From contig JAAUUE010000002.1 of assembly GCA_012031635.1 (NCBI GenBank), positions 1-40,745 of the forward strand: a stretch of DNA of 40,745 nt. Direction: 5' to 3'. Below the pieces are notes generated by a model. It made no database searches and had not been told where the DNA came from. It was given only the letters and a program-made list of their open reading frames with translations. Positions 1 to 40,745 of this stretch are shown here, one piece after another (positions within the stretch are counted from its first letter, which is position 1; each line of letters opens with the position of its first letter). The DNA comes from Coleofasciculaceae cyanobacterium SM2_1_6. Its GTDB lineage: Bacteria > Cyanobacteriota > Cyanobacteriia > Cyanobacteriales > JAAUUE01. Position numbers and translations under genes: made by a program.

Positions 1-728
1 CCACTGGGGAAAATTCTCCTAGGGAAAATCCTATTAAAGAAAAAGAAAACCTAGAGCCTTTGCAAAAAAGTAACTGGAGTCGAGGCACTCAAGGCAGTTT
101 TATGTTTGCCATGATGATCGGCAATACCAGTTTTTTGGGTTTTCCTGTAGTGCTTTCCCTGATTGGACCGGAATATTTTCCTTGGGCTTTGTTTTATGAC
201 CTGAGTGGTGTGGTGATCCTAAATATTTTTGGGATTGCCCTTGCTACCTACTACGGAGACACAAAAAAACGGCGGGGCTGGGGCGGGACTTTGAAGGCAA
301 TCCTCCAAAATCCGGGGATTTGGGCTTTTATCTTTGGCTATTTTGTCTTTCGGACTTTGCCGCTACCAGAGCCAATAGACCAAGTAGTCAGGAATGGTGG
401 TTGGGTCGTTGTGACTTTATTTTTGATTATGATTGGCATCCAGCTCAGTAAACTCAGGACGCTGAAGAACTTGAAACAGGGTTTAACTTGTCTTGCCATC
501 AAAATGCTGCTGACTCCGTTGGTGGTGGGGACGGGATTGATGTTTTTTGAAGTGACGGGTCCTTTGCGTTTGTCGATGGTGTTGTTGATGGGGATGCCCC
601 CGGCGTTTAGTACGACTCTTTTGGCGGAAACCTATAAGCTCGATCGAGACCTTGCCGTCACCACGGTATTTCTGGGCTGTTTTACTCTCCTCTTCACCAT
701 TCCCATCTGGATGTGGCTATTTAAGTAG
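1..728 (+). CDS. AEC (auxin efflux carrier) family transporter, 5'-partial (reading frame open to the window edge)
   Basis: The frame of ORF 60..728 has no stop back to position 3. The product is multi-TM and hydrophobic, with an AEC-like GNTSFLGFP motif. These transporters are about 300 aa, so the N-terminus lies outside the window. Confidence 0.7.
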   Translation, partial: TGENSPRENPIKEKENLEPLQKSNWSRGTQGSFMFAMMIGNTSFLGFPVVLSLIGPEYFPWALFYDLSGVVILNIFGIALATYYGDTKKRRGWGGTLKAILQNPGIWAFIFGYFVFRTLPLPEPIDQVVRNGGWVVVTLFLIMIGIQLSKLRTLKNLKQGLTCLAIKMLLTPLVVGTGLMFFEVTGPLRLSMVLLMGMPPAFSTTLLAETYKLDRDLAVTTVFLGCFTLLFTIPIWMWLFK

Positions 729-1205
729 AAAATTTAGGCAAGGGCTGAATAGGGATGACAAGAAATTCTCTATATTCGAGCGCCCTCCTTGGCAGCACCG
801 AGGTTCTGGCAGATGGTGGTGGCGATCGTGTAGGATCATGCAGTGTTGTTGGGCAAGGTCGAGGTTGTCTCCTTTGCAGAGTTTCCTTTGTTTGTTTTAA
901 TAAATCAATCAATTCATCTTTAAGTTATAGTCATTGCCATAAAAGTTAAGACAAATTCGGCTACTTCGACGACGCTCAGCATAAATTCGACTTCGCTCAG
1001 CCAATGTATCGAGCCTTGTCCTAATTAGGCTGTCTAGCACTATAGATCGGCATCTCGTAAGATTTTTAGAGGCAAACCTTTCTCGATCGCTTTCTGGATA
1101 TGAATTAGGAACAGAAACAACTCGATTATCTTCCTGCCTGAGCAGGGCAAATGCACCTACTTCTTAACGTACTAAATATGGTGTAACTCAGCCCCAGATA
1201 GTACT

Positions 1206-1235
1206 AATTAGTGCAGATTAGTGCAGATTAGTGCA
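1206..1235. repeat. 10-bp tandem repeat ATTAGTGCAG x3
   Basis: Read directly: attagtgcag attagtgcag attagtgcag. Confidence 0.85.
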
Positions 1236-1407
1236 GAGGCTGCCCGAATTTTTGAAACGGTGTCGATCGAGCAGAGGCGAAAAATTGAGGCGTTACTTAG
1301 TCTAAAGTTGACCCAAGCTAATCGTGAAAAAGAACACTGGAAGAGATCATGAGTGACATCAGCCAAATGGCTCAGAAACGAGGTCTAACTCCAGAAATTT
1401 TGGATTC

Positions 1408-2390
1408 TATAGCAAGCGCCAAGGAGGTTAAGAAGCAAGGCATAATACATGCTCCATCGCATCTCTAAGACAATCAAACTGCTCTAGTTGTTTATGAATA
1501 CGACTCTTTAACCAGAACCAGCATTGCTCAATCTTATTGAAATCTGGGGAATAGGGCGGTAAGTATAGAATTCGACAACCAGCACTTTCAATTAGTTGTT
1601 GAATATTCCCACCCTTATGAAATCTGGCATTATCCATTATCACCACCTGTCCTACCCTTAAGTTTGGTACTAAGCAAGTTTCTAGCCAAGTCTCAAATAC
1701 AGTTCGATTACACGCTCATTCAATCGTAAAAGGGGCAAATAATTTCTTTTCACACAAAGCCGCTATCATGTTAACTCTTCCTTCCCGCTTTCCACTTCTT
1801 AGGGCATGAAATCGCTTCCCTTTCTCATTCCAACCATATTCATACTGCACTCGATTATCCATCCCTGACTCATCTAGATAAACTCTATCCTCTGCTGCTA
1901 CCTTTGATAACTCCTCTGTAAATTCTCTGCGCTTAACTTCATCTCGTTCCCGGTAGCCATAAGTTTTTTTTTTCGTGTAAATCCTATTTTTTTTAAGGCT
2001 CTACAGATTGTTCTCTCGCTGATCTCTCCCTCCCAAAGCTCCGCCATTTCTGCTTGAGTCTTCGACCCATATTCCTTGGCAAACTCTCGGAATTTATCTC
2101 AATCAGTAATTTTATGACCATTTCCCGATGGGTTATAGGGTTTTGCTTGACAATCTCCTGTGTCAGTTTGTCTTTTTAGCCACAGACTAATTTGTGTTGC
2201 AACTAATATTGAACATTTCACTAACTTCTGTAATCTTGAATCCGTCTAGGCTGATTGCTTCGATTACTTTTTTGCGAATATCATAGCTATAGGGTTTGGG
2301 CATCGTTAATGTTACTTTTGGTAATTAAATTACCCTACTTTACACCATAATTTTCTTCGTGACACCATAACCCCCTTGGCGATTGCTATA
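1408..2390 (-). mobile_element. IS630/Tc1-mariner family insertion sequence (decayed), with terminal inverted repeats and TA flanks
   Basis: The left end is TATAGCAAGCGCCAAGGAGGTT (1408-1429). The right end AACCCCCTTGGCGATTGCTATA (2369-2390) reverse-complements to TATAGCAATCGCCAAGGGGGTT, matching 20/22. Both ends carry TA, which fits IS630 TA target duplication. The ends enclose a DDE transposase reading frame. Confidence 0.8.
1428..2303 (-). pseudogene. IS630-family DDE transposase, disrupted by one frameshift and two in-frame TGA codons
   Basis: The minus-strand translation from the ATG at 2303 starts MPKPYSYDIRKKVIEAISLDGFKITEVSEMFNIS. A frameshift occurs in an A-run near 2170-2180, after which it reads LWLKRQTDTGDCQAK...GHKITD*DKFREF...FTIE*ACNRTVFETWLE...VIMDNARFHKGG...YLPPYSPDFNKIEQCW, a typical IS630 C-terminus. 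Confidence 0.8.
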
Positions 2391-2423
2391 CTAGTATTTT
2401 AATGAGTTAATGAGAGAATAAAA

Positions 2424-2615
2424 ATGTGGAAAGATGAAATCCTTGAGGAAATATATAAAATTCGAGAGGAACACGCAAAAGCTTTTAATTATGATCTGCA
2501 AGCCATATGTGATGATTTGCGGCGGCGGCAAACTGAGAGTGGCAGAAAACTCATTTCTACCCCCTTAAAATTATCTTCTCATCCTCGGCAAGATAAAGGT
2601 TTAGTGAGTTATTGA
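2424..2615 (+). CDS. small conserved hypothetical protein
   Basis: A 63-aa ORF with an ATG start and an A-rich leader, lying in a TA-rich islet. I can assign no domain. Confidence 0.4.
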   Translation: MWKDEILEEIYKIREEHAKAFNYDLQAICDDLRRRQTESGRKLISTPLKLSSHPRQDKGLVSY

Positions 2616-2649
2616 TAAACATCAATTGTTAGCCAAGGTTAGATAGAGT

Positions 2650-2898
2650 ATGAGCGTTATAATTTCTGATGATATCCTACAAGCATCTCAGCTTACCCCC
2701 GGCGAGTTCCGCCAAGAGATTGCCCTATACCTATTCCAAACAGGGCACTTAACTTTGGGTTATGCCAGTAAATTAGCAGAGATCCACACGAATGATTTTC
2801 GTCAACTCCTCAAACAAAGGAATATTCCTCTCTACGTCTATGATGTAGAGGATTTGGAATTAGATTTGAAAAATTTACGGGAGTTGGGGCGATTGTGA
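2650..2898 (+). CDS. UPF0175-family antitoxin-like protein
   Basis: The sequence ...EFRQEIALYLFQTGHLTLGYASKLAEIHTNDFRQLLKQRNIPL matches my recollection of the UPF0175 consensus (helix-turn-helix-like, ending in GIP). It is followed by a PIN/DUF3368-like remnant with a GTGA start/stop overlap. Confidence 0.7.
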   Translation: MSVIISDDILQASQLTPGEFRQEIALYLFQTGHLTLGYASKLAEIHTNDFRQLLKQRNIPLYVYDVEDLELDLKNLRELGRL

Positions 2899-2987
2899 TT
2901 GTTATCAGTGATACATCAATAATTGCTAGTCTGGCTGCTATTCAATATTTACAACTTCATTCTCTAGGTAGAGCGATGATATGTTAA
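2895..2987 (+). pseudogene. truncated PIN-like (DUF3368-type) toxin remnant, only 30 codons
   Basis: The GTG at 2895 overlaps the upstream stop. The translation VIVISDTSIIASLAAIQYLQLH... resembles the N-terminus of DUF3368 PIN proteins (xxVVSDTSPLxxL) and stops after 30 aa. Confidence 0.5.
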
Positions 2988-3009
2988 AGTTGGTCTAAAT
3001 TAAAGGTTT

Positions 3010-3354
3010 ATGAAGTTACCTTATGGAGATAGAGTTAGTTTAGAACAGATTATTTCTAAATTAGAGACTTACTCATTAAATGTTAATCATAGTAGTGGCA
3101 AGCATAAGGCTAGGTTATTTCAATCAAAGTTGGGAATTACTAAGCAGAACAGTTCGGTATTGATTACGGCTATTTGCAATGTGGCAACAACTTCTGAGGA
3201 AGTACAGTTTGCCAAGTCGGATGAATACGGCGATCGCTACATCATCATTTTTGACTTGGAAACAAATTTGGGTAAATCATCAATACTGAGTGCTTGGATT
3301 ATTCATCATGGAGAAACTTTTCCTAGATTGACTAGTATTTATCCGATTCGCTAA
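3010..3354 (+). CDS. DUF6883-like protein
   Basis: It shows the pattern KL..Y.L...H..GKHKARLF.S.LG... and C-terminal W.I..GE.FPRL.S.YP, as I recall for DUF6883. It is paired with a DUF4926-like gene 11 nt downstream. Confidence 0.6.
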   Translation: MKLPYGDRVSLEQIISKLETYSLNVNHSSGKHKARLFQSKLGITKQNSSVLITAICNVATTSEEVQFAKSDEYGDRYIIIFDLETNLGKSSILSAWIIHHGETFPRLTSIYPIR

Positions 3355-3365
3355 GGAGGCTCATT

Positions 3366-3617
3366 ATGAAAAAAATTAAGTTGCATGAAATGGTGGCTCT
3401 TAAGGAAGATATTCGGTCAATTCGTTTTTTAACAGAGATGCCTATTTTGCTAAGCCAAGGTCAGGTGGGGACAGTGATCGATGTGTTGGGTGGAGGGGAG
3501 GCGTATGAGGTGGAATTTGCGGATTTACAGGGTCAGGCTTATGCGGTGTTGGCTATTAAGGCAGAAAAACTGATGGTTTTACGCTACGAACCTGTTGATT
3601 TGTTGGGCGTAAATTGA
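3366..3617 (+). CDS. DUF4926-like protein
   Basis: An 83-aa small beta-rich protein (..VAL.EDI......GQVGTVIDVL..GEAYEVEF.D..G...AVLA), which matches my recollection of DUF4926. It has the RBS AGGAGG before its ATG. Confidence 0.6.
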   Translation: MKKIKLHEMVALKEDIRSIRFLTEMPILLSQGQVGTVIDVLGGGEAYEVEFADLQGQAYAVLAIKAEKLMVLRYEPVDLLGVN

Positions 3618-3766
3618 TTTTAATCTATTTCTTTTAACCCAGATTTTGCTTGCGATTTATACTTCTCTTCTGAATTAGGATGCAGTACCAGGTATGGTCA
3701 ACCCAGAACCCGCAGGGCTTCATGCCAAAGAACCCTTTAATAATTCTTGAAAAAATCTTGTAGTCT

Positions 3767-4471
3767 TTATATGCTACATTTTACAAGTCTCGATGCGAGA
3801 GGAGAGTTCCCAACCCCAAAATTAACCCAACCATAACCCAGTCCCAAGTCATCCCAGACCCGAAAAGGGAGGTGTCCCCTGGGTGCTCTCATTTCAAAAA
3901 TGAGTTCATTATAAGCTTTGTATTTATCGTTCTCTCGCCATCCTACTTGATCGTAGAGTTTTAACCAATCCTTGCCGAATTGGTTGTAAATTTCTTTCTG
4001 GACACTAAACCCAAAGCGTTGATTGCTATTTTGTAACCAGAGTTGGTTTATGGTGCGTAGATCTTGGCAGGGGAAATTCTCAATGGCTTTTACATCTAAC
4101 CAACCTTCTTTCTCTCGAAAAGACACGTACAGCATCATCCGATTTGTTTCTTCGTCTGCCTCTTGATACTTCTGAGCCACCAACAACTCTCTTAACTTTG
4201 TATAGTTTGCTCCTACTTCGCTTGCTAAACTTCCCCCACCCAAAGTATTGGGCGTGGCAGCAACGGCAGGGGAAGGAGAACTGGAAATACTGGAAGGCGG
4301 GCTTTGTTGACTTGACTGGTAGGCAGGGGAAGGAGAACTGGAAATATTGGAAGGCGAGTTTTGTTGACTTGACTGGTAGGCTTGCCAAGAAGTCCACGCT
4401 TGAATTGCCCCAGCAGCGGCGGCAACAACAGTAGCAATTATCCCAATGGTCTCAAGTCTTGTTTTATGCAC
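3767..4471 (-). CDS. GUN4-domain protein with an N-terminal TM helix and a Ser/Pro/Gln-rich duplicated linker
   Basis: The C-terminal part reads YTKLRELLVAQKYQEADEETNRMML...REKEGWLDVKAIENFPCQDLRTINQLWLQNSNQRFGFSVQKEIY, the GUN4-like domain signature. The N-terminus IGIIATVVAAAAGAIQAW is hydrophobic. Confidence 0.8.
   Translation of the reverse strand: MHKTRLETIGIIATVVAAAAGAIQAWTSWQAYQSSQQNSPSNISSSPSPAYQSSQQSPPSSISSSPSPAVAATPNTLGGGSLASEVGANYTKLRELLVAQKYQEADEETNRMMLYVSFREKEGWLDVKAIENFPCQDLRTINQLWLQNSNQRFGFSVQKEIYNQFGKDWLKLYDQVGWRENDKYKAYNELIFEMRAPRGHLPFRVWDDLGLGYGWVNFGVGNSPLASRLVKCSI
4264..4377. repeat. 57-bp tandem duplication inside the GUN4-domain gene (encodes AYQSSQQ(N)SP(S)(N/S)ISSSPSP twice)
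   Basis: GGCAGGGGAAGGAGAACTGGAAATA(C/T)TGGAAGGCG(G/A)G(C/T)TTTGTTGACTTGACTGGTA starts at 4264 and again at 4321. The period is 57 bp with about 3 mismatches. Confidence 0.9.
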
Positions 4472-4779
4472 AAGGATAAATTGAATTAGGAAATATTTGC
4501 CTCTAAGTGTAGCAAAGAAATTGAGAGGTTGTGGGGTTGGTTTCTATCTACTTCAGAACAGGGTTCAGCTTGTGAGTCTGGCAGAATTTCGTAGCCGTGG
4601 GTATTTTGGGTGGGGAAGGCGAGACAGGCAGCCCTTGCCACATGACCAAATTTCATGGCGATCGAACAGATCAATTTTGATTATCCAAGGGAATCTTGGG
4701 GCTGAGGGAGCGATCGATTTTCGTGCAGCTAGGTGACGCACTATAATATTTTCATATCCTAAATTCCTTGTAGGTTTCT

Positions 4780-4983
4780 ATGACTTCCCAGCAACTCGAA
4801 GCACATTCTCAACAACTTGAAGCCCGGATTGCAAATCTAGAGGCAGAATTGGCTCATATAAAACAATTGCTGACAGTACCCCTCCAGAGACAAGAACCTT
4901 GGTGGTTAAAAGTGGCAGGCAGTTTTGAGAACGATCCTACTTTTGAGGAAGCCACTCGCCTTGGACAGGAATGGCGTAAATAG
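4780..4983 (+). CDS. small coiled-coil hypothetical protein (cyanobacterial ...PWW.K.AG.F.NDP.F.EA.RLG.E.R family)
   Basis: A 67-aa ORF with a TATAAT box at 4741-4746 upstream. I remember the C-terminal motif from many cyanobacterial small proteins. Its function is unknown. Confidence 0.5.
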   Translation: MTSQQLEAHSQQLEARIANLEAELAHIKQLLTVPLQRQEPWWLKVAGSFENDPTFEEATRLGQEWRK

Positions 4984-5032
4984 ATGACTGGGCAAAAGGA
5001 TAAAAGTTAATAACAATAATATCCTTCGCAAT

Positions 5033-5509
5033 TTAGCTATCTTGAGGATTGGGAGCAGAGGGAGAGTTTTGGGATTTCTGGGACTTTTGGGCAGTTTCGT
5101 TTAACCATTGTTGGAGAATAATGGCGGCGGCTTTTCGATCGATCATTTCTTGGTGATCTAGCACTCTAATTCCCTGCGATCGCATCATCTCCTCGGCTTC
5201 GTAGGAAGTCAGGCTTTCATTTACATACTCGATCGGTAATTGCAGAGCCTTACCAATCCTTTTCGCCAGTTTTTGAATCTGCTCTGCCCCTGCACTCAAA
5301 GTGCCATCTAAATGGTAAGGTAAGCCGACAACCAAAATTTCTACTTCCCGTTCCTTGACCAATTTTTGCAAGGCAGCGATATCTGCCGGAAACGAAGTCC
5401 GCCTAATGGTCGTCAAACCTGTTGCCATCATCCCCAAGCCATCGCACCCTGCTACCCCAATGCGCCTTTTGCCCAGATCCAACCCCAGAGCCGCAACTCT
5501 TTTTTTCAT
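5033..5509 (-). CDS. ruvX: Holliday junction resolvase-like protein RuvX (YqgF family)
   Basis: The sequence ALGLDLGKRRIGVAGCD...EILVVGLPYHLDGTLS...A.RI......PIEYVNESLTS.EAE is a typical YqgF/RuvX pattern. Confidence 0.9.
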   Translation of the reverse strand: MKKRVAALGLDLGKRRIGVAGCDGLGMMATGLTTIRRTSFPADIAALQKLVKEREVEILVVGLPYHLDGTLSAGAEQIQKLAKRIGKALQLPIEYVNESLTSYEAEEMMRSQGIRVLDHQEMIDRKAAAIILQQWLNETAQKSQKSQNSPSAPNPQDS

Positions 5510-5572
5510 ATTTTATTTGCCTTTTAATTTATCTTTCTAATTTGCTTTAAACTTGCCATATTTGATAGTAAG

Positions 5573-5599
5573 TAAGGGTGCAAGGCTGTGTGCCTCTAC
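5573..5599. repeat. decayed copy of a ~28-bp palindromic dispersed repeat (GTAGGGGTGCAAGG|CCTTGCACCCCTAC type)
   Basis: GTAAGGGTGCAAGGCTGTGTGCCTCTAC here resembles TAGGGGTGCAAGGCTTTGCATCCTC at 37783-37808. Confidence 0.5.
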
Positions 5600-5698
5600 G
5601 ATCGACTTCTCAGACATCCTCTAAGTATTACTAAGAATGTAGAGATAACAAAACAGGCTCAAATAATTTTTATTTAGCTAAAACGTCTATTTTTTATC

Positions 5699-6757
5699 AT
5701 GCAGTTATACCCTCAACCCTCCTTCCTCAGATTATCACCACAATTTTTATCCCTAGATTCCTTGAGAACTTTGGCTTTGGGAGTTACCTTGGGAATTACC
5801 TTGGGAGTCTGGGATGGGCTTCGACCAATCCTTGCCGCCGATCCTGACCATGTACAACAACTTTTGACTACAGGTAGCTGTCCCGGTTGCGATCTCCGGG
5901 AGGCAAACTTGGCGAATATTCGATTACGCAATGCCAACCTCCAGAATGCAGATCTGCGAAATGCCGACCTCAGCTATGCCAACTTGGTAGATGCAAATTT
6001 CACTAGGGCAAACTTGACAGAGGCGGTGATGGTGGGGGCAAATCTGCGTCGATCGAACTTCCAAGCTGCCCAGATGCGCCTTGCTGACCTGAGTAATAGC
6101 AATTTAACCGGGACAAACTTTAACCGAGCCAACCTCGATACTGCTCAGCTACCGGGAGTGAATCTGACTGGAGCCAACCTCCGCCGGAGCTACCTAGGCG
6201 ACAGTAATCTGACTAGTGCCATCCTCCGCAATGTCCAAATGCCCAGAGCGATTCTGGCGGCTGCCAGTTTGGGGGGGGCAGACCTAGAAGGGGCAAATTT
6301 ACAGGGGAGTTCTCTCCGGGGCGCAGGGGTCGATCGAGCCAATCTCACCGGGGCAAACCTCCGCAATGCAGATTTAATTAATGCCAAATTTGCCAACACC
6401 AATTTTACCAATGCTGACCTCCGGAGAGCCAAACTTAACTTTGCCTATCTCCAGAGTACGAATTTCACTGGGGCAAACCTCGAAGGGGCGGACTTTCAAC
6501 GGGCGGACTTCCAGCGATCGATCCTCTCAGGAGCCAACCTCACCGCTGCCAACTTTGCCAATGCCAACCTGATCTTGAGCCGTTTAGATTATAGTAATCT
6601 CAGCTACAGTAACTTTACCAACGCTGACCTCCGGGGAGCCAATCTGATCGCTGCTAATTTGAGTAATGCCAACTTTAGCCGTGCTAACTTAATTGAAGCG
6701 AATCTAAGTAGTGCTAATCTAACTGATACTAATTTTACCGAGGCGAAGTTTAAGTAA
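5699..6757 (+). CDS. pentapeptide-repeat protein with an N-terminal hydrophobic/signal segment
   Basis: The A(D/N)LxX pentapeptide repeats run for about 290 aa (ANLRNADLSYANLVDANFTRANL...). Confidence 0.9.
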   Translation: MQLYPQPSFLRLSPQFLSLDSLRTLALGVTLGITLGVWDGLRPILAADPDHVQQLLTTGSCPGCDLREANLANIRLRNANLQNADLRNADLSYANLVDANFTRANLTEAVMVGANLRRSNFQAAQMRLADLSNSNLTGTNFNRANLDTAQLPGVNLTGANLRRSYLGDSNLTSAILRNVQMPRAILAAASLGGADLEGANLQGSSLRGAGVDRANLTGANLRNADLINAKFANTNFTNADLRRAKLNFAYLQSTNFTGANLEGADFQRADFQRSILSGANLTAANFANANLILSRLDYSNLSYSNFTNADLRGANLIAANLSNANFSRANLIEANLSSANLTDTNFTEAKFK

Positions 6758-6759
6758 TT

Positions 6760-8523
6760 ATGAGACAAGACATCCGCCGGACAAAAATCGTTGCTACCAT
6801 TGGGCCTGCTAGTAGTAGTCCAGAAGTCCTCAAAGCCATGATTGAAGCAGGGGCTACTACCCTCCGGCTTAATTTTTCCCACGGTACTCATGCCGACCAC
6901 GAACGGAGCATCCGCCTCATCCGTCAAATTTCCTTTGAACTCAATCAACCCGTAGGGATTTTACAGGACCTCCAAGGTCCAAAAATTCGTCTGGGGATCT
7001 TTGAAAAAGGTCCAATTACTCTCCAAAAGGGTGATCCCTTTATTTTGACCTCAGAGATGGTACCGGGAACCCAAGAAATTAGCTCTGTCACCTACGAACC
7101 CCTGGTGGAGGAAGTGCCAGTCGGAGCCAATATTCTTCTGGATGATGGCAAGGTGGAAATGCAAGTGGAGTCGATCGATCACCAAAAGCGGCAACTCCAT
7201 TGTCGGGTCGTGGTGGGGGGAGTCCTTTCCAATAATAAAGGGGTTAATTTCCCCGGTGTGTATCTCTCAATTCCGGCGTTGACGGCGAAAGATAAGCGAG
7301 ATCTGACCTTTGGGCTGGATCAAAATGTGGATTGGGTTGCCCTAAGTTTTGTCCGTAATCCCCAAGATGTTTTAGAAATCAAAGAACTGATCGACCACGC
7401 CGGAAAGCAGGTTCCTGTAATTGTCAAGATCGAGAAACACGAAGCGATTGAGGAAATGGAAGCGATCCTCTCCCTCAGTGACGGGGTCATGGTAGCCCGG
7501 GGCGACTTGGGAGTAGAACTGCCCGCCGAAGAAGTGCCGATTCTGCAAAAGCGCCTGATTGCGACTTCTAACCGCCTCGGCATTCCCGTCATTACCGCCA
7601 CCCAAATGCTCGATAGCATGGTTAGTTCTCCTCGCCCCACCAGAGCCGAAATTAGTGATGTGGCAAACGCTATCCTTGACGGTACTGATGCCGTGATGCT
7701 CTCCAATGAAGCTGCTGTGGGGAAATACCCCGTGGAAGCAGTGGCAACCATGGCTCGCATCGCCAACCGCATCGAACAAGAGAAAAACTTCCCCCGCCTC
7801 GATGATAGTCGCCGCAATATTACTAATGCGATTTCCCATGCCGTCGGTCAAATTGCCGAAAGCCTCGATGCTGCTGCTATTATCACCCTGACCAAAAGCG
7901 GAGCCACTGCCCGGAATGTCTCCAAGTTCCGTCCCTACACCCCAATTCTTGCTGTTACTCCCCATGTGGATGTCGCCCGGAGATTACAGCTAGTCTGGGG
8001 AGTGAAGCCTTTGATTGTCCTTGATTCTCAATCTACTGAGGAAGTTTTTGAAACGGCGATCAACCTAGCCCAAGAGAAAAAAATCCTCACCGGGGGCGAT
8101 CTGGTGGTGATGACGGCGGGGACTCTGCCCGGAGTTTCCGGTTCTACCAACTATTTGAAAGTAGATTTAGTCACGGCAGTGTTGGGCAAGGGTGTGGGTC
8201 TAGGCAACGGGGCAGTAAGTGGTCGCGCACGGGTAGCTCGGACAGCGATCGATACGGCAAACTTCCATGCTGGCGATATCCTTGTGGTGCAGACTACCAA
8301 TGCTGATTATGTGGAGGCAATCCGGAAGGCTGGCGGGATTATTACCGAAGATGAAAATGTTACCTGTCATGCGGCGGTAATTGGTTTAAGATTAGGAATA
8401 CCTGTCATTGTGGGGATGAAAGATGCTACAGAAATTATTCATAATGGTGGCATTCTTACCCTAGATGCTCAACGCGGGATAGTTTCTGCCGGAGCTACGA
8501 ACCCGAATGTTAGCAATATTTAA
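6760..8523 (+). CDS. pyk: pyruvate kinase with a C-terminal PEP-utilizer mobile domain
   Basis: The N-terminus reads RRTKIVATIGPAS...LRLNFSHG, followed by MVARGDLGVE and TQMLDSM. The C-terminal extension GRARVA...GDILVV.TTNADY......GGIITE.....HAAVIGLRLGIPVIVG is the swivelling domain. Confidence 0.95.
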   Translation: MRQDIRRTKIVATIGPASSSPEVLKAMIEAGATTLRLNFSHGTHADHERSIRLIRQISFELNQPVGILQDLQGPKIRLGIFEKGPITLQKGDPFILTSEMVPGTQEISSVTYEPLVEEVPVGANILLDDGKVEMQVESIDHQKRQLHCRVVVGGVLSNNKGVNFPGVYLSIPALTAKDKRDLTFGLDQNVDWVALSFVRNPQDVLEIKELIDHAGKQVPVIVKIEKHEAIEEMEAILSLSDGVMVARGDLGVELPAEEVPILQKRLIATSNRLGIPVITATQMLDSMVSSPRPTRAEISDVANAILDGTDAVMLSNEAAVGKYPVEAVATMARIANRIEQEKNFPRLDDSRRNITNAISHAVGQIAESLDAAAIITLTKSGATARNVSKFRPYTPILAVTPHVDVARRLQLVWGVKPLIVLDSQSTEEVFETAINLAQEKKILTGGDLVVMTAGTLPGVSGSTNYLKVDLVTAVLGKGVGLGNGAVSGRARVARTAIDTANFHAGDILVVQTTNADYVEAIRKAGGIITEDENVTCHAAVIGLRLGIPVIVGMKDATEIIHNGGILTLDAQRGIVSAGATNPNVSNI

Positions 8524-8646
8524 TATTTACTTATAATATTTACTTAATTCTGCCCTCGATCGCCATAGCTAATCTGCCGTAGCTAGTAATTCTAATAATT
8601 AGTTATCTAATTTATCTAGTTTTAATTATTTAATCTTTAGTTACCT

Positions 8647-10698
8647 ATGACCAACAGCTTTCCCAATTTTCAGCCCCAAGGCTATCAGGTAATTCGTGAG
8701 TTGGGACACAATCACAATGGTGGACGGGTTACTTATCTGGCGATTAACCTAGAGGCAAACGCCCCTGCAATCCCTGAGCCAAACCAGAGTGCCTGCGCTG
8801 AGCGGAGCCGAAGCACCAGAATTGAACTGAGCCAAAGCGCCTGCGCTGAGCCAACCCAGAGCGCCTACGCTGAGCCAAACCAGAGCGCCTGCGCTGAGCG
8901 AAGCCGAAGCGTCGTCATTAAACATTTCCAACTCCACCAATCCTCTAGTTGGTCTGGCTACGGGGCGATCGATCGAGAAATTCAAGTCCTCCAAGGCTTG
9001 AACCATCCGGGCATTCCCCGCTATCTAGATTCCTTCCCCACCGAAACCGGGTTTTGCCTCGTCCAAGAGTACAAACAAGCCGAATCCCTTGCCCAAGCCC
9101 GGAGTTTTGCCCCAGAGGAAATTAAACAGATTGCCGTCGGCTTACTCGAAATTTTGGTCTATCTCCAGCAGCGCTTACCCTTTGTCAGTCATCGAGATAT
9201 TAAACCAGAGAATATCCTCGTAGATGGGGATTTACGGGTTTTTCTGGTGGATTTTGGGATTGCCAAAGTGGGACTAGGGGAAGCAACTACGGGCACTGTG
9301 GCTAAGGGAACTCTGGGGTTTATGGCTCCAGAGCAGTTATTTAATCGGGAAGTGACAGAAGCCTCGGATCTCTATGGTGTGGGGGCTACCCTGATTTGTT
9401 TGGTGACGGGGACAAAATCTAGTGAGATTACCGATTTAATTGATGACCATTACCAGCTAAATTTTCAGCATTTGGTTCCCCAGTTGAGCCTGCGTTGGTT
9501 GGAATGGCTAGAACGGATGGTGACGCTCCTGCCCAAGTATCGTTACCGTAACGCCGCCGAAGCTCTGGCTGCCTTGGAGCCGATCTATGTCACCAGAACC
9601 CCAGAGATTGTGTGCAGTGAGGATGTATTGGAATTTCGGGCCGAAAAACTGGGGCAGAAAATTACCCAGTATTTAACAATTCATAATTTCGTTCCCGAAA
9701 CTACCTTGCGGGGTTCCTTAGCGATCGCTCCCCATCACCACGATCGAGATAATTATTTAAATAATTTGCATGATTTAAATAATTTGCATGATTTAGATAA
9801 GCGTGATCCCAATTATGCTCCAGACTACGATCTTAAGCATGATCTTAACGATGCTCAATCCCGGTTTCCATCTCAGCATAGTTGGATTCGCCTGCCTTAT
9901 ACTGAGTTGAATGGGAATCGATCGATGGTCAAAATCACCGTAGATACCAGCAAGTTAATGGCGGCGGCTCTCTACGAGCGGGAGTTAGAAATCATGAGTA
10001 ATGCTAGTCCCGCAGTCCAAAGGGTAAAAATTCGGGTGAAAACAGCACCGATCCCCGTCCCCACCAAGAAATTACCCGCCCTGTCTTTATTTCTCCTCGT
10101 ATCCTTGGGGGTGATCGCTGCTTGGCTAGAGGCGATCGCTTGGGGAACAATCATTCAAAAGCACGGCAGTCTTGGCTTGGCAGTGGCGTTATTTATTACC
10201 ATGATTATTGCCTTGTTTGGAGGCATGATGGCGATCGCTGGGAATTTATTAACGAATTTTATTGGGAAGATTCGCCGCCAGTTGAAGATTTCCTACCAAC
10301 AAATTGATGAAATTTTAGTCTTTACCCTCGCCAGTGGGGCGGCATTTTCTGCGGCTCAGTTTGGTAGTTTTTTCCGGGAAGAAGCGGTGTCGATCGCTGC
10401 CCTCGCCATGGTAGATGCGGCAGTATTTATGACCATGTTTATTACGGGTAAAATTATTAAAATCAACCGCCAAAAAGGGTTTAATCAAATAATTTCTTTG
10501 GTGGTGACGCTCCTGTGTTTGGGCTTGGGGATCAGCATTGGTCTGGGGACAAAGTTGGGTTGGGGTAATCCTTGGGTGCTGGGAGCGATCGCCGCCACAA
10601 CTATTCCCCTCGCCGGAATTTTCTTCTACCCGCCCCTTGAGCGAAAGTACCGGATCGATCGCTACCGTCAAAGCGAACGCCATCTGATCTCTCCCTGA
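8647..10698 (+). CDS. Ser/Thr protein kinase with a C-terminal multi-TM domain
   Basis: The Hanks kinase motifs VVIKHF (catalytic Lys), HRDIKPENILV, DFGIAK and GTLGFMAPE are present. The C-terminal ~200 aa contain several hydrophobic helices. Confidence 0.85.
   Translation: MTNSFPNFQPQGYQVIRELGHNHNGGRVTYLAINLEANAPAIPEPNQSACAERSRSTRIELSQSACAEPTQSAYAEPNQSACAERSRSVVIKHFQLHQSSSWSGYGAIDREIQVLQGLNHPGIPRYLDSFPTETGFCLVQEYKQAESLAQARSFAPEEIKQIAVGLLEILVYLQQRLPFVSHRDIKPENILVDGDLRVFLVDFGIAKVGLGEATTGTVAKGTLGFMAPEQLFNREVTEASDLYGVGATLICLVTGTKSSEITDLIDDHYQLNFQHLVPQLSLRWLEWLERMVTLLPKYRYRNAAEALAALEPIYVTRTPEIVCSEDVLEFRAEKLGQKITQYLTIHNFVPETTLRGSLAIAPHHHDRDNYLNNLHDLNNLHDLDKRDPNYAPDYDLKHDLNDAQSRFPSQHSWIRLPYTELNGNRSMVKITVDTSKLMAAALYERELEIMSNASPAVQRVKIRVKTAPIPVPTKKLPALSLFLLVSLGVIAAWLEAIAWGTIIQKHGSLGLAVALFITMIIALFGGMMAIAGNLLTNFIGKIRRQLKISYQQIDEILVFTLASGAAFSAAQFGSFFREEAVSIAALAMVDAAVFMTMFITGKIIKINRQKGFNQIISLVVTLLCLGLGISIGLGTKLGWGNPWVLGAIAATTIPLAGIFFYPPLERKYRIDRYRQSERHLISP
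8774..8910. repeat. dispersed-repeat insertion (GAGCCAAACCAGAGCGCCTGCGCTGAGCG(G/A)AGCCGAAGC units) kept in frame inside the kinase N-lobe
   Basis: The near-identical units encode PNQSACAERSRS...SQSACAEPTQSAYAEPNQSACAERSRS. The GAGCGGAGCCGAA core recurs at 38345-38415 in non-coding DNA. Confidence 0.7.
9759..9794. repeat. 18-bp in-frame tandem duplication (NNLHDL x2) in the kinase linker
   Basis: AAATAATTTGCATGATTT occurs at 9759-9776 and again at 9777-9794. Confidence 0.9.
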
Positions 10699-10726
10699 TC
10701 CCAGATTAGCAATCACCATATCTAAA

Positions 10727-11056
10727 TTAAGCGATCACAATTTTTGTTTGAGCCGGAAATTCTGGTCTAGGTTTAGGAATAACCCGAATTTCTACATCAC
10801 TGCCGAGAGCATTCAAGAATCTAAAAAGCCGCTCAGTTGAGAACCCAGAAAGTTTCCCATGTAAGAGAGCAGAAACTTTAGGCTGATCAATCCCCAGAAT
10901 ATTTGCTACTTCAGTTTGAGTTAAGTTTCTAGCATTAATCAAGCTACTAATTTGTCGGACAAGTTCGGCTTTAATCAACAATTCATCAGGATTTGCCAAT
11001 CCTAAATCTGCAAAAACATTACCACTAGTAGCCTGTACCTTAATTTTCTCACTCAT
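10727..11056 (-). CDS. XRE-family HTH antitoxin (HigA-like)
   Basis: The HTH reads LTQTEVANILGIDQPKVSALLHGKLSGFSTERLFRFLNALG. It lies 2 nt downstream of a Gp49/RelE-like toxin gene. Confidence 0.8.
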   Translation of the reverse strand: MSEKIKVQATSGNVFADLGLANPDELLIKAELVRQISSLINARNLTQTEVANILGIDQPKVSALLHGKLSGFSTERLFRFLNALGSDVEIRVIPKPRPEFPAQTKIVIA

Positions 11057-11058
11057 TT

Positions 11059-11439
11059 TTAACTATCCTCTAAACGCTGTTTGTGGTACTGAGCGTAATG
11101 CTCCTTCGCTCGTTTTAGCCGTGTCTCGATCACTTCCATATCTTGTTTTGGGGTGGCAATTCCATGCTTAGATTTCTTCTGAAATGCATGTAGCACATAC
11201 ACAACTTCTTCAAATTTAATTGTGTACACTGCTCGATAAGTGTCCCCATCATAATCCTGAATAACTTCCAGAACAGAGGATCCTTTAAATCCCTTGAGTG
11301 GTTTTACCCTTAGATGTTTTTCGCCACATTGTGCCAGATAAAGTGCATACCCCACTGATTGTTGAACATCTTCTGGAAATTCCTTCAAATCGTCAAGGGA
11401 ACTAGCAATCCATTCAATTGGCTTTGGATAGGAGTTCAT
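11059..11439 (-). CDS. type II toxin, RelE/ParE superfamily (phage Gp49-like / HigB-type)
   Basis: The motifs W...S.L.DL..FP..V....G..L...Q.G......KPLKGF...VLE......G..YR.VYT..F...VYVLH.FQKKS are typical of Gp49-like toxins. The toxin-first order with an XRE partner supports the call. Confidence 0.8.
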   Translation of the reverse strand: MNSYPKPIEWIASSLDDLKEFPEDVQQSVGYALYLAQCGEKHLRVKPLKGFKGSSVLEVIQDYDGDTYRAVYTIKFEEVVYVLHAFQKKSKHGIATPKQDMEVIETRLKRAKEHYAQYHKQRLEDS

Positions 11440-11534
11440 AATACAATCATGCTACTTCTGGCATAATATATCAAGTTAGACAACATCCTAATTGCAATTC
11501 TGATTACCCTCTACATCAAGGTGATAGCTAGAGC

Positions 11535-13335
11535 TTAGGCAGGAACTTCAAACTGGATATCACCTCCTAAATTAAAGGCGGAATGGATCACCTGTAAAGC
11601 CCGCACTCCCTCATCTTGTGCGACTACACAACTTACCTTGATTTCGGAAGTCGTGATCATGTAAATATTGATCTGCTCCGCAGCTAGGGCTGCAAACATC
11701 CGGGCGGCAGTACCGGGATACCCTACCATCCCCGCACCGACAATACTCACCTTGGCGATCGCTCATCTACCACCACTTCACTACAGGGCAGCATTCCCCC
11801 CAATTTTTGCAAAATCTCTTGGGCGAAGGGAGCATCTCCCTGATGGACGGTAAAGGCAATATCACGGGTAGGGACATCCTCGATTACCCGACAGCGTTGA
11901 GATTGAATAATCATATCCACACTGATATTTGCTTCCGCAAGGGCGTGGAATAGCTGGGCTGCCATGCCGGGACGATCGGGAACGTAGCGGAGGGCTAATT
12001 GGGCTTGATTTAAATCCAGAGCCACGCCCCGGACAGCAGGAGCGATCGAAGCTGGGGCTGCCACGGGGGTCATGAGGGGGGAATTATCTACCTCAAAGCT
12101 ATCACAGAGAGCCTTGATCGCTCGATCGGCTTCAGTCTCAGCAATGATGCAACTAACCTTGACTTCAGAAGTAGTGATCAATCGGATATTTACCCCCGCC
12201 GCCGCTAGGGAATTAAACATTTTGCAGCAATCCCCGGTCTGCCAATCATCCCCGCTCCCGCGATCGCAATCTTGGCAATATCTTTCTCCACCATCACTTC
12301 TACGGGAGTAGTTGCCTCTCCCTGCAAACTAGGAATAATCGCCACGGCTACGGCTTCGGTGCGTTTGGCTTCGGCTCTGGTGACGGTGCAGGCAATGTCG
12401 TTGGTGTTACCTTCGTGGATGGATTGAATGATTAGGTCTATATCAATATTTTTCTGGGAAATTTCCCCAAACAGATGGGCAGCAATACCGGGGCGATCGG
12501 GCACTCGCCAGAGGGAAACTTTTGCTTGGTCGAGGTCAAATTCCACGGCATCCACGGGACGAGTTAACTCCAAATCTGTGAGGGGACGAGCTTGGATCGG
12601 GGGACACAGAACCTTGGTACCAGGATCATCACTCCAGCTAGAACGAACGACCAAATCTACCCCATAGTTCCGGGCAATCTCCACGGCGCGGGGATGGAGA
12701 ACCTTTGCTCCTAAACTTGCCAGTTCTAGCATTTCGTTAGCGGTGATTTCCCGGAGGAGTTGAGCATTGGGGACAAGACGGGGATCGGTGGTGAGAATGC
12801 CGGGAACATCGGTGTAAATCTCGCAGTAGTCAGCTTTGATGGCAGCAGCTAGAGCCACGGCAGAAGTATCAGAGCCGCCCCGACCGAGGGTAGTGATCTC
12901 TAGTTCGCTAGTGTTGCTAATCCCCTGAAACCCAGCAACAACAATCACTTTTCCTTCTTGGAGATGGCGCTGGAGGCGATCGGGGGAAATCTCCAATATC
13001 CTTGCCTTACTGTGGGCTGCTTCAGTAACAATCCCCACCTGCGCCCCGGTGAGCGAAATGGCATCCTGTCCTAATTCTTGCAGCGCCATGGTCAGGAGAG
13101 CGATCGAGACCTGTTCCCCGGTAGACAGCAACATATCCATTTCCCGGCGGCTGGGGTTGCTAGAGATTTCCTTAGCAAGGCTCACCAAGCCATCGGTAGT
13201 TTTGCCCATGGCTGACACCACGACTACAAGGGAATTTCCTGCTTTTACCGTCTGCTGGACTCGCTTCGCCACTGCCTGAATCCGCTCTACCGAACCCACA
13301 GAACTACCGCCGTATTTTTGGACAACTAACGCCAT
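11535..13335 (-). pseudogene. lysC: aspartate kinase (long cyanobacterial form with duplicated ACT domains), split into three ORFs by two 1-nt frameshifts that may be sequence errors
   Basis: ORF 12205..13335 reads [14 protein letters not shown]...[16 protein letters not shown] 11747..12220 continues [29 protein letters not shown] 11535..11750 continues (V)SIVGAGMVGYPGTAARMF. The junctions lie at a T4 run (12220-12223) and near 11762, and one extra base at each restores a single ~600-aa protein. Confidence 0.85.
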
Positions 13336-13738
13336 AACTCTTGCTTGCTATTACTTACTGCTCCTGCTGATTGCTTTGCAACTAATCTGCAAGTCTGCAA
13401 TCTTGGGGATATCTACATTTCTGCTGTTTTTGCGATCGAAACATAATTGATAATACTCCAAGAATGCTCATAATAAGGACGATTTTCTAGGTTCTCTGCC
13501 TAAAAACTCCCTAGCATCTTCGAGGAATTTAAATAGTTAACAATAATTAAAGACACTAATTTTGTTTGGCTCTCTAGCTAAAGGTATTGTTTTAGTTAAT
13601 TAATGGCAGCAGGTTTAGCGATCGGCAGAAACCTTAAGGATTGTTATAGGATGGGAGAACAGATCTAAATCTAAAGCAACTGCAATAGTTCAAGAGTTGA
13701 ATTTTATAGACTCAAAAAATAATAGGAAAATCCCAGAG

Positions 13739-14716
13739 ATGAATACCCGACTCATCATCAATCCCACTGCTGGCCCTGCCGAGAAACCTGATTTGTCAGA
13801 TGACATTGCCAATGCTTTGCAAACTCAAGGGCTTCAAGCAGAAATCTGCATGACTACACCCGATGAAGATGGGGAAGGGCTGGCTGCGGAGGCGGCTAAA
13901 GCGGGCGTTGAAATGGTAATTGTAGCGGGAGGCGATGGCACGATCGAAGCCGTAGCCCGGGGATTAAGGCATACTAAAACTGCCCTAGGCATCATTCCCC
14001 TAGGCACACGTAATAATATTGCCGCTAGCTTGAATATTCCCACGGATTTAGCACAAGCCGTCCAGACCCTAGCAGAGGGCGAGAGTAGTTTGTTTGATCT
14101 GGGCAAGGTAGGAGATTTTTACTTTATGGAAGTGGTGGGCGTGGGCTTAGAAGCTACACTTTTTCCTTGTGGAGATGAAGTTAAAGAAGGAATTAAAAAA
14201 AATTATTGGAATGCTTTCACCAATATCTTCTCCGGGATCAAAACTTTTTTGCAGTTCAAGCAGCACCGCCTCGTCTTACGCTTTGATAATAAAAAGATGC
14301 GTCGTCTCCGCACCTTGCAAGTCAATATCTGCAACAGCCCCCGCTACGGGGTCAACTTTGCCCTAGCTCCTGAAGCAAAAATGAATGATGGCAAGCTGGA
14401 TGTCATCTACATTGATAACCCCTCCAAATGGGATCATCTGCGCCACTTTTTTGGAGCGATGCGGGGTGAACGCCTGCCCCATGAACGGCTCAATAATTAT
14501 CGAGCTAAGAAGATTGAGATTAGAAGCCATCCACCGTTAGAAGTTCATGCCGATGGAGAGTGCCTAGGTACTACACCAATTACCGTAGAGGTCGTTCCCG
14601 CAGCCCTGCGGATTTGTGTTCCAACACCGGAGCTAATTGCCAAGTTTGTAGAGGAAAGTAACAGTAATAATTTGAACCAGCAATCGGCAACCATTGAGAG
14701 CGTAACTTTTCCTTAA
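13739..14716 (+). CDS. diacylglycerol/lipid kinase family protein (DAGK catalytic domain, YegS-like)
   Basis: The sequence LIINPTAG...VIVAGGDGTIEAVARGL....ALGIIPLGTRNNIAASLNIP fits this family. I prefer the ATG at 13739 over the TTG at 13697. Confidence 0.85.
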   Translation: MNTRLIINPTAGPAEKPDLSDDIANALQTQGLQAEICMTTPDEDGEGLAAEAAKAGVEMVIVAGGDGTIEAVARGLRHTKTALGIIPLGTRNNIAASLNIPTDLAQAVQTLAEGESSLFDLGKVGDFYFMEVVGVGLEATLFPCGDEVKEGIKKNYWNAFTNIFSGIKTFLQFKQHRLVLRFDNKKMRRLRTLQVNICNSPRYGVNFALAPEAKMNDGKLDVIYIDNPSKWDHLRHFFGAMRGERLPHERLNNYRAKKIEIRSHPPLEVHADGECLGTTPITVEVVPAALRICVPTPELIAKFVEESNSNNLNQQSATIESVTFP

Positions 14717-14768
14717 ATCTGCAAATATTTTCCTCGATCGCCCACCAATTTCAGTCCACCTAATCTCA

Positions 14769-14910
14769 TTTTTAATTTTGTCCTTTTTAATTTTGCCTTT
14801 TTAATTTTTGCCTTTTTAATTTTGCCTTTTTAATTTTGTCCTTTTTAATTTTGCCTTTTTAATTTTGCCTTTTTAATTTTGCCTTTTAATTTTGCCTTTT
14901 TAATTTTGCC
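14769..14910. repeat. about 10 tandem copies of a 14-15-nt unit TTTTTAATTTTG(T)CC
   Basis: Read directly. It occupies most of the gap between the convergent lipid kinase and PAP2 genes and abuts the PAP2 stop codon (14911-14913). Confidence 0.9.
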
Positions 14911-15582
14911 TCAAATTCCGCCAATCTGCACCAGTCCATACAAACAAGCTGCCAGCCAGATGCCCCCAGCCACCCAGCCACTCAGGACATCTGTCGGCCA
15001 ATGCACACCAAAATACACCCGACTAAAGCCAACTCCCAAGGTTAAACCAGCTACCAAGGGAGCCGTAATTCCCAAGGGAACGCTCAAAGATTGGGTCAGG
15101 ATCGCCGCCAACAGACCGTAAAAGGAAATTGCACTCATGGAATGACCGCTAGGATAACTATAATCCATTGGTCGCTTAGAAGAGACCCATAGATCCGGTC
15201 GTTTGCGCCGAAAGAAAGACTTAAATATCCAATTCAGGAACCATGAACCGCCTAGCCCGATCGCTAAGACTAGGGCAGCTACTGTCTCCTTCTGGTAAAT
15301 CAAAACCCCACCGATCACAATCAGGATTGGGATAGTTATTTGCCCCTGGGCTAACCAAGTTAGAGCGGTCATGTATCGATCGAGGGTCGGATTAGTCCAT
15401 GACCTGAGAGTTAACAGACATGATTCTTCTACAGGCAATAACCAGTCCCAGAGAAGGACACGGGCAAGAAAAACCCCCATCGCTAGGACGATCGCCCCCG
15501 CCAGTAACCCCCCTAACAGATAGGGCATAAAAGCAATGAGGGATTGGAACAACCAATAAAGGCGAGTGCTAACCTGTGCCAT
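14911..15582 (-). CDS. PAP2-family lipid phosphate phosphatase
   Basis: The three PAP2 motifs are present: KSFFRRKRP, PSGH and SRVYFGVHWPTD. The protein is multi-TM. The ATG at 15582 has AGGAG 8 nt upstream, and a TTG at 15588 is an alternative start. Confidence 0.85.
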   Translation of the reverse strand: MAQVSTRLYWLFQSLIAFMPYLLGGLLAGAIVLAMGVFLARVLLWDWLLPVEESCLLTLRSWTNPTLDRYMTALTWLAQGQITIPILIVIGGVLIYQKETVAALVLAIGLGGSWFLNWIFKSFFRRKRPDLWVSSKRPMDYSYPSGHSMSAISFYGLLAAILTQSLSVPLGITAPLVAGLTLGVGFSRVYFGVHWPTDVLSGWVAGGIWLAACLYGLVQIGGI

Positions 15583-15714
15583 CGGCAATCTCCTAATAAA
15601 TAGCTGTACATTTATAATTATATATAAAATCTCAATATAACCACCTTAATTAGGGTGATTAGGCATCAATGCTTCTCAGAAACACCTTCGATCGTAGCAC
15701 GACCATTAAATTAA

Positions 15715-17238
15715 TTAGTTACAAATTTCTTGGAGTTGTTGTTGCAATAAAGATAAATCTCGATCGCTACTATTTAACAAATAAAAATTAGCATTTTCTC
15801 CTACAAATTTCCGAATATACTGCCATGTACTAGAATTTTGATTAGTAGCTATTTTCCCATGCAAATAATTTACTAAATCTACTGCATAATTATAATAATT
15901 TTCTGCATCATACCGATCGCTAAATTTGGCGGGATTAACTAATAGGAACTTGAGAAATTCATCCATAAACCATTCAGGAATCGATACCCCTTCATACCAT
16001 TCTTGAGGAAATTGATGGGGATAATAGTAGAGCATCAAAATTAAAAAATAACCTATAAAGGCAGAATGATTAAATCCCCGATTCATGACACAAGTGGCAA
16101 TATCTTCTAGAAAATACTGCTCATCTCCTGTTAAGGGTTCATCTTTGATTCCTGTAATCGGTAGAATTTGCTGAACTTTAGCATAATCTCCACTATAGCT
16201 AGTCGCCACATCTTCCAAGGATTTACTAAACCAATGCTTAGCCAATTCTAGACGTACTTGGCGCAGAGCAGCGATCGCTTCCTTTGTCTCCTGACTACCA
16301 TGCCCTTGATCGATAAATCTAAAAGTATCTAACAAATTAGTTTGAATGTTAAGTTGATGAAATTGCACTCTCGTAATCAATACATCCCAACCCAAACTAA
16401 AGCGCTCTACCAAAGATAATTGTTGATAGCTAATAGACTTCCAAGCAATATCACTAAAGGCGGCGATCGAGACACAAAGCTCTGAGTTAGTTGCCTGAAA
16501 CCGTGAGGCCCCAACAATTTTCATCGCCCTTTGAATAGTTTCTTCGGTTCCCCAGTTACTCCAATTCCAGTTGCGATTGACAGTTACATGGTCTAAAGCT
16601 ATGGATTTACCCAAGAAAACCATTGCTGAGACAAATACATAATCTAATCCCGCAGGAGGAGACAAAGTTATAGCTTCCCAAATCTCTAGGACTTGCTGCC
16701 GTTTCATGATGCTATAAATAATGCCATTTTCAACAACTTGGCTGTAGTAGTGGATGACCCGATCTTTGCCTGAGTCTTCTGGCAAACTAATCTGCACACC
16801 CCGAAAGAGAAACTGCCCATCCTTAAAATAGTTTGGCACACCACCAACTAAACTATATTCTGGATAATTAATTAAGACTTTAAGGCACTCATAAATATAA
16901 TTCTCATCTAATATGTCATCATCCCCCAGCCACATAAAAAATGTCCCTGAGGCTTTTTCAACTACGGTGAGAAAATTAAGAATGGAACCTTGGTTTTTTC
17001 GTTGGCGGATATAGGTAACTCGATCGTCCACTTCACAAAATCTCTGGCAAATAATCTCTGTTTCATCCTCAGAGGCATTATCAGAAATAACTAATTCAAT
17101 ATTTCTGTAGCTTTGTTTGAGAACAGATTTAATTGCTTGGGTTATGGTTTTTGCCCCATTAAAAGTGGGTAATCCAATGCTAACCAGAGGCAATAAAGAA
17201 TTAGTTTCTGGAAAATCCATGTCTATGGTGGCTGGCAT
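15715..17238 (-). CDS. family 2 glycosyltransferase with a long uncharacterised C-terminal domain
   Basis: The N-terminus VSIGLPTFNGAKTI.QAI.S.L.QSY.NIELVISDNASEDET...GTFFMWLGDDD shows GT2 motifs. The remaining ~280 aa match nothing I recognise. Confidence 0.8.
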   Translation of the reverse strand: MPATIDMDFPETNSLLPLVSIGLPTFNGAKTITQAIKSVLKQSYRNIELVISDNASEDETEIICQRFCEVDDRVTYIRQRKNQGSILNFLTVVEKASGTFFMWLGDDDILDENYIYECLKVLINYPEYSLVGGVPNYFKDGQFLFRGVQISLPEDSGKDRVIHYYSQVVENGIIYSIMKRQQVLEIWEAITLSPPAGLDYVFVSAMVFLGKSIALDHVTVNRNWNWSNWGTEETIQRAMKIVGASRFQATNSELCVSIAAFSDIAWKSISYQQLSLVERFSLGWDVLITRVQFHQLNIQTNLLDTFRFIDQGHGSQETKEAIAALRQVRLELAKHWFSKSLEDVATSYSGDYAKVQQILPITGIKDEPLTGDEQYFLEDIATCVMNRGFNHSAFIGYFLILMLYYYPHQFPQEWYEGVSIPEWFMDEFLKFLLVNPAKFSDRYDAENYYNYAVDLVNYLHGKIATNQNSSTWQYIRKFVGENANFYLLNSSDRDLSLLQQQLQEICN

Positions 17239-17283
17239 AATTGGTGATGATTATTGGTTTTTGCTCACTACATCAGCCCCGGT

Positions 17284-18579
17284 TCAAATTCCTAAGCGCT
17301 GGTAGATAGTGTCTAAATTCCGTAAATGATGATTGGGATCAAAGCATTGGGCTAGTTCTTCGGGGGTGAGTTGGGCTTTGACTTGGGCATCTTGGCTAAC
17401 TAAGGCTCGGAAGTCGCCATCGGGTTTGTTCCAGGCTTGGTGGGCGCAGGATTGAACAATTTTGTAGGCAGTTTCCCGATTCATCCCCTTTTCCACTAGA
17501 GTCAGCATGACTCTTTGGCTGAAGGTGACACCACCGTATACTGTCAGGTTGCGCTGCATATTTTCGGGATAGACCAAGAGATTTTTTACTAAGTCAGTGA
17601 TTTCCACCAGCATGAAATGAGTCAGAATACAGCTATCCGGCATCGTTACCCGCTCGACGGAACTGTGGGAAATGTCCCGTTCGTGCCAAAGGGCTACGTT
17701 TTCGATCGCTGCTCCGGCGTTAGCCCGGATGATTCTTGCCATTCCAGTCAGGCGCTCGCTGCGGATCGGGTTACGCTTGTGGGGCATGGCGGAGGAGCCT
17801 TTTTGTCCGGGGGCGAAATATTCTTCTACTTCTAGAACTTCGGTGCGTTGCAGATGGCGAATTTCTACTGAAAAGCGCTCGATCGAGGCGGCGAGTAGAG
17901 CCAAGGCGTGCATAAAATCCGCATGACGATCGCGGGAGATAACCTGAGTTGAGGCTGTGTCTGGTTGCAATCCCAAGTTTTGACAAGCCAGTTCTTCAAT
18001 GCGGGGATCGACATTGGCATAGGTTCCCACTGCCCCAGAGATTTTTCCCACGGCAATAGTTTGAGAAATCCGACACAGACGCTCACGGTGGCGAAGAACT
18101 TCGGCTAACCATCCGGCTAACTTAAACCCAAAGGTAATGGGTTCGGCGTGGATACCGTGCGATCGACCAATCATCAAAGTATGGCGGTGTTGTTGGGCTT
18201 GGTAACGGATCGCCTGACTCAGGGCTTCGACCCATTGCAAAATCACTTCTAAACTCGCCACCATTTGCAGCGCAAGAGCCGTGTCCAAGACATCAGAACT
18301 AGTCATGCCCACATGGATATAGCGCCCTGCATCCCCCACATGCTCATTTACATTGGTCAAAAAAGCAATCATGTCATGGCGGACTTCTGCCTCGATTTCT
18401 AAGATGCGCTGGGGATCAAACTTTGCCTTAGCTTTAATCTCCTCCACCGCTTCGAGGGGAATATAGCCTAATTCTGCCTGCGCCTCGCACGCAGCAATCT
18501 CCACTTGCAGCCAAGTCTGAAATTTATAATCTTCCGTCCACAGGTTGCCCATCTCAGGCAGGGTATAGCGATCGATCAA
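17284..18579 (-). CDS. purB: adenylosuccinate lyase
   Basis: The sequence IDRYTLPEMGNLW...GSSAMPHKRNP... carries the fumarate-lyase signature, and the length is 431 aa. The start appears to be TTG. Confidence 0.95.
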   Translation of the reverse strand: MIDRYTLPEMGNLWTEDYKFQTWLQVEIAACEAQAELGYIPLEAVEEIKAKAKFDPQRILEIEAEVRHDMIAFLTNVNEHVGDAGRYIHVGMTSSDVLDTALALQMVASLEVILQWVEALSQAIRYQAQQHRHTLMIGRSHGIHAEPITFGFKLAGWLAEVLRHRERLCRISQTIAVGKISGAVGTYANVDPRIEELACQNLGLQPDTASTQVISRDRHADFMHALALLAASIERFSVEIRHLQRTEVLEVEEYFAPGQKGSSAMPHKRNPIRSERLTGMARIIRANAGAAIENVALWHERDISHSSVERVTMPDSCILTHFMLVEITDLVKNLLVYPENMQRNLTVYGGVTFSQRVMLTLVEKGMNRETAYKIVQSCAHQAWNKPDGDFRALVSQDAQVKAQLTPEELAQCFDPNHHLRNLDTIYQRLGI

Positions 18580-18730
18580 TGTCTTTCCTCGAATCCAACC
18601 AAATTATTTTACTGCAAAGTGTCTTTACTCTTTAATTTATGGTGAAAAATCTTGAATTTTTGTTAAGATGATCGGGGCGGAAGTTGGTAATCGTAGGTTA
18701 GTAATTGGTTGGTAATTCACGGAGTAGGTA

Positions 18731-20425
18731 ATGCTGAGATTAGAGCATATTAGTAAGATTTATCCCACCGGGGAAGTATTGAAGGATGTCAACTGGGAAG
18801 TGAAACCGGGCGATCGCATTGGTTTAGTGGGGGTCAACGGAGCCGGAAAATCCACCCAGTTGAAGATTATCACCGGAGAAATGGAACCCACCACCGGAGA
18901 AGTTATTCGTCCCGCCAGCTTAAATATTGCCTACCTCAACCAAGAATTTGAAATCGATACTACCCGCACCGTCAAGGAAGAATTTTGGCGGGCTTTTGGG
19001 GAAGCTAACCAAGTTCATCAATCCCTCATGGAAGTGCATCGGCTGATGGAAACGGCGGATCCAGAGCAGTTGGATGAGCTGATTCACGAGATGGATCGCT
19101 GGCAGCGACAGTTTGAAGCACTTGATGGCTATAACTTAGAGGCGCAGATTGATAAACTGATGCCAGAGTTGGATTTTGAACAGGAAGACGGCGATCGCCT
19201 AGTTAGTTCCTTTAGTGGCGGTTGGCAGATGCGGATGAGTTTGGGCAAGATCATGCTCCAACGCCCGGATGTGTTGCTGTTGGATGAACCGACTAACCAT
19301 TTAGACCTAGAAACCATTGAATGGCTGGAAAATTATCTCCGGGGTTTAACTACACCGATGGTGATTGTCTCCCATGACCGGGAATTTCTCGATCGCCTCT
19401 GTACGCAAATTGTGGAAACCGAGCGGGGTGTGTCTAGTACCTACCTAGGGAATTATTCCAGCTATCTCGCCCAAAAAGCTGAAAGCCAAATGGCGCAACT
19501 CAGTGCCTACGAACGGCAACAGAAAGAAATTGAAAAGCAACAAACCTTTGTCGATCGCTTCCGAGCCAGTGCCACCCGCAGTACCCAAGCCAAGAGCCGG
19601 GAAAAACAACTAGATAAGATCGATCGAGTCGAGGCTCCCATTGGCAGTGTGCGGACGCTGCATTTCCGGTTTCCCCCCGCCCCCCGCAGTGGTTTAGAAG
19701 TGGTGCGGATTAAAGACCTTGCCCACACCTACGGCGATCGAATCCTCTTTTTGGGGGCAGATTTGTTGATTGAAAGGGGCGATCGGATTGCCTTCTTGGG
19801 ACCCAATGGAGCCGGAAAATCTACTCTTTTGCGTTTAATTATGGGCTTAGAAGCACCCAGCGATGGCAGTGTGGAGCTAGGTAAACACAATGTGATCCCC
19901 GGTTACTTTGAGCAGAACCAAGCGGAGGCGCTGGATTTGAGCAAGAAGGTAATTGACACGATCCACGATGAAGTTCCTGACTGGAAAGATGAGGAAGTCC
20001 GGGCTTTGTTAGGCAAATTCCTGTTTAGTGGGGATACTGCCTTTAAGTCGGTGAGCGCCTTGAGTGGGGGGGAGAAGGCAAGATTAGCTCTAGCGAAAAT
20101 GCTGCTCCGTCCGGCGAACTTATTGATCCTTGATGAGCCGACCAATCACCTCGACATTCCCGCCAAGGAAACCCTAGAGGAAGCCCTGCAAAACTATGAC
20201 GGCACAGCATTAATTGTGTCCCACGATCGCTACTTTATCTCTCAAGTAGCCAATAAAATTGTGGAAATTCGGGATGGGGAATTCCGGGTTTATCTAGGGG
20301 ATTATCATTATTATTTAGAAAAGATTGCTGAAGAGAAAGAGAATGCTAGATTAGCAGCGATCGAAGCAGAAAAAGCTGCCAAAGCCAAAGCAAAAAAAGC
20401 CAAAGCTACTGCCAAAAAGAGCTAA
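18731..20425 (+). CDS. ABC-F family ATPase (two ABC cassettes, Lys/Ala-rich tail)
   Basis: Walker A GVNGAGKST and GPNGAGKST, the signatures FSGGWQMR and LSGGEKAR, and an inter-domain linker are present. There are no TM segments. Confidence 0.9.
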   Translation: MLRLEHISKIYPTGEVLKDVNWEVKPGDRIGLVGVNGAGKSTQLKIITGEMEPTTGEVIRPASLNIAYLNQEFEIDTTRTVKEEFWRAFGEANQVHQSLMEVHRLMETADPEQLDELIHEMDRWQRQFEALDGYNLEAQIDKLMPELDFEQEDGDRLVSSFSGGWQMRMSLGKIMLQRPDVLLLDEPTNHLDLETIEWLENYLRGLTTPMVIVSHDREFLDRLCTQIVETERGVSSTYLGNYSSYLAQKAESQMAQLSAYERQQKEIEKQQTFVDRFRASATRSTQAKSREKQLDKIDRVEAPIGSVRTLHFRFPPAPRSGLEVVRIKDLAHTYGDRILFLGADLLIERGDRIAFLGPNGAGKSTLLRLIMGLEAPSDGSVELGKHNVIPGYFEQNQAEALDLSKKVIDTIHDEVPDWKDEEVRALLGKFLFSGDTAFKSVSALSGGEKARLALAKMLLRPANLLILDEPTNHLDIPAKETLEEALQNYDGTALIVSHDRYFISQVANKIVEIRDGEFRVYLGDYHYYLEKIAEEKENARLAAIEAEKAAKAKAKKAKATAKKS

Positions 20426-20601
20426 ATCTAAGTCTAGGATGAGGGCAAAACGGAAAAAAGCGGCTTGGGATATTGCTTATCTAAGTCATCTTCTGTCCCT
20501 TTGATTTTTATGCAGTTGCCCTGATATCAAAATGGCTGGCTAAGCTTAGAAATTAGTAAGATGCTATTATCAAAATCAGATAGTACTACCGAATACTTAC
20601 T

Positions 20602-20862
20602 ATGCCTCTTATCGAACTCCTACCAACCGTTAGTCAACTGACGCATCAAGATAAGCTCCGACTTATTCACTTCCTTTTGCTTGCAATTGCTAGAGAGGAA
20701 GGATGTAGCCTAGAAACTGCTCATAATCAACATTATGAAAATACCCTGATGAAGCAACTAGCGATTACTGAAGCTGTTGTATGGTCACCTCAAGCCGATC
20801 ATAAAGCGGTTCAAGCCTTGTCAGACCTTTTAGTTGCAGCACAGGGTGTATCGAATGCTTGA
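20602..20862 (+). CDS. small helical protein, first gene of protease module 1 (paralog of 23988..24209)
   Basis: It shares the N-terminal motif (L/P)xxQL(T/S)HxDKLxLxxFL with the ORF at 23988..24209. It overlaps the downstream protease gene by 8 nt (ATGCTTGA). Confidence 0.5.
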   Translation: MPLIELLPTVSQLTHQDKLRLIHFLLLAIAREEGCSLETAHNQHYENTLMKQLAITEAVVWSPQADHKAVQALSDLLVAAQGVSNA

Positions 20863-21274
20863 TGGTCATCGTTTTTCATTTACAGAAAAGACTGATAGTT
20901 CTGGTCGCTCTAGCATCTTGCCATACTTACCACTAACCTTGACTAATGGAAAACGTTCAATTGAGGTTATGGCTTTATTGGACACTGGTGCTAGTGTTAA
21001 TGTCTTACCCTACGAAATTGGGTTACAAATGGGAGCAGTCTGGGAAAATCAAACTGTTCAAGTTCCCTTAAGTGGAAACCTTGCTCATAGTGAGTCACGG
21101 GGACTCGTTTTGACCGGGAAAGTTGCACATTTCCCACCTGTTTTACTCGCCTTTGCATGGACTCAAGCAACAGATGTACCAGTAATTTTAGGTCACATGA
21201 ATTTTTTTGCGGAATTCAACGTGTGTTTTTATCGCCATGAGTTAGCTTTTGAGATTTGCCCACTCCAAACATAA
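20855..21274 (+). CDS. retropepsin-like (clan AA) aspartic protease
   Basis: LPYLPLTL.....IEVMALLDTGASVNVLP contains the catalytic D-T-G. The protein is small (~139 aa), as is typical of bacterial retropepsin-like proteins. I prefer the ATG at 20855. Confidence 0.7.
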   Translation: MLDGHRFSFTEKTDSSGRSSILPYLPLTLTNGKRSIEVMALLDTGASVNVLPYEIGLQMGAVWENQTVQVPLSGNLAHSESRGLVLTGKVAHFPPVLLAFAWTQATDVPVILGHMNFFAEFNVCFYRHELAFEICPLQT

Positions 21275-21353
21275 AGTGTTGCTAACCCACCCGCAGCATA
21301 ACTAGATCTTTAGTACGAAGTGATTAATCAAAAGCTTTCTATATAACATATCG

Positions 21354-21403
21354 TATAGGGCAGATAACCAGAAACTTGACATTCAGCCTATCTGCCCTAT
21401 AGT
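21354..21403 (+). promoter_or_regulatory. near-consensus sigma70-type promoter (TTGACA-16 nt-TATAGT) embedded in a 13-bp perfect inverted repeat
   Basis: TATAGGGCAGATA (21354-21366) pairs with TATCTGCCCTATA (21389-21401). TTGACA lies at 21376-21381 and TATAGT at 21398-21403. No ORF follows for about 350 nt. Confidence 0.4.
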
Positions 21404-21598
21404 CAGATTAGGCAGAAAAATTCCGTCTAATACATAGTTAGACTTTAGTCCCTAGTTTCCGATCGATTATCGGTCAAGGATCAGCATCAGCAAGCAGAGA
21501 CTTATTAGTTTAATCCATCAGTTTGGGTGAGTCGATTCGCTTTGCGATCCCTGCGGGAATCGAGCGATCGACCAAGTCAAGTTAGCGAGGGTTGGCTT

Positions 21599-21685
21599 GT
21601 CTAACACTTCATTGCAGCGGACGGTTGGGCGATCGTTTGTTGAGTGTTAAAATCTAATCACCGCCGCTGAACTTCACCGTTAGGC
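21599..21685 (+). other. 87-bp imperfect palindrome A with attC-like outer boxes (GTCTAAC ... GTTAGGC)
   Basis: GTCTAAC (21599-21605) fits RYYYAAC and GTTAGGC (21679-21685) fits GTTRRRY. The inner stem is CAGCGG-a-CGGT / ACCG-CCGCTG with a bulged A. The block between the outer box and the stem does not pair well. It shares TGCAGCGGA, CCGCTGA and ACCGTTAG with element B. Confidence 0.4.
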
Positions 21686-21762
21686 GGCTCAAGGTTATCT
21701 GTGGGGGCGCAGCCGAAAGACCATTAGTGTGACACTTCAATCACAATCAGAAATTGCCTGGT

Positions 21763-22838
21763 ATGGGACACGTTTTCAAGCCAAGTACAATACCGACTGT
21801 TGACGAGTACGTGTCGGGTTTATCTGCAATTCGTTCTCGTATCAGTGAGTCGCAGTTTCGTTTGCTGCAAGAGCAGTATTATGCTCCAAATCGTACTACT
21901 ACAGCGACCCAACTTGCAGAGTTAATAGGGATTGAGAGTGGGCGTGGAGCGATCAATCTGATGTATGGTTGGCTAGGGCGCTTATTCTGTGAAGCAACAG
22001 GGTTTGAGCCGAGTCAGCGAGAAGTTGGCACACATCGCTGGTGGTCTGTGTGGTCTAGCGGATATGAAGAGCGCAATCCCTATCGTTTTTTTGGAAGATG
22101 CACCCAGAAGTTGCTGAAGCTTTAGAACATTTAGGTTGGGTGAGTTCTAATTCGGCAATAAGTCGCTATCAGCAAATTTTTAGTGAATTAGTTTATGAGC
22201 GAGACGATCGTAGTCCTCCCGATGCCCGAAGGCAGGCACAATTTAAGATTGGTTGGGAAAACGCCGCCATGCAAAGGAGAACTTATACAAGTGAAACTTT
22301 AAATTCAGTTCTTACTTGGAATAATTTGGGCTATCGCTTTGGGCTGAAATTAGGACAGTGTTCTAATTCGGAAATTCAAGCAGCTTATGACTTTTTAGCT
22401 CAAGAATATCAAATCAATTCCTCTGGCTCAAAGCAGCTAAATATAACCAATATTTATCCTGATGAGGTGGCTTCAGAGGAGATTTTTCGAGAAGGGTCAG
22501 TACGTCAAGTTTCAGTTAATGCCTATGAGCGAGATCCTAAAGCACGCCAGAAGTGCATCGATTATTATGGCTTAAGTTGCTCAGTTTGCAGTTTTAATTT
22601 TGGTGAGTTCTTTGGAGAGTTAGGTGAAGGCTTTATCCATGTTCACCACTTACGCCCTATTTCAGAGATTGCCAAAGAGTATGAAGTTGACCCCGTAAAA
22701 GATTTACGCCCAGTTTGCCCAAATTGTCACGCTATGATTCATCGCCGTTCTCCACCACTGAGTATTGAGGAGCTTCAAGTTTTGGTGAGAAATTCTAAAG
22801 TTCAACCGCCTCCTAACAATTCGGGTGCAGCGGATTGA
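21763..22838 (+). pseudogene. HNH endonuclease (COG3183-like HNH at the C-terminus, unknown N-terminal domains), split by a 1-nt frameshift in a T7 run
   Basis: ORF 21754..22125 ends ...ERNPYRFF and ORF 22098..22838 begins MHPEVAEALEHLGW. An eighth T in the run at 22086-22092 would give YRFFWKMHPEVAEAL. The C-terminus reads NAYERDPKARQKCIDYYG.SCSVC.FNF....G..G.GFIHVHHL.P......EY.VDP..DLRPVCPNCHAMIH. Confidence 0.8.
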
Positions 22839-22897
22839 CCGAAGCCGCTTGGGGGAGATGCAAAGATCACGGCAACCGCTGACCCGAACCGTTAGAT
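22811..22897 (+). other. 87-bp imperfect palindrome B with attC-like architecture at the 3' end of the HNH gene
   Basis: The sequence is TCCTAAC aa TTCGGGT g CAGCGG a TTG a CCG [28-nt loop] CGG CAA CCGCTG ACCCGAA cc GTTAGAT. About 24 bp pair in five blocks. Three single-base bulges all lie on the 5' arm. A 2x2 unpaired spacer follows the outer boxes. The outer boxes match RYYYAAC at 6/7 and GTTRRRY at 7/7. Confidence 0.5.
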
Positions 22898-22982
22898 TGA
22901 TTAGAATGCTAGACGCTTTGGGAAAATTACGATGAGGACGATCGCCGATCTTGTAGGATACATTAATGAAATGTAATGCGCC
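22891..22982 (+). repeat. 92-bp island junction repeat, copy 1
   Basis: GTTAGATTGATTAGAATGCTAGACGCTTTGGGAAAATTACGATGAGGACGATCGCCGATCTTGTAGGATACATTAATGAAATGTAATGCGCC is about 89% identical to copy 2. Confidence 0.9.
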
Positions 22983-23075
22983 TTATCTTCATTATTAACA
23001 AAAGCAATCTATTCAGAGCGATTTCTGGTTAGCTATAATGTCGGATAAGGCAGTAATTAAGGAAAATTTACAATC

Positions 23076-23348
23076 ATGGCAGTTCGTCAACCCCGCTATA
23101 GTAAAGAAGAATTTGCCCGAAGAGGCGATCTCATTTATCAAACGCAAATACGCCCACAAGTTGAGGCAGGTAATCATGGCAAAATTGTAGCGATCGACAT
23201 TGAGACTGGAGACTTTGAAATTGATGCTCATGAAATCACTGCCTGCGATCGGCTCGAAGCCCGTCATCCAGATGCTCAAGTCTGGATTGTTCGAGTCGGT
23301 TCTCACCATGTTCGCCGATTTGGTGGACGCACAAAGAGAGCAGTATGA
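23076..23348 (+). CDS. small hypothetical protein, first gene of protease module 2
   Basis: A 90-aa ORF with a TATAAT box at 23035-23040 upstream. It overlaps the downstream protease ORF by ATGA. I recall this type of partner next to clan AA proteases in cyanobacteria. Confidence 0.55.
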   Translation: MAVRQPRYSKEEFARRGDLIYQTQIRPQVEAGNHGKIVAIDIETGDFEIDAHEITACDRLEARHPDAQVWIVRVGSHHVRRFGGRTKRAV

Positions 23349-23722
23349 TCACAGGAATTGTTAATGCCGATTTTGAGGCGATTATCTCGCTTTCGATATG
23401 CGGCTCTGATGGAAAAATTCACGCATAAGATGCGGTTGTTGATACAGGCTTTAACGGTTGGCTTTCATTGCCTCCAGACCTAATTGATCATTTGCATCTC
23501 AAATGGAAAAGACGGGGACGCGCTATTCTTGGAGATGGTAGCGAATGCGTTTTTAATATCTATGAAGGCGTTGTAATGTGGGATGGAGATTATCTGACTA
23601 TCCCCATTGATGAAGCTGATTCGGAACCTCTTGTGGGAATGTCATTGATGGAAGGCTATCAACTCACAGTTCAAGTATTTGAAGCAGGTATCGTAGAAAT
23701 CCGAAAAGTAAGCGCTGTCTAA
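23345..23722 (+). pseudogene. clan AA aspartic protease (DTGF type) with an in-frame TAA at 23426-23428
   Basis: The translation reads MITGIVNADFEAIISLSICGSDGKIHA*DAVVDTGFNGWLSLPPDLIDHLHLKWKRRGRAILGDGSECVFNIYEGVVMWDG.... The stop lies just before the catalytic DTG, and the frame continues into ORF 23468..23722. Confidence 0.7.
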
Positions 23723-23729
23723 CTAGATC

Positions 23730-23821
23730 GTGAGATTGATTAGAATGCTAGACGCTTTGGAAAAATTACGATAAGGACGATCGCCGATCTTGTAGGCTGT
23801 ATTAATGAAATACAACGCACC
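23730..23821 (+). repeat. 92-bp island junction repeat, copy 2
   Basis: GTGAGATTGATTAGAATGCTAGACGCTTTGGAAAAATTACGATAAGGACGATCGCCGATCTTGTAGGCTGTATTAATGAAATACAACGCACC is preceded by GTCTAAC-TAGATC (23717-23729). Confidence 0.9.
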
Positions 23822-23839
23822 TCTTTTTTTCCAGCTAAA

Positions 23840-23995
23840 CTATAAAACATTCACACTAGAGCCAGTGTCCAAAAGTCCTGAAACACTCAGGGATTGATTT
23901 TGATACATTAATGTCAATGGTAAATAAGGAAGCGTACTTAATGCTCCAAGACTGGGATTTACCTCAGTGAAAGCAAATCTTACTTTATTAGCCAT
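23840..23995 (-). pseudogene. 3'-truncated retropepsin-like protease (51 codons), second gene of protease module 3
   Basis: The minus-strand translation MANKVRFAFTEVNPSLGALSTLPYLPLTLMYQNQSLSVSGLLDTGSSVNVL* parallels the first third of the 20855..21274 product. It stops about 18 nt from the end of repeat copy 2. Its start overlaps the upstream gene by ATGGCTAA. Confidence 0.6.
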
Positions 23996-24209
23996 GAGTC
24001 AATTCTTGCTTCTCTTTTAATGCTTGAGCAAGAATGGCGGCAGCCTCAAAAGAGTCATGTAAACCTTGTCTAGGCAGGTCATCTTGGATAGATAGGGGTA
24101 CAATACCAGAATCTTTGAGCAACTCCGCTACAAGAAAGTTAAGTAATAAAAGTTTATCAGAGTGAGACAATTGCCTAAGCAGGGGAACAAATTCAGTAGT
24201 TGTCAGCAT
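23988..24209 (-). CDS. small helical protein, first gene of protease module 3 (paralog of 20602..20862)
   Basis: MLTTTEFVPLLRQLSHSDKLLLLNFLVAELL aligns with MPLIELLPTVSQLTHQDKLRLIHFLLLAIA. Confidence 0.55.
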   Translation of the reverse strand: MLTTTEFVPLLRQLSHSDKLLLLNFLVAELLKDSGIVPLSIQDDLPRQGLHDSFEAAAILAQALKEKQELTHG

Positions 24210-24309
24210 AGATTTTAAGAAAACTATAGATTTTGATCTCTTTTACTCCGCCCCAGTATAACACTACCTTCGTGCTAACCCTTATCCATGAAAGCCGTCT
24301 AACTAGACC

Positions 24310-24355
24310 GTTAGATTGATTAAAATACTAGACGCTTTGGAAAATATGGTTAGCA
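24310..24355 (+). repeat. island junction repeat, copy 3 (5' 46 bp only)
   Basis: GTTAGATTGATTAAAATACTAGACGCTTTGGAAAAT is preceded by GTCTAAC-TAGACC (24297-24309) and then diverges. Confidence 0.8.
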
Positions 24356-24359
24356 TCTA

Positions 24360-24380
24360 TTGATCCCATTTTGGGATCAA
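24360..24380. promoter_or_regulatory. perfect 9-bp inverted repeat (TTGATCCCA ttt TGGGATCAA) next to a TATTAT box, a candidate higBA operator/promoter
   Basis: Read directly. It lies 17 nt upstream of the higB ATG, with TATTAT at 24383-24388. Type II TA operons are typically autoregulated at palindromic operators. Confidence 0.4.
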
Positions 24381-24396
24381 GCTATTATTTAGGCGT

Positions 24397-24690
24397 ATGC
24401 GTATCTTGTCCCGTAGCACCCTACGAAATTTCTGGGAGACTCATCCAGATGCCGAAGAAGCACTGAAGACTTGGTACTACGAAGCGTCTCATGCTAATTG
24501 GCAGAGTCCAGTTGATGTTAAGGCTGCTCATAGTAGTGCCAGTATCGTTGCGAACAACCGTGTGGTTTTCAATATCAAAGGCAACACCTATCGGTTAATT
24601 GTGGCAATTCGTTATGACATTGGTATTATTTTTATTCGATTTATTGGCACTCATGCTGAGTATGACAAAGTAGATGCAGAAATAATATGA
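24397..24690 (+). CDS. higB: type II toxin HigB (mRNA interferase, HigB_toxin family)
   Basis: MRILSRSTLRNFWETHPDAEEALKTWYYEA..ANW.SP.DVKA...SASIV.NNRVVFNIKGN.YRLIV.I.Y......IRFIGTHAEYDKVDAE closely matches the family consensus as I remember it. Confidence 0.9.
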   Translation: MRILSRSTLRNFWETHPDAEEALKTWYYEASHANWQSPVDVKAAHSSASIVANNRVVFNIKGNTYRLIVAIRYDIGIIFIRFIGTHAEYDKVDAEII

Positions 24691-24704
24691 ATGGAGGCTA
24701 ATGT

Positions 24705-25082
24705 ATGGAGATACGTCCAATTAGAACACACACCGATTACCAGCAAGCTCTTCAAGAGATTGAGCTATTGTTTGATGTAGCCCCAAGTACACCCGAACAA
24801 GATCGACTAGATATTCTCAGTACTCTGGTAGAAGCTTATGAAAAGAAACACTTTCCAATTGAGTTACCTGATCCGATCGAAGCAATTCATTACTACATGG
24901 ACACCCGTGGGTGGTCTCGACGTGATTTGGAGCCATGTCTAGGCAGTCGAGCCAGAGTATCTGAGGTTCTATCTCGTAAACGTTCATTGACCTTAGAGAT
25001 GATTCGGAAACTGCATCAAGAGTTGGGAGTTCCTGCTGAGATTCTCATTCAGCCTTATGAGTCGGCACAAATCCCTGCCTAA
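24705..25082 (+). CDS. higA: HigA-type HTH antitoxin
   Basis: IRT..DYQQAL.EIE.L.D..P.TPE.DRLD.L.TLVEAYE.KH.PI..PDPIEAI...M...G.SR.DLEP.LGSRARVSEVLSRKR.LTLEMIRKLH..LG.PAE.L is the canonical partner of HigB. Confidence 0.9.
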   Translation: MEIRPIRTHTDYQQALQEIELLFDVAPSTPEQDRLDILSTLVEAYEKKHFPIELPDPIEAIHYYMDTRGWSRRDLEPCLGSRARVSEVLSRKRSLTLEMIRKLHQELGVPAEILIQPYESAQIPA

Positions 25083-25085
25083 TCA

Positions 25086-25172
25086 TTCTGATGAGAATAC
25101 TAGACGCTTTGGAAAATTATGAGGAGGACGATCGCCGATCTTGTAGAGTATGTTAATGAACTGTAACGCGCC
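25086..25172 (+). repeat. island junction repeat, copy 4
   Basis: TTCTGATGAGAATACTAGACGCTTTGGAAAATTATGAGGAGGACGATCGCCGATCTTGTAGAGTATGTTAATGAACTGTAACGCGCC starts 4 nt after the higA stop. Confidence 0.85.
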
Positions 25173-25191
25173 TCATGTCTATTTATGTAAT

Positions 25192-25851
25192 TTAATTGTT
25201 GAGCTGTTCTCTGACCCATTGGCGGACATGGCGCATTAAACTTTTTTCGCCCACAGTTTGACTAAGTTCCAAAAATGACCTCAGCACAACAGCATCAAAC
25301 CTTGGCAACACCATGGAAACTTCCCTGGGTTGATATCCTTGGTCTCCTAAACTCCAAATCGTTAAGCTATCACGATCGCACTGCCATACCTCCATCACTC
25401 CCAAAGCCGCATAGATTCCTAGCCGATTCATAGAACTACTAGTGTGATCAACCTCGATCGCTAAATCGGGAGGCGGATCAATAGTTAGATCGATTACATC
25501 CTTACCACGCACTGCTAACTCGTTTTGAATGTAATAGCACTCATCCGCTTCTAAACCCTTGCGTAGGTCTTCTCGTGTCCAAGTTGTTGAACCTAAACTA
25601 CAAATTTCAATCCCTAATTCTTCTGTCATCACTTCCACAAAACGACCAAGTAGTTTTTTATAGCGTTCGTGGGGGGGTAGTAGCCTGAGAATCTCCAAAA
25701 TTCCGTCATCATAAGTTAATCGCATTCCCGGTTGCGATGCCAAATCCTGTACCAAATTCTGATAAGTACCCCATTGAATCCCGGAAAGAATAGTTGTATT
25801 GATGGGAAATGGTTGTGCCAAATTCGAGTTAGAGGCGATCGCAGCAACCAT
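25192..25851 (-). CDS. Uma2-family (DUF820) endonuclease
   Basis: W..Y..L.......R..Y.DG.LEI....P.HE........EV...ELG.......STT........G.E.D.CYY........PPDLAIEV..TSSS..RL.IYA.LGV.E.W shows the PD-(D/E)XK-like Uma2 pattern. Confidence 0.85.
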   Translation of the reverse strand: MVAAIASNSNLAQPFPINTTILSGIQWGTYQNLVQDLASQPGMRLTYDDGILEILRLLPPHERYKKLLGRFVEVMTEELGIEICSLGSTTWTREDLRKGLEADECYYIQNELAVRGKDVIDLTIDPPPDLAIEVDHTSSSMNRLGIYAALGVMEVWQCDRDSLTIWSLGDQGYQPREVSMVLPRFDAVVLRSFLELSQTVGEKSLMRHVRQWVREQLNN

Positions 25852-26001
25852 AGTTTTCTCCTTGATCTAGAGATTTTTGTTTTTTGAGCTATGCACTTAA
25901 TCTTAATTTGATTTTGAACCAGAGAGGATCGATCGCTACTCTAGGCTTAAGGATTTCTAGTTGTAAATTATGGTTTAAAATCCGACGATAATTATCAATA
26001 A

Positions 26002-26184
26002 AACGTCAGTTCAGGGTAAGAAATACCCCTCATCCCCAACCCCACTTCGACAAGCTCAGTGCATCGCTTCGCCCATAAGGGGCGTTAGGCATAAGACTTC
26101 CCGAAGGGTAGGGGAGTAAGACGAAATTTTCTTGTTCCCTCTCCCAGAACGGGGGAGGGTTCCAGTTTATCCCAAACTCACGTT
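26002..26184. mobile_element. MITE-like long imperfect palindrome (outer arms AACGTCAGTTCAGGGTAAGAAA / TTTATCCCAAACTCACGTT; C-rich/G-rich inner arms)
   Basis: The outer arms are approximately reverse-complementary. The inner CCCCTCATCCCCAACCCC ... GGGGAGTAAGA ... CCCTCTCCC..GGGGGAGGG blocks are shared with the element at 34797-34934. There is no coding capacity. Confidence 0.5.
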
Positions 26185-26273
26185 AATAAAATAGACTTCT
26201 TGCCTGAATCCATTTTTGGTATGATTTTCTAATAGTTTGATATACATAATTTACTATTCACGCAGGAGGTCTA

Positions 26274-27041
26274 ATGATTCTTGATCATCCAGTTGTCAAT
26301 AGAAATATATTCTTCCCCAGATCGACTACCATTGAGCCGAGTTTCTTTGTGGAAGTAGAAGATGCTAACATTGCTTGCTATCTACAGCAGCCTTTTCCTG
26401 ATGCTGGAACTATTTTATACTTTCACGGGAATGGGGAACTTGCCTCGGAATATGCAACAGATTATGCCGATTTGTTTCTAGAAAGGGGGGTTAATGTCTG
26501 CTTTGTTGAGTATCGGGGTTATGGGATGTCAACGGGTGTACCTACTTTGATCAATATGCTGGGTGATGGAGAAAAAGTTTTCCAAAAATTGGGGATTGCC
26601 CCCGAAAAGTTGGTGGTTTTTGGTCGATCGCTGGGCAGCTTGTATGCGATCGAGCTAGTTCACCGCATCCCCCAGATTGCCGGACTAGTGCTAGAAAGTG
26701 CCATTGCTAATTTACGGGAGAGTTTACCAATTATTGATGAGATCGAGGAGCTAAAGCCCTCAGAGATGGAACTTATGGCGGAGATTGATACCTATTTTAA
26801 TCTACAACAAAAACTCCAAAGCTATACTGGGCATCTGCTGGTATTACACGCCGAACACGATCGAGCCTTAAACCGTTCCCACGCCGATCGATTGCATACT
26901 TGGGCTGGCAGTCCTCACAAGAAATTGGTGATATTTCCCCAAGGCAACCACAATTCAATCTTATACGCAAATTTTCCGAGTTATTTACAAGAACTAGCCG
27001 AATTTTTGCAGCAAGTAGGAGTTCGATCGTCTATTCCATAG
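26274..27041 (+). CDS. alpha/beta-fold hydrolase
   Basis: The nucleophile elbow GRSLGS, the oxyanion-hole region HGNG and the C-terminal GNHN are present. The RBS GGAGG lies before the ATG. Confidence 0.75.
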   Translation: MILDHPVVNRNIFFPRSTTIEPSFFVEVEDANIACYLQQPFPDAGTILYFHGNGELASEYATDYADLFLERGVNVCFVEYRGYGMSTGVPTLINMLGDGEKVFQKLGIAPEKLVVFGRSLGSLYAIELVHRIPQIAGLVLESAIANLRESLPIIDEIEELKPSEMELMAEIDTYFNLQQKLQSYTGHLLVLHAEHDRALNRSHADRLHTWAGSPHKKLVIFPQGNHNSILYANFPSYLQELAEFLQQVGVRSSIP

Positions 27042-27231
27042 CTTAAGGAGCAATAAAGAAAGTTAAAGAGCTTGGGTCGCAGTTCGAGGGAATTTCTGCC
27101 CCTTCCATATATGCTAGAGTTATGATCAAGGCTAGGTATCCAAAATCTCCGCTAGAAAAATCTAATGTAGGTTTAACGTTATCTTGTCTTTCGATATATA
27201 CAGTCATTATTCTGGAATTTTTAATACCCCT

Positions 27232-30084
27232 ATGCTAAAGAAGATATTTGGCGATCCCAACGCCCGGAAGCTGAAAAAATATCAACTCTACGTCACTGAG
27301 AGCAATCTGATCGAAGAAGAGATCAAGAACCTCTCCGATGATGAGCTACGGGGGAAAACTGTTGAATTTCAGAGCAAAGTTGCCAAAGCCAAGAGCGATA
27401 AGGAACGGGAAGATATCCTTGATGAGATTTTGCCAGAAGCCTTTGCCGTAGTCCGGGAAGCCTCGGTGCGGGTGCTGGGGATGCGCCATTTTGATGTGCA
27501 ACTCCTAGGCGGGGTGGTACTGCACAAAGGGGAAATTGCTGAAATGAAAACCGGGGAAGGGAAAACCCTAGTGTCTACCTTGCCTGCCTACCTCAATGCC
27601 CTAGGCAACAGATCCGTCCATGTGGTGACAGTGAATGATTACCTAGCCCGGCGGGATGCAGAAATGATGGGGCAGGTGCATCGCTTTTTGGGCTTGACCG
27701 TGGGGCTGATCCAGCAAAACATGGGAGCAGCCGAACGGCAGCGTAATTATGAGTGTGATATTACCTACGCCACCAACAGTGAACTAGGTTTTGATTATCT
27801 CCGGGATAACATGGCAACTTCCATGGAAGATGTGGTGCAACGTCCTTTTAATTTTTGTGTGATTGATGAGGTGGATTCAGTGCTGATTGATGAAGCCCGG
27901 ACTCCGTTGATTATTTCTGGACAGGTGGAACGACCGACGGAAAAATATCTGCGAGCCGCAGAAATCGCTGCTTTGTTGGTACGATCGACCACCGAAGGGG
28001 AAGAAGACAAGGAAGAAGACGGCGACTATGAAGTCGATGAAAAGGCTCGAAATGTGCTGATGACGGATCAAGGGTTTGAGCGGGCAGAGCAGTTGCTAGG
28101 GGTGACAGACCTCTACAATCCTGAAGATCCCTGGGCGCACTACATTTTCAATGCAGTGAAGGCGAAGGAATTATTTAAGGATGAAGTGAATTATATTGTC
28201 CGCAATGGCGAAGTGATGATTGTGGATGAGTTTACGGGGCGGGTCTTGGCGGGGCGACGCTGGAGTGATGGCTTGCATCAGGCGATCGAAGCCAAGGAAG
28301 CCATGGAGAGAGCCAGCAAGATTAACCGGGGTCTGGAACCAGAAATCGAAATTCAAAACGAAACCCAAACCCTTGCCACCATTACCTACCAAAACTTTTT
28401 CTTGCTTTACCCCAAACTCTCCGGGATGACGGGGACAGCCAAAACTGAAGAGGCAGAATTTGAGCAGATCTATAAGCTCCAAGTCACCGTCGTCCCCACC
28501 AACCGCCCTTCTAAACGCTACGATCTGCCCGATGTGGTCTTCAAGACGGAACCCGGTAAATGGCAAGCGGTAGCCATGGAATGTAAGGAAATGTTTGATT
28601 TAGGCAGACCAGTCCTGGTGGGGACAACTAGTGTGGAAAAATCCGAATCCCTGTCCAAACTCCTCAGTGAATTAGAAGTTCCCCATAATATCCTCAATGC
28701 CAAACCCGAAAACGTGGAACGGGAATCCGAAATTATTGCCCAAGCCGGACGGAAAAGCACCATCACGATCGCGACTAATATGGCGGGACGAGGCACGGAT
28801 ATTATCCTTGGGGGAAATGCCGATTACATGGCAAGGCTGAAAATTCGGGAATACCTAATGCCCCGGATTGTTACTCCTGCCGTAGATGAAACCTACGTTT
28901 CTGCCAAAGCTAGGGACAAATCCAAGCCTCAAGGTTTTGCCGATGCCCCCAAACCAAAATCTTGGAAAGTTTCTTCTAGTCTATTCCCAGTGGAAATTGC
29001 CAAGGACACTGCCCAAAAGTTGAAGGAGATGGTGAGTTTTGCGGAGCAGAAGTATGGTTTTCAGGGCTTATCAGAGCTGGAGGCAGAGGATAAGTTGGCT
29101 ACGGCGGCGGAAAAAGCCCCCACGGAGGATCCTGTAATCCAAAAAATCCGGGAAGTTTATCAGTTAATTAAAGGCGAGTACCAAGCCTATACCGATCGAG
29201 AACACGATGAAGTAGTTGCCCTCGGTGGTCTCCACGTAATTTCCACCGAGCGCCATGAATCCCGCCGAATTGATAACCAACTCCGGGGGCGATCGGCCCG
29301 GCAGGGGGATCCGGGATCGACCAAATCCTTCCTGAGCTTGGAAGATAACCTCTTGCGGATCTTTGGGGGCGACAAGGTAGCGGGGTTAATGAATGCCCTG
29401 CGGGTCGAAGACGATATGCCGATCGAATCCCGGATGTTGACCCGCACCCTCGAAAATGCCCAAAAACGGGTAGAAAGTTTCTACTACGACAGCCGCAAAC
29501 AGGTATTTGAGTACGATGAGGTGATGAATAACCAACGGCGAGCCATCTATGCCGAGCGCCGCCGGGTCTTGGAGGGCAGAGACCTGAAGGAACAGGTGAT
29601 CCAGTACGCCGAGAAAACCATGGAGGATATTGTCGATAACTATGTCAACCCAGAGTTACCCGCCGAGGAATGGGAACTAGAAAAAATGGTGAATAAGGTC
29701 AAGGAATTTGTCTATCTCCTCCAAGACCTGCAACCCAGCCAAATGGAAGACATGAGTGCGACAGAAATTAAGCTCTTTCTCCAAGAGGAAGTCCGCAAAG
29801 CCTACGATATCAAGGAAGAGCAGGTAGACAGCATTCAGCCGGGTTTGATGCGTCAAGCCGAACGATTCTTTATCCTCCAACAAATTGATACTCTCTGGCG
29901 GGAACACTTGCAGGGGGTAGAGGCACTGCGGGATTCGATCGGGCTACGGGGCTATGGCCAAAAAGACCCCCTGATCGAGTACAAACAGGAGGGCTACGAA
30001 ATGTTCTTAGATATGATGATCGATATCCGCCGCAATGTGGTCTACGGGCTGTTCCAGTTCCAACCCCAACTTGCCCCTGTTTAG
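27232..30084 (+). CDS. secA: preprotein translocase ATPase SecA
   Basis: The sequence [17 protein letters not shown]...[10 protein letters not shown]...[10 protein letters not shown]... is SecA. I prefer the ATG at 27232 over the upstream TTG at 27184, because SecA normally starts MLKK. Confidence 0.95.
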
Positions 30085-30091
30085 GAGAATA

Positions 30092-30161
30092 AGGCGGCAC
30101 CGGATTTGAACCGGGGGTGGGAATTTTGCAGACTCCTGCCTTACCACTTGGCTATGCCGCC
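30092..30161 (-). tRNA. trnC: tRNA-Cys (GCA)
   Basis: The reverse complement is GGCGGCA-TA-GCCAAGTGGTAAGGC-A-GGAGT-CTGCAAA-ATTCC-...-CCGG-TTCAAAT-CCGG-TGCCGCC-T, with a 7-bp acceptor stem and a CU-GCA-AA anticodon loop. The T stem is only 4 bp, apparently one C short at 30100-30101. Confidence 0.85.
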
Positions 30162-30294
30162 TTGAAGCCACTACTAATACAATAGCAAAGATTCCCTAGT
30201 TTAAGCTAGTTGTTTTTGAGAATCGCTGAAAAAGCAGTGTATTTTGTTGTAGATTTCCCAGAAATTAAAATCCTCAAAGCGTTGTCTAAAAAAT

Positions 30295-31521
30295 CTATTG
30301 GGGTATTTTCGGCACGGGGGCAACCTGTTGATAAAATGTGGCTTCACCATTTTTGACTTGATTGATTACCATACTCCGCCCTCGATCGACAGGATCAAGA
30401 ATCTGCCCTGTTATGCCTAAAAAAGGTGAAGATGCCAAAATTCCCCGCTCAATCGCCTCTGGACTCACTTCTCCTTGGGTTGCGATCGCTCCTAGAATCA
30501 TCTGCACAGCATCGTAGGCTAGCGCTGCATTACTCCGGGGAGCCTGTCGATAGATATTGGTGTAGTCGGCAATAAATTTTTGGTTTTCGGGAGTTGATAG
30601 TTGGGGATGCCAAGGACTGAGAAAGAAACCGCCTTCTAGGAGGGGGAGATTTGCTGAGATAATTCCCGCCCAAGAATCACCACCAATCACAGGAAAATCG
30701 ATCGCTAACTTCTGTAATGCTAAACCTTGGCTAATTAGGTCTGGCAAGGGGTTGGGCAATAGCAAGACATCGGGCTGTTGTTGGTTGAGGCTCTGGAGGC
30801 GATCGAGGAAATCTGGTCTTGTATTTTGATAGGTTTCTGTCATCACTCTGCCCCCCAAATCCTGAAAATTGCGCTGAAAAGCTGTCACCAAATTACGACT
30901 GTAGGCATGATCTGAGTTGTAGAGAATAGCTGCATTTTTAGCCTGAAGCGTTTTCACTGCAAAATCAGCAAGGGCGGCTCCTTGGAGTTCTTGATCTAGA
31001 CCAATACTAATAATATTTTTGTCTCGATCGCTAGCTTGATGAGGAGACTGAAACGTAATTACCGGATCCGTGGCACTAGTGATTAGAGGTAAGGGAAAAT
31101 CTTCGATCGCCAAGGCAGCCACCAGCAGAGAATTTAGAGAACTCTGGGGCGAAGTAATCAGGGCTTGGACTCCCTTGTTTTGGAGTTGCTCTGCTGCTTG
31201 GAGCATGGCTTCGGGTTTATTCTCGTCATCAGCAATCAATAACCGGACTGGATAGCGGCGATCGCCTACCACCACTCCCCCAGCTTGATTAGCCTGCGCC
31301 ACTGCTAACTCGGCTCCCGTTACCATTTCCCTTCCCGCCAGCACCGCAAAATCCCCAGACAAGGGCGCAATTAAACCAAGGGTAATATGAGGTGAAAACC
31401 AGAGGGCATAAATTAGCCACAAAATCAAAGCGATCGAGCCACCAAAAGCCAGTAGTTTATAGCCTTTGGGGATAGATACCCGAAAAAAAGTTTGGAGCCA
31501 CTGGAGAATTTTCTGGATCAT
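30295..31521 (-). CDS. ABC transporter substrate-binding protein (LivK / branched-chain amino acid type) with an N-terminal membrane anchor
   Basis: GLIAPLSGDFA..G.....GAELAV.QAN.AGGV......V.L...DDE.KPE...QAAE.L...GV.A.I fits a type I periplasmic binding fold. Confidence 0.8.
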   Translation of the reverse strand: MIQKILQWLQTFFRVSIPKGYKLLAFGGSIALILWLIYALWFSPHITLGLIAPLSGDFAVLAGREMVTGAELAVAQANQAGGVVVGDRRYPVRLLIADDENKPEAMLQAAEQLQNKGVQALITSPQSSLNSLLVAALAIEDFPLPLITSATDPVITFQSPHQASDRDKNIISIGLDQELQGAALADFAVKTLQAKNAAILYNSDHAYSRNLVTAFQRNFQDLGGRVMTETYQNTRPDFLDRLQSLNQQQPDVLLLPNPLPDLISQGLALQKLAIDFPVIGGDSWAGIISANLPLLEGGFFLSPWHPQLSTPENQKFIADYTNIYRQAPRSNAALAYDAVQMILGAIATQGEVSPEAIERGILASSPFLGITGQILDPVDRGRSMVINQVKNGEATFYQQVAPVPKIPQ

Positions 31522-31536
31522 TTTTGCTGTTTAATT

Positions 31537-31569
31537 TAGATATTGCCTAGATATTGCCTAGATATTCCC
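31537..31569. repeat. 11-bp tandem repeat TAGATATTGCC x3, immediately upstream of the binding-protein gene
   Basis: Read directly. The third copy is TAGATATTCCC. Confidence 0.85.
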
Positions 31570-31766
31570 AGAAGTTTCCTAGACATTTCTTAGGTATTTG
31601 GTGATGCCCCACTGAGAAATGTAACAAAAAAGTTAATAGTTAAATATTTAGAGAGTATCAATGGGTTAACCACTTGAGCTAAAATCTACTCATATAAGCA
31701 AAAATGGAATTATTCAAGGGTCTTTCCCTTTTGGATTATTTAAGTTTTATTCAGGAGATTAAGTTG

Positions 31767-32219
31767 ATGAAGATTTTAGTCCGCCTAGTGGCGATCGTGG
31801 TTCTTTTTATTAGTTATCTGGGCTGGAGCGGTAACGCTGTGGCTGCCTCTCTGTCTATGGGGGTTAATAATACGCCGATTATTTTGGGAGAAGTCGAATT
31901 TCGTAACAGTGCTGATGATAAATTAGCTACAGAATTTGGTAAAAAAATTGACCTAAATAATACCAATGTCCGGGCTTTCCGCAAATATCCCGGTATGTAT
32001 CCCAGCTTGGCAACCAAGGTTGTAGATAATGCTCCCTACGAAAAAGTAGAAGATGTCTTGAGCATTCCCGGACTCTCGGCTCGCCAAAAGGAACTCCTCC
32101 AAGCTAATCTTGACAAATTTACTGTAACTCAAGTAGATATTACCTTTACCGAAGGTGCGATCGCTACAACAATGGTATTTATTAAATCCTTGGTAAAGCC
32201 TTTGGTAGCCAGAGTTTAG
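31767..32219 (+). CDS. psbU: photosystem II 12-kDa extrinsic protein PsbU, with its 3' end apparently frameshifted
   Basis: The signal peptide MKILVRLVAIVVLF is followed by ADDKLATEFGKKIDLNNTNVRAFRKYPGMYPSLA.KVV.NAPYEKVEDVLSIPGLSARQKELLQANLDKFTVT. The canonical end GGDRYNNGIY* is readable in the +1 frame (stop at 32183-32185) if a G is added near 32157. Confidence 0.85.
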   Translation: MKILVRLVAIVVLFISYLGWSGNAVAASLSMGVNNTPIILGEVEFRNSADDKLATEFGKKIDLNNTNVRAFRKYPGMYPSLATKVVDNAPYEKVEDVLSIPGLSARQKELLQANLDKFTVTQVDITFTEGAIATTMVFIKSLVKPLVARV

Positions 32220-32346
32220 ATTCTAGCTGCCCCAAAAAAGCATGATGTCCCCGGTTCCTCGTCTGTGAATTGGGGATAAATTTTATAGAGATTTTATAGA
32301 TGCTAGACGAAGGGGTACTCGATCGTGTATGATTGATGAGTTAACT

Positions 32347-32417
32347 GCGGATGTAGTTTAGTGGTAAAACTTTAGCCTTCCAAGCTAATAATGCGGGTTC
32401 GATTCCCGCCATCCGCT
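32347..32417 (+). tRNA. trnG: tRNA-Gly (UCC)
   Basis: GCGGATG-TA-GTTTAGTGGTAAAAC-T-TTAGC-CTTCCAA-GCTAA-TAAT-GCGGG-TTCGATT-CCCGC-CATCCGC-T forms a full cloverleaf. Confidence 0.9.
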
Positions 32418-32438
32418 TAGAACATAGCAGAAATCTAC

Positions 32439-33263
32439 ATGGCAATTCAACTTGGGCTAATCGGTGGTGGCGTGATGGGGGAGGCGATCGTCTCCCAGTT
32501 AATTACTGCCCAAGCCTACAGTGCCGACCAAATTCTGATTAGCGATCCCCAGCTAGAGCGCCGGGAATTTCTCCACAAAACCTATGGTGTCCAAACTACG
32601 GTGGAAAATCTCACCGCCGCCCAAGCTCTAGAAGTTGTGATCCTCGCAGTCAAACCCCAGATATTTCCGGCTCTCGTCCAAGAGTTACGCACGGGCTTAT
32701 TGCAATATTCTCCTTCCAAATCCTATCCAGTTTTGCTCTCTATTCTTGCCGGGGTTTCCCTGAGTAAATTAACGGCAGCTTTTCCCCACCATCCCATTGT
32801 CCGGGTGATGCCCAATACTCCCGCTACCGTCGGTGCTGCCATGACCGCCCTTGCCCCCAATCACAACGTTTCCCCCCAACATCTGGTTTTAGCTAAGACT
32901 ATTTTCCAAGCGATAGGGGAAGTGGTGGAATTGCCGGAAAGTCTCATGGATGCGGTGACGGGGCTGTCGGGTTCAGGACCTGCCTATGTGGCGTTGATGG
33001 TAGAAGCTCTCAGTGATGGGGGTGTGGCTGCGGGGTTGCCTAGGGCGATCGCTTCCCAGCTAGCTCTGCAAACTGTCCTCGGCACAGCAACTTTGTTACA
33101 AGAAACAAAAATCCACCCTGCGGAACTCAAAGACCGGGTGACAAGTCCGGGGGGAACCACCATTGCGGGGGTTACGGAGCTAGAACGGGGCGGATTTCGG
33201 GCAGCGGTGATCAATGCGGTGTTGGCTGCCTACAGGCGATCGCAGGAATTAGGAAAGTCTTAG
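32439..33263 (+). CDS. proC: pyrroline-5-carboxylate reductase
   Basis: LGLIGGGVMGEAI...AVKPQ...VMPNTPA.VG....A........GSGPAYVALMVEALSDGGV..GLPR..A......SPGGTTIAG. Confidence 0.9.
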   Translation: MAIQLGLIGGGVMGEAIVSQLITAQAYSADQILISDPQLERREFLHKTYGVQTTVENLTAAQALEVVILAVKPQIFPALVQELRTGLLQYSPSKSYPVLLSILAGVSLSKLTAAFPHHPIVRVMPNTPATVGAAMTALAPNHNVSPQHLVLAKTIFQAIGEVVELPESLMDAVTGLSGSGPAYVALMVEALSDGGVAAGLPRAIASQLALQTVLGTATLLQETKIHPAELKDRVTSPGGTTIAGVTELERGGFRAAVINAVLAAYRRSQELGKS

Positions 33264-33351
33264 AAAAAATCGGCGTTCCTGAATTCAGGTATGCAAACTA
33301 ACAAATTCCAGATTCTCCAGAGTACTTTTGAGAGTTGGCTCCAGCGAAGGG

Positions 33352-33567
33352 TTAGGCTTCTGCCTTTGGGCGATTTGCATGAGCAAGTACATCATTGACT
33401 GCATCACTTGTTGGAAATGCCTGAGCAACATTAGGATCGAGTAACACTACATTTATTCCTGTTCTGTAACGTTCGATGTATTCTCCTCTAATGCCACCTT
33501 CCATCTTGTCAAAGTCATACTCAGTTCGTACATCATCATCTAGCTCGTGATTACTCTCCATCTTCAT
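33352..33567 (-). CDS. BrnA-like / CopG-like antitoxin
   Basis: MKMESNHELDDDVRTEYDFDKMEGGIRGEY...INVVLLDPNVAQAFPTSDAVNDVL fits the EYDF...LDPDV..F..S..VN..L pattern of antitoxins paired with BrnT. Its start overlaps a BrnT-like remnant. The ORF-track start at 33618 is probably too far upstream. Confidence 0.55.
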   Translation of the reverse strand: MKMESNHELDDDVRTEYDFDKMEGGIRGEYIERYRTGINVVLLDPNVAQAFPTSDAVNDVLAHANRPKAEA

Positions 33568-33658
33568 AAAACCTCCGCTCATTTCGAGTTGCTTCTCGTG
33601 CGCTAATGATCCAAACATGAGAACAACAGTTACAAAAGCGTAGATCTAAAATTATCAT
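33551..33658 (-). pseudogene. BrnT (DUF497)-like toxin remnant, C-terminal 35 codons only
   Basis: The minus-strand translation ...SHVWIISAREATRNERRFYEDGE* resembles the BrnT C-terminus (IRIISARKAT..ER..YE). The upstream part is missing, and the TPR gene ends at 33673. Confidence 0.45.
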
Positions 33659-33672
33659 GACAATGAGTTTAT

Positions 33673-34533
33673 TCACTCAAATTCCCCTATTTCTCTGGTT
33701 TCTATTGATTGAATAGTATTTGTCACAATTTCAGCCATTTTGTTGTCATGATGTTGACGACAGAGACGTAATGCATAGTTTAAGTGTTTCATCGCAGACG
33801 GGGAATGACCTTGATAATGATGTGCTAATCCAGCATGATAAAAACCATGTTGATCACCGGAATAAATAGGATAATCAGGCTCTAATTCTCGTGCTTGGTC
33901 AAAATCAATGATTGCTTCCTCAAGAAGATTAAGCTGAATGTATGTATTGGAACGTCCATAATAGTTTGAAGTATGATTTGGGTCGATTTCTATAGCTTGG
34001 GTAAAGTCTGCAAGAGCCTCCTGAAATCCTCCCAAGTTATAATGCATGACAGCTCGGTCATAATATCCATCAGCACTTTCAGGGTTCAAACGAATGAAGT
34101 TGGAGAAGTCATCCAGCGCAGCTTCTTGTTTCCCCTGGTATGTGAAAGCAAATCCGCGATAGAGATAAGCATTGGCATGATCCAATTGCATTCTAATAGA
34201 CTGCGAAAAATCCTCTATTGCCTCTGCAAATCGATGCTCTACAAGATGTAGTTGACCTCGCAAATAATAGGCATTTGCATTCCGAGGATTTGTGAATACC
34301 GCCAAGTCTAGATTAGTGAGTGCTTTCTGTAAGTTGCCATCTTGATAGTACTGACAGGCAAGGTAATAGTAAATATTCGATCGTGTATAATATAGGGATG
34401 CAACTACTACCAAACAGGCTATCCCAAGTACGGCTACGACAGCGTAGCCTGTCATTGCGTATACATAAAAAATACTGACTGAGAATATAAAACAAGTGCC
34501 AATAATTGTCCAAGAAGTTAGCCTCGGATTCAT
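33673..34533 (-). CDS. TPR-repeat protein with N-terminal TM helices
   Basis: Repeated A..Y..RG......A..DF..AI...P motifs are present, and two hydrophobic helices lie near the N-terminus. The start is either the ATG at 34533 or the TTG at 34569. Confidence 0.8.
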   Translation of the reverse strand: MNPRLTSWTIIGTCFIFSVSIFYVYAMTGYAVVAVLGIACLVVVASLYYTRSNIYYYLACQYYQDGNLQKALTNLDLAVFTNPRNANAYYLRGQLHLVEHRFAEAIEDFSQSIRMQLDHANAYLYRGFAFTYQGKQEAALDDFSNFIRLNPESADGYYDRAVMHYNLGGFQEALADFTQAIEIDPNHTSNYYGRSNTYIQLNLLEEAIIDFDQARELEPDYPIYSGDQHGFYHAGLAHHYQGHSPSAMKHLNYALRLCRQHHDNKMAEIVTNTIQSIETREIGEFE

Positions 34534-34796
34534 AAACCTTCCAGATTGCCCCTCAAAGTTATATTTCAAATACTGCTTAGGTTATACACTAGGAAGCAAC
34601 TTAAAGTCAACGGATAAATTTTCTTGGCAAATCGCAAGAATAAGCCCATCCACATAATATACGAAATATACAGAAAAATTCTATCTAAATATTCTGTTTT
34701 GAGGGAGTTATACGGAAAAATCCCCCCTAGTCTTCTAGTTTAATGTGGTTAGACCGATAAGACTTGGATGTTGCTGACAAGAAGAGTGCATTTGCA

Positions 34797-34934
34797 TAGA
34801 CCTCTTGCGTGAATAAGGAAAAAGCCCCGCATCCCCCAGCCCCTCCTCCCTAGGAAGAAGGGGAGTAAGAGGAAAGTCCCTCTCCCTAGGGAGAGGGATT
34901 TAGGGTGAGGGTCATGATTCACGTAAGAGGTCTA
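34797..34934. mobile_element. 138-bp MITE-like element with 18-bp terminal inverted repeats
   Basis: TAGACCTCTTGCGTGAAT (34797-34814) pairs with ATTCACGTAAGAGGTCTA (34917-34934) at 17/18. The interior CCCCAGCCCCTCCTCCC...GGGGAGTAAGAGGAAAGTCCCTCTCCCTAGGGAGAGGG is related to the element at 26002-26184. Confidence 0.6.
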
Positions 34935-35235
34935 TTATTTCATTCCATTTTTGTTTATGTTCAATGATTTAGGATCGCTATAGAAGTAGATGATTGATAT
35001 TTGGTGACAAAGGTAGCCATCGACAGCATCCGGTCAAGCAAGGCAAGGTGACGGCATCAGGCAAGATGAGTGATGATGTCAGAAAAAAATTTAGCAAGTA
35101 TTCTTAGACAGGCGGGGATTGAAATCATGGATAAGTATCTGATTGTTTTAGAAAAAAGGGAAACTGGTTTTTCGATAATCATTGCAGAGCTGTTAAGACA
35201 GTTAGCATAGAAATTTGAGACTAGAGACTAGAAAT

Positions 35236-35667
35236 ATGGAAGAGTTGTTAGAACTACGGACGCTATTAATGGGGGGGAATATCTCCGAGGCTTTGCTGTT
35301 GGTGGAGGAGATGACCGAGATGAGCAAAGATGACAAAATCAATAAGATATCTAGCTTTAGTATTATTTTGCTAATGCATTTAATTAAACAGCAAGCTGAG
35401 AAACACTCAACCCGATCGTGGGATGTGACTATTCGGAATGCTGCTCGCCAAATTCAACGATCGAATAAACGCCGGAAGGCAGGGGGCTATTATCTTTCAT
35501 CGGCAGAATTATTAGAAACCTTAACCGATGCTTATGAATCTGCCTTGGATGCTGCTGCCCTAGAAGCCTTTGGGGGGCACTATGAATCGGCGGAGTTGGG
35601 GGCTATGGTCGATCAAGAGGGCATAATTCAAGAGGCGATCGCCTTAATTCTGGAAATTGAAAATTAG
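35236..35667 (+). CDS. distant DUF29-like protein
   Basis: The central HLIKQQAEKHSTRSWDVTIRNAARQIQR parallels HLLKWQYQPEKRSKSWRVTIKEQRREIR of the DUF29 array. The size is similar (~144 aa from the ATG at 35236). Confidence 0.45.
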   Translation: MEELLELRTLLMGGNISEALLLVEEMTEMSKDDKINKISSFSIILLMHLIKQQAEKHSTRSWDVTIRNAARQIQRSNKRRKAGGYYLSSAELLETLTDAYESALDAAALEAFGGHYESAELGAMVDQEGIIQEAIALILEIEN

Positions 35668-35764
35668 TGAGAAACTATCATGTCGGCTATCCATCATCTT
35701 TTAGAAGAATTTAGACAAGAGGCAGCAACAACTAAATAACTCGACACAAAACTGAACCTGATTA

Positions 35765-37120
35765 CTAATTATTGGTATCAGTGAAGTTAATTTGATCGCT
35801 GAGTTGGCGGATGAGATTACCGATTTCTGGGTCGTTGTCCCGGAGTTGGGCGACTTTTTCGCAACTGTACATCACCGTCGTGTGATCTTTGCCCCCGAAC
35901 TCTTCCCCAATTCTTGGCAGACTGAGATCCGTGTGTTGCCGCATTAGGTACATGCCCACCTGCCTTGCCCAGCTAATTTCTCGACGGCGGGAGTGACTTT
36001 GGAGTTCTTCGAGGGAAATATTAAAAGTAGAAGTAATGGCTTTGATCACCGCTTCGGGGGAAGTCGCTACTCGATCGATGGACGGGTTAAGAATGGGTGT
36101 GATACTATCCACATTCATGGGCATTCCCGAAATTGAAACGTAGGCGACCGCCCGGATCAAGGCTCCTTCTAGCTCCCGGATATTAGAAGTGTAGTTGGTG
36201 GCGATGTATTCGATCACTTCCCGTGGCAGGCGCATATTTTCGTATTCAGCCTTTTTCTGGAGAATCGCCATGCGAGTTTCTAGGTCTGGAGCTTGAATAT
36301 CAGCAATCAGACCCATAGAAAACCGGGAACAGAGACGTTCTTGGAGGCGGGGGATGCGGCTGGGGGGGCGATCGCTGGCGAGGATGATTTGTTTACCAGC
36401 TTCATGGAGGGTATTAAAAGTATGAAAAAATTCTTCTTGGGTGTATTCTTTGCCCTCAATAAATTGAATATCATCCACCATAATTAGATCCGCCGCTCGG
36501 TAATGTTCCCGAAACTTCTGCATACTATCTTTACGAATGGCAGCAATTAAATCATTGGTAAACTGTTCTGTAGACACATAGAAAATCTTTGTATCGGGGG
36601 AAATTTGGAGCCGATAGTGACCGATCGCCTGCATCAGATGAGTCTTTCCCAAGCCCACGCCGCCACAGAGGAATAACGGGTTAAATTCCCGCCCCGGCGA
36701 CTCCGCTACCGCCAAGGAAGCCGCATGAGCCATGCGATTATTTGCCCCGACTACAAACCGAGAAAATACATACTTAGAATTTAACTTTGTAGCGGGGGAT
36801 AATTGTTGTTGGGGATGCTCTTCAATTACTGGGTTGGCAACTTGATTTAGCTCCAAAGATCCATCATTATCTGCTACCGTAAACCGAATTTCTAGGGATT
36901 TTCCCAAAACATCATACACCACGCCAGAAATGGTTTTTAAGTAATGCTTCTGTAGCCAATTTTTTGCAAAGGGATTGGGAGTCCGAATTACCAAACATTG
37001 GTCATCGAACCTTTCGGCACTAGCAGTCCTAATCCATGTTTCAAAAGTGGGTTGACTAAGTTGAAGTTGCAGGCGATCAGAGACTTGCTGCCACAACTGT
37101 TCTGGAGAGATATCGGTCAT
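35765..37120 (-). CDS. dnaA: chromosomal replication initiator protein DnaA
   Basis: The N-terminus LWQQV...L...LS.PTFETWI, the Walker [16 protein letters not shown], and the C-terminal DNA-binding region R..I...[21 protein letters not shown] are present. The ATG at 37120 gives the canonical start. Confidence 0.95.
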
Positions 37121-37182
37121 TTTTCTGGCTAGGCGGATTCTGCTACAATAGGCTACTAAATATAGCACCTTTTTCTCTAAGG

Positions 37183-37710
37183 ATGTCCAAGATATCAGAA
37201 ATTATTCACCTCGGTAATCCTCTCCTCCGGGAAGTAGCGAAACCAATACAAAAGATAGAGGATCCCAGTCTGCAAAATCTCATCCAAGAGTTGATCAGCA
37301 CTACGATCGACCACAACGGTGTGGGTATTGCTGCCCCTCAAGTTGCCCAGTCTCTACAATTGATCATTGTTGCCTCCCACCCTACTCCCCGCTATCCCCA
37401 AGCCCCCCAGATGGAGCCGATCGCCATGATCAATCCCCGCATTGTTAACCACAGTGGCGAGCCAGAGAAGGGCTGGGAAGGATGCCTGAGCGTGCCGGGA
37501 ATTCGGGGATTGGTTCCTCGTTATCCGCAAATTGTAATTGAATATACAGATATTCATAATCAAGTTTGCTGCCAAGAATTAACTGGGTTTGTGGCGAGAA
37601 TTTTTCAACACGAGTATGATCATCTCCAAGGGATAGTTTTTCTCGATCGAGTGGAAAGCACCCAAGAAATGATTACAGAACAAGAATATCAGAAGTTATT
37701 TACTGAGTAA
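37183..37710 (+). CDS. def: peptide deformylase
   Basis: The motifs [17 protein letters not shown] and QHEYDHLQG are present. Confidence 0.9.
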
Positions 37711-37782
37711 TTCCCTCAAATCAAAATATAGCAATCCTTAATCTAGTAATGTACAGTTAATTGTAGAGGTATAAGAATTTTG

Positions 37783-37808
37783 TAGGGGTGCAAGGCTTTG
37801 CATCCTCA
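37783..37808. repeat. decayed copy of the ~28-bp palindromic dispersed repeat
   Basis: TAGGGGTGCAAGGCTTTGCATCCTC resembles the copy at 5573-5599. Confidence 0.5.
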
Positions 37809-37852
37809 AGGTATAAACATCTAGTTAAAAGTTTATTTATAGGGGGTAAGCA

Positions 37853-38329
37853 ATGAATTTTCAGCGTGAAACACCAGAGACAAATTCAGATACTCAGAAA
37901 GAAGCAAAAATGTTTCTTTTTCTACCCCCAACGTTTGACCAGAAACCTTTGGAAATATTGTACGGAACCGAAGGGTTTTTACGGCGGAAAATTGTGAAAA
38001 TAATTCATCCTTTTTTGTCTACAGAAGTAGCTGATGATTTTCAAGATACCTCTTGGTTAGCAGAAGAATCGCTGCAAGAGTTGGCAACAATTAATGTGGA
38101 AGAAATCAGCGATCGAGAACTCCAATCCTCCAGAATTCTGATTGGCTTAACTTTCGTGGGCATCAGTGCTTTATTAGTTAGTTTCCTCCTGCTCTACCTC
38201 AGCACCACCCATTCTGAGCTATCTCTCCAGCAACAAATTAGTTCCCATTGGTATCAATACATCTTTTCAGTTTGTCTAGGAGTAACAGGGATGTTACTCT
38301 TGGGTCGAGAAGCGATGCGTTTTCAGTGA
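37853..38329 (+). CDS. hypothetical membrane protein (two C-terminal TM helices)
   Basis: A 158-aa ORF with hydrophobic segments ILIGLTFVGISALLVSFLLLYL and YIFSVCLGVTGMLLLG. I recognise no domain, and the start is uncertain. Confidence 0.4.
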   Translation: MNFQRETPETNSDTQKEAKMFLFLPPTFDQKPLEILYGTEGFLRRKIVKIIHPFLSTEVADDFQDTSWLAEESLQELATINVEEISDRELQSSRILIGLTFVGISALLVSFLLLYLSTTHSELSLQQQISSHWYQYIFSVCLGVTGMLLLGREAMRFQ

Positions 38330-38425
38330 ACAGTTACTCGTACTGAGCGGAGTCGAAGTATCAGTGAACAGTGAACAGTTATCAATTACTTGTATTGAGC
38401 GGAGCCGAAATATCAATGATCACAG
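38326..38425. repeat. two tandem, diverged copies of a ~45-bp dispersed repeat (CAGTGAACAGTTA..T(C/T)GTA(C/T)TGAGCGGAG(T/C)CGAA(G/A)TATCA), with a CAGTGAA heptamer duplication
   Basis: Read directly. The GAGCGGAGCCGAA core is the same as in the kinase insertion at 8774-8910. Confidence 0.6.
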
Positions 38426-38432
38426 TAAATCT

Positions 38433-38885
38433 ATGGAAAGTAGTTTGTATGAGGCGGATTTTTATAGATGGACGATCGAGCAATCCCAGTTTTTACAGTT
38501 GGGGAAGTTTGATGCTTTAGATTTGGAAAACCTAGCAGAGGAGATCGCATCTTTGGGGAAGCAACAACGGCAGGAACTTAGAAACCGATTGGGAGTATTG
38601 ATTGGGCATTTACTAAAGTGGCAGTATCAACCAACCAGAAAGACTCGCAGTTGGCAGTTAACTATTGAATTACAAAGATCGGAAATTGAAGAACTATTGA
38701 TGGATAACCCTAGTTTAAAACCCTATTTAGTTGAGGTAATTCCCAAAGCCTTTAAGTTGGGATTATCTCTAGTATTTATGGAAACTCCCTTAAAAAAACG
38801 AGATATTCCTTCTAATTGTCCTTATACTTTAGAGCAAATTTTAGATGAGAATTTTCCTGATGATATTGATAGAGACTTTGATTAA
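38433..38885 (+). CDS. DUF29 protein, array copy 1 (subtype A)
   Basis: LYEADFYRWTIEQSQFLQLGKFD.LDLENLAEEIASLGKQQRQELRNRLGVLIGHLLKWQYQP fits DUF29. The ATG at 38433 gives the 150-aa size shared by the paralogs; the ORF-track start at 38364 would read through the repeat. Confidence 0.8.
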   Translation: MESSLYEADFYRWTIEQSQFLQLGKFDALDLENLAEEIASLGKQQRQELRNRLGVLIGHLLKWQYQPTRKTRSWQLTIELQRSEIEELLMDNPSLKPYLVEVIPKAFKLGLSLVFMETPLKKRDIPSNCPYTLEQILDENFPDDIDRDFD

Positions 38886-38911
38886 TCTAGTATTAACATA
38901 GAGTGTGAATT

Positions 38912-39364
38912 ATGACATCAAAACTATATGAAATAGATTTTCATGGGTGGACGATCGAGCAATCCCAGTTATTAGAATTGGGGAAGTTTGATGGGTTAGA
39001 TTTAAGCAACTTAGCTGAGGAGATCGCATCTTTGGGCAGACAGCAGCGACAAGAATTAGAGAACCGTTTGGCTATTTTATTGGGGCATTTTCTCAAGTGG
39101 ACTTTACAGCCAGAGCTACGAGGTAAAAGCTGGAAGTTGACAATTAAGGAGCAACGCAGACAAATTCAAAGATTGATCAAAGGCAATCCTAGCTTAAAGC
39201 CCTATTTATCAGAAGCAATTATTGAAGGTTATGCCTCAGCTTTAATTTTAGTTGCTCAAGAAACTCCTTTTAATTACCAAGATTTACCTCAAGAATGCTC
39301 TTTTAAGATTGATCAGATTTTTGATGAGAAGTTCCCTGACGGTATAGAAATAGAACCTTACTAA
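38912..39364 (+). CDS. DUF29 protein, array copy 2 (subtype B)
   Basis: LYEIDFHGWTIEQSQLLELGKFDGLDLSNLAEEIASLGRQQRQELENRLAILLGHFLKW..QPELRGKSW. Confidence 0.85.
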   Translation: MTSKLYEIDFHGWTIEQSQLLELGKFDGLDLSNLAEEIASLGRQQRQELENRLAILLGHFLKWTLQPELRGKSWKLTIKEQRRQIQRLIKGNPSLKPYLSEAIIEGYASALILVAQETPFNYQDLPQECSFKIDQIFDEKFPDGIEIEPY

Positions 39365-39399
39365 AACTTGAATAAGCCCTGAATAAAAAGTTATAAATT

Positions 39400-39852
39400 A
39401 TGACATCACAACTATACGAAACCGATTTTTATAGATGGACGATCGAGCAATCTCAGTTTTTACAATTGGGCAAGTTTGATAGGTTAGATTTAAGCAACTT
39501 AGCAGAGGAGATCGCATCTTTGGGGAAGCAACAACGGCAGGAACTTAGAAATCGATTAGGTGTATTGATTGGGCATTTACTGAAATGGCAATATCAGCCA
39601 GCAAAAAGAACCCGGAGTTGGCAGGTAACTATTAGTTTGCAACGGCGAGAAATTAGAGACATCTTAGCTGAAAATCCTAGTTTACAACCTTATTTAGATA
39701 CAGCGATTCAAGCAGGTTTTTCCCTAGGTATAGATTTAGTCTTAATAGAAACTCCCATTAAGAAAAAAGATTTACCTACAGAATGTATTTATACGGTGGA
39801 GCAAATTCTTGATAGTAATTTTCCTGATGGGATTGAAACAGAGTTTGATTAA
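39400..39852 (+). CDS. DUF29 protein, array copy 3 (subtype A)
   Basis: The N-terminal ~65 codons are nearly identical to copy 1 at the nucleotide level, while the C-terminal half has diverged. Confidence 0.85.
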   Translation: MTSQLYETDFYRWTIEQSQFLQLGKFDRLDLSNLAEEIASLGKQQRQELRNRLGVLIGHLLKWQYQPAKRTRSWQVTISLQRREIRDILAENPSLQPYLDTAIQAGFSLGIDLVLIETPIKKKDLPTECIYTVEQILDSNFPDGIETEFD

Positions 39853-39883
39853 GTTGATTAGGTTGATTAGATTGGGTTGAATT

Positions 39884-40333
39884 ATGGTATCAAAATTATA
39901 CGAAACCGATTTTTATAGATGGACGATCGAGCAGTCCCAGTTTTTACAATTGGGCAAATTTGATGATTTAGATTTAGAAAACCTAGCAGAGGAGATCGCA
40001 TCTTTGGGCAGACAAGAAAAGCAAGAATTAAGAAATCGATTAGGTATCTTAATTGGGCATCTACTTAAATGGCAGTATCAGCCCGAAAAGCGGAGTAAAA
40101 GTTGGCGAGTAACGATTAAAGAACAACGGCGAGAAATTCGGTTAATTATCGATGATAATCCTAGCCTGAAGCCCTACCTTGAAGAAGCAATTTTCCGGGG
40201 CTATGCCCAAGGGTTAGATTTAGTAGTGAAGGAAACGCCCCTAGATTATCGAGATTTACCTAAAGATTGTCCCCTTAGCGTAGAGCAGATTTTTGATCCT
40301 AACTTTCCGCCGGGACTAGAAACAGAATTTTAG
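39884..40333 (+). CDS. DUF29 protein, array copy 4 (subtype A)
   Basis: LYETDFYRWTIEQSQFLQLGKFDDLDLENLAEEIASLGRQEKQELRNRLGILIGHLLKWQYQPEKRSKSW. Confidence 0.85.
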   Translation: MVSKLYETDFYRWTIEQSQFLQLGKFDDLDLENLAEEIASLGRQEKQELRNRLGILIGHLLKWQYQPEKRSKSWRVTIKEQRREIRLIIDDNPSLKPYLEEAIFRGYAQGLDLVVKETPLDYRDLPKDCPLSVEQIFDPNFPPGLETEF

Positions 40334-40356
40334 AAATTCAGTAGGAGGGAAAAAGT

Positions 40357-40745
40357 ATGGATTTAAAATTATACGAAGCAGATTTTTATGGGTGGACGAT
40401 CGAGCAATCTCAGTTATTAGAATTAGGTAAATTTGATCAGTTAGATTTAAGCAACTTAGCGGAGGAGATCGCATCCTTGGGGAGTCAACAAAGAAATGAA
40501 TTGGAAAATCGCTTAGCTATTTTATTAGGGCATTTATTGAAATGGAATTATCAACCAGAATTACGGGGTAAAAGTTGGCGATCGACTATCCGTGAACAAC
40601 GGCGACAAATTCAAAGATTGATTACTAAAAATCCTAGTCTTAAGCCCTACCTGGCAGAGGCAATTACCGAAGGTTACGAATCAGCTTTAGATTTAGCAGT
40701 CCGGGAAACGCCCTTAGATTACCCAGATTTACCTCCTAGTTGTCC
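40357..40745 (+). CDS. DUF29 protein, array copy 5 (subtype B), 3'-partial at the window edge
   Basis: The ATG at 40357 follows GGAGGG. The translation is MDLKLYEADFYGWTIEQSQLLELGKFDQLDLSNLAEEIASLGSQQRNELENRLAILLGHLLKWNYQPELRGKSW..., and the frame stays open to the end of the window. Confidence 0.8.
   Translation, partial: MDLKLYEADFYGWTIEQSQLLELGKFDQLDLSNLAEEIASLGSQQRNELENRLAILLGHLLKWNYQPELRGKSWRSTIREQRRQIQRLITKNPSLKPYLAEAITEGYESALDLAVRETPLDYPDLPPSC

Follow-up and report, generated by a model that had tools for sequence, protein, structure and literature searches.

A probable decayed chromosomal integron without an integrase in a Microcoleus-like cyanobacterium

The window analysed here is a stretch of 40,745 nucleotides from a Microcoleus-like cyanobacterium, and all positions are counted from its first letter. 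It contains an island of small modules (Table 1), the content and gene orientations of which had been proposed in a sequence-only reading and were borne out by ORF and Pfam calls. Protease genes recur in the island in different states of preservation. The protease of module 1 gave a weak match to Asp_protease_2 (Pfam 0.006), and no Pfam match was found for module 2, where a DTG motif was read directly in the sequence and the gene is interrupted by an in-frame TAA (23426-23428). The 51-aa ORF of module 3 represents the N-terminal third of a protease and corresponds to residues 1-51 of the homologues found at loci L089, L091 and L135, each of which is followed by an attC site about 40 nt downstream. 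The HNH endonuclease gene (Pfam E 5.9e-5) is also a pseudogene, with a -1 frameshift in a T7 run (22086-22092); its homologue in L126 is a single ORF of 351 aa. Homology between higA and L123 stopped at 25091. In agreement with the earlier reading, no recombinase gene was found in the window, either when all ORFs of 100 aa or more were compared with Pfam or in tblastn searches with IntI1 and the IntI fragment of L089. The 40.7 kb contained neither an intI gene adjoining the array, as in a complete integron, nor an intI pseudogene, and any current activity of the island therefore stays putative.

Table 1. Positions of the island features in the window.
Feature	Position	Strand	Description
Module 1	20602-21274	+	86-aa ORF 20602-20862; retropepsin-like aspartic protease 20834-21274
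Truncated attC-like scar after module 1	21281-21315	+	TGCTAAC..GCAGCATAAC-TAGATC-TTTAG
Block b, probable attI-like platform	21356-21443	+	88 nt
Cassette 1	21438-21679	+	From TT of block-b core to G of S1 crossover box; includes attC S1
attC S1	21598-21688	+	R'' GTCTAAC 21599-21605; R' GTTAGGC 21679-21685
Cassette 2	21680-22891	+	HNH endonuclease gene 21754-22838 plus attC A
attC A	22810-22900	+	R'' TCCTAAC 22811-22817; R' GTTAGAT 22891-22897
D1 copy A	22890-22983	+	Starts at R' box (22891) of attC A; ends in decayed terminator-like hairpin
Module 2	23076-23722	+	90-aa ORF 23076-23348; protease-like pseudogene 23345-23722
Junction B	23717-23830	+	GTCTAAC 23717-23723, TAGATC, GTGAGAT 23730-23736, then D1 copy B
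D1 copy B	23729-23822	+	T7 tail
Module 3, inverted	23840-24209	-	73-aa ORF 23988-24209; protease N-terminal 51 aa 23840-23995
Junction C	24273-24345	+	TGCTAAC 24273-24279; GTCTAAC 24297-24303, TAGACC, GTTAGAT 24310-24316, then about 35 nt of D1
D1 copy C, partial	24294-24344	+	Only first ~35 nt of D1 after core
higB and higA	24397-24690 and 24705-25082	+	HigB_toxin 2.8e-33; HTH_3 (HigA)
D1 copy D	25080-25173	+	No recognisable core boxes
Uma2-family gene, inverted	25192-25851	-	Pfam Uma2 2.1e-16

Only two of the seven junctions proposed by the earlier reading, S1 and A, are attC sites. Both carry an RYYYAAC-type and a GTTRRRY box in inverted orientation (the first base of the R'' box of A being T, not a purine), with a box-to-box length of 87 nt that lies within the attC range of 57-141 bp. 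Both fold into an imperfect hairpin whose 5' arm contains extra G and A bases (TT[G]CAGCGG[A]CGG / CCGCCGCTGAA in S1, TTCGGGT[G]CAGCGG[A]TTG / CAACCGCTGACCCGAA in A). These extra bases occupy the same positions as in class 1 attC sites, including those of blaVIM-2 and dfrA5. For A, the DNA fold z-score was -3.7 on the + strand and -4.1 on the - strand; for S1, it reached only about -1.1. Both sites were scored with covariance models: model R1, which was built from three cyanobacterial sites only, placed S1 at 89.8 bits and A at 96.1 bits, and model R2 gave 86.5 bits (E 9e-20) and 85.6 bits, respectively. R1 also found the aadA1 attC of R100 (33 bits, E 3.5e-8), and when class 1 integron loci totalling 90 kb were scanned, each of its best six matches fell on a true attC and on the correct strand (blaVIM-2, aadA2, dfrA5, an orfD-like gene, aadB and aac(6')-Ib), making seven true attC sites ranked first by the cyanobacterial-site model. 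At E <= 0.4, it returned no match in 1.39 Mb of other cyanobacterial DNA besides the orthologous site. A small arms-only model made from nine class 1 sequences gave weak scores for S1 (12.9 bits, E 0.5) and A (9.7 bits, E 3.7). Across 16 related sites, in an alignment that was fitted to the model and so favours structure, 89.4% of cells were paired compared with 26-42% with slid partners, and the 63 double-sided changes were matched in none of 500 shuffles.

Comparison with individual class 1 sites indicated further likeness. The boxes of the aadA1 attC (R100 In2), CTAACAATTCG and CGTTAGAT, are identical to those of site A. The arms of S1 resemble those of the blaVIM-2 attC, with which S1 has TTGCAGC(C/G)GAC...G(G/C)CTGAACTTC in common. 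Unlike the class 1 sites, those of the window have a loop of the size of an 87-nt site with a lineage-conserved motif, TTGAG...AAAG.TTA, and lie on a cyanobacterial chromosome without a linked integrase. Site A shares 90% identity over 80 nt with the attC located 3' of a Nodosilinea HNH gene, with homology stopping at R', while the two HNH genes themselves are 73% identical. The segment 21599-21685 and the left part of 22811-22982 are attC hairpins that are related to each other and not to the repeat D1 described below. S1 and A flank the HNH cassette, lie 1.2 kb apart on the + strand and have no integron integrase in the window; a CALIN is defined as two or more same-strand attC sites within 4 kb that lack a neighbouring integron integrase (PMC4889954).

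Related loci in other cyanobacteria contain similar arrays. Loci with HNH homologues bear co-oriented attC arrays, which the model made from cyanobacterial sites recognised, and an attC follows the homologous HNH gene in L128, L120, L136 and L139, and weakly in L127. Five sites make up the array of L089, the cassettes of which encode Uma2, HNH and protease; the Uma2 gene there is a cassette followed by an attC. Upstream of this array lies a divergent N-terminal fragment of intI (65 aa, 42% identity to IntI1, TIGR02249 E 5.9e-16).

Immediately left of the cassettes, block b combines a 20-nt inverted repeat with 85% complementarity (21354-21373/21382-21401), a strong outward promoter-like site (TTGACA-16-TATAGT, 21376-21403, 11/12 match) and a terminal core made of GTCTAAT (21425-21431), ACATA and GTTAGAC (21437-21443). 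Twelve of 14 attI1-derived positions of the attI1 simple site CTAAAACAAAGTTA match this core, a resemblance noticed after the fact. The three copies of block b, one in the window and two (b1 and b2) in the related Microcoleus genome L003, are conserved as far as GTTAGRC and diverge right after it. The order in the window is block b, an ORF-less cassette, the HNH cassette and the repeat D1 described below; in L003, it is block b, a PIN-like cassette with an attC, and D1-Uma2. Block b and the right flank are common to the two genomes, and the cassettes between them differ. The cassette-wise differences anticipated by the earlier reading were located exactly at the G|TT crossover boxes. Judged from its sequence, block b is probably an attI-like platform. 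One of the two block-b copies of L003 is found at the right end of its island, where a simple attI model does not predict it. Cassette 1 has no ORF of note, and its extent is deduced from box positions. The proposal of an integron or CALIN cassette array was thus upheld for 21356-22897, with two co-oriented attC sites and one cassette between them, but not for the other junctions.

Those five junctions represent at best truncated attC or attI-like cores, and one of them is at chance level: the similarity of 20540-20580 to the repeat (score 17, shuffle mean 17.0) was no better than that of shuffled sequence. For 21281-21340, similarity to junctions B and C was only weak, its score being reached by 34 to 66 of 2000 shuffles, and the scar there matched no attC model. 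The sole attC-model match at junction B was given by R1 over 23660-23739 (12.4 bits, E 0.29), sharing the R'-side GTGAGAT. Junction C scored 14.6 bits with R1 (E 0.07) and 9.9 bits with R2 (E 2.9), in its boxes only, and has a local hairpin with z = -3.1. With E up to 10, R2 listed none of junctions B, D, 21281 and 20540. In contrast to S1 and A, the candidates B, C, D, 21281 and 20540 were rejected as attC sites on these model scores.

Junctions B and C contain a bare 7-6-7 core, GTCTAAC-TAGAYC-GTKAGAT, immediately before D1. The pattern CTAAY-N5-6-GTKAG occurs three times on the + strand of the window, always in the island (0.55 expected). This core resembles what would be left of an attC with only R'' and R', or else the L and R boxes of an attI. 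Mobile integrons are known to include cassettes with a truncated attC or a delta-attI (PMC12901181). As these are summarised there from Partridge 2009, B and C likewise keep an inverse-core box, a 6-nt spacer and a core box; they differ in that a shared D1 leader of about 94 nt, of putative function here, follows the core, and in a spacer (TAGAYC) unlike the ACATA of the local attI-like block.

D1 is a direct repeat of about 94 nt with 3.5 occurrences in the window. One related + strand repeat had been claimed at every boundary; the D1 copies are indeed all on the + strand, but the junctions are not one family. The first D1 core word had four island matches with at most one mismatch, plus two unrelated matches with three mismatches (0.62 expected), and the second had three exact matches in the window (0.00 expected). 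Copy D is orthologous to the single L003 copy, with 87% identity running on into Uma2, and in both genomes the last crossover point has D1 on its right. The attC claim had been built on this repeat. However, no attC model scored D1 and no conserved fold was found in it, and it was rejected as an attC. A shared leader of about 94 nt on several cassettes is no normal feature of integrons, and its origin within the island is one that we infer.

It is possible, although we consider it unlikely, that only 21356-22897 is integron-derived. The D1 repeats would then result from segmental duplication and from homologous or illegitimate recombination among selfish toxin-antitoxin-like modules, and D1 would be passenger DNA made of a -10-like box and a generic terminator hairpin. 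The 3' hairpin TGTAGGGTGYGTTA..TAACGCACC is indeed of a generic cyanobacterial type, also present in L147, L154 and L123, and the lack of attC-model scores and of a conserved fold in D1 is consistent with this explanation, as are the promoter-like sites that modules have of their own (23012-23039 and 24360-24388). The copies are 84-92% identical, indicating that such duplications would be old. The protease gene of module 3 is truncated about 17 nt from the end of D1 copy B, the one place where the proposed role of the repeats as rearrangement breakpoints was supported. Three observations speak against this explanation: the start of D1 coincides exactly with the crossover box in A, B, C and the L003 copy, an integron-type 7-6-7 core is found in B and C and nowhere else in the window, and all D1 copies keep a single orientation despite differing gene orientation.

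An improbable explanation is that the 7-6-7 core and D1 together form a functional double-stranded, attI-like recombination site through which the modules, rather than through attC, move as cassettes. D1 has three R-type boxes 9 bp apart (GTTAGAT, ATTAGAA and CTAGACG), which are kept together with the core in A, B, C and L003; the stretch CTAGACGCTTTGG does not vary among the five copies of the window and L003; within the window, the core pattern is seen only in the island; and cassettes with attI or delta-attI boundaries function with IntI1 (PMC12901181). Against this, the core is absent from copy D, the 40.7-kb window has no recombinase, no polymorphism was observed at the core-D1 sites and the decay of the genes argues against recent mobility. 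Moreover, the five copies come from two genomes only, and a search of 185,579 species genomes and of metagenome contigs found no others. A reading of the junction repeat as a generic dispersed intergenic repeat or miniature transposable element, unlinked to module boundaries, is hardly credible and was rejected; the earlier reading had itself named a generic repeat as one ground for refutation. Such repeats are abundant in cyanobacterial genomes and the D1 hairpin is generic, but D1 has no terminal inverted repeats, both of its core words are confined to the island within the window, and instead of many copies the genome and metagenome scans gave one orthologous locus in one related genome.

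Collectively, the data indicate that the island is probably a decayed chromosomal integron without an integrase, a CALIN by the published definition, the left end of which is probably formed by an attI-like platform. An integron integrase, encoded elsewhere in the genome or lost, would have inserted and removed circular cassettes by cutting the GTTRRRY box at G|TT. Its attC substrate would be a single strand in folded form, the extra bases of which set strand and orientation, and the junctions would be co-oriented whatever the gene orientation because of this. At the head of the array, block b would provide the outward promoter-like site and the two-box core GTCTAAT-ACATA-G|TTAGAC, followed by two canonical cassettes, the ORF-less one with S1 and the HNH one with A. 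The protease pairs, higBA and Uma2, each with a D1 leader and bounded by the bare 7-6-7 core or by nothing recognisable, may be unusual cassettes with a truncated attC or attI-like site that were later duplicated and eroded; the frameshift, the nonsense codon and the truncated gene point to such erosion.

In the Vibrio cholerae superintegron, toxin-antitoxin cassettes, some with genes inverted relative to the array and with their own promoters, are flanked by intact, homogeneous attC sites (VCRs). The island similarly has a higBA-type addiction module in a cassette array, but without an intact attC.

Elements of this kind are already known, the closest being CALIN and sedentary chromosomal integrons (Cury et al. 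2016, PMC4889954). Integrons have been described in cyanobacteria, and published CALIN have co-oriented attC sites and mostly no recognisable intI pseudogene, as observed here (PMC4889954). As in published CALIN, the cassettes of the island are small, and their function is either unknown or of the addiction type. Unlike published CALIN, the island has only two intact sites, its remaining junctions being eroded or non-attC, and it would have kept a probable attI-like platform and promoter without its integrase.

Two sequences in the island (20430-26270, a run of small gene modules between an ABC-F gene and the hydrolase/secA genes) are true attC sites, S1 and A. Their boxes fit the inverse-core and core box consensus of integron attC (PMC12901181), and the extra bases of both sites lie on the R''-L'' arm. 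Site A folded far better than shuffled sequences (z -3.7 and -4.1). The orthologous site at locus L003, from the Microcoleus MAG that is the nearest public genome to the window, kept its structure through many compensatory changes. A covariance model built from these three sites alone (R1) gave strong matches in the window to A and S1 only (96 and 90 bits, respectively); at two other junctions, B and C, it matched the boxes alone (E 0.29 and 0.07, respectively). A second model was built from 16 related attC sites, in which pairing and covariation were far above both controls, and again recognised only S1 and A in the window.

Positions and properties of block b, the attC sites and D1 in the island
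Feature	Position in window	Strand	Structure or length	Sequence or content
Block b	21356-21443		88 nt	inverted repeat and near-consensus promoter-like site pointing into the array
attC S1	21598-21688		imperfect hairpin	GTCTAAC ... TT[G]CAGCGG[A]CGG ... CCGCCGCTGAA ... GTTAGGC
attC A	22810-22900		imperfect hairpin	TCCTAAC AATTC GGGT[G]CAGCGG[A]TTG ... CAACCGCTGACCC GAACC GTTAGAT
D1	22890-22983, 23729-23822, 25080-25173; partial copy 24294-24344	+	~94-nt direct repeat	

R1 also recognised the attC sites of class 1 integrons. A 60-nt sequence, which we took to be the attC of aadA genes, was used as a query and had exact copies in about 2000 plasmids; in R100, it is found directly 3' of aadA1 in the intI1-aadA1-qacEdelta1 integron. 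The top match of R1 on the R100 locus was this aadA1 attC (33 bits, E 3.5e-8). In six further class 1 integron loci totalling 90 kb, the best six matches were without exception real attC sites, located on the same strand as the cassettes and belonging to blaVIM-2, aadA2, dfrA5, an orfD-like gene, aadB and aac(6')-Ib, and nothing else in these loci fell below E 0.5. The blaVIM-2 attC has an arm sequence in common with S1. In the converse test, an arms-only model made from nine class 1 attC sites gave only weak matches, 12.9 bits for S1 and 9.7 bits for A; with its narrow basis and fixed short loop, this model could not decide the matter. In one class 1 integron on a Raoultella plasmid (L168), taken as reference material only, a cassette attC was interrupted by a group II intron (ltrA; 4198-5547).

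Comparison with other genomes showed where the cassettes end. attC A shared 90% identity over 80 nt with the attC located 3' of the HNH homologue of Nodosilinea (L128), with the homology stopping at the core box, whereas the HNH genes themselves were only 73% identical. Gene and attC therefore move as one unit, in the manner of a cassette. Protease homologues at three loci (L089, L091 and L135) each had an attC approximately 40 nt downstream.

The 3' end of block b, the left block of the array, reads GTCTAAT-ACATA-GTTAGAC. Its three known copies (one in the window, b1 and b2 in L003) are conserved up to this end core and unrelated past it, and at 12 of the 14 attI1-derived positions this core agrees with the simple site of attI1 in R100; we infer that block b is attI-like. 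In the window, block b is followed by an ORF-less cassette with S1, the HNH cassette with A, and the direct repeat D1. The order in L003 is block b, a PIN-like cassette with its own attC, D1 and Uma2. Thus, with the left block and the right flank fixed, the intervening DNA of the two genomes differs in units of entire cassettes, as insertion at attI predicts. This account does not explain the second block-b copy, located at the right-hand end of the L003 island. The two copies of this 88-nt promoter block flank the L003 island as direct repeats (7677-7765 and 9878-9958), and the right-hand one truncates Uma2, 35 nt upstream of a short-chain dehydrogenase gene.

When R1 was run on 79 loci with relatives of the HNH protein, co-oriented sites were found in several genera. 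Locus L089 (Synechococcaceae cyanobacterium SM2_3_1) contained five co-oriented attC sites between 4640 and 10228, in an array region (3693-10228) with valS on one side and an ABC1 kinase gene on the other. Among the L089 cassettes are Uma2, HTH plus HNH, and an aspartic protease. A 65-aa fragment encoded just upstream, on the opposite strand, shares 42% identity with the IntI1 N terminus and has the integron integrase TIGR02249 as its best family match. L089 is a decayed integron, because this intI N-terminal fragment adjoins an array of five attC sites. When 1.39 Mb of DNA surrounding ABC-F was scanned in 80 other cyanobacteria, R1 found no site except that of L003, so the ABC-F neighbourhood is not a general hotspot.

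D1, the repeat that had prompted the integron reading, was not borne out as a recombination site. Its copies are 84-92% identical, start exactly at the core box GTTAGAT and contain core words found in the window only within the island. The 5' part is lineage-specific, with one copy in L003, and the 3' third is a terminator-like hairpin of a generic cyanobacterial type in decayed form. Scans of genome and metagenome contigs for D1 and block b returned no copies beyond the window and L003, and a D1 pattern spanning a variable 7-nt insertion matched two unrelated genomes only. What looks like a generic terminator-like element, a hairpin of the type TGTAGGGTGCGT...ACGCACC, often with a T run after it, was seen 3' of unrelated genes in Pseudanabaena, Dolichospermum and another cyanobacterium (L147 15216-15272, L154 11562-11596, L123 ~150-210).

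D1 copies B and C are preceded by a bare 7-6-7 core, GTCTAAC-TAGAYC-GTKAGAT, a pattern confined to the island. Judged by its sequence, this core resembles an attC cut down to two boxes, or the L and R boxes of attI; both unusual kinds of site, reduced attC and attI-type, have been described for cassettes of mobile integrons (PMC12901181). The core and D1 could derive from former attC sites that decayed, from duplication of an attI-like unit or from plain segmental duplication, and the data do not decide between these origins. We consider it improbable that the unit is a working double-stranded recombination site that took over the role of attC in this lineage, with the protease, higBA and Uma2 modules moving as cassettes of the attI type in a platform on the chromosome and a distantly encoded integrase acting in trans. 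Such a site would consist of an L box, 6 nt, an R box and two more R-type boxes 9 bp apart. D1 had no conserved fold and no Rfam match, and it was rejected as a structured RNA (consensus fold -4.3 kcal/mol, zero compensatory pairs), as a covarying hairpin (the correct register shows the decayed generic terminator hairpin) and as coding sequence (its short frames are broken by a 7-nt indel in L003).

The sequence-only reading had placed related repeats at every module junction. The one at 20540-20580 was no better than shuffled sequence, and in the same comparison 21281-21340 showed only weak similarity to the repeat. Those at 21599-21685 and in the left half of 22811-22982 are real sites, but they are attC sites, different from D1. 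An integron or CALIN (a cluster of attC sites lacking an integron integrase) origin is supported for 21356-22897, and is no more than plausible for the remainder of the island. A search with the attC model found no attC in 25852-26270, the distal end of the Uma2 module. Between Uma2 and the hydrolase gene lies a G/C-tract element, CCCCTCATCCCCAACCCC ... GGGGAGGG (26030-26165), which holds a GTTAGGC at 26083, without an attC-like hairpin. The island does not represent a novel type of system: integrons and CALIN have been described already, as have degenerate attC sites.

The window comes from a filamentous cyanobacterium, and the island is flanked by housekeeping genes (ABC-F, alpha/beta hydrolase, secA, psbU, proC and dnaA). 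The ABC-F proteins of L003 and the window are 98% identical (DNA 87%); exact look-up of the window proteins in public assemblies gave no record. The small genes had been named correctly from the sequence: HigB, a HigA-type HTH protein, Uma2, an HNH nuclease and retropepsin-like proteases. At the gathering threshold, Rfam matched only two tRNAs in the window, both outside the island, and nothing notable appeared in the island at E up to 5. Promoter-like and terminator-like sites showed no overall enrichment there. Outside the island, we observed a second addiction-type pair, Gp49 (HigB-like) with an HTH_37 antitoxin (10727-11439, - strand), and five DUF29 genes (35215-35667 and 38364-40333), four of which form a head-to-tail series with short spacers, adjoining dnaA (35765-37168, - strand) and def (37183-37710).

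The array is eroding. A -1 frameshift in a seven-T run (22086-22092) splits the HNH cassette gene (21754-22838) into two overlapping ORFs, the L126 homologue being a single 351-aa ORF; the split points either to a pseudogene or to an error in homopolymer sequencing. In module 2, the protease-like gene (23345-23722) is probably a pseudogene, with an in-frame TAA at 23426-23428, just ahead of the DTG motif. Protease 3 is shortened to 51 residues and adjoins a D1 end.

Collectively, the families of Uma2, retropepsin-like proteases and HNH nucleases, which abound in filamentous cyanobacteria, move as integron cassettes, because the same genes, each with an attC, occur in arrays of several genera, one of which adjoins an integrase remnant. 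A PIN-like gene is also among the cassette-borne families, in the related genome L003 only. With whole-cassette differences between two related genomes, the locus offers a natural setting in which cyanobacterial integron activity can be tested.

What the first reader, a model, noticed from the sequence alone, without database searches (positions are those of the whole stretch)
20602..24209. Three 'small helical protein + retropepsin-like aspartic protease' gene pairs, a candidate uncharacterised TA-like system
Three modules are present: module 1 (20602-21274), module 3 (24209-23840, minus strand) and a second type, module 2 (23076-23722). Each pairs a 73-90-aa protein with a ~125-140-aa DTG protease through overlapping start/stop codons (ATGCTTGA, ATGGCTAA, ATGA). 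In two of the three pairs the protease is inactivated: an in-frame TAA lies right before the DTG at 23426-23428, and the other gene is truncated after 51 codons. The small partner stays intact in both. This asymmetric decay, the tight coupling, the multiplicity and the TA-rich neighbourhood are the behaviour expected of toxin (protease) and antitoxin (small protein) pairs. I know of no characterised system of this composition.
Basis: inference. Interest (0 to 1): 0.7.

Follow-up and report, generated by a model that had tools for sequence, protein, structure and literature searches.

The report
Protease–antitoxin gene pairs in a cyanobacterium
The three gene pairs are real and fall into two widespread cyanobacterial two-gene cassettes, each with a small partner protein in front of an HIV-protease-like enzyme; the partner of one cassette is built like a classic antitoxin, so the protease is probably a new kind of toxin, although one cassette is already listed, untested, as a candidate phage-defence system.

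Summary
Observation confirmed at the stated coordinates. Modules 1 and 3 are one family. Module 2 is a second, unrelated pair.

Module 1 is an autonomous, horizontally mobile cassette of about 750 bp. A partner gene lay directly upstream of the protease in every one of about 155 genome and metagenome loci that had upstream sequence. Flanking genes are not conserved, and both genes are under purifying selection.

The protease has an invariant DTGA motif and a predicted retropepsin fold.

The key new result is that the small partner is modular, like a type II antitoxin. Its conserved C-terminal segment is fused in relatives to Phd/YefM or RelB-like antitoxin domains, and several of these chimeras still sit in front of the protease. 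Its own N-terminal domain also occurs in front of PIN toxins.

Decay is one-sided. The protease was broken with the partner intact in 16 loci. The reverse was never seen (about 9–10 expected).

Both proteins match PADLOC models PDC-M52A and PDC-M52B over their full length. PDC-M52 is an untested phage-defence candidate, so the pair is catalogued but uncharacterised.

Module 2 (a 90-aa partner plus a clan AA DTGF protease) is also a conserved pair in toxin-antitoxin-rich regions and on plasmids, but the case that its partner is an antitoxin is weaker.

Toxicity is inferred, not shown. The window carries probable indel errors, so the TAA in module 2 may not be real.

The parts
20553..20601 (+). 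Conserved 5' leader / probable promoter region of the module 1 cassette
   Evidence: DNA homology (84-88% nt) to cassettes in Microcystis, Nostocales, Merismopediaceae and Pseudanabaena starts at about 20553 and ends at about 21303. Short inverted repeats are present but not consistently conserved, so an operator is not established.
20602..20862 (+). A1: 86-aa partner protein, antitoxin-like (PADLOC PDC-M52A)
   Evidence: PDC-M52A at E 4e-45 over the full length. No Pfam, NCBIfam or PDB hit. Four predicted helices. Found directly upstream of the protease in all loci examined. dN/dS 0.16-0.18. Both halves are modular.
20855..21274 (+). P1: 139-aa retropepsin-like aspartic protease, putative toxin/effector (PADLOC PDC-M52B)
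   Evidence: PDC-M52B at E 6e-81. Pfam Asp_protease_2 at E 0.005, below the curated cut-off. AlphaFold2 pLDDT 77. Best Foldseek PDB matches are Rickettsia APRc, the Ddi1 protease domain and HIV/FIV protease. DTGA present in 79 of 80 genome loci. dN/dS 0.12-0.14. 8-nt overlap with A1.
23076..23348 (+). A2: 90-aa partner of the second module type (orphan family, intact)
   Evidence: 6022 homologues, all named hypothetical. No Pfam, PDB or PADLOC hit. Always directly upstream of a 121-126-aa DTGF protease when that gene is present.
23345..23722 (+). P2: clan AA DTGF aspartic protease gene interrupted by one in-frame stop
   Evidence: NCBIfam TIGR03698 clan_AA_DTGF at E 4e-13, 49.5 bits, below the cut-off of 57.35. 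About 80% identical to intact 125-aa homologues. 4-nt ATGA overlap with A2.
23426..23428 (+). In-frame TAA codon in P2
   Evidence: Intact homologues have K, Q or V here. It is a single substitution and could be a sequencing error.
23988..24209 (-). A3: 73-aa partner, divergent member of the A1 family, intact
   Evidence: Aligns with the A family. PDC-M52A at E 2.7e-5 on the N-terminal domain. Its C-terminus is of the variant lacking WSP that is also seen with intact proteases in L120, L123, L126 and L130.
23840..23995 (-). P3: 51-codon remnant of a P1-family protease
   Evidence: 57% identical to P1 residues 1-51. The remainder is deleted. The break lies about 20 nt from a copy of a 94-nt repeat at 23729-23822.

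Best explanation
Modules 1 and 3 belong to a type II toxin-antitoxin-like, possibly abortive-infection, cassette (PADLOC candidate PDC-M52).

The downstream gene encodes a cytoplasmic retropepsin-like aspartic protease that, like other retropepsins, should act as a homodimer. It occupies the toxin/effector slot.

The upstream, translationally coupled gene encodes a modular antitoxin. Its conserved C-terminal helix-loop-helix segment (consensus LLxQLxxTxAVVWSPxxDxxxxQALSxLL) is proposed to bind and hold the protease inactive. Its exchangeable N-terminal domain is proposed to provide dimerisation or DNA binding for autoregulation.

When the partner is degraded, titrated or no longer made, the freed protease would cleave cellular or phage proteins and stop growth.

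Module 3 is a decayed copy that keeps only the antidote. Module 2 is an unrelated pair (A2 plus a clan AA DTGF protease) that probably follows the same logic.

Shown: the pairing, the mobility, purifying selection, the protease fold and motif, the modular antitoxin architecture, and the one-sided decay. Inferred: toxicity, inhibition through the C-terminal segment, autoregulation, and the trigger.
For: 1. **Obligate pairing with a conserved 8-nt overlap.** 72 of 80 genome loci were found by tblastn; the rest were resolved by inspection as divergent or chimeric partners or contig ends. 77 of 77 metagenome loci with upstream sequence have the partner.
2. **Autonomous mobile cassette.** Nucleotide identity of 84-88% across cyanobacterial orders is confined to window 20553-21303. 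650 flanking ORFs fall into 525 clusters, and the recurrent neighbours are DUF433/PIN-like, HicAB and VapC. The cassette occurs on three plasmids.
3. **Modular antitoxin.** The C-terminal segment is fused to Phd/YefM (P0463, PF02604, 57.4 bits against a cut-off of 29.8) and to RelB-like domains (PF18506, 30-35 bits against 27: L049, L074, L096, P0425). It is also fused to ParD-, RHH- and AF2212-like domains at sub-threshold scores. Several chimeras precede intact proteases (L049, L074, L096, L178, L179, L182). The native N-terminal domain also occurs directly upstream of PIN toxins (L184-L186).
4. **One-sided decay.** Among 160 loci retrieved by matching the protease, the protease was broken with the partner intact 16 times, the partner was broken with the protease intact 0 times, and both were broken once. 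About 9-10 partner-only breaks are expected from gene length; Poisson P(0) is 5e-5 to 6e-4.
5. **A working protease.** Invariant DTGA and ILGH motifs, a retropepsin fold, and dN/dS of 0.12-0.14.
6. **Independent listing.** The pair is PDC-M52, found embedded in BREX, DISARM or type I restriction-modification loci.
7. **Module 2.** The pair is conserved at 35-37% identity. On plasmids there are 9 intact pairs, 1 partner with a truncated protease, 2 inactive protease remnants, and no intact protease without a partner.
Against: - No experiment shows toxicity or neutralisation, and no aspartic-protease toxin is established in any toxin-antitoxin system (no literature found).
- The protease family is unusually well conserved for a toxin (75-95% aa identity across a phylum).
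- A1's own N-terminal domain has no significant match to a known DNA-binding family.
- No convincing conserved operator was found.
- Some broken proteases come from metagenome assemblies and could be assembly errors, although such errors should hit both genes in proportion to length.
- For module 2 the partner has no antitoxin hallmark, and part of the decay evidence comes from searches anchored on A2.
- The TAA in the window may be a sequencing error.
Confidence: 0.6

Rival explanations
1. Regulatory proteolysis switch, analogous to ImmR/ImmA. The small protein is a DNA-binding repressor and the protease is its dedicated anti-repressor, cleaving it on a signal. The protease is not itself toxic.
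For: - Relatives of the partner carry bona fide DNA-binding antitoxin domains.
- The conserved C-terminal segment could be a recognition or cleavage site; aromatic-Ser-Pro recalls the aromatic-Pro sites of retroviral proteases (own knowledge, not tested).
- Mobile-element context.
Against: - The cassette is autonomous, with no conserved neighbouring target genes.
- If the protease were harmless, loss of the partner should be tolerated about as often as loss of the protease, yet 0 against 16 was observed.
- The partner's N-terminal domain is shared with antitoxins of PIN toxins.
Confidence: 0.15
2. Phage-defence system in the strict sense (PDC-M52). The small protein senses a phage cue and releases the protease to abort infection, and the pair has no addiction or plasmid-stabilisation role. 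This is compatible with the best explanation but differs on the selected function.
For: - Full-length matches to PADLOC PDC-M52A/B.
- These candidates were found embedded in BREX, DISARM or type I restriction-modification loci.
- In the window, module 1 sits next to an HNH nuclease with weak type IV restriction hits.
Against: - Untested in the source study.
- Most of the loci examined lie among toxin-antitoxin genes or ordinary genes rather than in recognised defence systems.
- No relatives in phage genomes, PHROGs or IMG/VR that would indicate an arms race.
Confidence: 0.3
3. A non-toxic two-subunit enzyme or a precursor-processing pair. The small protein is a chaperone, cofactor or substrate precursor of a protease with an ordinary cellular role, as RimB trims glutamate tails.
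For: - Very strong conservation and purifying selection of both genes.
- Known soluble bacterial retropepsin-like enzymes such as RimB and RloA have physiological, non-toxic roles (bioRxiv 10.1101/2025.03.18.643919).
- The partner has a conserved acidic EE motif.
Against: - Patchy, horizontally transferred distribution with no conserved synteny.
- About 10% of copies carry a dead protease.
- Antitoxin domain swapping in the partner.
- One-sided decay.
- No export or modification genes nearby.
Confidence: 0.1

Closest known systems
PADLOC-DB phage defence candidate PDC-M52 (Payne et al., bioRxiv 10.1101/2024.01.29.577857)
   Same: A1 and P1 match the two profile models PDC-M52A (86 positions) and PDC-M52B (139 positions) end to end (E 4e-45 and 6e-81). 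Gene order and adjacency are the same. A3 matches M52A on its N-terminal domain.
   Different: PDC-M52 is only a catalogue entry. It is cassette CAS_00170, labelled 'assign as candidate', and is one of 145 untested candidates. No domain annotation, mechanism or phenotype was found in the held text. Here the cassette is not embedded in a BREX, DISARM or type I restriction-modification locus. Module 2 has no PADLOC match.
Type II toxin-antitoxin systems (Phd/Doc, RelBE, VapBC)
   Same: - Antitoxin-first two-gene operon with overlapping stop and start codons.
- A small, modular antitoxin whose N-terminal domains are shared with Phd/YefM, RelB-like and PIN-associated antitoxins.
- Location in toxin-antitoxin islands and on plasmids.
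- Horizontal transfer.
- Orphan antitoxins left after the toxin decays.
   Different: The protein in the toxin slot is a retropepsin-like aspartic protease, a class not established as a toxin-antitoxin toxin. Toxicity, antitoxin lability and autoregulation are untested.
Bacterial retropepsin-like proteases (Rickettsia APRc; Pseudomonas RimB/RloA; SpoIIGA)
   Same: Single DTG-type half-domain and a predicted retropepsin fold. APRc (5c9f) is the best PDB match. An ILG motif follows the catalytic loop.
   Different: P1 is a 139-aa protein with no apparent membrane anchor or signal peptide (by inspection). It has a dedicated overlapping partner gene and only 12-16% identity to the solved structures. 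None of the known enzymes is part of a toxin-antitoxin-like pair.
NCBIfam TIGR03698 clan_AA_DTGF ('clan AA aspartic protease')
   Same: P2 aligns to 88 of 107 model positions and has the DTGF motif. RefSeq annotates homologues on Nostocales plasmids with this name.
   Different: The window copy scores 49.5 bits, below the cut-off of 57.35, and carries a stop codon. The family name says nothing about the conserved 90-aa partner described here.
ImmA/ImmR-type protease-repressor pairs of mobile elements
   Same: A small DNA-binding-type protein paired with a dedicated protease in mobile contexts.
   Different: ImmA is a metalloprotease that cleaves its repressor to induce an element. Here the protease is aspartic, the cassette has no cargo to regulate, and the decay pattern indicates that the protease without its partner is selected against.

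Membership tests
PADLOC PDC-M52 (candidate defence system) | First gene product matches model PDC-M52A | tested here: met
   A1: E 4.3e-45, residues 1-86 on profile positions 1-86 of 86. A3: E 2.7e-5, N-terminal 32 residues only.
PADLOC PDC-M52 (candidate defence system) | Second gene product matches model PDC-M52B, adjacent and on the same strand | tested here: met
   P1: E 6.2e-81, residues 1-137 on profile positions 1-137 of 139. It overlaps A1 by 8 nt.
PADLOC PDC-M52 (candidate defence system) | Protects against phage | not testable with these tools
   Untested in the source study as well.
Type II toxin-antitoxin system | Two small adjacent co-directional genes forming an autonomous operon | tested here: met
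   The overlap ATGCTTGA/ATGCTTAA is conserved in most loci. Homology is confined to about 750 bp. Flanks are variable.
Type II toxin-antitoxin system | Antitoxin built from a DNA-binding/dimerisation domain plus a separate toxin-binding segment | tested here: met
   The C-terminal segment is fused to Phd/YefM (57.4 bits) and RelB-like (30-35 bits) domains in relatives, several of which sit in front of the protease. The native N-terminal domain is found in front of PIN toxins. DNA binding itself was not tested.
Type II toxin-antitoxin system | Toxin arrests growth and the cognate antitoxin neutralises it by direct binding | not testable with these tools
   Only indirect support: 16 loci with a broken protease and intact partner, against 0 of the reverse.
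Type II toxin-antitoxin system | Transcriptional autoregulation through an operator in the promoter | tested here: inconclusive
   Short inverted repeats lie around a -10-like box in one subfamily but are not conserved across the family.
Retropepsin-like aspartic proteases (MEROPS clan AA) | Catalytic D-T/S-G-A motif in a psi loop | tested here: met
   DTGA in P1, in P3 (DTGS) and in 79 of 80 genome loci. D43, T44, G45 and A46 are invariant.
Retropepsin-like aspartic proteases (MEROPS clan AA) | Retropepsin fold | tested here: met
   AlphaFold2 pLDDT 77, pTM 0.72. Foldseek probability 1.0 to APRc, the Ddi1 protease domain and HIV/FIV/M-PMV proteases, TM 0.4-0.6. Four of the five models were poor (pLDDT 35-46), so confidence is moderate.
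Retropepsin-like aspartic proteases (MEROPS clan AA) | Curated HMM score above threshold (Pfam Asp_protease_2 / gag-asp_proteas) | tested here: not met
   17.9 bits against a cut-off of 24.3, and 14.6 bits against 28.2. It is a divergent member recognised by motif and fold rather than by the Pfam model.
Retropepsin-like aspartic proteases (MEROPS clan AA) | Homodimeric active enzyme with proteolytic activity | not testable with these tools
   Requires biochemistry.
NCBIfam TIGR03698 clan_AA_DTGF (module 2 protease) | Score at or above the curated cut-off of 57.35 bits | tested here: not met
   49.5 bits, E 4.2e-13, for the window pseudogene with X at the stop. RefSeq homologues are named 'clan AA aspartic protease'.

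The most novel reading that the evidence does not exclude
Retropepsin-like aspartic proteases are a previously unrecognised class of toxin-antitoxin / abortive-infection effectors. They would have been recruited at least twice in cyanobacteria: once as the P1 family, held in check by a modular Phd/RelB-type antitoxin through a dedicated C-terminal 'WSP' inhibitor segment, and once as the clan AA DTGF family, held in check by the unrelated 90-aa A2 protein. The same half-domain fold that retroviruses use for maturation would then serve in bacteria as a regulated self-poison.
Probability: 0.5. Interest if true: 0.78.

Novelty: new variant of a known kind. Interest (0 to 1): 0.64.

Why it matters
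If the protease is the toxin, this adds a new enzymatic class, aspartic proteases, to the toxin-antitoxin and abortive-infection effector repertoire. It would also give the first function for a gene pair present in thousands of cyanobacterial sequence clusters, including bloom-forming Microcystis, Planktothrix and Dolichospermum and the model strain Nostoc PCC 7120. The partner's roughly 40-residue C-terminal segment would be a natural, genetically encoded inhibitor of a retropepsin-type protease, which is of interest for protease control and tool design. It would also turn an untested PADLOC candidate (PDC-M52) into a system with a concrete, testable mechanism.

Tried and rejected
- **Family searches for A1, A3 and A2.** Pfam, NCBIfam, PDB sequence searches and PHROGs gave nothing significant.
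- **A-family profile against a DUF2281 protein (hhalign).** The residues line up, but the probability is 2%, so the resemblance is not supported.
- **Foldseek on the A1 model.** Only generic helical matches with E above 2.
- **Rfam on the whole window.** Only two tRNAs; the repeats are not a known RNA.
- **Phage origin.** No relatives in IMG/VR, in 50,697 phage records or in PHROGs.
- **Conserved operator upstream of A1.** Not convincing.
- **Integron attC reading of the 94-nt repeats** (GTCTAAC / GTTAGAT motifs seen by eye). Considered, but the element is not an overall imperfect palindrome. Not pursued.
- **P0378, a 1828-aa hit with ten matches to the A profile.** A repetitive cell-wall protein and a spurious match.
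- **Apparent 'partner truncated, protease intact' loci L049 and L074.** On inspection these are chimeric partners with RelB-like N-termini, not decay.
- **Five 'broken protease' calls with 130 or more residues.** Start-position artefacts; recounted as intact.

Full report
**1. Observation**

The ORF list and raw sequence reproduce every coordinate in the finding.

- Module 1: partner A1 at 20602-20862 (86 aa) overlaps protease P1 at 20855-21274 (139 aa, LLDTGASVNVLP) in ATGCTTGA.
- Module 3, minus strand: partner A3 at 24209-23988 (73 aa) overlaps a 51-codon protease fragment P3 at 23995-23840 in ATGGCTAA. The fragment ends right after DTGSSVNVL. A tblastn of P1 against the window finds no remnant of residues 52-139.
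- Module 2: partner A2 at 23076-23348 (90 aa) overlaps P2 at 23345-23722 in ATGA. P2 has a TAA at 23426-23428, two codons before DAVVDTGF.

Pfam confirms that the neighbourhood is rich in toxin-antitoxin genes: HigB/HigA, Uma2, Gp49/HTH_37, DUF6883/DUF4926 and UPF0175.

**2. Two families, not one**

A1 and A3 align into one family. It has:

- an N-terminal two-helix domain, LxxLsxxDKLxhhxFLxxEhxxEE;
- a variable linker;
- a C-terminal segment, hWSPxxxxxAxxxLxxLL. A3 belongs to a sub-variant without WSP.

A2 is unrelated to them. P1 and P2 share only the DTG region. P1 is a weak Pfam Asp_protease_2 hit, below threshold. P2 hits NCBIfam TIGR03698 clan_AA_DTGF at E 4e-13, below the curated cut-off. 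The partners have no Pfam, NCBIfam or PDB match.

**3. Module 1 is a conserved, autonomous, mobile pair**

- P1 has 1864 homologue clusters, nearly all of 139 aa and 75-95% identical across cyanobacterial orders. A1 has 750.
- In 80 genome loci, tblastn finds an A1 homologue directly upstream in 72. Most have the same 8-nt overlap. The other loci have divergent A3-like partners, chimeric partners, or end at a contig edge.
- In 80 metagenome loci, all 77 with upstream sequence have an A-family partner.
- Nucleotide identity of 84-88% to loci from Microcystis, Nostocales, Merismopediaceae and Pseudanabaena runs from about 20553 to 21303 and stops there.
- 650 flanking ORFs fall into 525 clusters. 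The recurrent neighbours are DUF433/PIN-like, HicAB and VapC.
- The pair occurs on three cyanobacterial plasmids. It is absent from phage collections.
- Both genes are under purifying selection: dN/dS is 0.16-0.18 for A and 0.12-0.14 for P.

**4. The protease**

DTGA is present in 79 of 80 genome loci, and D43-T44-G45-A46 and L112-G113-H114 are invariant in the protease alignment. The best AlphaFold2 model has pLDDT 77 and pTM 0.72, although the other four models were poor. It matches Rickettsia APRc, the Ddi1 retroviral-protease-like domain, and HIV, FIV and M-PMV proteases with Foldseek probability 1.0 and TM 0.4-0.6. By inspection there is no signal peptide or membrane segment.

**5. The partner is a modular antitoxin (the main new evidence)**

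Loci that first looked like 'partner truncated, protease intact' (L049, L074) turned out to encode chimeric partners. These have a RelB-like antitoxin N-terminus (Pfam PF18506, 30.3 and 34.8 bits against a cut-off of 27) joined to the family's C-terminal segment. L096 is another such locus.

A profile search of 1.84 billion representative proteins found 275 clusters. In many, only the C-terminal segment matches, and it is fused to other N-termini:

- a full Phd/YefM domain (P0463, PF02604, 57.4 bits against a cut-off of 29.8);
- RelB-like (P0425, 31.9 bits);
- ParD-like (19.3 bits, just below threshold);
- FitA-RHH-like and AF2212-like (weak hits);
- a DUF2281-looking type with no Pfam hit, and a recurrent 'LPxExQDxIA' type.

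The context of these chimeras was checked:

- The RHH-like chimera precedes an intact 141-aa protease that is 71% identical to P1 (L178, L179).
- The DUF2281-looking chimera precedes an intact protease that is 77% identical (L182).
- The AF2212-like chimera precedes a protease that is cut by the contig end (L183).
- The Phd/YefM and ParD-like chimeras are followed only by 10- and 23-codon protease remnants (L177, L181).

Conversely, proteins with the native DKL N-terminal domain but a different C-terminus lie directly upstream of PIN-domain toxins (L184, with a 4-nt overlap; L185; L186). Exchangeable N-terminal domains joined to a toxin-specific C-terminal segment are the canonical type II antitoxin architecture (established knowledge of Phd/Doc, RelBE and VapBC).

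**6. One-sided decay**

The 160 loci were retrieved by matching the protease, so the sample is unbiased with respect to the partner. After correcting five start-position artefacts:

| State | Loci |
|---|---|
| Both genes intact | 137 |
| Protease broken, partner intact | 16 (15 distinct lesions, including a 1.15-kb insertion in Moorena L068) |
| Both broken | 1 |
| Partner broken, protease intact | 0 |

From gene lengths of 139 and 86 codons, 9-10 partner-only breaks are expected. Poisson P(0) is 5e-5 to 6e-4, allowing for shared ancestry among some loci. Assembly errors would affect both genes in proportion to length, so they do not explain the asymmetry. Module 3 in the window, and a second decayed module in L182, fit the same pattern.

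**7. Prior knowledge**

PADLOC-DB v2 models PDC-M52A and PDC-M52B match A1 and P1 end to end (E 4e-45 and 6e-81). PDC systems are 145 untested 'phage defence candidates' derived from genes embedded in BREX, DISARM or type I restriction-modification loci (Payne et al., bioRxiv 10.1101/2024.01.29.577857). The supplement lists cassette CAS_00170 as 'Assign as candidate PDC-M52'.

No paper in the held library links a retropepsin-like protease to toxin-antitoxin or phage-defence function. Characterised bacterial retropepsin-likes (APRc, RimB/RloA) have other roles. The pair is therefore catalogued but uncharacterised, and the antitoxin architecture and decay asymmetry reported here appear to be new.

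**8. Module 2**

- A2 has 6022 homologue clusters, all named hypothetical.
- The pair with a 121-126-aa DTGF protease is found in Nostoc PCC 7107, Leptolyngbyaceae JSC-12, Microcystis and Microcoleus, next to BrnTA, transposases, Uma2, DUF433 and PemK; most copies share the ATGA overlap.
- It is also found at 35-37% identity on Nostoc PCC 7120 plasmid alpha, where RefSeq names the protease 'clan AA aspartic protease'.
- On plasmids, searching with both proteins gave 9 intact pairs, 1 partner with a truncated protease (Oscillatoria acuminata), 2 inactive C-terminal protease remnants, and no intact protease without a partner.
- Look-ups anchored on A2 show the protease deleted in Planktothrix and truncated in Cylindrospermum, but that sampling is biased towards intact A2.
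- A2 has no antitoxin hallmark and no PADLOC hit. The toxin-antitoxin reading for module 2 is plausible but weaker; I put it at about 0.35-0.4.

**9. Mechanism**

Best explanation (confidence about 0.6): a type II toxin-antitoxin-like, possibly abortive-infection, cassette. The homodimeric aspartic protease is the effector. The partner's C-terminal helix-loop-helix segment keeps it inactive. The partner's N-terminal domain mediates dimerisation or DNA binding.

- Shown: the pairing, the mobility, selection on both genes, the protease fold and motif, the modular partner, and the one-sided decay.
- Inferred: toxicity, the mode of inhibition, autoregulation (the operator search was inconclusive), and the trigger.

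Rivals: an ImmR/ImmA-like regulatory switch (0.15); a pure phage-defence role (0.3, and not exclusive of the best explanation); a non-toxic enzyme with a cofactor or substrate partner (0.1).

**10. Caveats**

The window carries two frameshifts in aspartokinase and one in a T7 run of the HNH gene. These suggest indel sequencing errors, so the single-base TAA in P2 may not be real. The P3 truncation is structural and therefore real. Many loci come from metagenome-assembled genomes or metagenomes. Protein domain assignments below the curated thresholds are labelled as such.

**11. Verdict**

Novelty: a new variant of a known kind, namely type II toxin-antitoxin logic with an aspartic-protease effector. 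One of the two cassettes is already listed as an untested PADLOC candidate. Interest is about 0.64.

Noticed in passing
window 22890-22983, 23729-23822, 24294-24344, 25080-25173: A direct repeat of about 94 nt, always on the + strand, sits between successive cassettes: after the HNH gene, after module 2, between module 3 and HigB (5' half only), and after HigA. Copies 1 and 2 bracket module 2, and the P3 truncation lies about 20 nt from copy 2. The 3' half (GACGATCGCCGATCTTGTAGG plus a small hairpin) also occurs next to related cassettes in Planktothrix (L167-L172), L060, L002 and L005. There is no Rfam match. It may mark recombination sites that shuffle or truncate cassettes.
   Followed up: partly
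window 21754-22838: An HNH endonuclease gene is split into two ORFs by a -1 frameshift in a T7 run (22086-22092). Adding one T restores a 361-aa ORF. It has weak hits to type IV methyl-directed and phosphorothioate-dependent restriction enzymes. It is either a pseudogene or a homopolymer sequencing error.
   Followed up: partly
window 11535-13335 (minus strand): The aspartokinase gene is broken into three ORFs by two frameshifts, one in an A-run near 12215 and one near 11750. Because this gene is normally essential, the window probably contains indel sequencing errors. That bears on how far single-base 'pseudogene' lesions elsewhere can be trusted.
   Followed up: partly
window 2650-3617, 10727-11439, 24397-25851: Further toxin-antitoxin-type genes: UPF0175 (2650-2898), DUF6883/DUF4926 pair (3010-3617), Gp49 (HigB-like)/HTH_37 pair (11439-10727), HigB/HigA (24397-25082) and a Uma2 nuclease (25851-25192).
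   Followed up: partly
window 21354-21401: A 20-nt inverted repeat (85% complementary, 8-nt spacer) overlaps a near-consensus promoter-like site (TTGACA-16-TATAGT). An 89-nt stretch around it is 85% identical to a sequence 1.1 kb upstream of the cassette in Pseudanabaena locus L001 (2822-2910). It may be a small mobile or regulatory element.
   Followed up: no
L182 2054-2351 and 2501-3170: A metagenome contig carries an intact chimeric module directly preceded by a decayed copy (an intact A-like gene plus a 30-codon protease fragment). This is the same intact-plus-decayed arrangement as in the window.
   Followed up: partly
P0464 (92 aa, from the representative search): An A3-like N-terminus is fused in frame to the last ~32 residues of a P-family protease (…APLILGYMNFFLAFDVCFYRSELAFEITSKIV). 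It is apparently a deletion derivative that removed the catalytic part of the protease.
   Followed up: no
L043, L070, L025 (genome loci): Module 2-type pairs lie within 4 kb of module 1-type pairs in Microcystis ichthyoblabe and two Microcoleus genomes, so the two protease cassettes co-locate repeatedly, not only in this window.
   Followed up: partly

Follow-up and report, generated by a model that had tools for sequence, protein, structure and literature searches.

Two palindromes that flank a cyanobacterial HNH endonuclease gene are very probably attC sites of an integrase-less integron array

Introduction

Two imperfect palindromes bracket a gene for an HNH endonuclease in a 40.7-kb window of cyanobacterial DNA (the window is the whole stretch that was analyzed, 40,745 nt), and this arrangement raises the question of whether the palindromes are integron attC sites and the gene between them the cargo of a gene cassette. 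In an integron, the bottom strand of attC folds into a hairpin, and the integrase IntI reads its R box, spacer, L box, and extrahelical bases and cuts between the A and the C of the bottom-strand AAC, i.e., at G|TT of the top strand. Recombination of attC with attC excises a circular cassette, and recombination of attC with attI inserts one. The extrahelical bases on the R''–L'' arm set the strand polarity of the site, and attC sites typically mark the 3' ends of ORFs in the same orientation, which usually lack a promoter. The original prediction was that the two palindromes are attC-like and that cutting at G|TT in both would define a unit of 1,212 bp with only the HNH ORF inside.

Results

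The R'' box of site B (22811–22897, + strand) is TCCTAAC and its R' box is G|TTAGAT, and the two arms fold as the original prediction had it. Inside the CTAAC/GTTAG pairing come a 2×2 unpaired spacer, 7 bp, an extrahelical G, the 6-bp CAGCGG/CCGCTG stem, an extrahelical A, 3 bp, a bulged A, 3 bp, and finally a 28-nt loop. As ssDNA, B folds at −20.6 kcal/mol on the + strand (z = −4.1) and at −21.1 kcal/mol on the − strand (z = −4.8), and none of 200 shuffled sequences reaches its folding energy. Site A (21599–21685, + strand) consists of the boxes GTCTAAC (R''), TGCAGCGGa (L''), CCGCTGA (L'), and G|TTAGGC (R'). Here too the features described beforehand are present, with GTCTAAC facing GTTAGGC, the CAGCGG-a-CGGT stem, and a block between the R and L boxes that does not pair and forms a 9×9 spacer, with a variable loop inside. 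The ssDNA folding energy of A is no better than that of shuffled sequence (z = −0.2 and −1.15), so the significance of A comes from sequence and structure and not from stability. The fold check proposed with the prediction therefore spoke for B but not for A, and we count the result for A against the attC reading.

The pattern CAGCGG-N20–50-CCGCTG is matched in the window by A and B only, with 0.02 matches expected. Outer boxes of the form RYYYAAC and GTTRRRY had been claimed for both sites; they are present and pair in both, except that the TCCTAAC of B does not begin with a purine. The central spacer of a textbook attC is unpaired and roughly 5 nt long, whereas in B the 2×2 unpaired positions are followed by seven pairs, which also counts against the attC reading, as does the first extrahelical base of B, where the bottom strand has a C and not a G.

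From A and B we derived the search pattern TGCAGCGG-N25–55-CCGCTGA-N6-CCGTTAG, which matched at least 120 genome stretches where by our own estimate about 2 would be expected by chance. The genomes are mostly cyanobacterial, and the rest belong to Acidobacteriota, Planctomycetota, Chloroflexota, and Proteobacteria. Most matches have RYYTAAC about 15 nt upstream, although this motif lies outside the pattern, and CTAAC/GTTAG-type pairs, with R'' again outside the pattern, are present in 95–120 of 126 family sites. Across these 126 sites, pairing is seen in 88% of cells compared with 23–41% when the partners are slid, and the covariation score is 0.325 compared with at most 0.095. Each of the six pairs beside the L box has 32–75 double-sided changes, and all 126 sites retain the two 5'-arm bulges, G and A. 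Between R and L, many cyanobacterial members form a helix that covaries, and the members from planctomycetes and proteobacteria are unpaired there. Loop lengths are 25–55 nt, a range imposed by the search pattern. The loop of A is unrelated in sequence to that of its counterpart A' in locus L001, but there are subfamilies with common loop motifs, and loop sequence is common to many cyanobacterial members, an oddity for a "variable" terminal structure that we count against the attC reading.

We then scored A and B with a covariance model, R1, that was built from other genomes with A, B, and L001 left out. B scores 82.1 bits on the + strand (E = 5e-22) and 22.5 bits on the − strand, and A scores 61.7 bits on the + strand (E = 5.5e-16) and 7.9 bits on the − strand. 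They are the only strong matches in the 40.7-kb window, and thus the covariance-model test suggested with the prediction gives, with R1, a significant score for both sites. B-like sites with 95% identity are found in L042, L084, and L128, and there the sequences part right after GTTAG. The sites end up within −30 to +40 nt of the 3' end of an ORF on the same strand in 60 of 117 cases and of one on the opposite strand in 19 of 117. Palindromes of this type might have been abundant in ordinary intergenic DNA, which would have spoken against the prediction, but they are not scattered in this way: the window has only A and B, and elsewhere they form co-oriented arrays at ORF 3' ends, in four loci beside integron integrases.

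In these arrays, the R1 sites of other genomes are spaced 0.3–1.5 kb apart. With reverse-strand echoes left out, L060 has about 14 sites, L062 has 12, and L038 has 10, and among cyanobacterial arrays L089 has 6, L090, L047, and L026 have 5 each, and L017 and L048 have 4 each. Full-length integron integrases adjoin the sites divergently in four cyanobacterial loci (L014, L017, L034, and L118) and are 49–54% identical to IntI1; that of L118 scores 469.7 bits on TIGR02249, for which the cut-off is 265. R1 was also used to scan 6 kb and 14 kb of DNA from two class 1 integrons (Tn21/R100 and pSE08-00436-1), and its only significant matches there are attC_aadA1 (30.6 bits) and attC_dfrA1 (23.7 bits). 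Both matches lie on the cassette strand with the exact cassette boundaries and with both extrahelical positions aligned, and the family's bulged G and A correspond in the alignment to the C and A bulges of attC_aadA1.

The HNH gene cassette of 1,212 bp (21680–22891, + strand) is made up of an 83-nt conserved leader, the HNH gene, and attC B at its end. Its limits are where they had been predicted, with G|TT points at 21679|21680 and 22891|22892, and A is the attC that closes the ORF-less cassette upstream and lies outside the HNH cassette. The gene (21763–22838, + strand; Pfam HNH) encodes an endonuclease with a McrA/type IV restriction-like C-terminal domain, and its PADLOC match to mREase_IV is weak (E = 4.5e-4). 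The prediction of a unit with only one HNH ORF is right in that a single HNH gene is present, but its reading frame is broken in two, with overlapping ORFs at 21754–22125 and 22098–22838, through the loss of one base in a T7 run at 22086–22092. At the present locus it is a pseudogene. Once the frame is repaired, the protein aligns along 100% of its length with a 358-aa homologue, at 93% identity. The last 10 codons run into the 5' arm of attC B, and the stop codon is inside the arm; the resulting PPPNNSGAAD tail is absent from more distant HNH homologues, which stop short of it.

The search for the same unit elsewhere, proposed as a further check, found it in two other settings. The window from 21664 to 22897 is 92% identical to L001, where the HNH cassette lies between two attC sites and the outer neighbors are different. 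Homology to L002 starts exactly at 21679/21680, and there the cassette abuts an attI-like ...CCATAG|TTGGGC. In addition, units headed by the repeat R, described below, begin at G|TT three times. By this comparison of genomes, the predicted G|TT junctions are used. The 3' arm of the downstream site of L001, B', is of the A type, so that B' is a hybrid; this is not explained by IntI cleavage at G|TT alone, and we count it against the attC reading. Of 80 metagenomic loci with HNH homologues, 9 contain a co-oriented attC match, which in most of them is directly 3' of the gene.

Upstream of A is an attI-like site, GTCAGATTAGGCAGAAAAATTCC-GTCTAAT-ACATA-G|TTAGAC (21402–21443, + strand), with a predicted crossover at 21437|21438. 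The last 22 nt match at 21 of 22 positions a stretch near the integron-integrase gene of L118; this stretch lies 68 bp from the start of the longest ORF (2448), and the distance to where IntI1 homology begins is about 215 bp. Diverged counterparts adjoin intI in L014 and L034, and the motif is found at the head of arrays in 10 other loci; 0.07 matches to the pattern TCTAAY-N4–8-GTTAGA would be expected. For 10 of the 12 attI-like sites recovered, there is no intI within 2.3–21 kb upstream. A strong sigma-70-type promoter, TTGACA-16 nt-TATAGT (21376–21403, + strand), matches 11 of 12 consensus positions, is the best match in 20400–26300, and points into the array, and L113 and L058 have conserved it along with the attI-like site. 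Between the G|TT of the attI-like site and the G|TT of A are 242 bp (21438–21679, + strand) that have no ORF of at least 45 aa and that, judging from their boundaries, would be an ORF-less cassette ending in attC A.

The leftmost unit of the islet is a two-gene candidate defense or toxin–antitoxin unit (20602–21274, + strand) that encodes a protein of 86 aa and a retropepsin-like protein of 146 aa. The pair matches PDC-M52A (E = 4e-45) and PDC-M52B (E = 7e-81) on PADLOC, and the 146-aa protein has a weak Pfam match to Asp_protease_2. The PDC-M52 gene pair in L008 has a full attC after it, with L142 as further evidence. In the window, about 25 nt past the PDC-M52B stop, where homologous units carry a full attC, there is instead a collapsed attC or "mini-site," GCATAAC-TAGATC-TTTAGTA (21296–21315, + strand), with the R'' and R' boxes alone left. 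YAACTAGAYCKTKAG has three matches in the window, with 0 expected, and none in 810 kb of other attC-bearing loci, so the mini-site is a local peculiarity and not a feature of the family.

The cassette after the HNH cassette (22892–23730, + strand) begins with the repeat R of about 95 nt (22892 to ~22990; repeat family D4/D5), followed by a 90-aa gene (23076–23348) and a retropepsin-like gene (23345–23722) in which direct reading gives an in-frame TAA at 23426–23428. In L116, L047, L104, L045, and L026, the same gene pair is a cassette ending in a full attC, and at this spot the window has a collapsed attC, GTCTAAC-TAGATC-GTGAGAT (23717–23736, + strand). Next, on the − strand, lies what remains of a second PDC-M52-like pair (23840–24209), in which the protease gene is cut to 51 aa; by BLASTP it matches the 86-aa protein (E = 3e-7) and is 57% identical to the 146-aa protein (E = 5e-16). 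A further collapsed attC that matches YAACTAGAYCKTKAG, GTCTAAC-TAGACC-GTTAGAT (24297–24316, + strand), is followed by a HigB/HigA toxin–antitoxin pair (24397–25082, + strand; Pfam HigB_toxin, E = 3e-33, and HTH_3). R1 aligns end-to-end with 24294–24318, with 69 internal model positions deleted, at 15.4 bits (E = 0.029). The right edge of the islet is a gene for a Uma2-family putative endonuclease (25192–25851, − strand; Pfam Uma2, E = 2e-16; PADLOC PDC-S17, E = 2.5e-43). The repeat R was also considered as an RNA gene and rejected, since it folds without significant stability on either strand (z from −1.6 to +1.7).

No intI or intI remnant was found in the 40.7-kb window by tblastn with IntI1 and cyanobacterial IntI (best E = 3), and Pfam scans of the larger ORFs of the window gave housekeeping genes only and no recombinase. 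What a complete integron would have is thus represented here only by the attI-like site and promoter at 21376–21443. A and B are two attC sites 1.2 kb apart, both on the + strand, and since there is no integrase in the window, the locus is a CALIN rather than a complete integron.

Discussion

From these results, we conclude that A and B are very probably integron attC sites and that 21680–22891 is a cassette carrying the HNH endonuclease gene. The interpretation offered in the original prediction is supported by the R1 scores, the arrays, the IntI linkage in relatives, and the G|TT junctions. If the palindromes are attC sites, the HNH gene forms a mobile cassette, part of a decaying array that has no integrase nearby. 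The strand that folds for recombination would be the − strand of the window. The cassette sits in a small array at ~20.6–25.2 kb between housekeeping genes of a cyanobacterial chromosome, and the attI-like site and strong outward promoter have one cassette-like unit before them. On the two sides, an ABC-F gene ends at 20425 and a hydrolase gene starts at 26274. The cargo consists of toxin–antitoxin and candidate anti-phage genes. Decay is reflected in the HNH frameshift, in the in-frame stop of one cargo gene and the truncation of another, and in the three cassettes that end in collapsed attC sites. A and B may still be recombinable by IntI supplied in trans, and the array probably once had its own integrase.

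Some of the same observations would also be expected of RNA structures, such as 3'-UTR stabilizers, terminators, or small RNAs made with the upstream gene, for which the likeness to attC would be secondary. Conservation is strongly strand-specific, the elements are at the 3' ends of co-oriented ORFs, loop sequences are kept among cyanobacterial copies, and the covariation fits an RNA helix. We nevertheless regard this as improbable, because the outer boxes are invariant and are the recognition boxes of IntI, the sites are linked to integron integrases and arranged in arrays, and homology between genomes breaks at G|TT, which is not expected from an RNA element. R1, moreover, retrieves attC sites that were experimentally defined as DNA sites. 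Rfam gave only two tRNAs and one chance match (whole window at the gathering threshold; 20400–26300 at E up to 5), with no family match to the elements even at that E, and no T-run follows B, which also rules out an intrinsic terminator.

Even less probable is that A and B belong to the generic repetitive extragenic palindromes (REP, MITE-like, or chance cyanobacterial repeats) and stand on either side of the HNH gene by coincidence. Short repeats are plentiful in cyanobacterial genomes, and the window is rich in GCGATCGC-type palindromes, with other repeat families nearby, but A and B are the only two copies in 40.7 kb and both lie beside one gene, the same pair surrounds the same gene in the unrelated context of L001, and the family extends over several phyla with co-oriented arrays beside intI. 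Homing of the HNH gene into a repeat was ruled out, because the boundaries are G|TT and the cassette is also joined to an attI-like site. Two similar hairpins in direct orientation at the ends of a 1.2-kb unit could also be subterminal hairpins that belong to a single-strand transposon of the IS200/IS605 or PATE-like type with the HNH gene as passenger, as such hairpins serve single-strand transposition. This we consider extremely improbable: there is no TnpA or TnpB gene, and the hairpins fit attC architecture and the classical attC sites. The upstream hairpin in L001 has a different loop and 5' flank and thus does not travel with the unit, and in L002 the unit has no upstream hairpin and an attI-like junction instead.

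The attC reading, which we prefer, agrees with known systems. Integrons and CALINs in Cyanobacteria are on record (PMC4889954), as is a covariance model for cyanobacterial attC sites (Ghaly et al. 2021, PMC8352920). The A/B locus is an instance of an already known element type. In architecture, A and B are like the cyanobacterial attC sites of sedentary chromosomal integrons described in the latter work, with RYYYAAC/GTTRRRY boxes, an imperfect L''/L' repeat, two extrahelical bases on the R''–L'' arm at the positions of attC_aadA1, and a variable loop. The sites follow co-oriented ORFs at their 3' ends, are arranged in co-oriented arrays, delimit cassettes at G|TT, and in relatives are linked to TIGR02249 integrases. 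They differ in that B and many cyanobacterial members have a mostly paired spacer (2×2, then 6–7 bp) and in that the L box TGCAGCGG/CCGCTGA, which is fixed by the search pattern, and parts of the loop are unusually alike across genera. Like a CALIN (Cury et al. 2016, PMC4889954), the locus has two intact attC sites 1.2 kb apart on one strand with no intI or intI pseudogene and with cargo unrelated to antibiotic resistance. Unlike a CALIN, the array has retained an attI-like site, with an outward promoter, ahead of the cassettes, and a standard attC model would leave its three collapsed attC sites uncounted.

With the class 1 integron sites attC_aadA1 and attC_dfrA1, the family shares architecture and strand polarity, and attC_aadA1 has the same ends as B, with the start CTAACAATTCG and the end CGTTAGAT, but the L-box sequences and loops differ. 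On the top strand, the first extrahelical base is G in the family, C in attC_aadA1, and G in attC_dfrA1. Sites of mobile integrons come with intI1, attI1, and resistance genes, whereas the present locus has none of the three. The candidate PDC-M52, PDC-S17, and type IV restriction-like HNH genes and the toxin–antitoxin pairs, as annotated from their sequences, resemble the cargo of anti-phage-defense integron cassettes (bioRxiv 10.1101/2024.07.02.601719), except that several cargo genes at the present locus are pseudogenes.

Integron recombination sites thus appear to have been recognized correctly from bare sequence outside their usual proteobacterial setting. The known cassette cargo of Cyanobacteria now includes units of the HNH (type IV restriction-like), PDC-M52, and HigBA types, which agrees with the recent view of integrons as stores of defense and addiction modules. 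The known picture of how integrons work is left unchanged, and the locus gives an attI-like site and an attC pair as a test system for a cyanobacterial integrase.

Because 10 of the 12 attI-like sites have no nearby upstream intI, we also raise a speculative suggestion to which we give rather little weight, that a promoter with an attI-like site commonly heads integrase-less cyanobacterial arrays as an "orphan platform" that would be served in trans by a distant IntI or be mobile itself, and that R''-TAGAYC-R' may be a simple duplex site that holds cassettes fast, or a new insertion point. To our knowledge, neither an orphan platform nor a 20-bp R''-TAGAYC-R' lock or insertion site has been described for integrons. 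In the present array, attC has been reduced three times to this 20-bp form, and in two cases the same leader of about 95 nt comes next.

Palindromes A and B belong to a family of attC sites

Palindromes A (21599–21685) and B (22811–22897), each 87 bp long, bracket the HNH endonuclease gene, and B folds exactly as the original prediction had drawn it. Folded as ssDNA, B reaches −20.6 kcal/mol (z = −4.1) on the + strand and −21.1 kcal/mol (z = −4.8) on the − strand, and 0 of 200 shuffles equalled the fold. In A, the predicted boxes and the CAGCGG-a-CGGT stem are present, and shuffled sequence folds about as stably (z = −0.2 and −1.15). A and B are the sole occurrences of CAGCGG-N20-50-CCGCTG in the 40.7-kb window, versus 0.02 expected. 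The 1,212-bp unit that had been proposed between the integron crossover points (G|TT) also holds, with these points at 21679|21680 and 22891|22892.

One genome per species was searched with a pattern derived from the four copies in the window and on the metagenome contig L001 (L numbers denote loci from other genomes or metagenomes), TGCAGCGG-N25-55-CCGCTGA-N6-CCGTTAG, which matches at least 120 genome stretches versus about 2 expected by chance. The matches listed are mostly cyanobacterial, with others in Acidobacteriota, Planctomycetota, Chloroflexota, Gemmatimonadota, Armatimonadota, and Proteobacteria, and most of those listed carry RYYTAAC about 15 nt upstream, although it lies outside the pattern. 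An alignment of 126 distinct sites, from which the window and L001 were left out, strongly supports the full hairpin by sequence covariation. Bases pair in 88% of cells versus 23–41% when the 3′ partners are slid, and the covariation score is 0.325 versus at most 0.095 for the slid versions. Six pairs beside the L box, which is invariant since the search pattern fixes it, have 32–75 double-sided changes each; CTAAC-type pairs are present in 95–120 of the 126 sites, and the bulged G and bulged A of the 5′ arm are conserved. A loop sequence, for example AGCCGCTTGGGTGAGATGCAAAGGTATCGGCAACC, is common to cyanobacterial attC sites across genera (alignment A2), and a conserved GTTAG-RC-NGCT after many R′ boxes pairs with bases preceding R′′.

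A covariance model built from the 126 sites (R1) gave B 82.1 bits and A 61.7 bits on the + strand, in keeping with the prediction that both are attC-like, and 22.5 and 7.9 bits on the reverse strands; besides A and B, R1 has no match above 16 bits in the window. B is 95% identical to attC sites in three other genomes (L042, L084, and L128), where the sequence diverges right after GTTAG. Elsewhere, R1 finds co-oriented arrays with cassette-like spacing, both in proteobacterial MAGs (about 14 sites in L060, 12 in L062, and 10 in L038, reverse-strand echoes excluded) and in cyanobacteria (6 in L089; 5 each in L090, L047, and L026; 4 each in L017 and L048). With IntI1 of plasmid R100 as the tblastn query, full-length homologues of 49–54% identity were found in L014 (Nodosilinea), L017 (Microcystis), L034 (Leptolyngbya JSC-1), and L118, each encoded divergently from its array, and with TIGR02249, the integron-integrase model of NCBIfam, the L118 integrase reaches 469.7 bits (cut-off 265). 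Among classical sites, attC_aadA1 is the sole significant R1 match in the R100 integron (30.6 bits), and in the dfrA1-aadA1 integron the only two are attC_aadA1 and attC_dfrA1 (23.7 bits). These matches are on the cassette strand and sit exactly at the cassette boundaries, and the family's two bulges line up with both extrahelical bases of attC_aadA1. The aadA 59-base element matches 1,962 plasmids at ≥99% identity (100% among the matches listed). Of 117 family sites, 60 stand at the 3′ end of an ORF on the same strand and 19 at that of an ORF on the opposite strand. From the window scores, arrays, integrases, classical sites, and gene-end position, we conclude that, as judged by sequence, the A/B family is integron attC. 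Unlike the textbook attC, the spacer of B is mostly paired and part of the family's loop is conserved across genera, the L box being set by the search pattern. A third departure is the first extrahelical base, which on the top strand is G, as in attC_dfrA1, and not C as in attC_aadA1.

The HNH cassette recurs with other neighbours

The unit was predicted to contain a single HNH ORF; the HNH gene is there, but the loss of one base from a T7 run (22086–22092) splits it into two frames. With one T put back, the gene encodes 358 aa and matches a metagenomic homologue (P0001) at 93% identity along the entire protein. The frameshift may mark a real pseudogene or reflect an error in sequencing the homopolymer. 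More distant homologues stop about 10 residues earlier, so the PPPNNSGAAD tail is, on this comparison, read-through into the 5′ arm of B.

The unit recurs in L001, where the closest HNH homologue is flanked by the same two palindromes but has different outer neighbours, with a DarT gene downstream. Homology with the window (21664–22897, 92% identity) begins at the L′ box of A and extends as far as the R′ box of B, and the upstream palindrome of L001 has a loop and 5′ flank unrelated to those of the window. With a second locus, L002, whose HNH gene is 78% identical, homology starts at 21679, the G of GTTAGGC, which is the predicted G|TT junction; to the left, L002 has no attC and reads ...GCGGAAAGCATCCGTATAATCCATAG|TTGGGC. 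A co-oriented attC match was present in 9 of 80 metagenomic loci with HNH homologues, mostly directly 3′ of the gene. The attC after the HNH gene in L001 (1666–1738) has the B-type 5′ arm and loop but the 3′ arm CCGCTGAACTTTGCCGTTAG of A′ (452–523), the L001 counterpart of A. G|TT cleavage alone does not yield such a hybrid, which may have come from gene conversion or template switching between neighbouring sites.

An attI-like site and a putative promoter precede the ORF-less and HNH cassettes

The sequence at 21402–21443, GTCAGATTAGGCAGAAAAATTCCGTCTAATACATAG|TTAGAC, is homologous to the left-hand sequence in L002, and its last 22 nt share 21 of 22 positions with a sequence in L118. The L118 counterpart closes a series of palindromic repeats and is 68 bp from the start of the integrase's longest ORF (2448) and about 215 bp from where homology to IntI1 begins; diverged counterparts adjoin intI in L014 and L034. 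On these comparisons, we read 21402–21443 as an attI-like site. The L002 HNH cassette is arranged as an attI × attC insertion would leave it. Directly upstream is the region's best promoter match (21376–21403; TTGACA, 16 nt, TATAGT; 11 of 12 positions), and both are conserved in L113 and L058.

Together, the promoter and attI-like site (21376–21443) comprise palindromic repeats ending ...TAATACATAG|TTAG, with matches in L118 (2400–2540), L113, L058, L116, L032, L085, L109, L114, L028, and L002. They adjoin intI in L118 and L128, and 10 of 12 matching loci have no intI within 2.3–21 kb upstream. The box sequences vary by lineage while palindromy is kept.

The locus is a CALIN with signs of decay

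The window is core cyanobacterial chromosome (SecA, ProC, PurB, and an ABC-F protein) with an islet at 20.6–25.9 kb, and no intI or remnant was found in its 40.7 kb (best tblastn match, E = 3). From the left, the islet starts with a PDC-M52 A/B pair (20602–21274; PADLOC PDC-M52A/B, E = 4e-45 and 7e-81) and a collapsed site, in which only R′′ and R′ are left (21296–21315), followed by the promoter and attI-like site, a 242-bp ORF-less cassette ending in A, and the HNH cassette ending in B. Next is a cassette with a 90-aa gene and a retropepsin-like gene (23345–23722) that ends in a collapsed site (23717–23736), and then a second, reversed PDC-M52-like pair (23840–24209, − strand) that adjoins an R repeat and ends in a collapsed site (24297–24316). 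To the right of this site are HigB and HigA and a Uma2/PDC-S17 gene (25192–25851, − strand; PADLOC PDC-S17, E = 2.5e-43). PDC-M52A/B and PDC-S17 are PADLOC candidate defence families, and the matches are strong. The cargo is decayed in places, with an in-frame TAA in the retropepsin-like gene (23426–23428) and the second PDC-M52-like protease gene cut to 51 aa. A PDC-M52-like pair also directly follows the HNH homologue in L002, L008, and L142, with a single attC after the pair in L008 and L142 and none detected in L002.

The three collapsed sites, 20 bp each and of the form R′′-TAGAYC-R′, fit YAAC-TAGAYC-KTKAG, for which 0 matches are expected, and they occupy places that full attC sites take in homologous cassettes of other loci. 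One of them is aligned by R1 along its whole length, with a deletion of 69 internal positions. For the two-gene cassette with the 90-aa and retropepsin-like genes, homologues in five other genomes have a full attC where the window has a collapsed site. We infer that collapsed sites are attC sites minus L′′, loop, and L′ (the inner ~70 nt). No copy of the exact motif occurs in 810 kb of other attC-bearing loci, so it arose locally. An R repeat of about 95 nt (TTAGATTGATTAGAATGCTAGACGCTTTGGAAAA...GACGATCGCCGATCTTGTAGG...TTAATGAAAT...), at 22892–22990, 23731–23830, 24311–24345 (partial), and 25083–25180, follows B and two of the collapsed sites, its start coinciding with G|TT each time. Within it are a TAGAAT element, which is conserved, and a small hairpin that shows compensatory changes; the hairpin portion of the repeat is also seen near Microcystis attC sites (L066, 1524–1561; L017, 4547–4594). 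The R repeat may serve as a leader or promoter for cassettes.

As Cury et al. (PMC4889954) define the term, this locus is a CALIN, a cluster of attC sites lacking an integron-integrase, with its attI-like head kept and several signs of decay. It belongs to a known kind of element, since integrons and CALINs are already on record from Cyanobacteria (PMC4889954), for which there is also a published attC model specific to the taxon (PMC8352920), and integron cassettes encoding phage defence were recently described (bioRxiv 10.1101/2024.07.02.601719).

Other repeats are present in the window. At least five tandem paralogous ORFs of about 150–173 aa (37853–40745) are seen as a 300-nt repeat family with about 480-nt spacing and 67–79% identity. 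An intergenic AT-rich tandem repeat of 14–15 nt (TTTTTAATTTTGCC, about 10 units) is at 14754–14912, and a 24-nt repeat (CTGAGCCAAACCAGAGCGCCTGCG) at 8774–8923 is within a 683-aa ORF (8647–10698).

Follow-up and report, generated by a model that had tools for sequence, protein, structure and literature searches.

The repeat that recurs between positions 22891 and 25172 of the window, the whole 40,745-nucleotide stretch of DNA analysed here, is a composite of three parts: an R' core, a spacer and a REP-like second half. With modest confidence, we read it not as a gene of its own but as the conserved 5' end shared by occurrences of a toxin-antitoxin-like 90-aa/protease module, which lies in a CALIN-like cassette region.

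The copies lie in an insertion hotspot (20426-26273) bordered by an ABC-F gene on one side and a hydrolase gene on the other. In the comparison sequences L201-L210 the hydrolase gene is found 75 nt past the ABC-F gene; in L194, L196 and L211 the gap between the two holds differing genes. The cargo differs in each strain examined and includes HNH, PIN_8, Mrr, higBA and a relE-like pair. The features of the hotspot in the window are the following:

21364-21443, + strand: element A, which contains a strong hairpin and a promoter-like site and ends in a simple site.
21599-21685, + strand: attC-like site 1 (R'' GTCTAAC ... R' GTTAGGC), located by an R''/R' scan; it is among the seeds of model R1, with which it scores 82.8 bits.
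21684-22891, + strand: HNH-endonuclease gene cassette (Pfam HNH), flanked by the two attC-like sites.
22811-22897, + strand: attC-like site 2 (R'' TCCTAAC ... R' GTTAGAT).
22898-22936, + strand: first half of repeat copy c1, a TAGA-box spacer of ~40 nt, TGATTAGAATGCTAGACGCTTTGGGAAAATTACGATGAG.
22937-22982, + strand: second half of c1, a near-HIP1 motif followed by GTAG and a decayed REP-like hairpin.
22983-23039, + strand: promoter region of the 90-aa/protease operon, AATCTATTCAGAGC..TTCAGA-16-TATAAT, scoring 10/12.
23076-23722, + strand: two-gene module, with the 90-aa gene at 23076-23348 and a clan-AA aspartic-protease-like gene at 23345-23722.
23730-23821 (23717-23821 with its palindrome), + strand: copy c2, whose box is GTGAGAT; the protease stop and GTCTAAC-TAGATC-GTGAGAT are followed by both halves.
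24310-24345 (24297-24345 with its palindrome), + strand: copy c3, GTCTAAC-TAGACC-GTTAGAT and the first half alone, cut off by the higBA module.
24346-25084, + strand: higB/higA toxin-antitoxin module with sharp borders (Pfam HigB_toxin, 2.8e-33, and HTH_3).
~25089-25172, + strand: copy c4, in which the first half is partial and the second half follows; its neighbours are higA and Uma2.
25192-25851, - strand: Uma2 gene, convergent to higA.

The repeat had been described from the letters of the window as four copies in one orientation, and this description held, at a level well above chance expectation. Copies c1 (22891-22982, + strand) and c2 are 89% identical without gaps. The motif CTAGACGCTTTGG has four exact occurrences, each on the + strand; allowing up to two mismatches, its chance expectation is 0.85, and four occurrences were reached in 0/100 shuffles. 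Likewise, GACGATCGCCGATCTTGTAG occurs exactly three times against none expected. The further statement that all copies begin at a GTTAGAT box applies to c1 and c3, but c2 carries GTGAGAT and c4, which begins at TGATGAGAAT, has no box. The similarity between c2 and c3 reaches leftward to 23714, and the homology of c3 stops at 24346, where the higBA module begins. Both copies contain a 20-bp palindrome, GTCTAAC-N6-GTKAGAT, which would be superfluous under a pure "leader" model.

Copy c4 is syntenic with a copy in L196/L003 and missing from L194, L211 and runs X2-X4, in which ~33 other bases link 25084 to 25191. The junction seen at c2, where the protease stop is followed by GTCTAACTAG and the repeat, recurs in runs X1, X3 and X4. 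Around 4-7 contigs carry the repeat in each of the related genome assemblies, a count that may be too low given short Logan contigs.

The GTTAGAT box is the predicted R' core of an integron-type attC at 22811-22897, and the left edge of the repeat is placed, as a putative assignment, at a cassette crossover point. Both attC-like sites are 87-nt imperfect palindromes, inside the span of about 57-141 nt by which attC sites are recognized, and their cores match RYYYAAC/GTTRRRY, with the R'' of site 2 opening with T instead of R. The bottom strand of site 2 folds with z = -3.96, a value equalled by 0/200 shuffles. Site 1 folds weakly on its own (z = -1.05) and is consistent with the consensus structure, compensatory pairs included. 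The sites were assessed with model R1, a covariance model made in this analysis from four attC-like hairpin seed sequences. In the consensus structure compensatory changes affect 8/23 pairs among the four seeds, and the '' arm carries two unpaired invariant bases, a T and a C, in 4/4 seeds. The extrahelical bases of canonical attC sites are T and G; thus, the identity of one extrahelical base differs here.

Model R1 also matches 10 co-oriented sites (41-80 bits) in L265, a Kovacikia plasmid. Each of the first six, which were those checked, lies 20-40 nt downstream of a + strand ORF. These six form five consecutive pairs, and in the four that were compared, taking the crossover at G|TT, the R' tail of one site complements the R'' flank of its successor, exactly in two (AGCCTGC/GCAGGCT and AGCTGGC/GCCAGCT) and with one mismatch in the other two. 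The same relationship was observed for the PIN_8 cassette of L196, in which the element A tail AGACCTC is complementary to the cassette's own R'' flank GAGGTCT at 7/7 positions, and for the HNH cassette of the window (R' tail of site 1, AGGCGGC, and R'' flank of site 2, GCCTCCT; 6/7). The HNH ORF itself (21754-22838) is frameshifted in the window, as its translation confirms; a related contig from run X25 has one additional C after 22085 when compared with it.

That the box marks a crossover is further suggested by what lies on its two sides. Runs X1 and X25 contain 3-4 contigs whose match is limited to 22813-22899, with flanks that differ in each, and in other members of the attC-2 family unrelated sequence begins at 22894-22899. 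Conversely, GTTAGATTGA is found 3' of attCs that differ between the window, L196 and run X2; the loose end in X2 reads ...CCGCTGATGCAGATGA. The sequence right of the crossover is common to three or more independent contexts: the HNH cassette of the window, the PIN_8 cassette of L196/L003 and, in run X2, a further attC. The sequence-only reading had also proposed a cassette 5' end or part of a larger recombination site, and of its proposals this one came nearest to the evidence, given the R' core and the three cassette contexts. The 92-bp repeat was also considered as an attC in its own right. Its conserved sequence lies 3' of GTTAGAT, beyond the crossover, and does not fold (z = +0.35, +0.37, +0.94 and -1.09), so the repeat is not an attC.

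The scanned ORFs of the window include neither an integron integrase nor another tyrosine recombinase, and none is listed in the L194, L196 and L211 gene tables. The absence of an integrase from the window makes the arrangement CALIN-like; an integrase together with an attI adjoining the array, by which a complete integron is recognized, was not found. Element A is a candidate attI-like site. It ends in the simple site GTCTAAT-ACATA-GTTAGAC, folds with z = -5.8 and contains a promoter-like site, TTGACA-16-TATAGT (21376-21403), scoring 11/12. In L194, L196 and L211 it lies immediately downstream of the ABC-F gene and heads the cassette region, and the PIN_8 cassette of L196 begins at its GTT. 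The element is multi-copy, being present on 11 contigs in run X3. A weak likeness between element A and the first half of the repeat was not significant with multiple-testing correction.

The two halves of the repeat have different distributions. The TAGA-box spacer is confined to the window copies, L196/L003 and related runs, all of this lineage; it is missing in L194, in which the second half comes 4 nt after GTTAGAA, a box resembling R'. The second half is found without the first in L194 (twice), in L200 and in four contexts in run X3, and also alone on plasmids of Pseudanabaena (L252) and Gloeothece (L254). Its ACGATCGCC had been taken for a HIP1 core; the motif is present and agrees with HIP1 at 7/8 positions, short of a complete HIP1. 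The GTAG is kept in every Microcoleus-type copy and in Gloeothece, the Pseudanabaena copy having GGAG.

The second half resembles the GTAG-tagged REP palindromes of cyanobacteria. In L196, L252 and L254 the REP-type stem of 9 bp has folding z values of -3.2 to -6.7, and its covariation score was reached in 5/500 shuffles, which is suggestive only. The GTAG and stem-loop elements follow genes of the same orientation or lie between convergent ones. In the window, the folding of the three hairpins does not exceed that of shuffles (z = -1.0, -1.3 and +1.0), and this decay makes a present-day function of the second half doubtful.

The second half and the promoter-like site behind it appear together as the conserved 5' region of the 90-aa/aspartic-protease-like operon, another lineage included. 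The upstream region of the operon is conserved before homologous operons in L255 and L262/L263, and the promoter region is conserved together with the second half in c1, L194B and L263. In L263 both are conserved at 2417-2500 and 4122-4205, each time preceding one of two paralogous 90-aa genes. In the window an in-frame TAA at 23426 makes the clan-AA aspartic-protease-like gene a pseudogene. The higBA stretch (24343-25084) is 96% identical to L211, and its left edge falls at 24342-24346 in L211 and runs X2, X4, X20 and X26.

From the letters alone it had been proposed that the TAGAAT box drives transcription of the unit as a small RNA or leader, its 6-bp hairpin being under selection, or that the unit encodes a peptide of 14-15 codons; we regard this as very improbable. 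The hairpin exchange between c1 and c2 (TACATT..AATGTA to TGTATT..AATACA) is real, leaving a perfect 6-bp Watson-Crick hairpin in both through different substitutions, but the selection on structure that it was taken to indicate was not borne out: over 9 copies one pair had changed on both sides, which 227/500 shuffles equalled, covariation overall was matched in 91-227/500 shuffles, and folding z ranged from ~-1 to +1. Across the same number of copies, 96% of cells are pairable when G-U is allowed, which points to the + strand as the RNA, and a random-primed metatranscriptome contig spans 22889-23026 at ~88% identity. Against this, no Rfam family reached its gathering score, and a search relaxed to E <= 10 gave no relevant match. 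The supposed -10 box scores in c1 alone (9/12), where the -35, CTGACC, is part of the attC upstream, and a sigma-70 search with 16-18 nt spacing found no -35 conserved among the copies. Promoter-like sites in 20400-25400 number 9, compared with 9.5 +/- 3.1 in shuffles, and the supposed promoter is missing from copies that consist of the second half only. As for the peptide, c1 and c4 can be read as mini-ORFs in the way described, and the position of the stop codon is kept in 8/9 copies, but the reading frame is not conserved among the copies. Of the 8 copies with an -NE(M/L/V)-stop ending, only c1 and c4 have the start codon, c2 lacks both start and stop, L196 is disrupted by a 7-bp deletion, and the conserved TAA belongs to the REP stem (TAACGC).

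Two further readings concern mobility, and we hold both to be less probable than the module 5' end. It is unlikely that the repeat is a double-stranded attI-like landing pad, made of GTCTAAC-N6-GTTAGAT and direct TAGA boxes, in which TTAGAAT and CTAGACG, about one helical turn apart, would be accessory integrase-binding sites and modules would be swapped by a tyrosine recombinase encoded elsewhere. The palindromes of c2 and c3 have a 7-6-7 layout, element A offers the same site type (GTCTAAT-ACATA-GTTAGAC) with cassettes beginning at its GTT, in three contexts attC cassettes adjoin the repeat at its GTT, and direct copies bracket modules; the c3 site is in addition a weak R1 match (E = 0.2) that folds with z = -2.4. 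Nevertheless, GTCTAA doubles as the last codon and stop of the protease gene, and the homologous gene in L262 ends in GACTAAT with no GTTAGAT behind it. The higBA borders at 24346 and 25084 fall at GGAAAA microhomology and not at a GTT box, c4 is entirely without the box, and the scanned ORFs of the window revealed no recombinase gene close by. A related proposal, which we consider doubtful, is that a selfish two-gene module (90-aa and aspartic-protease-like) carries its own attI-like landing pad in its leader, attC cassettes being captured in trans by an integrase encoded elsewhere.

It also seems improbable that the second half is a mobile REP/REPIN-like element, moved by a RAYT or an IS200-type single-strand transposase, with the 92-bp unit an accident of independent landings. 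The GTAG tag and hairpin would fit such an element, as would the occurrence of the second half without the first in unrelated contexts and in distant Pseudanabaena, Gloeothece and the L263 organism, and GTAG REPs of cyanobacteria are described in PMC3733652. However, the comparison of c4 with L194 and L211 reveals a replacement and no clean insertion, the flanking promoter region is co-conserved in c1, L194B and L263, and the copy number appears low.

If the repeat is indeed the 5' end of the module, the R' core GTTAGAT would be the crossover that joins cassettes ending in an attC hairpin. The ~40-nt spacer, partly made of further TAGA boxes, may consist of R' box scars or duplications. The near-HIP1 motif, the GTAG REP-like hairpin and ~55 nt beyond it, including TTCAGA-16-TATAAT, would form the upstream region of the operon, and we infer a role, present or past, for the hairpin as a terminator or stabiliser at the RNA level that shields the module from read-through. 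Duplication or re-insertion of the module together with its leader would have given four copies that later eroded: c1 would still stand at the head of a module, c2 would be a leader remnant only, c3 would have been cut by the higBA module at GGAAAA microhomology, and c4 would have come to lie beside the Uma2 gene.

For annotation, the lesson is that a -10-like box, a hairpin and a mini-ORF within a conserved repeat may suggest a regulatory RNA although the repeat is, most probably, a gene-cassette junction and leader. A filamentous cyanobacterium of the Microcoleus group appears to have an integron-type cassette hotspot beside a housekeeping ABC-F gene. Site 2 shares 93% identity across 89 nt with a site from plasmid pA of Kovacikia minuta, a member of a different order, which points to cassette exchange across cyanobacterial orders. 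Should the repeat prove to be a landing pad, integrase-less cassette arrays (CALINs) could be seeded by mobile toxin-antitoxin-like modules in cyanobacteria, and this would bear on the origin of integrase-less attC clusters.

Among known systems, the sedentary chromosomal integrons of Vibrio cholerae have homogeneous attC repeats separating small cassettes, many of them toxin-antitoxin, in one orientation. The window is similar in its near-uniform co-oriented repeat between small, often toxin-antitoxin, cassettes; in Vibrio, however, the repeat is the attC itself, whereas here the unit runs from the R' core into the next cassette. The pdif modules of Acinetobacter plasmids are flanked by Xer sites of 11-6-11 layout in alternating orientation, bound by XerC/D. 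Small modules, often toxin-antitoxin, between short palindromic sites (7-6-7 here) are common to both, but the copies here are all direct.

The GTAG-tagged REP families of cyanobacteria include GTAG-12, -15 and -16, with GTAG-15/-16 elements monitored in Gloeothece (Cyanothece) PCC 7822, according to Di Nocera et al. 2013 (PMC3733652). Such REPs are recognized by a stem of 5-13 bp and by tens to thousands of copies per genome. By the description in PMC3733652, the shared traits are an unpaired GTAG 5' of a stem-loop, a 9-bp stem with G-T pairs, a location downstream of genes, between unidirectional or convergent ORFs, and a near-identical hairpin in Gloeothece (Cyanothece) PCC 7822. Our elements differ in their apparent ~4-7 copies per genome, the decay of the window copies, the 8-nt loop ATGAARTG and the conserved near-HIP1 stretch 5' of GTAG.

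Integrons have been reported in Cyanobacteria, and the closest counterpart of the hotspot is the CALIN array with attC sites (Cury et al. 2016, PMC4889954). Unlike these arrays, the window has only two firm attC-like sites and no IntI among the scanned ORFs of its 40 kb, and the higBA and 90-aa/protease modules have no attC of their own. Otherwise the agreement with PMC4889954 extends from the sites, ~87-nt imperfect palindromes with RYYYAAC/GTTRRRY ends and unpaired bases on one arm, whose structure is kept while the sequence varies, to their placement in one orientation just 3' of ORFs, the complementarity of each R' tail to the next R'' and a cargo of toxin-antitoxin and nuclease genes.

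The sequence-only reading had described four co-oriented copies of a 92-bp repeat, and we have confirmed them in the window:

22891-22982: copy 1, co-oriented with the other copies.
23730-23821: copy 2, with the box GTGAGAT; its likeness to copy 3 reaches left to 23714.
24310-24345: copy 3, 5' half only.
About 25089-25172: copy 4, without the GTTAGAT box.

Copies 1 and 2 shared 89% identity. The 13-mer CTAGACGCTTTGG occurred four times exactly (allowing up to two mismatches, 0.85 occurrences were expected, and four were reached in 0 of 100 shuffles), and the 20-mer GACGATCGCCGATCTTGTAG occurred three times against zero expected. As these exact counts are far above expectation, the repeat is real. 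The sub-features named in that reading were likewise all present in the sequence as written.

The GTTAGAT box most probably forms the R' core within an attC-type hairpin, so that the proposal of a larger recombination site or cassette 5' end holds. An 87-nt imperfect palindrome (22811-22897, TCCTAAC...GTTAGAT; bottom-strand fold z = -3.96) adjoined copy 1 on its left, and a second attC-type hairpin was found at 21599-21685. Others were present in L196 (a relative's locus), in the equivalent position ahead of its repeat copy, and on a Scytonema plasmid. Alignment of the four hairpins gave one shared structure, with a 7-bp R box followed by 7-bp, 6-bp and then 3-bp stems, a C and a T, both invariant, unpaired on one arm, and compensatory changes in 8 of the 23 pairs. 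Both the CTAAC-AATTC motif at the start and GTTAGAT at the end recur in the attC of the class 1 integron aadA cassette. The R''/R' cores were present behind the Mrr gene of another relative, L194, as well, with an unconvincing overall hairpin (z = -0.7), and this site was rejected as an attC.

From established integron biology, recombination of cassettes at G|TT should leave each R' tail complementary to the next R''. A covariance model built on the structure shared by the four hairpins (R1) gave 10 co-oriented sites of 38-80 bits within 20 kb on Kovacikia minuta plasmid pA; the first six, those checked, each lay 20-40 nt behind a + strand ORF. In the four consecutive pairs compared among these six, the bases following GTT were the reverse complement of those preceding AAC at the next site (exactly in AGCCTGC/GCAGGCT and AGCTGGC/GCCAGCT, with one mismatch in the other two). 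The corresponding tail/flank complementarity was 7/7 for the PIN_8 cassette of L196 (AGACCTC vs GAGGTCT) and 6/7 for the HNH cassette of the window. Several contigs of sequencing runs X1 and X25 matched 22813-22899 only, with unrelated flanks.

The plasmid pA array (NZ_CP083583.1, record 22186-62274; positions 20002-39862 within that stretch) comprised at least 10 co-oriented attC-like sites and cassette-type ORFs, with no integrase among the ORFs listed in ~4.5 kb upstream and no attC-like site within 20 kb upstream. One of its sites was 93% identical to the window attC, in a host of a different order. Integrons have been reported in Cyanobacteria. Neither the window ORFs scanned nor the relatives' flanks contained an integrase gene, and the cassette region is CALIN-like by the definition in PMC4889954. 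Synechocystis PCC 6714 carries, on plasmid pSYLB (record 77714-86000), a run of toxin-antitoxin pairs faced by a truncated gene for an Xer/integron-like tyrosine recombinase (167 aa); a weak attC-like match (E = 0.3) lay at 7976-8069 of L266, a locus on this plasmid. Within the window, the HNH endonuclease gene (21754-22838) of the 21684-22891 cassette was frameshifted near 22098-22125; a related contig of run X25 had one extra C behind 22085 and is probably the intact form. Four tandem DUF29 genes (38364-40333) followed a peptide deformylase gene (37183-37710), with a weaker DUF29 match at 35215-35667, and R1 gave no attC-like site in this region.

The remainder of the 92-bp repeat lies to the right of the cassette crossover. 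Three distinct attCs, one from the window, one from L196 and one from a further context of run X2, were followed by GTTAGATTGA plus the repeat, and unrelated sequence stood behind further attCs of this family. The 92-bp unit itself showed no fold as an attC or structured element (z = +0.35, +0.37, +0.94 and -1.09 for the copies) and is therefore not an attC.

The surrounding region, 20426-26273, is an insertion hotspot in this filamentous cyanobacterium, a member of the Microcoleus group. The ABC-F protein beside it shared 98-99% identity with Microcoleus-group proteins; exact-protein look-ups gave no record for the ABC-F and Uma2 proteins of the window. We have scanned CTAGACGCTTTGGRAAA in public genome contigs (73 loci) and metagenome contigs (at least 120 loci), and among the at least 193 loci matched, a Microcoleus MAG (L003) was the only true homologue, the remainder being chance 17-mers. 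In viral contigs, the 39 matches to the second-half 17-mer were all due to chance. Ten related contigs carried the Hydrolase_4 gene 75 nt after ABC-F, and in the window this gene lies at 26274. The window gap held, in order, an 86-aa and 146-aa aspartic-protease-like pair, the frameshifted HNH gene, a 90-aa and protease-like pair (its protease gene a pseudogene), an inverted remnant, higBA and Uma2. The cargo differed in closer relatives: a PIN_8 gene in L196 and L003; Mrr, a relE-like pair, higA and an IS in L194; a 169-aa gene, higBA and Uma2 in L211. That 21296-21313 (GCATAAC-TAGATC-TTTAG) marks where an insertion joins on the left became less likely, since the sequence behind ABC-F in L196 and L194 is similar to it too. 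The inverted remnant (23840-24209, minus strand) was a truncated copy of the 86-aa/146-aa pair (20602-21274), and 20978-21007 is the inverted counterpart of 23843-23872 over 30 nt (87% complementary). Variable repeats rich in CCCC...GGGG occupied 26002-26145, ahead of the hydrolase gene; metatranscriptome contigs from related organisms skipped or replaced 26037-26110.

The 92-bp unit is composite. Its second half (about 22937-22982) occurred without the first in L194 (12891-12949 and 13555-13648), in L200 and in four contexts in run X3; the copy at L194 12891-12949 lay behind Mrr, 4 nt after an R'-like box, GTTAGAA, with a palindrome around the box that gave no convincing fold. The first half (about 22898-22936) was found in this lineage only, and a stretch weakly similar to it followed higA in L211 and L194. 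Three further readings were tried and rejected. The first half matched the inverted end of element A, the 80-nt stretch at 21364-21443, with a best p of about 0.002 among 32 comparisons, which was unconvincing. The long palindrome that it would make with the 3' end of the protease gene was not significant (z = -1.62 and -0.11 by strand). The second half was not kept as what is left of a gene's 3' end, since an extended open frame was absent upstream of every copy.

The second half belongs to the leader of the 90-aa/protease operon. In L262 and L263, from another lineage, the second half and a promoter region stood ahead of two paralogous 90-aa genes, in the pattern GCGATCGCC..CTTGTAG..TTAATG..GTAAT.C followed by AATCTATT.GGAGC...TATAAT; L255 kept the promoter part alone. 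The 90-aa family had 5951 homologues across cyanobacteria; the best 120 of these were about 90 aa long, 80-89% identical and spanned several cyanobacterial orders. In the loci examined (window, L255, L262, L263), the next gene, clan-AA aspartic-protease-like and about 125-132 aa in length, overlapped the 90-aa gene; the 90-aa protein matched neither a Pfam nor an NCBIfam family. The window protease copy (module 23076-23722) had an in-frame stop at 23426. The junction of protease stop, GTCTAACTAG and repeat recurred in runs X1, X3 and X4, and a run X2 contig had the order module, full repeat, promoter remnant, higBA. The higBA borders (24346, 25084) were identical in other strains. We infer that modules were duplicated in tandem or inserted anew and then eroded, the four window copies being their leaders. 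Copy 1 would still have its module behind it and copy 2 a degenerate promoter remnant; copy 3 would have a protease 3'-end remnant ahead of it and have been cut at 24346 by higBA, and copy 4 would stand in place of about 38 nt found between higA and Uma2 in other strains.

Alternatively, the repeat could be a landing pad, that is, a double-stranded recombination site. The integron simple site has a 2R-spacer-1R architecture, which the 7-6-7 palindrome of copies 2 and 3, GTCTAAC-TAGAYC-GTKAGAT, resembles, and a similar site terminates element A, found at the head of the cassettes in L194, L196 and L211. However, the protease gene itself finishes in GTCTAA, and the GTTAGAT box is absent from L262. 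Weighing this likeness against these two points, we have kept the landing pad as a rival, although an improbable one. Element A was located as follows:

Window: 21364-21443.
L194: 11820-11928 and 17016-17063.
L196: 7690-7768.
L211: 11820-11927.

It formed a strong hairpin (z = -5.8), carried a near-consensus promoter-like TTGACA-16-TATAGT directed into the cassettes and ended in GTCTAAT-ACATA-GTTAGAC. It directly followed ABC-F in three relatives and was multi-copy (11 contigs in run X3). It may represent an attI together with Pc, or else a cassette that lacks an ORF.

The cassette 5' end or recombination site was the part of the original interpretation that stood; the small RNA and the peptide did not. 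Promoter-like matches in the region were at chance level (9 vs 9.5 +/- 3.1 in shuffles), and the proposed -10 box, TAGAAT, scored in copy 1 only, with attC sequence as the -35. The 6-bp hairpin was 96% pairable across nine related copies, its G-U pairs indicating the + strand. One of its pairs differed on both arms, a result equalled by 227 of 500 shuffles. The mini-ORF also failed, with a start codon in copies 1 and 4 only and a 7-bp deletion in L196; its conserved TAA lies within the REP stem. Rfam gave no match for the repeat. The RNA material consisted of metagenome contigs at 85-90% identity, and a poly-A run gave 0 reads; one metatranscriptome contig, about 88% identical, covered 22889-23026.

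Related hairpins were present on plasmids of Pseudanabaena galeata (perfect stem GGATGCGTT/AACGCATCC) and Gloeothece PCC 7822 (GTAGGGTGTGTTAGCGAAGCGTAACGCACC), and hence the second half has a conserved structure: GTAG, a 9-bp stem GGTGYGTTA/TAACGCACC and the loop ATGAARTG. It folded well in relatives (z = -3.2, -6.7 and -3.2) and poorly in the window (z = -1.0, -1.3 and +1.0). In the REP-type helix three pairs differed on both arms, and its covariation score was reached by 5 of 500 shuffles; from nine related sequences, the results for this helix and for the 6-bp hairpin are both short of decisive. Cyanobacterial GTAG-tagged REP palindromes with G-T pairs, located downstream of genes, have been described, including in Cyanothece 7822 (PMC3733652), and the second half is like them in both respects. 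The element belongs with two known kinds, integron-type cassettes and GTAG REP-like palindromes.
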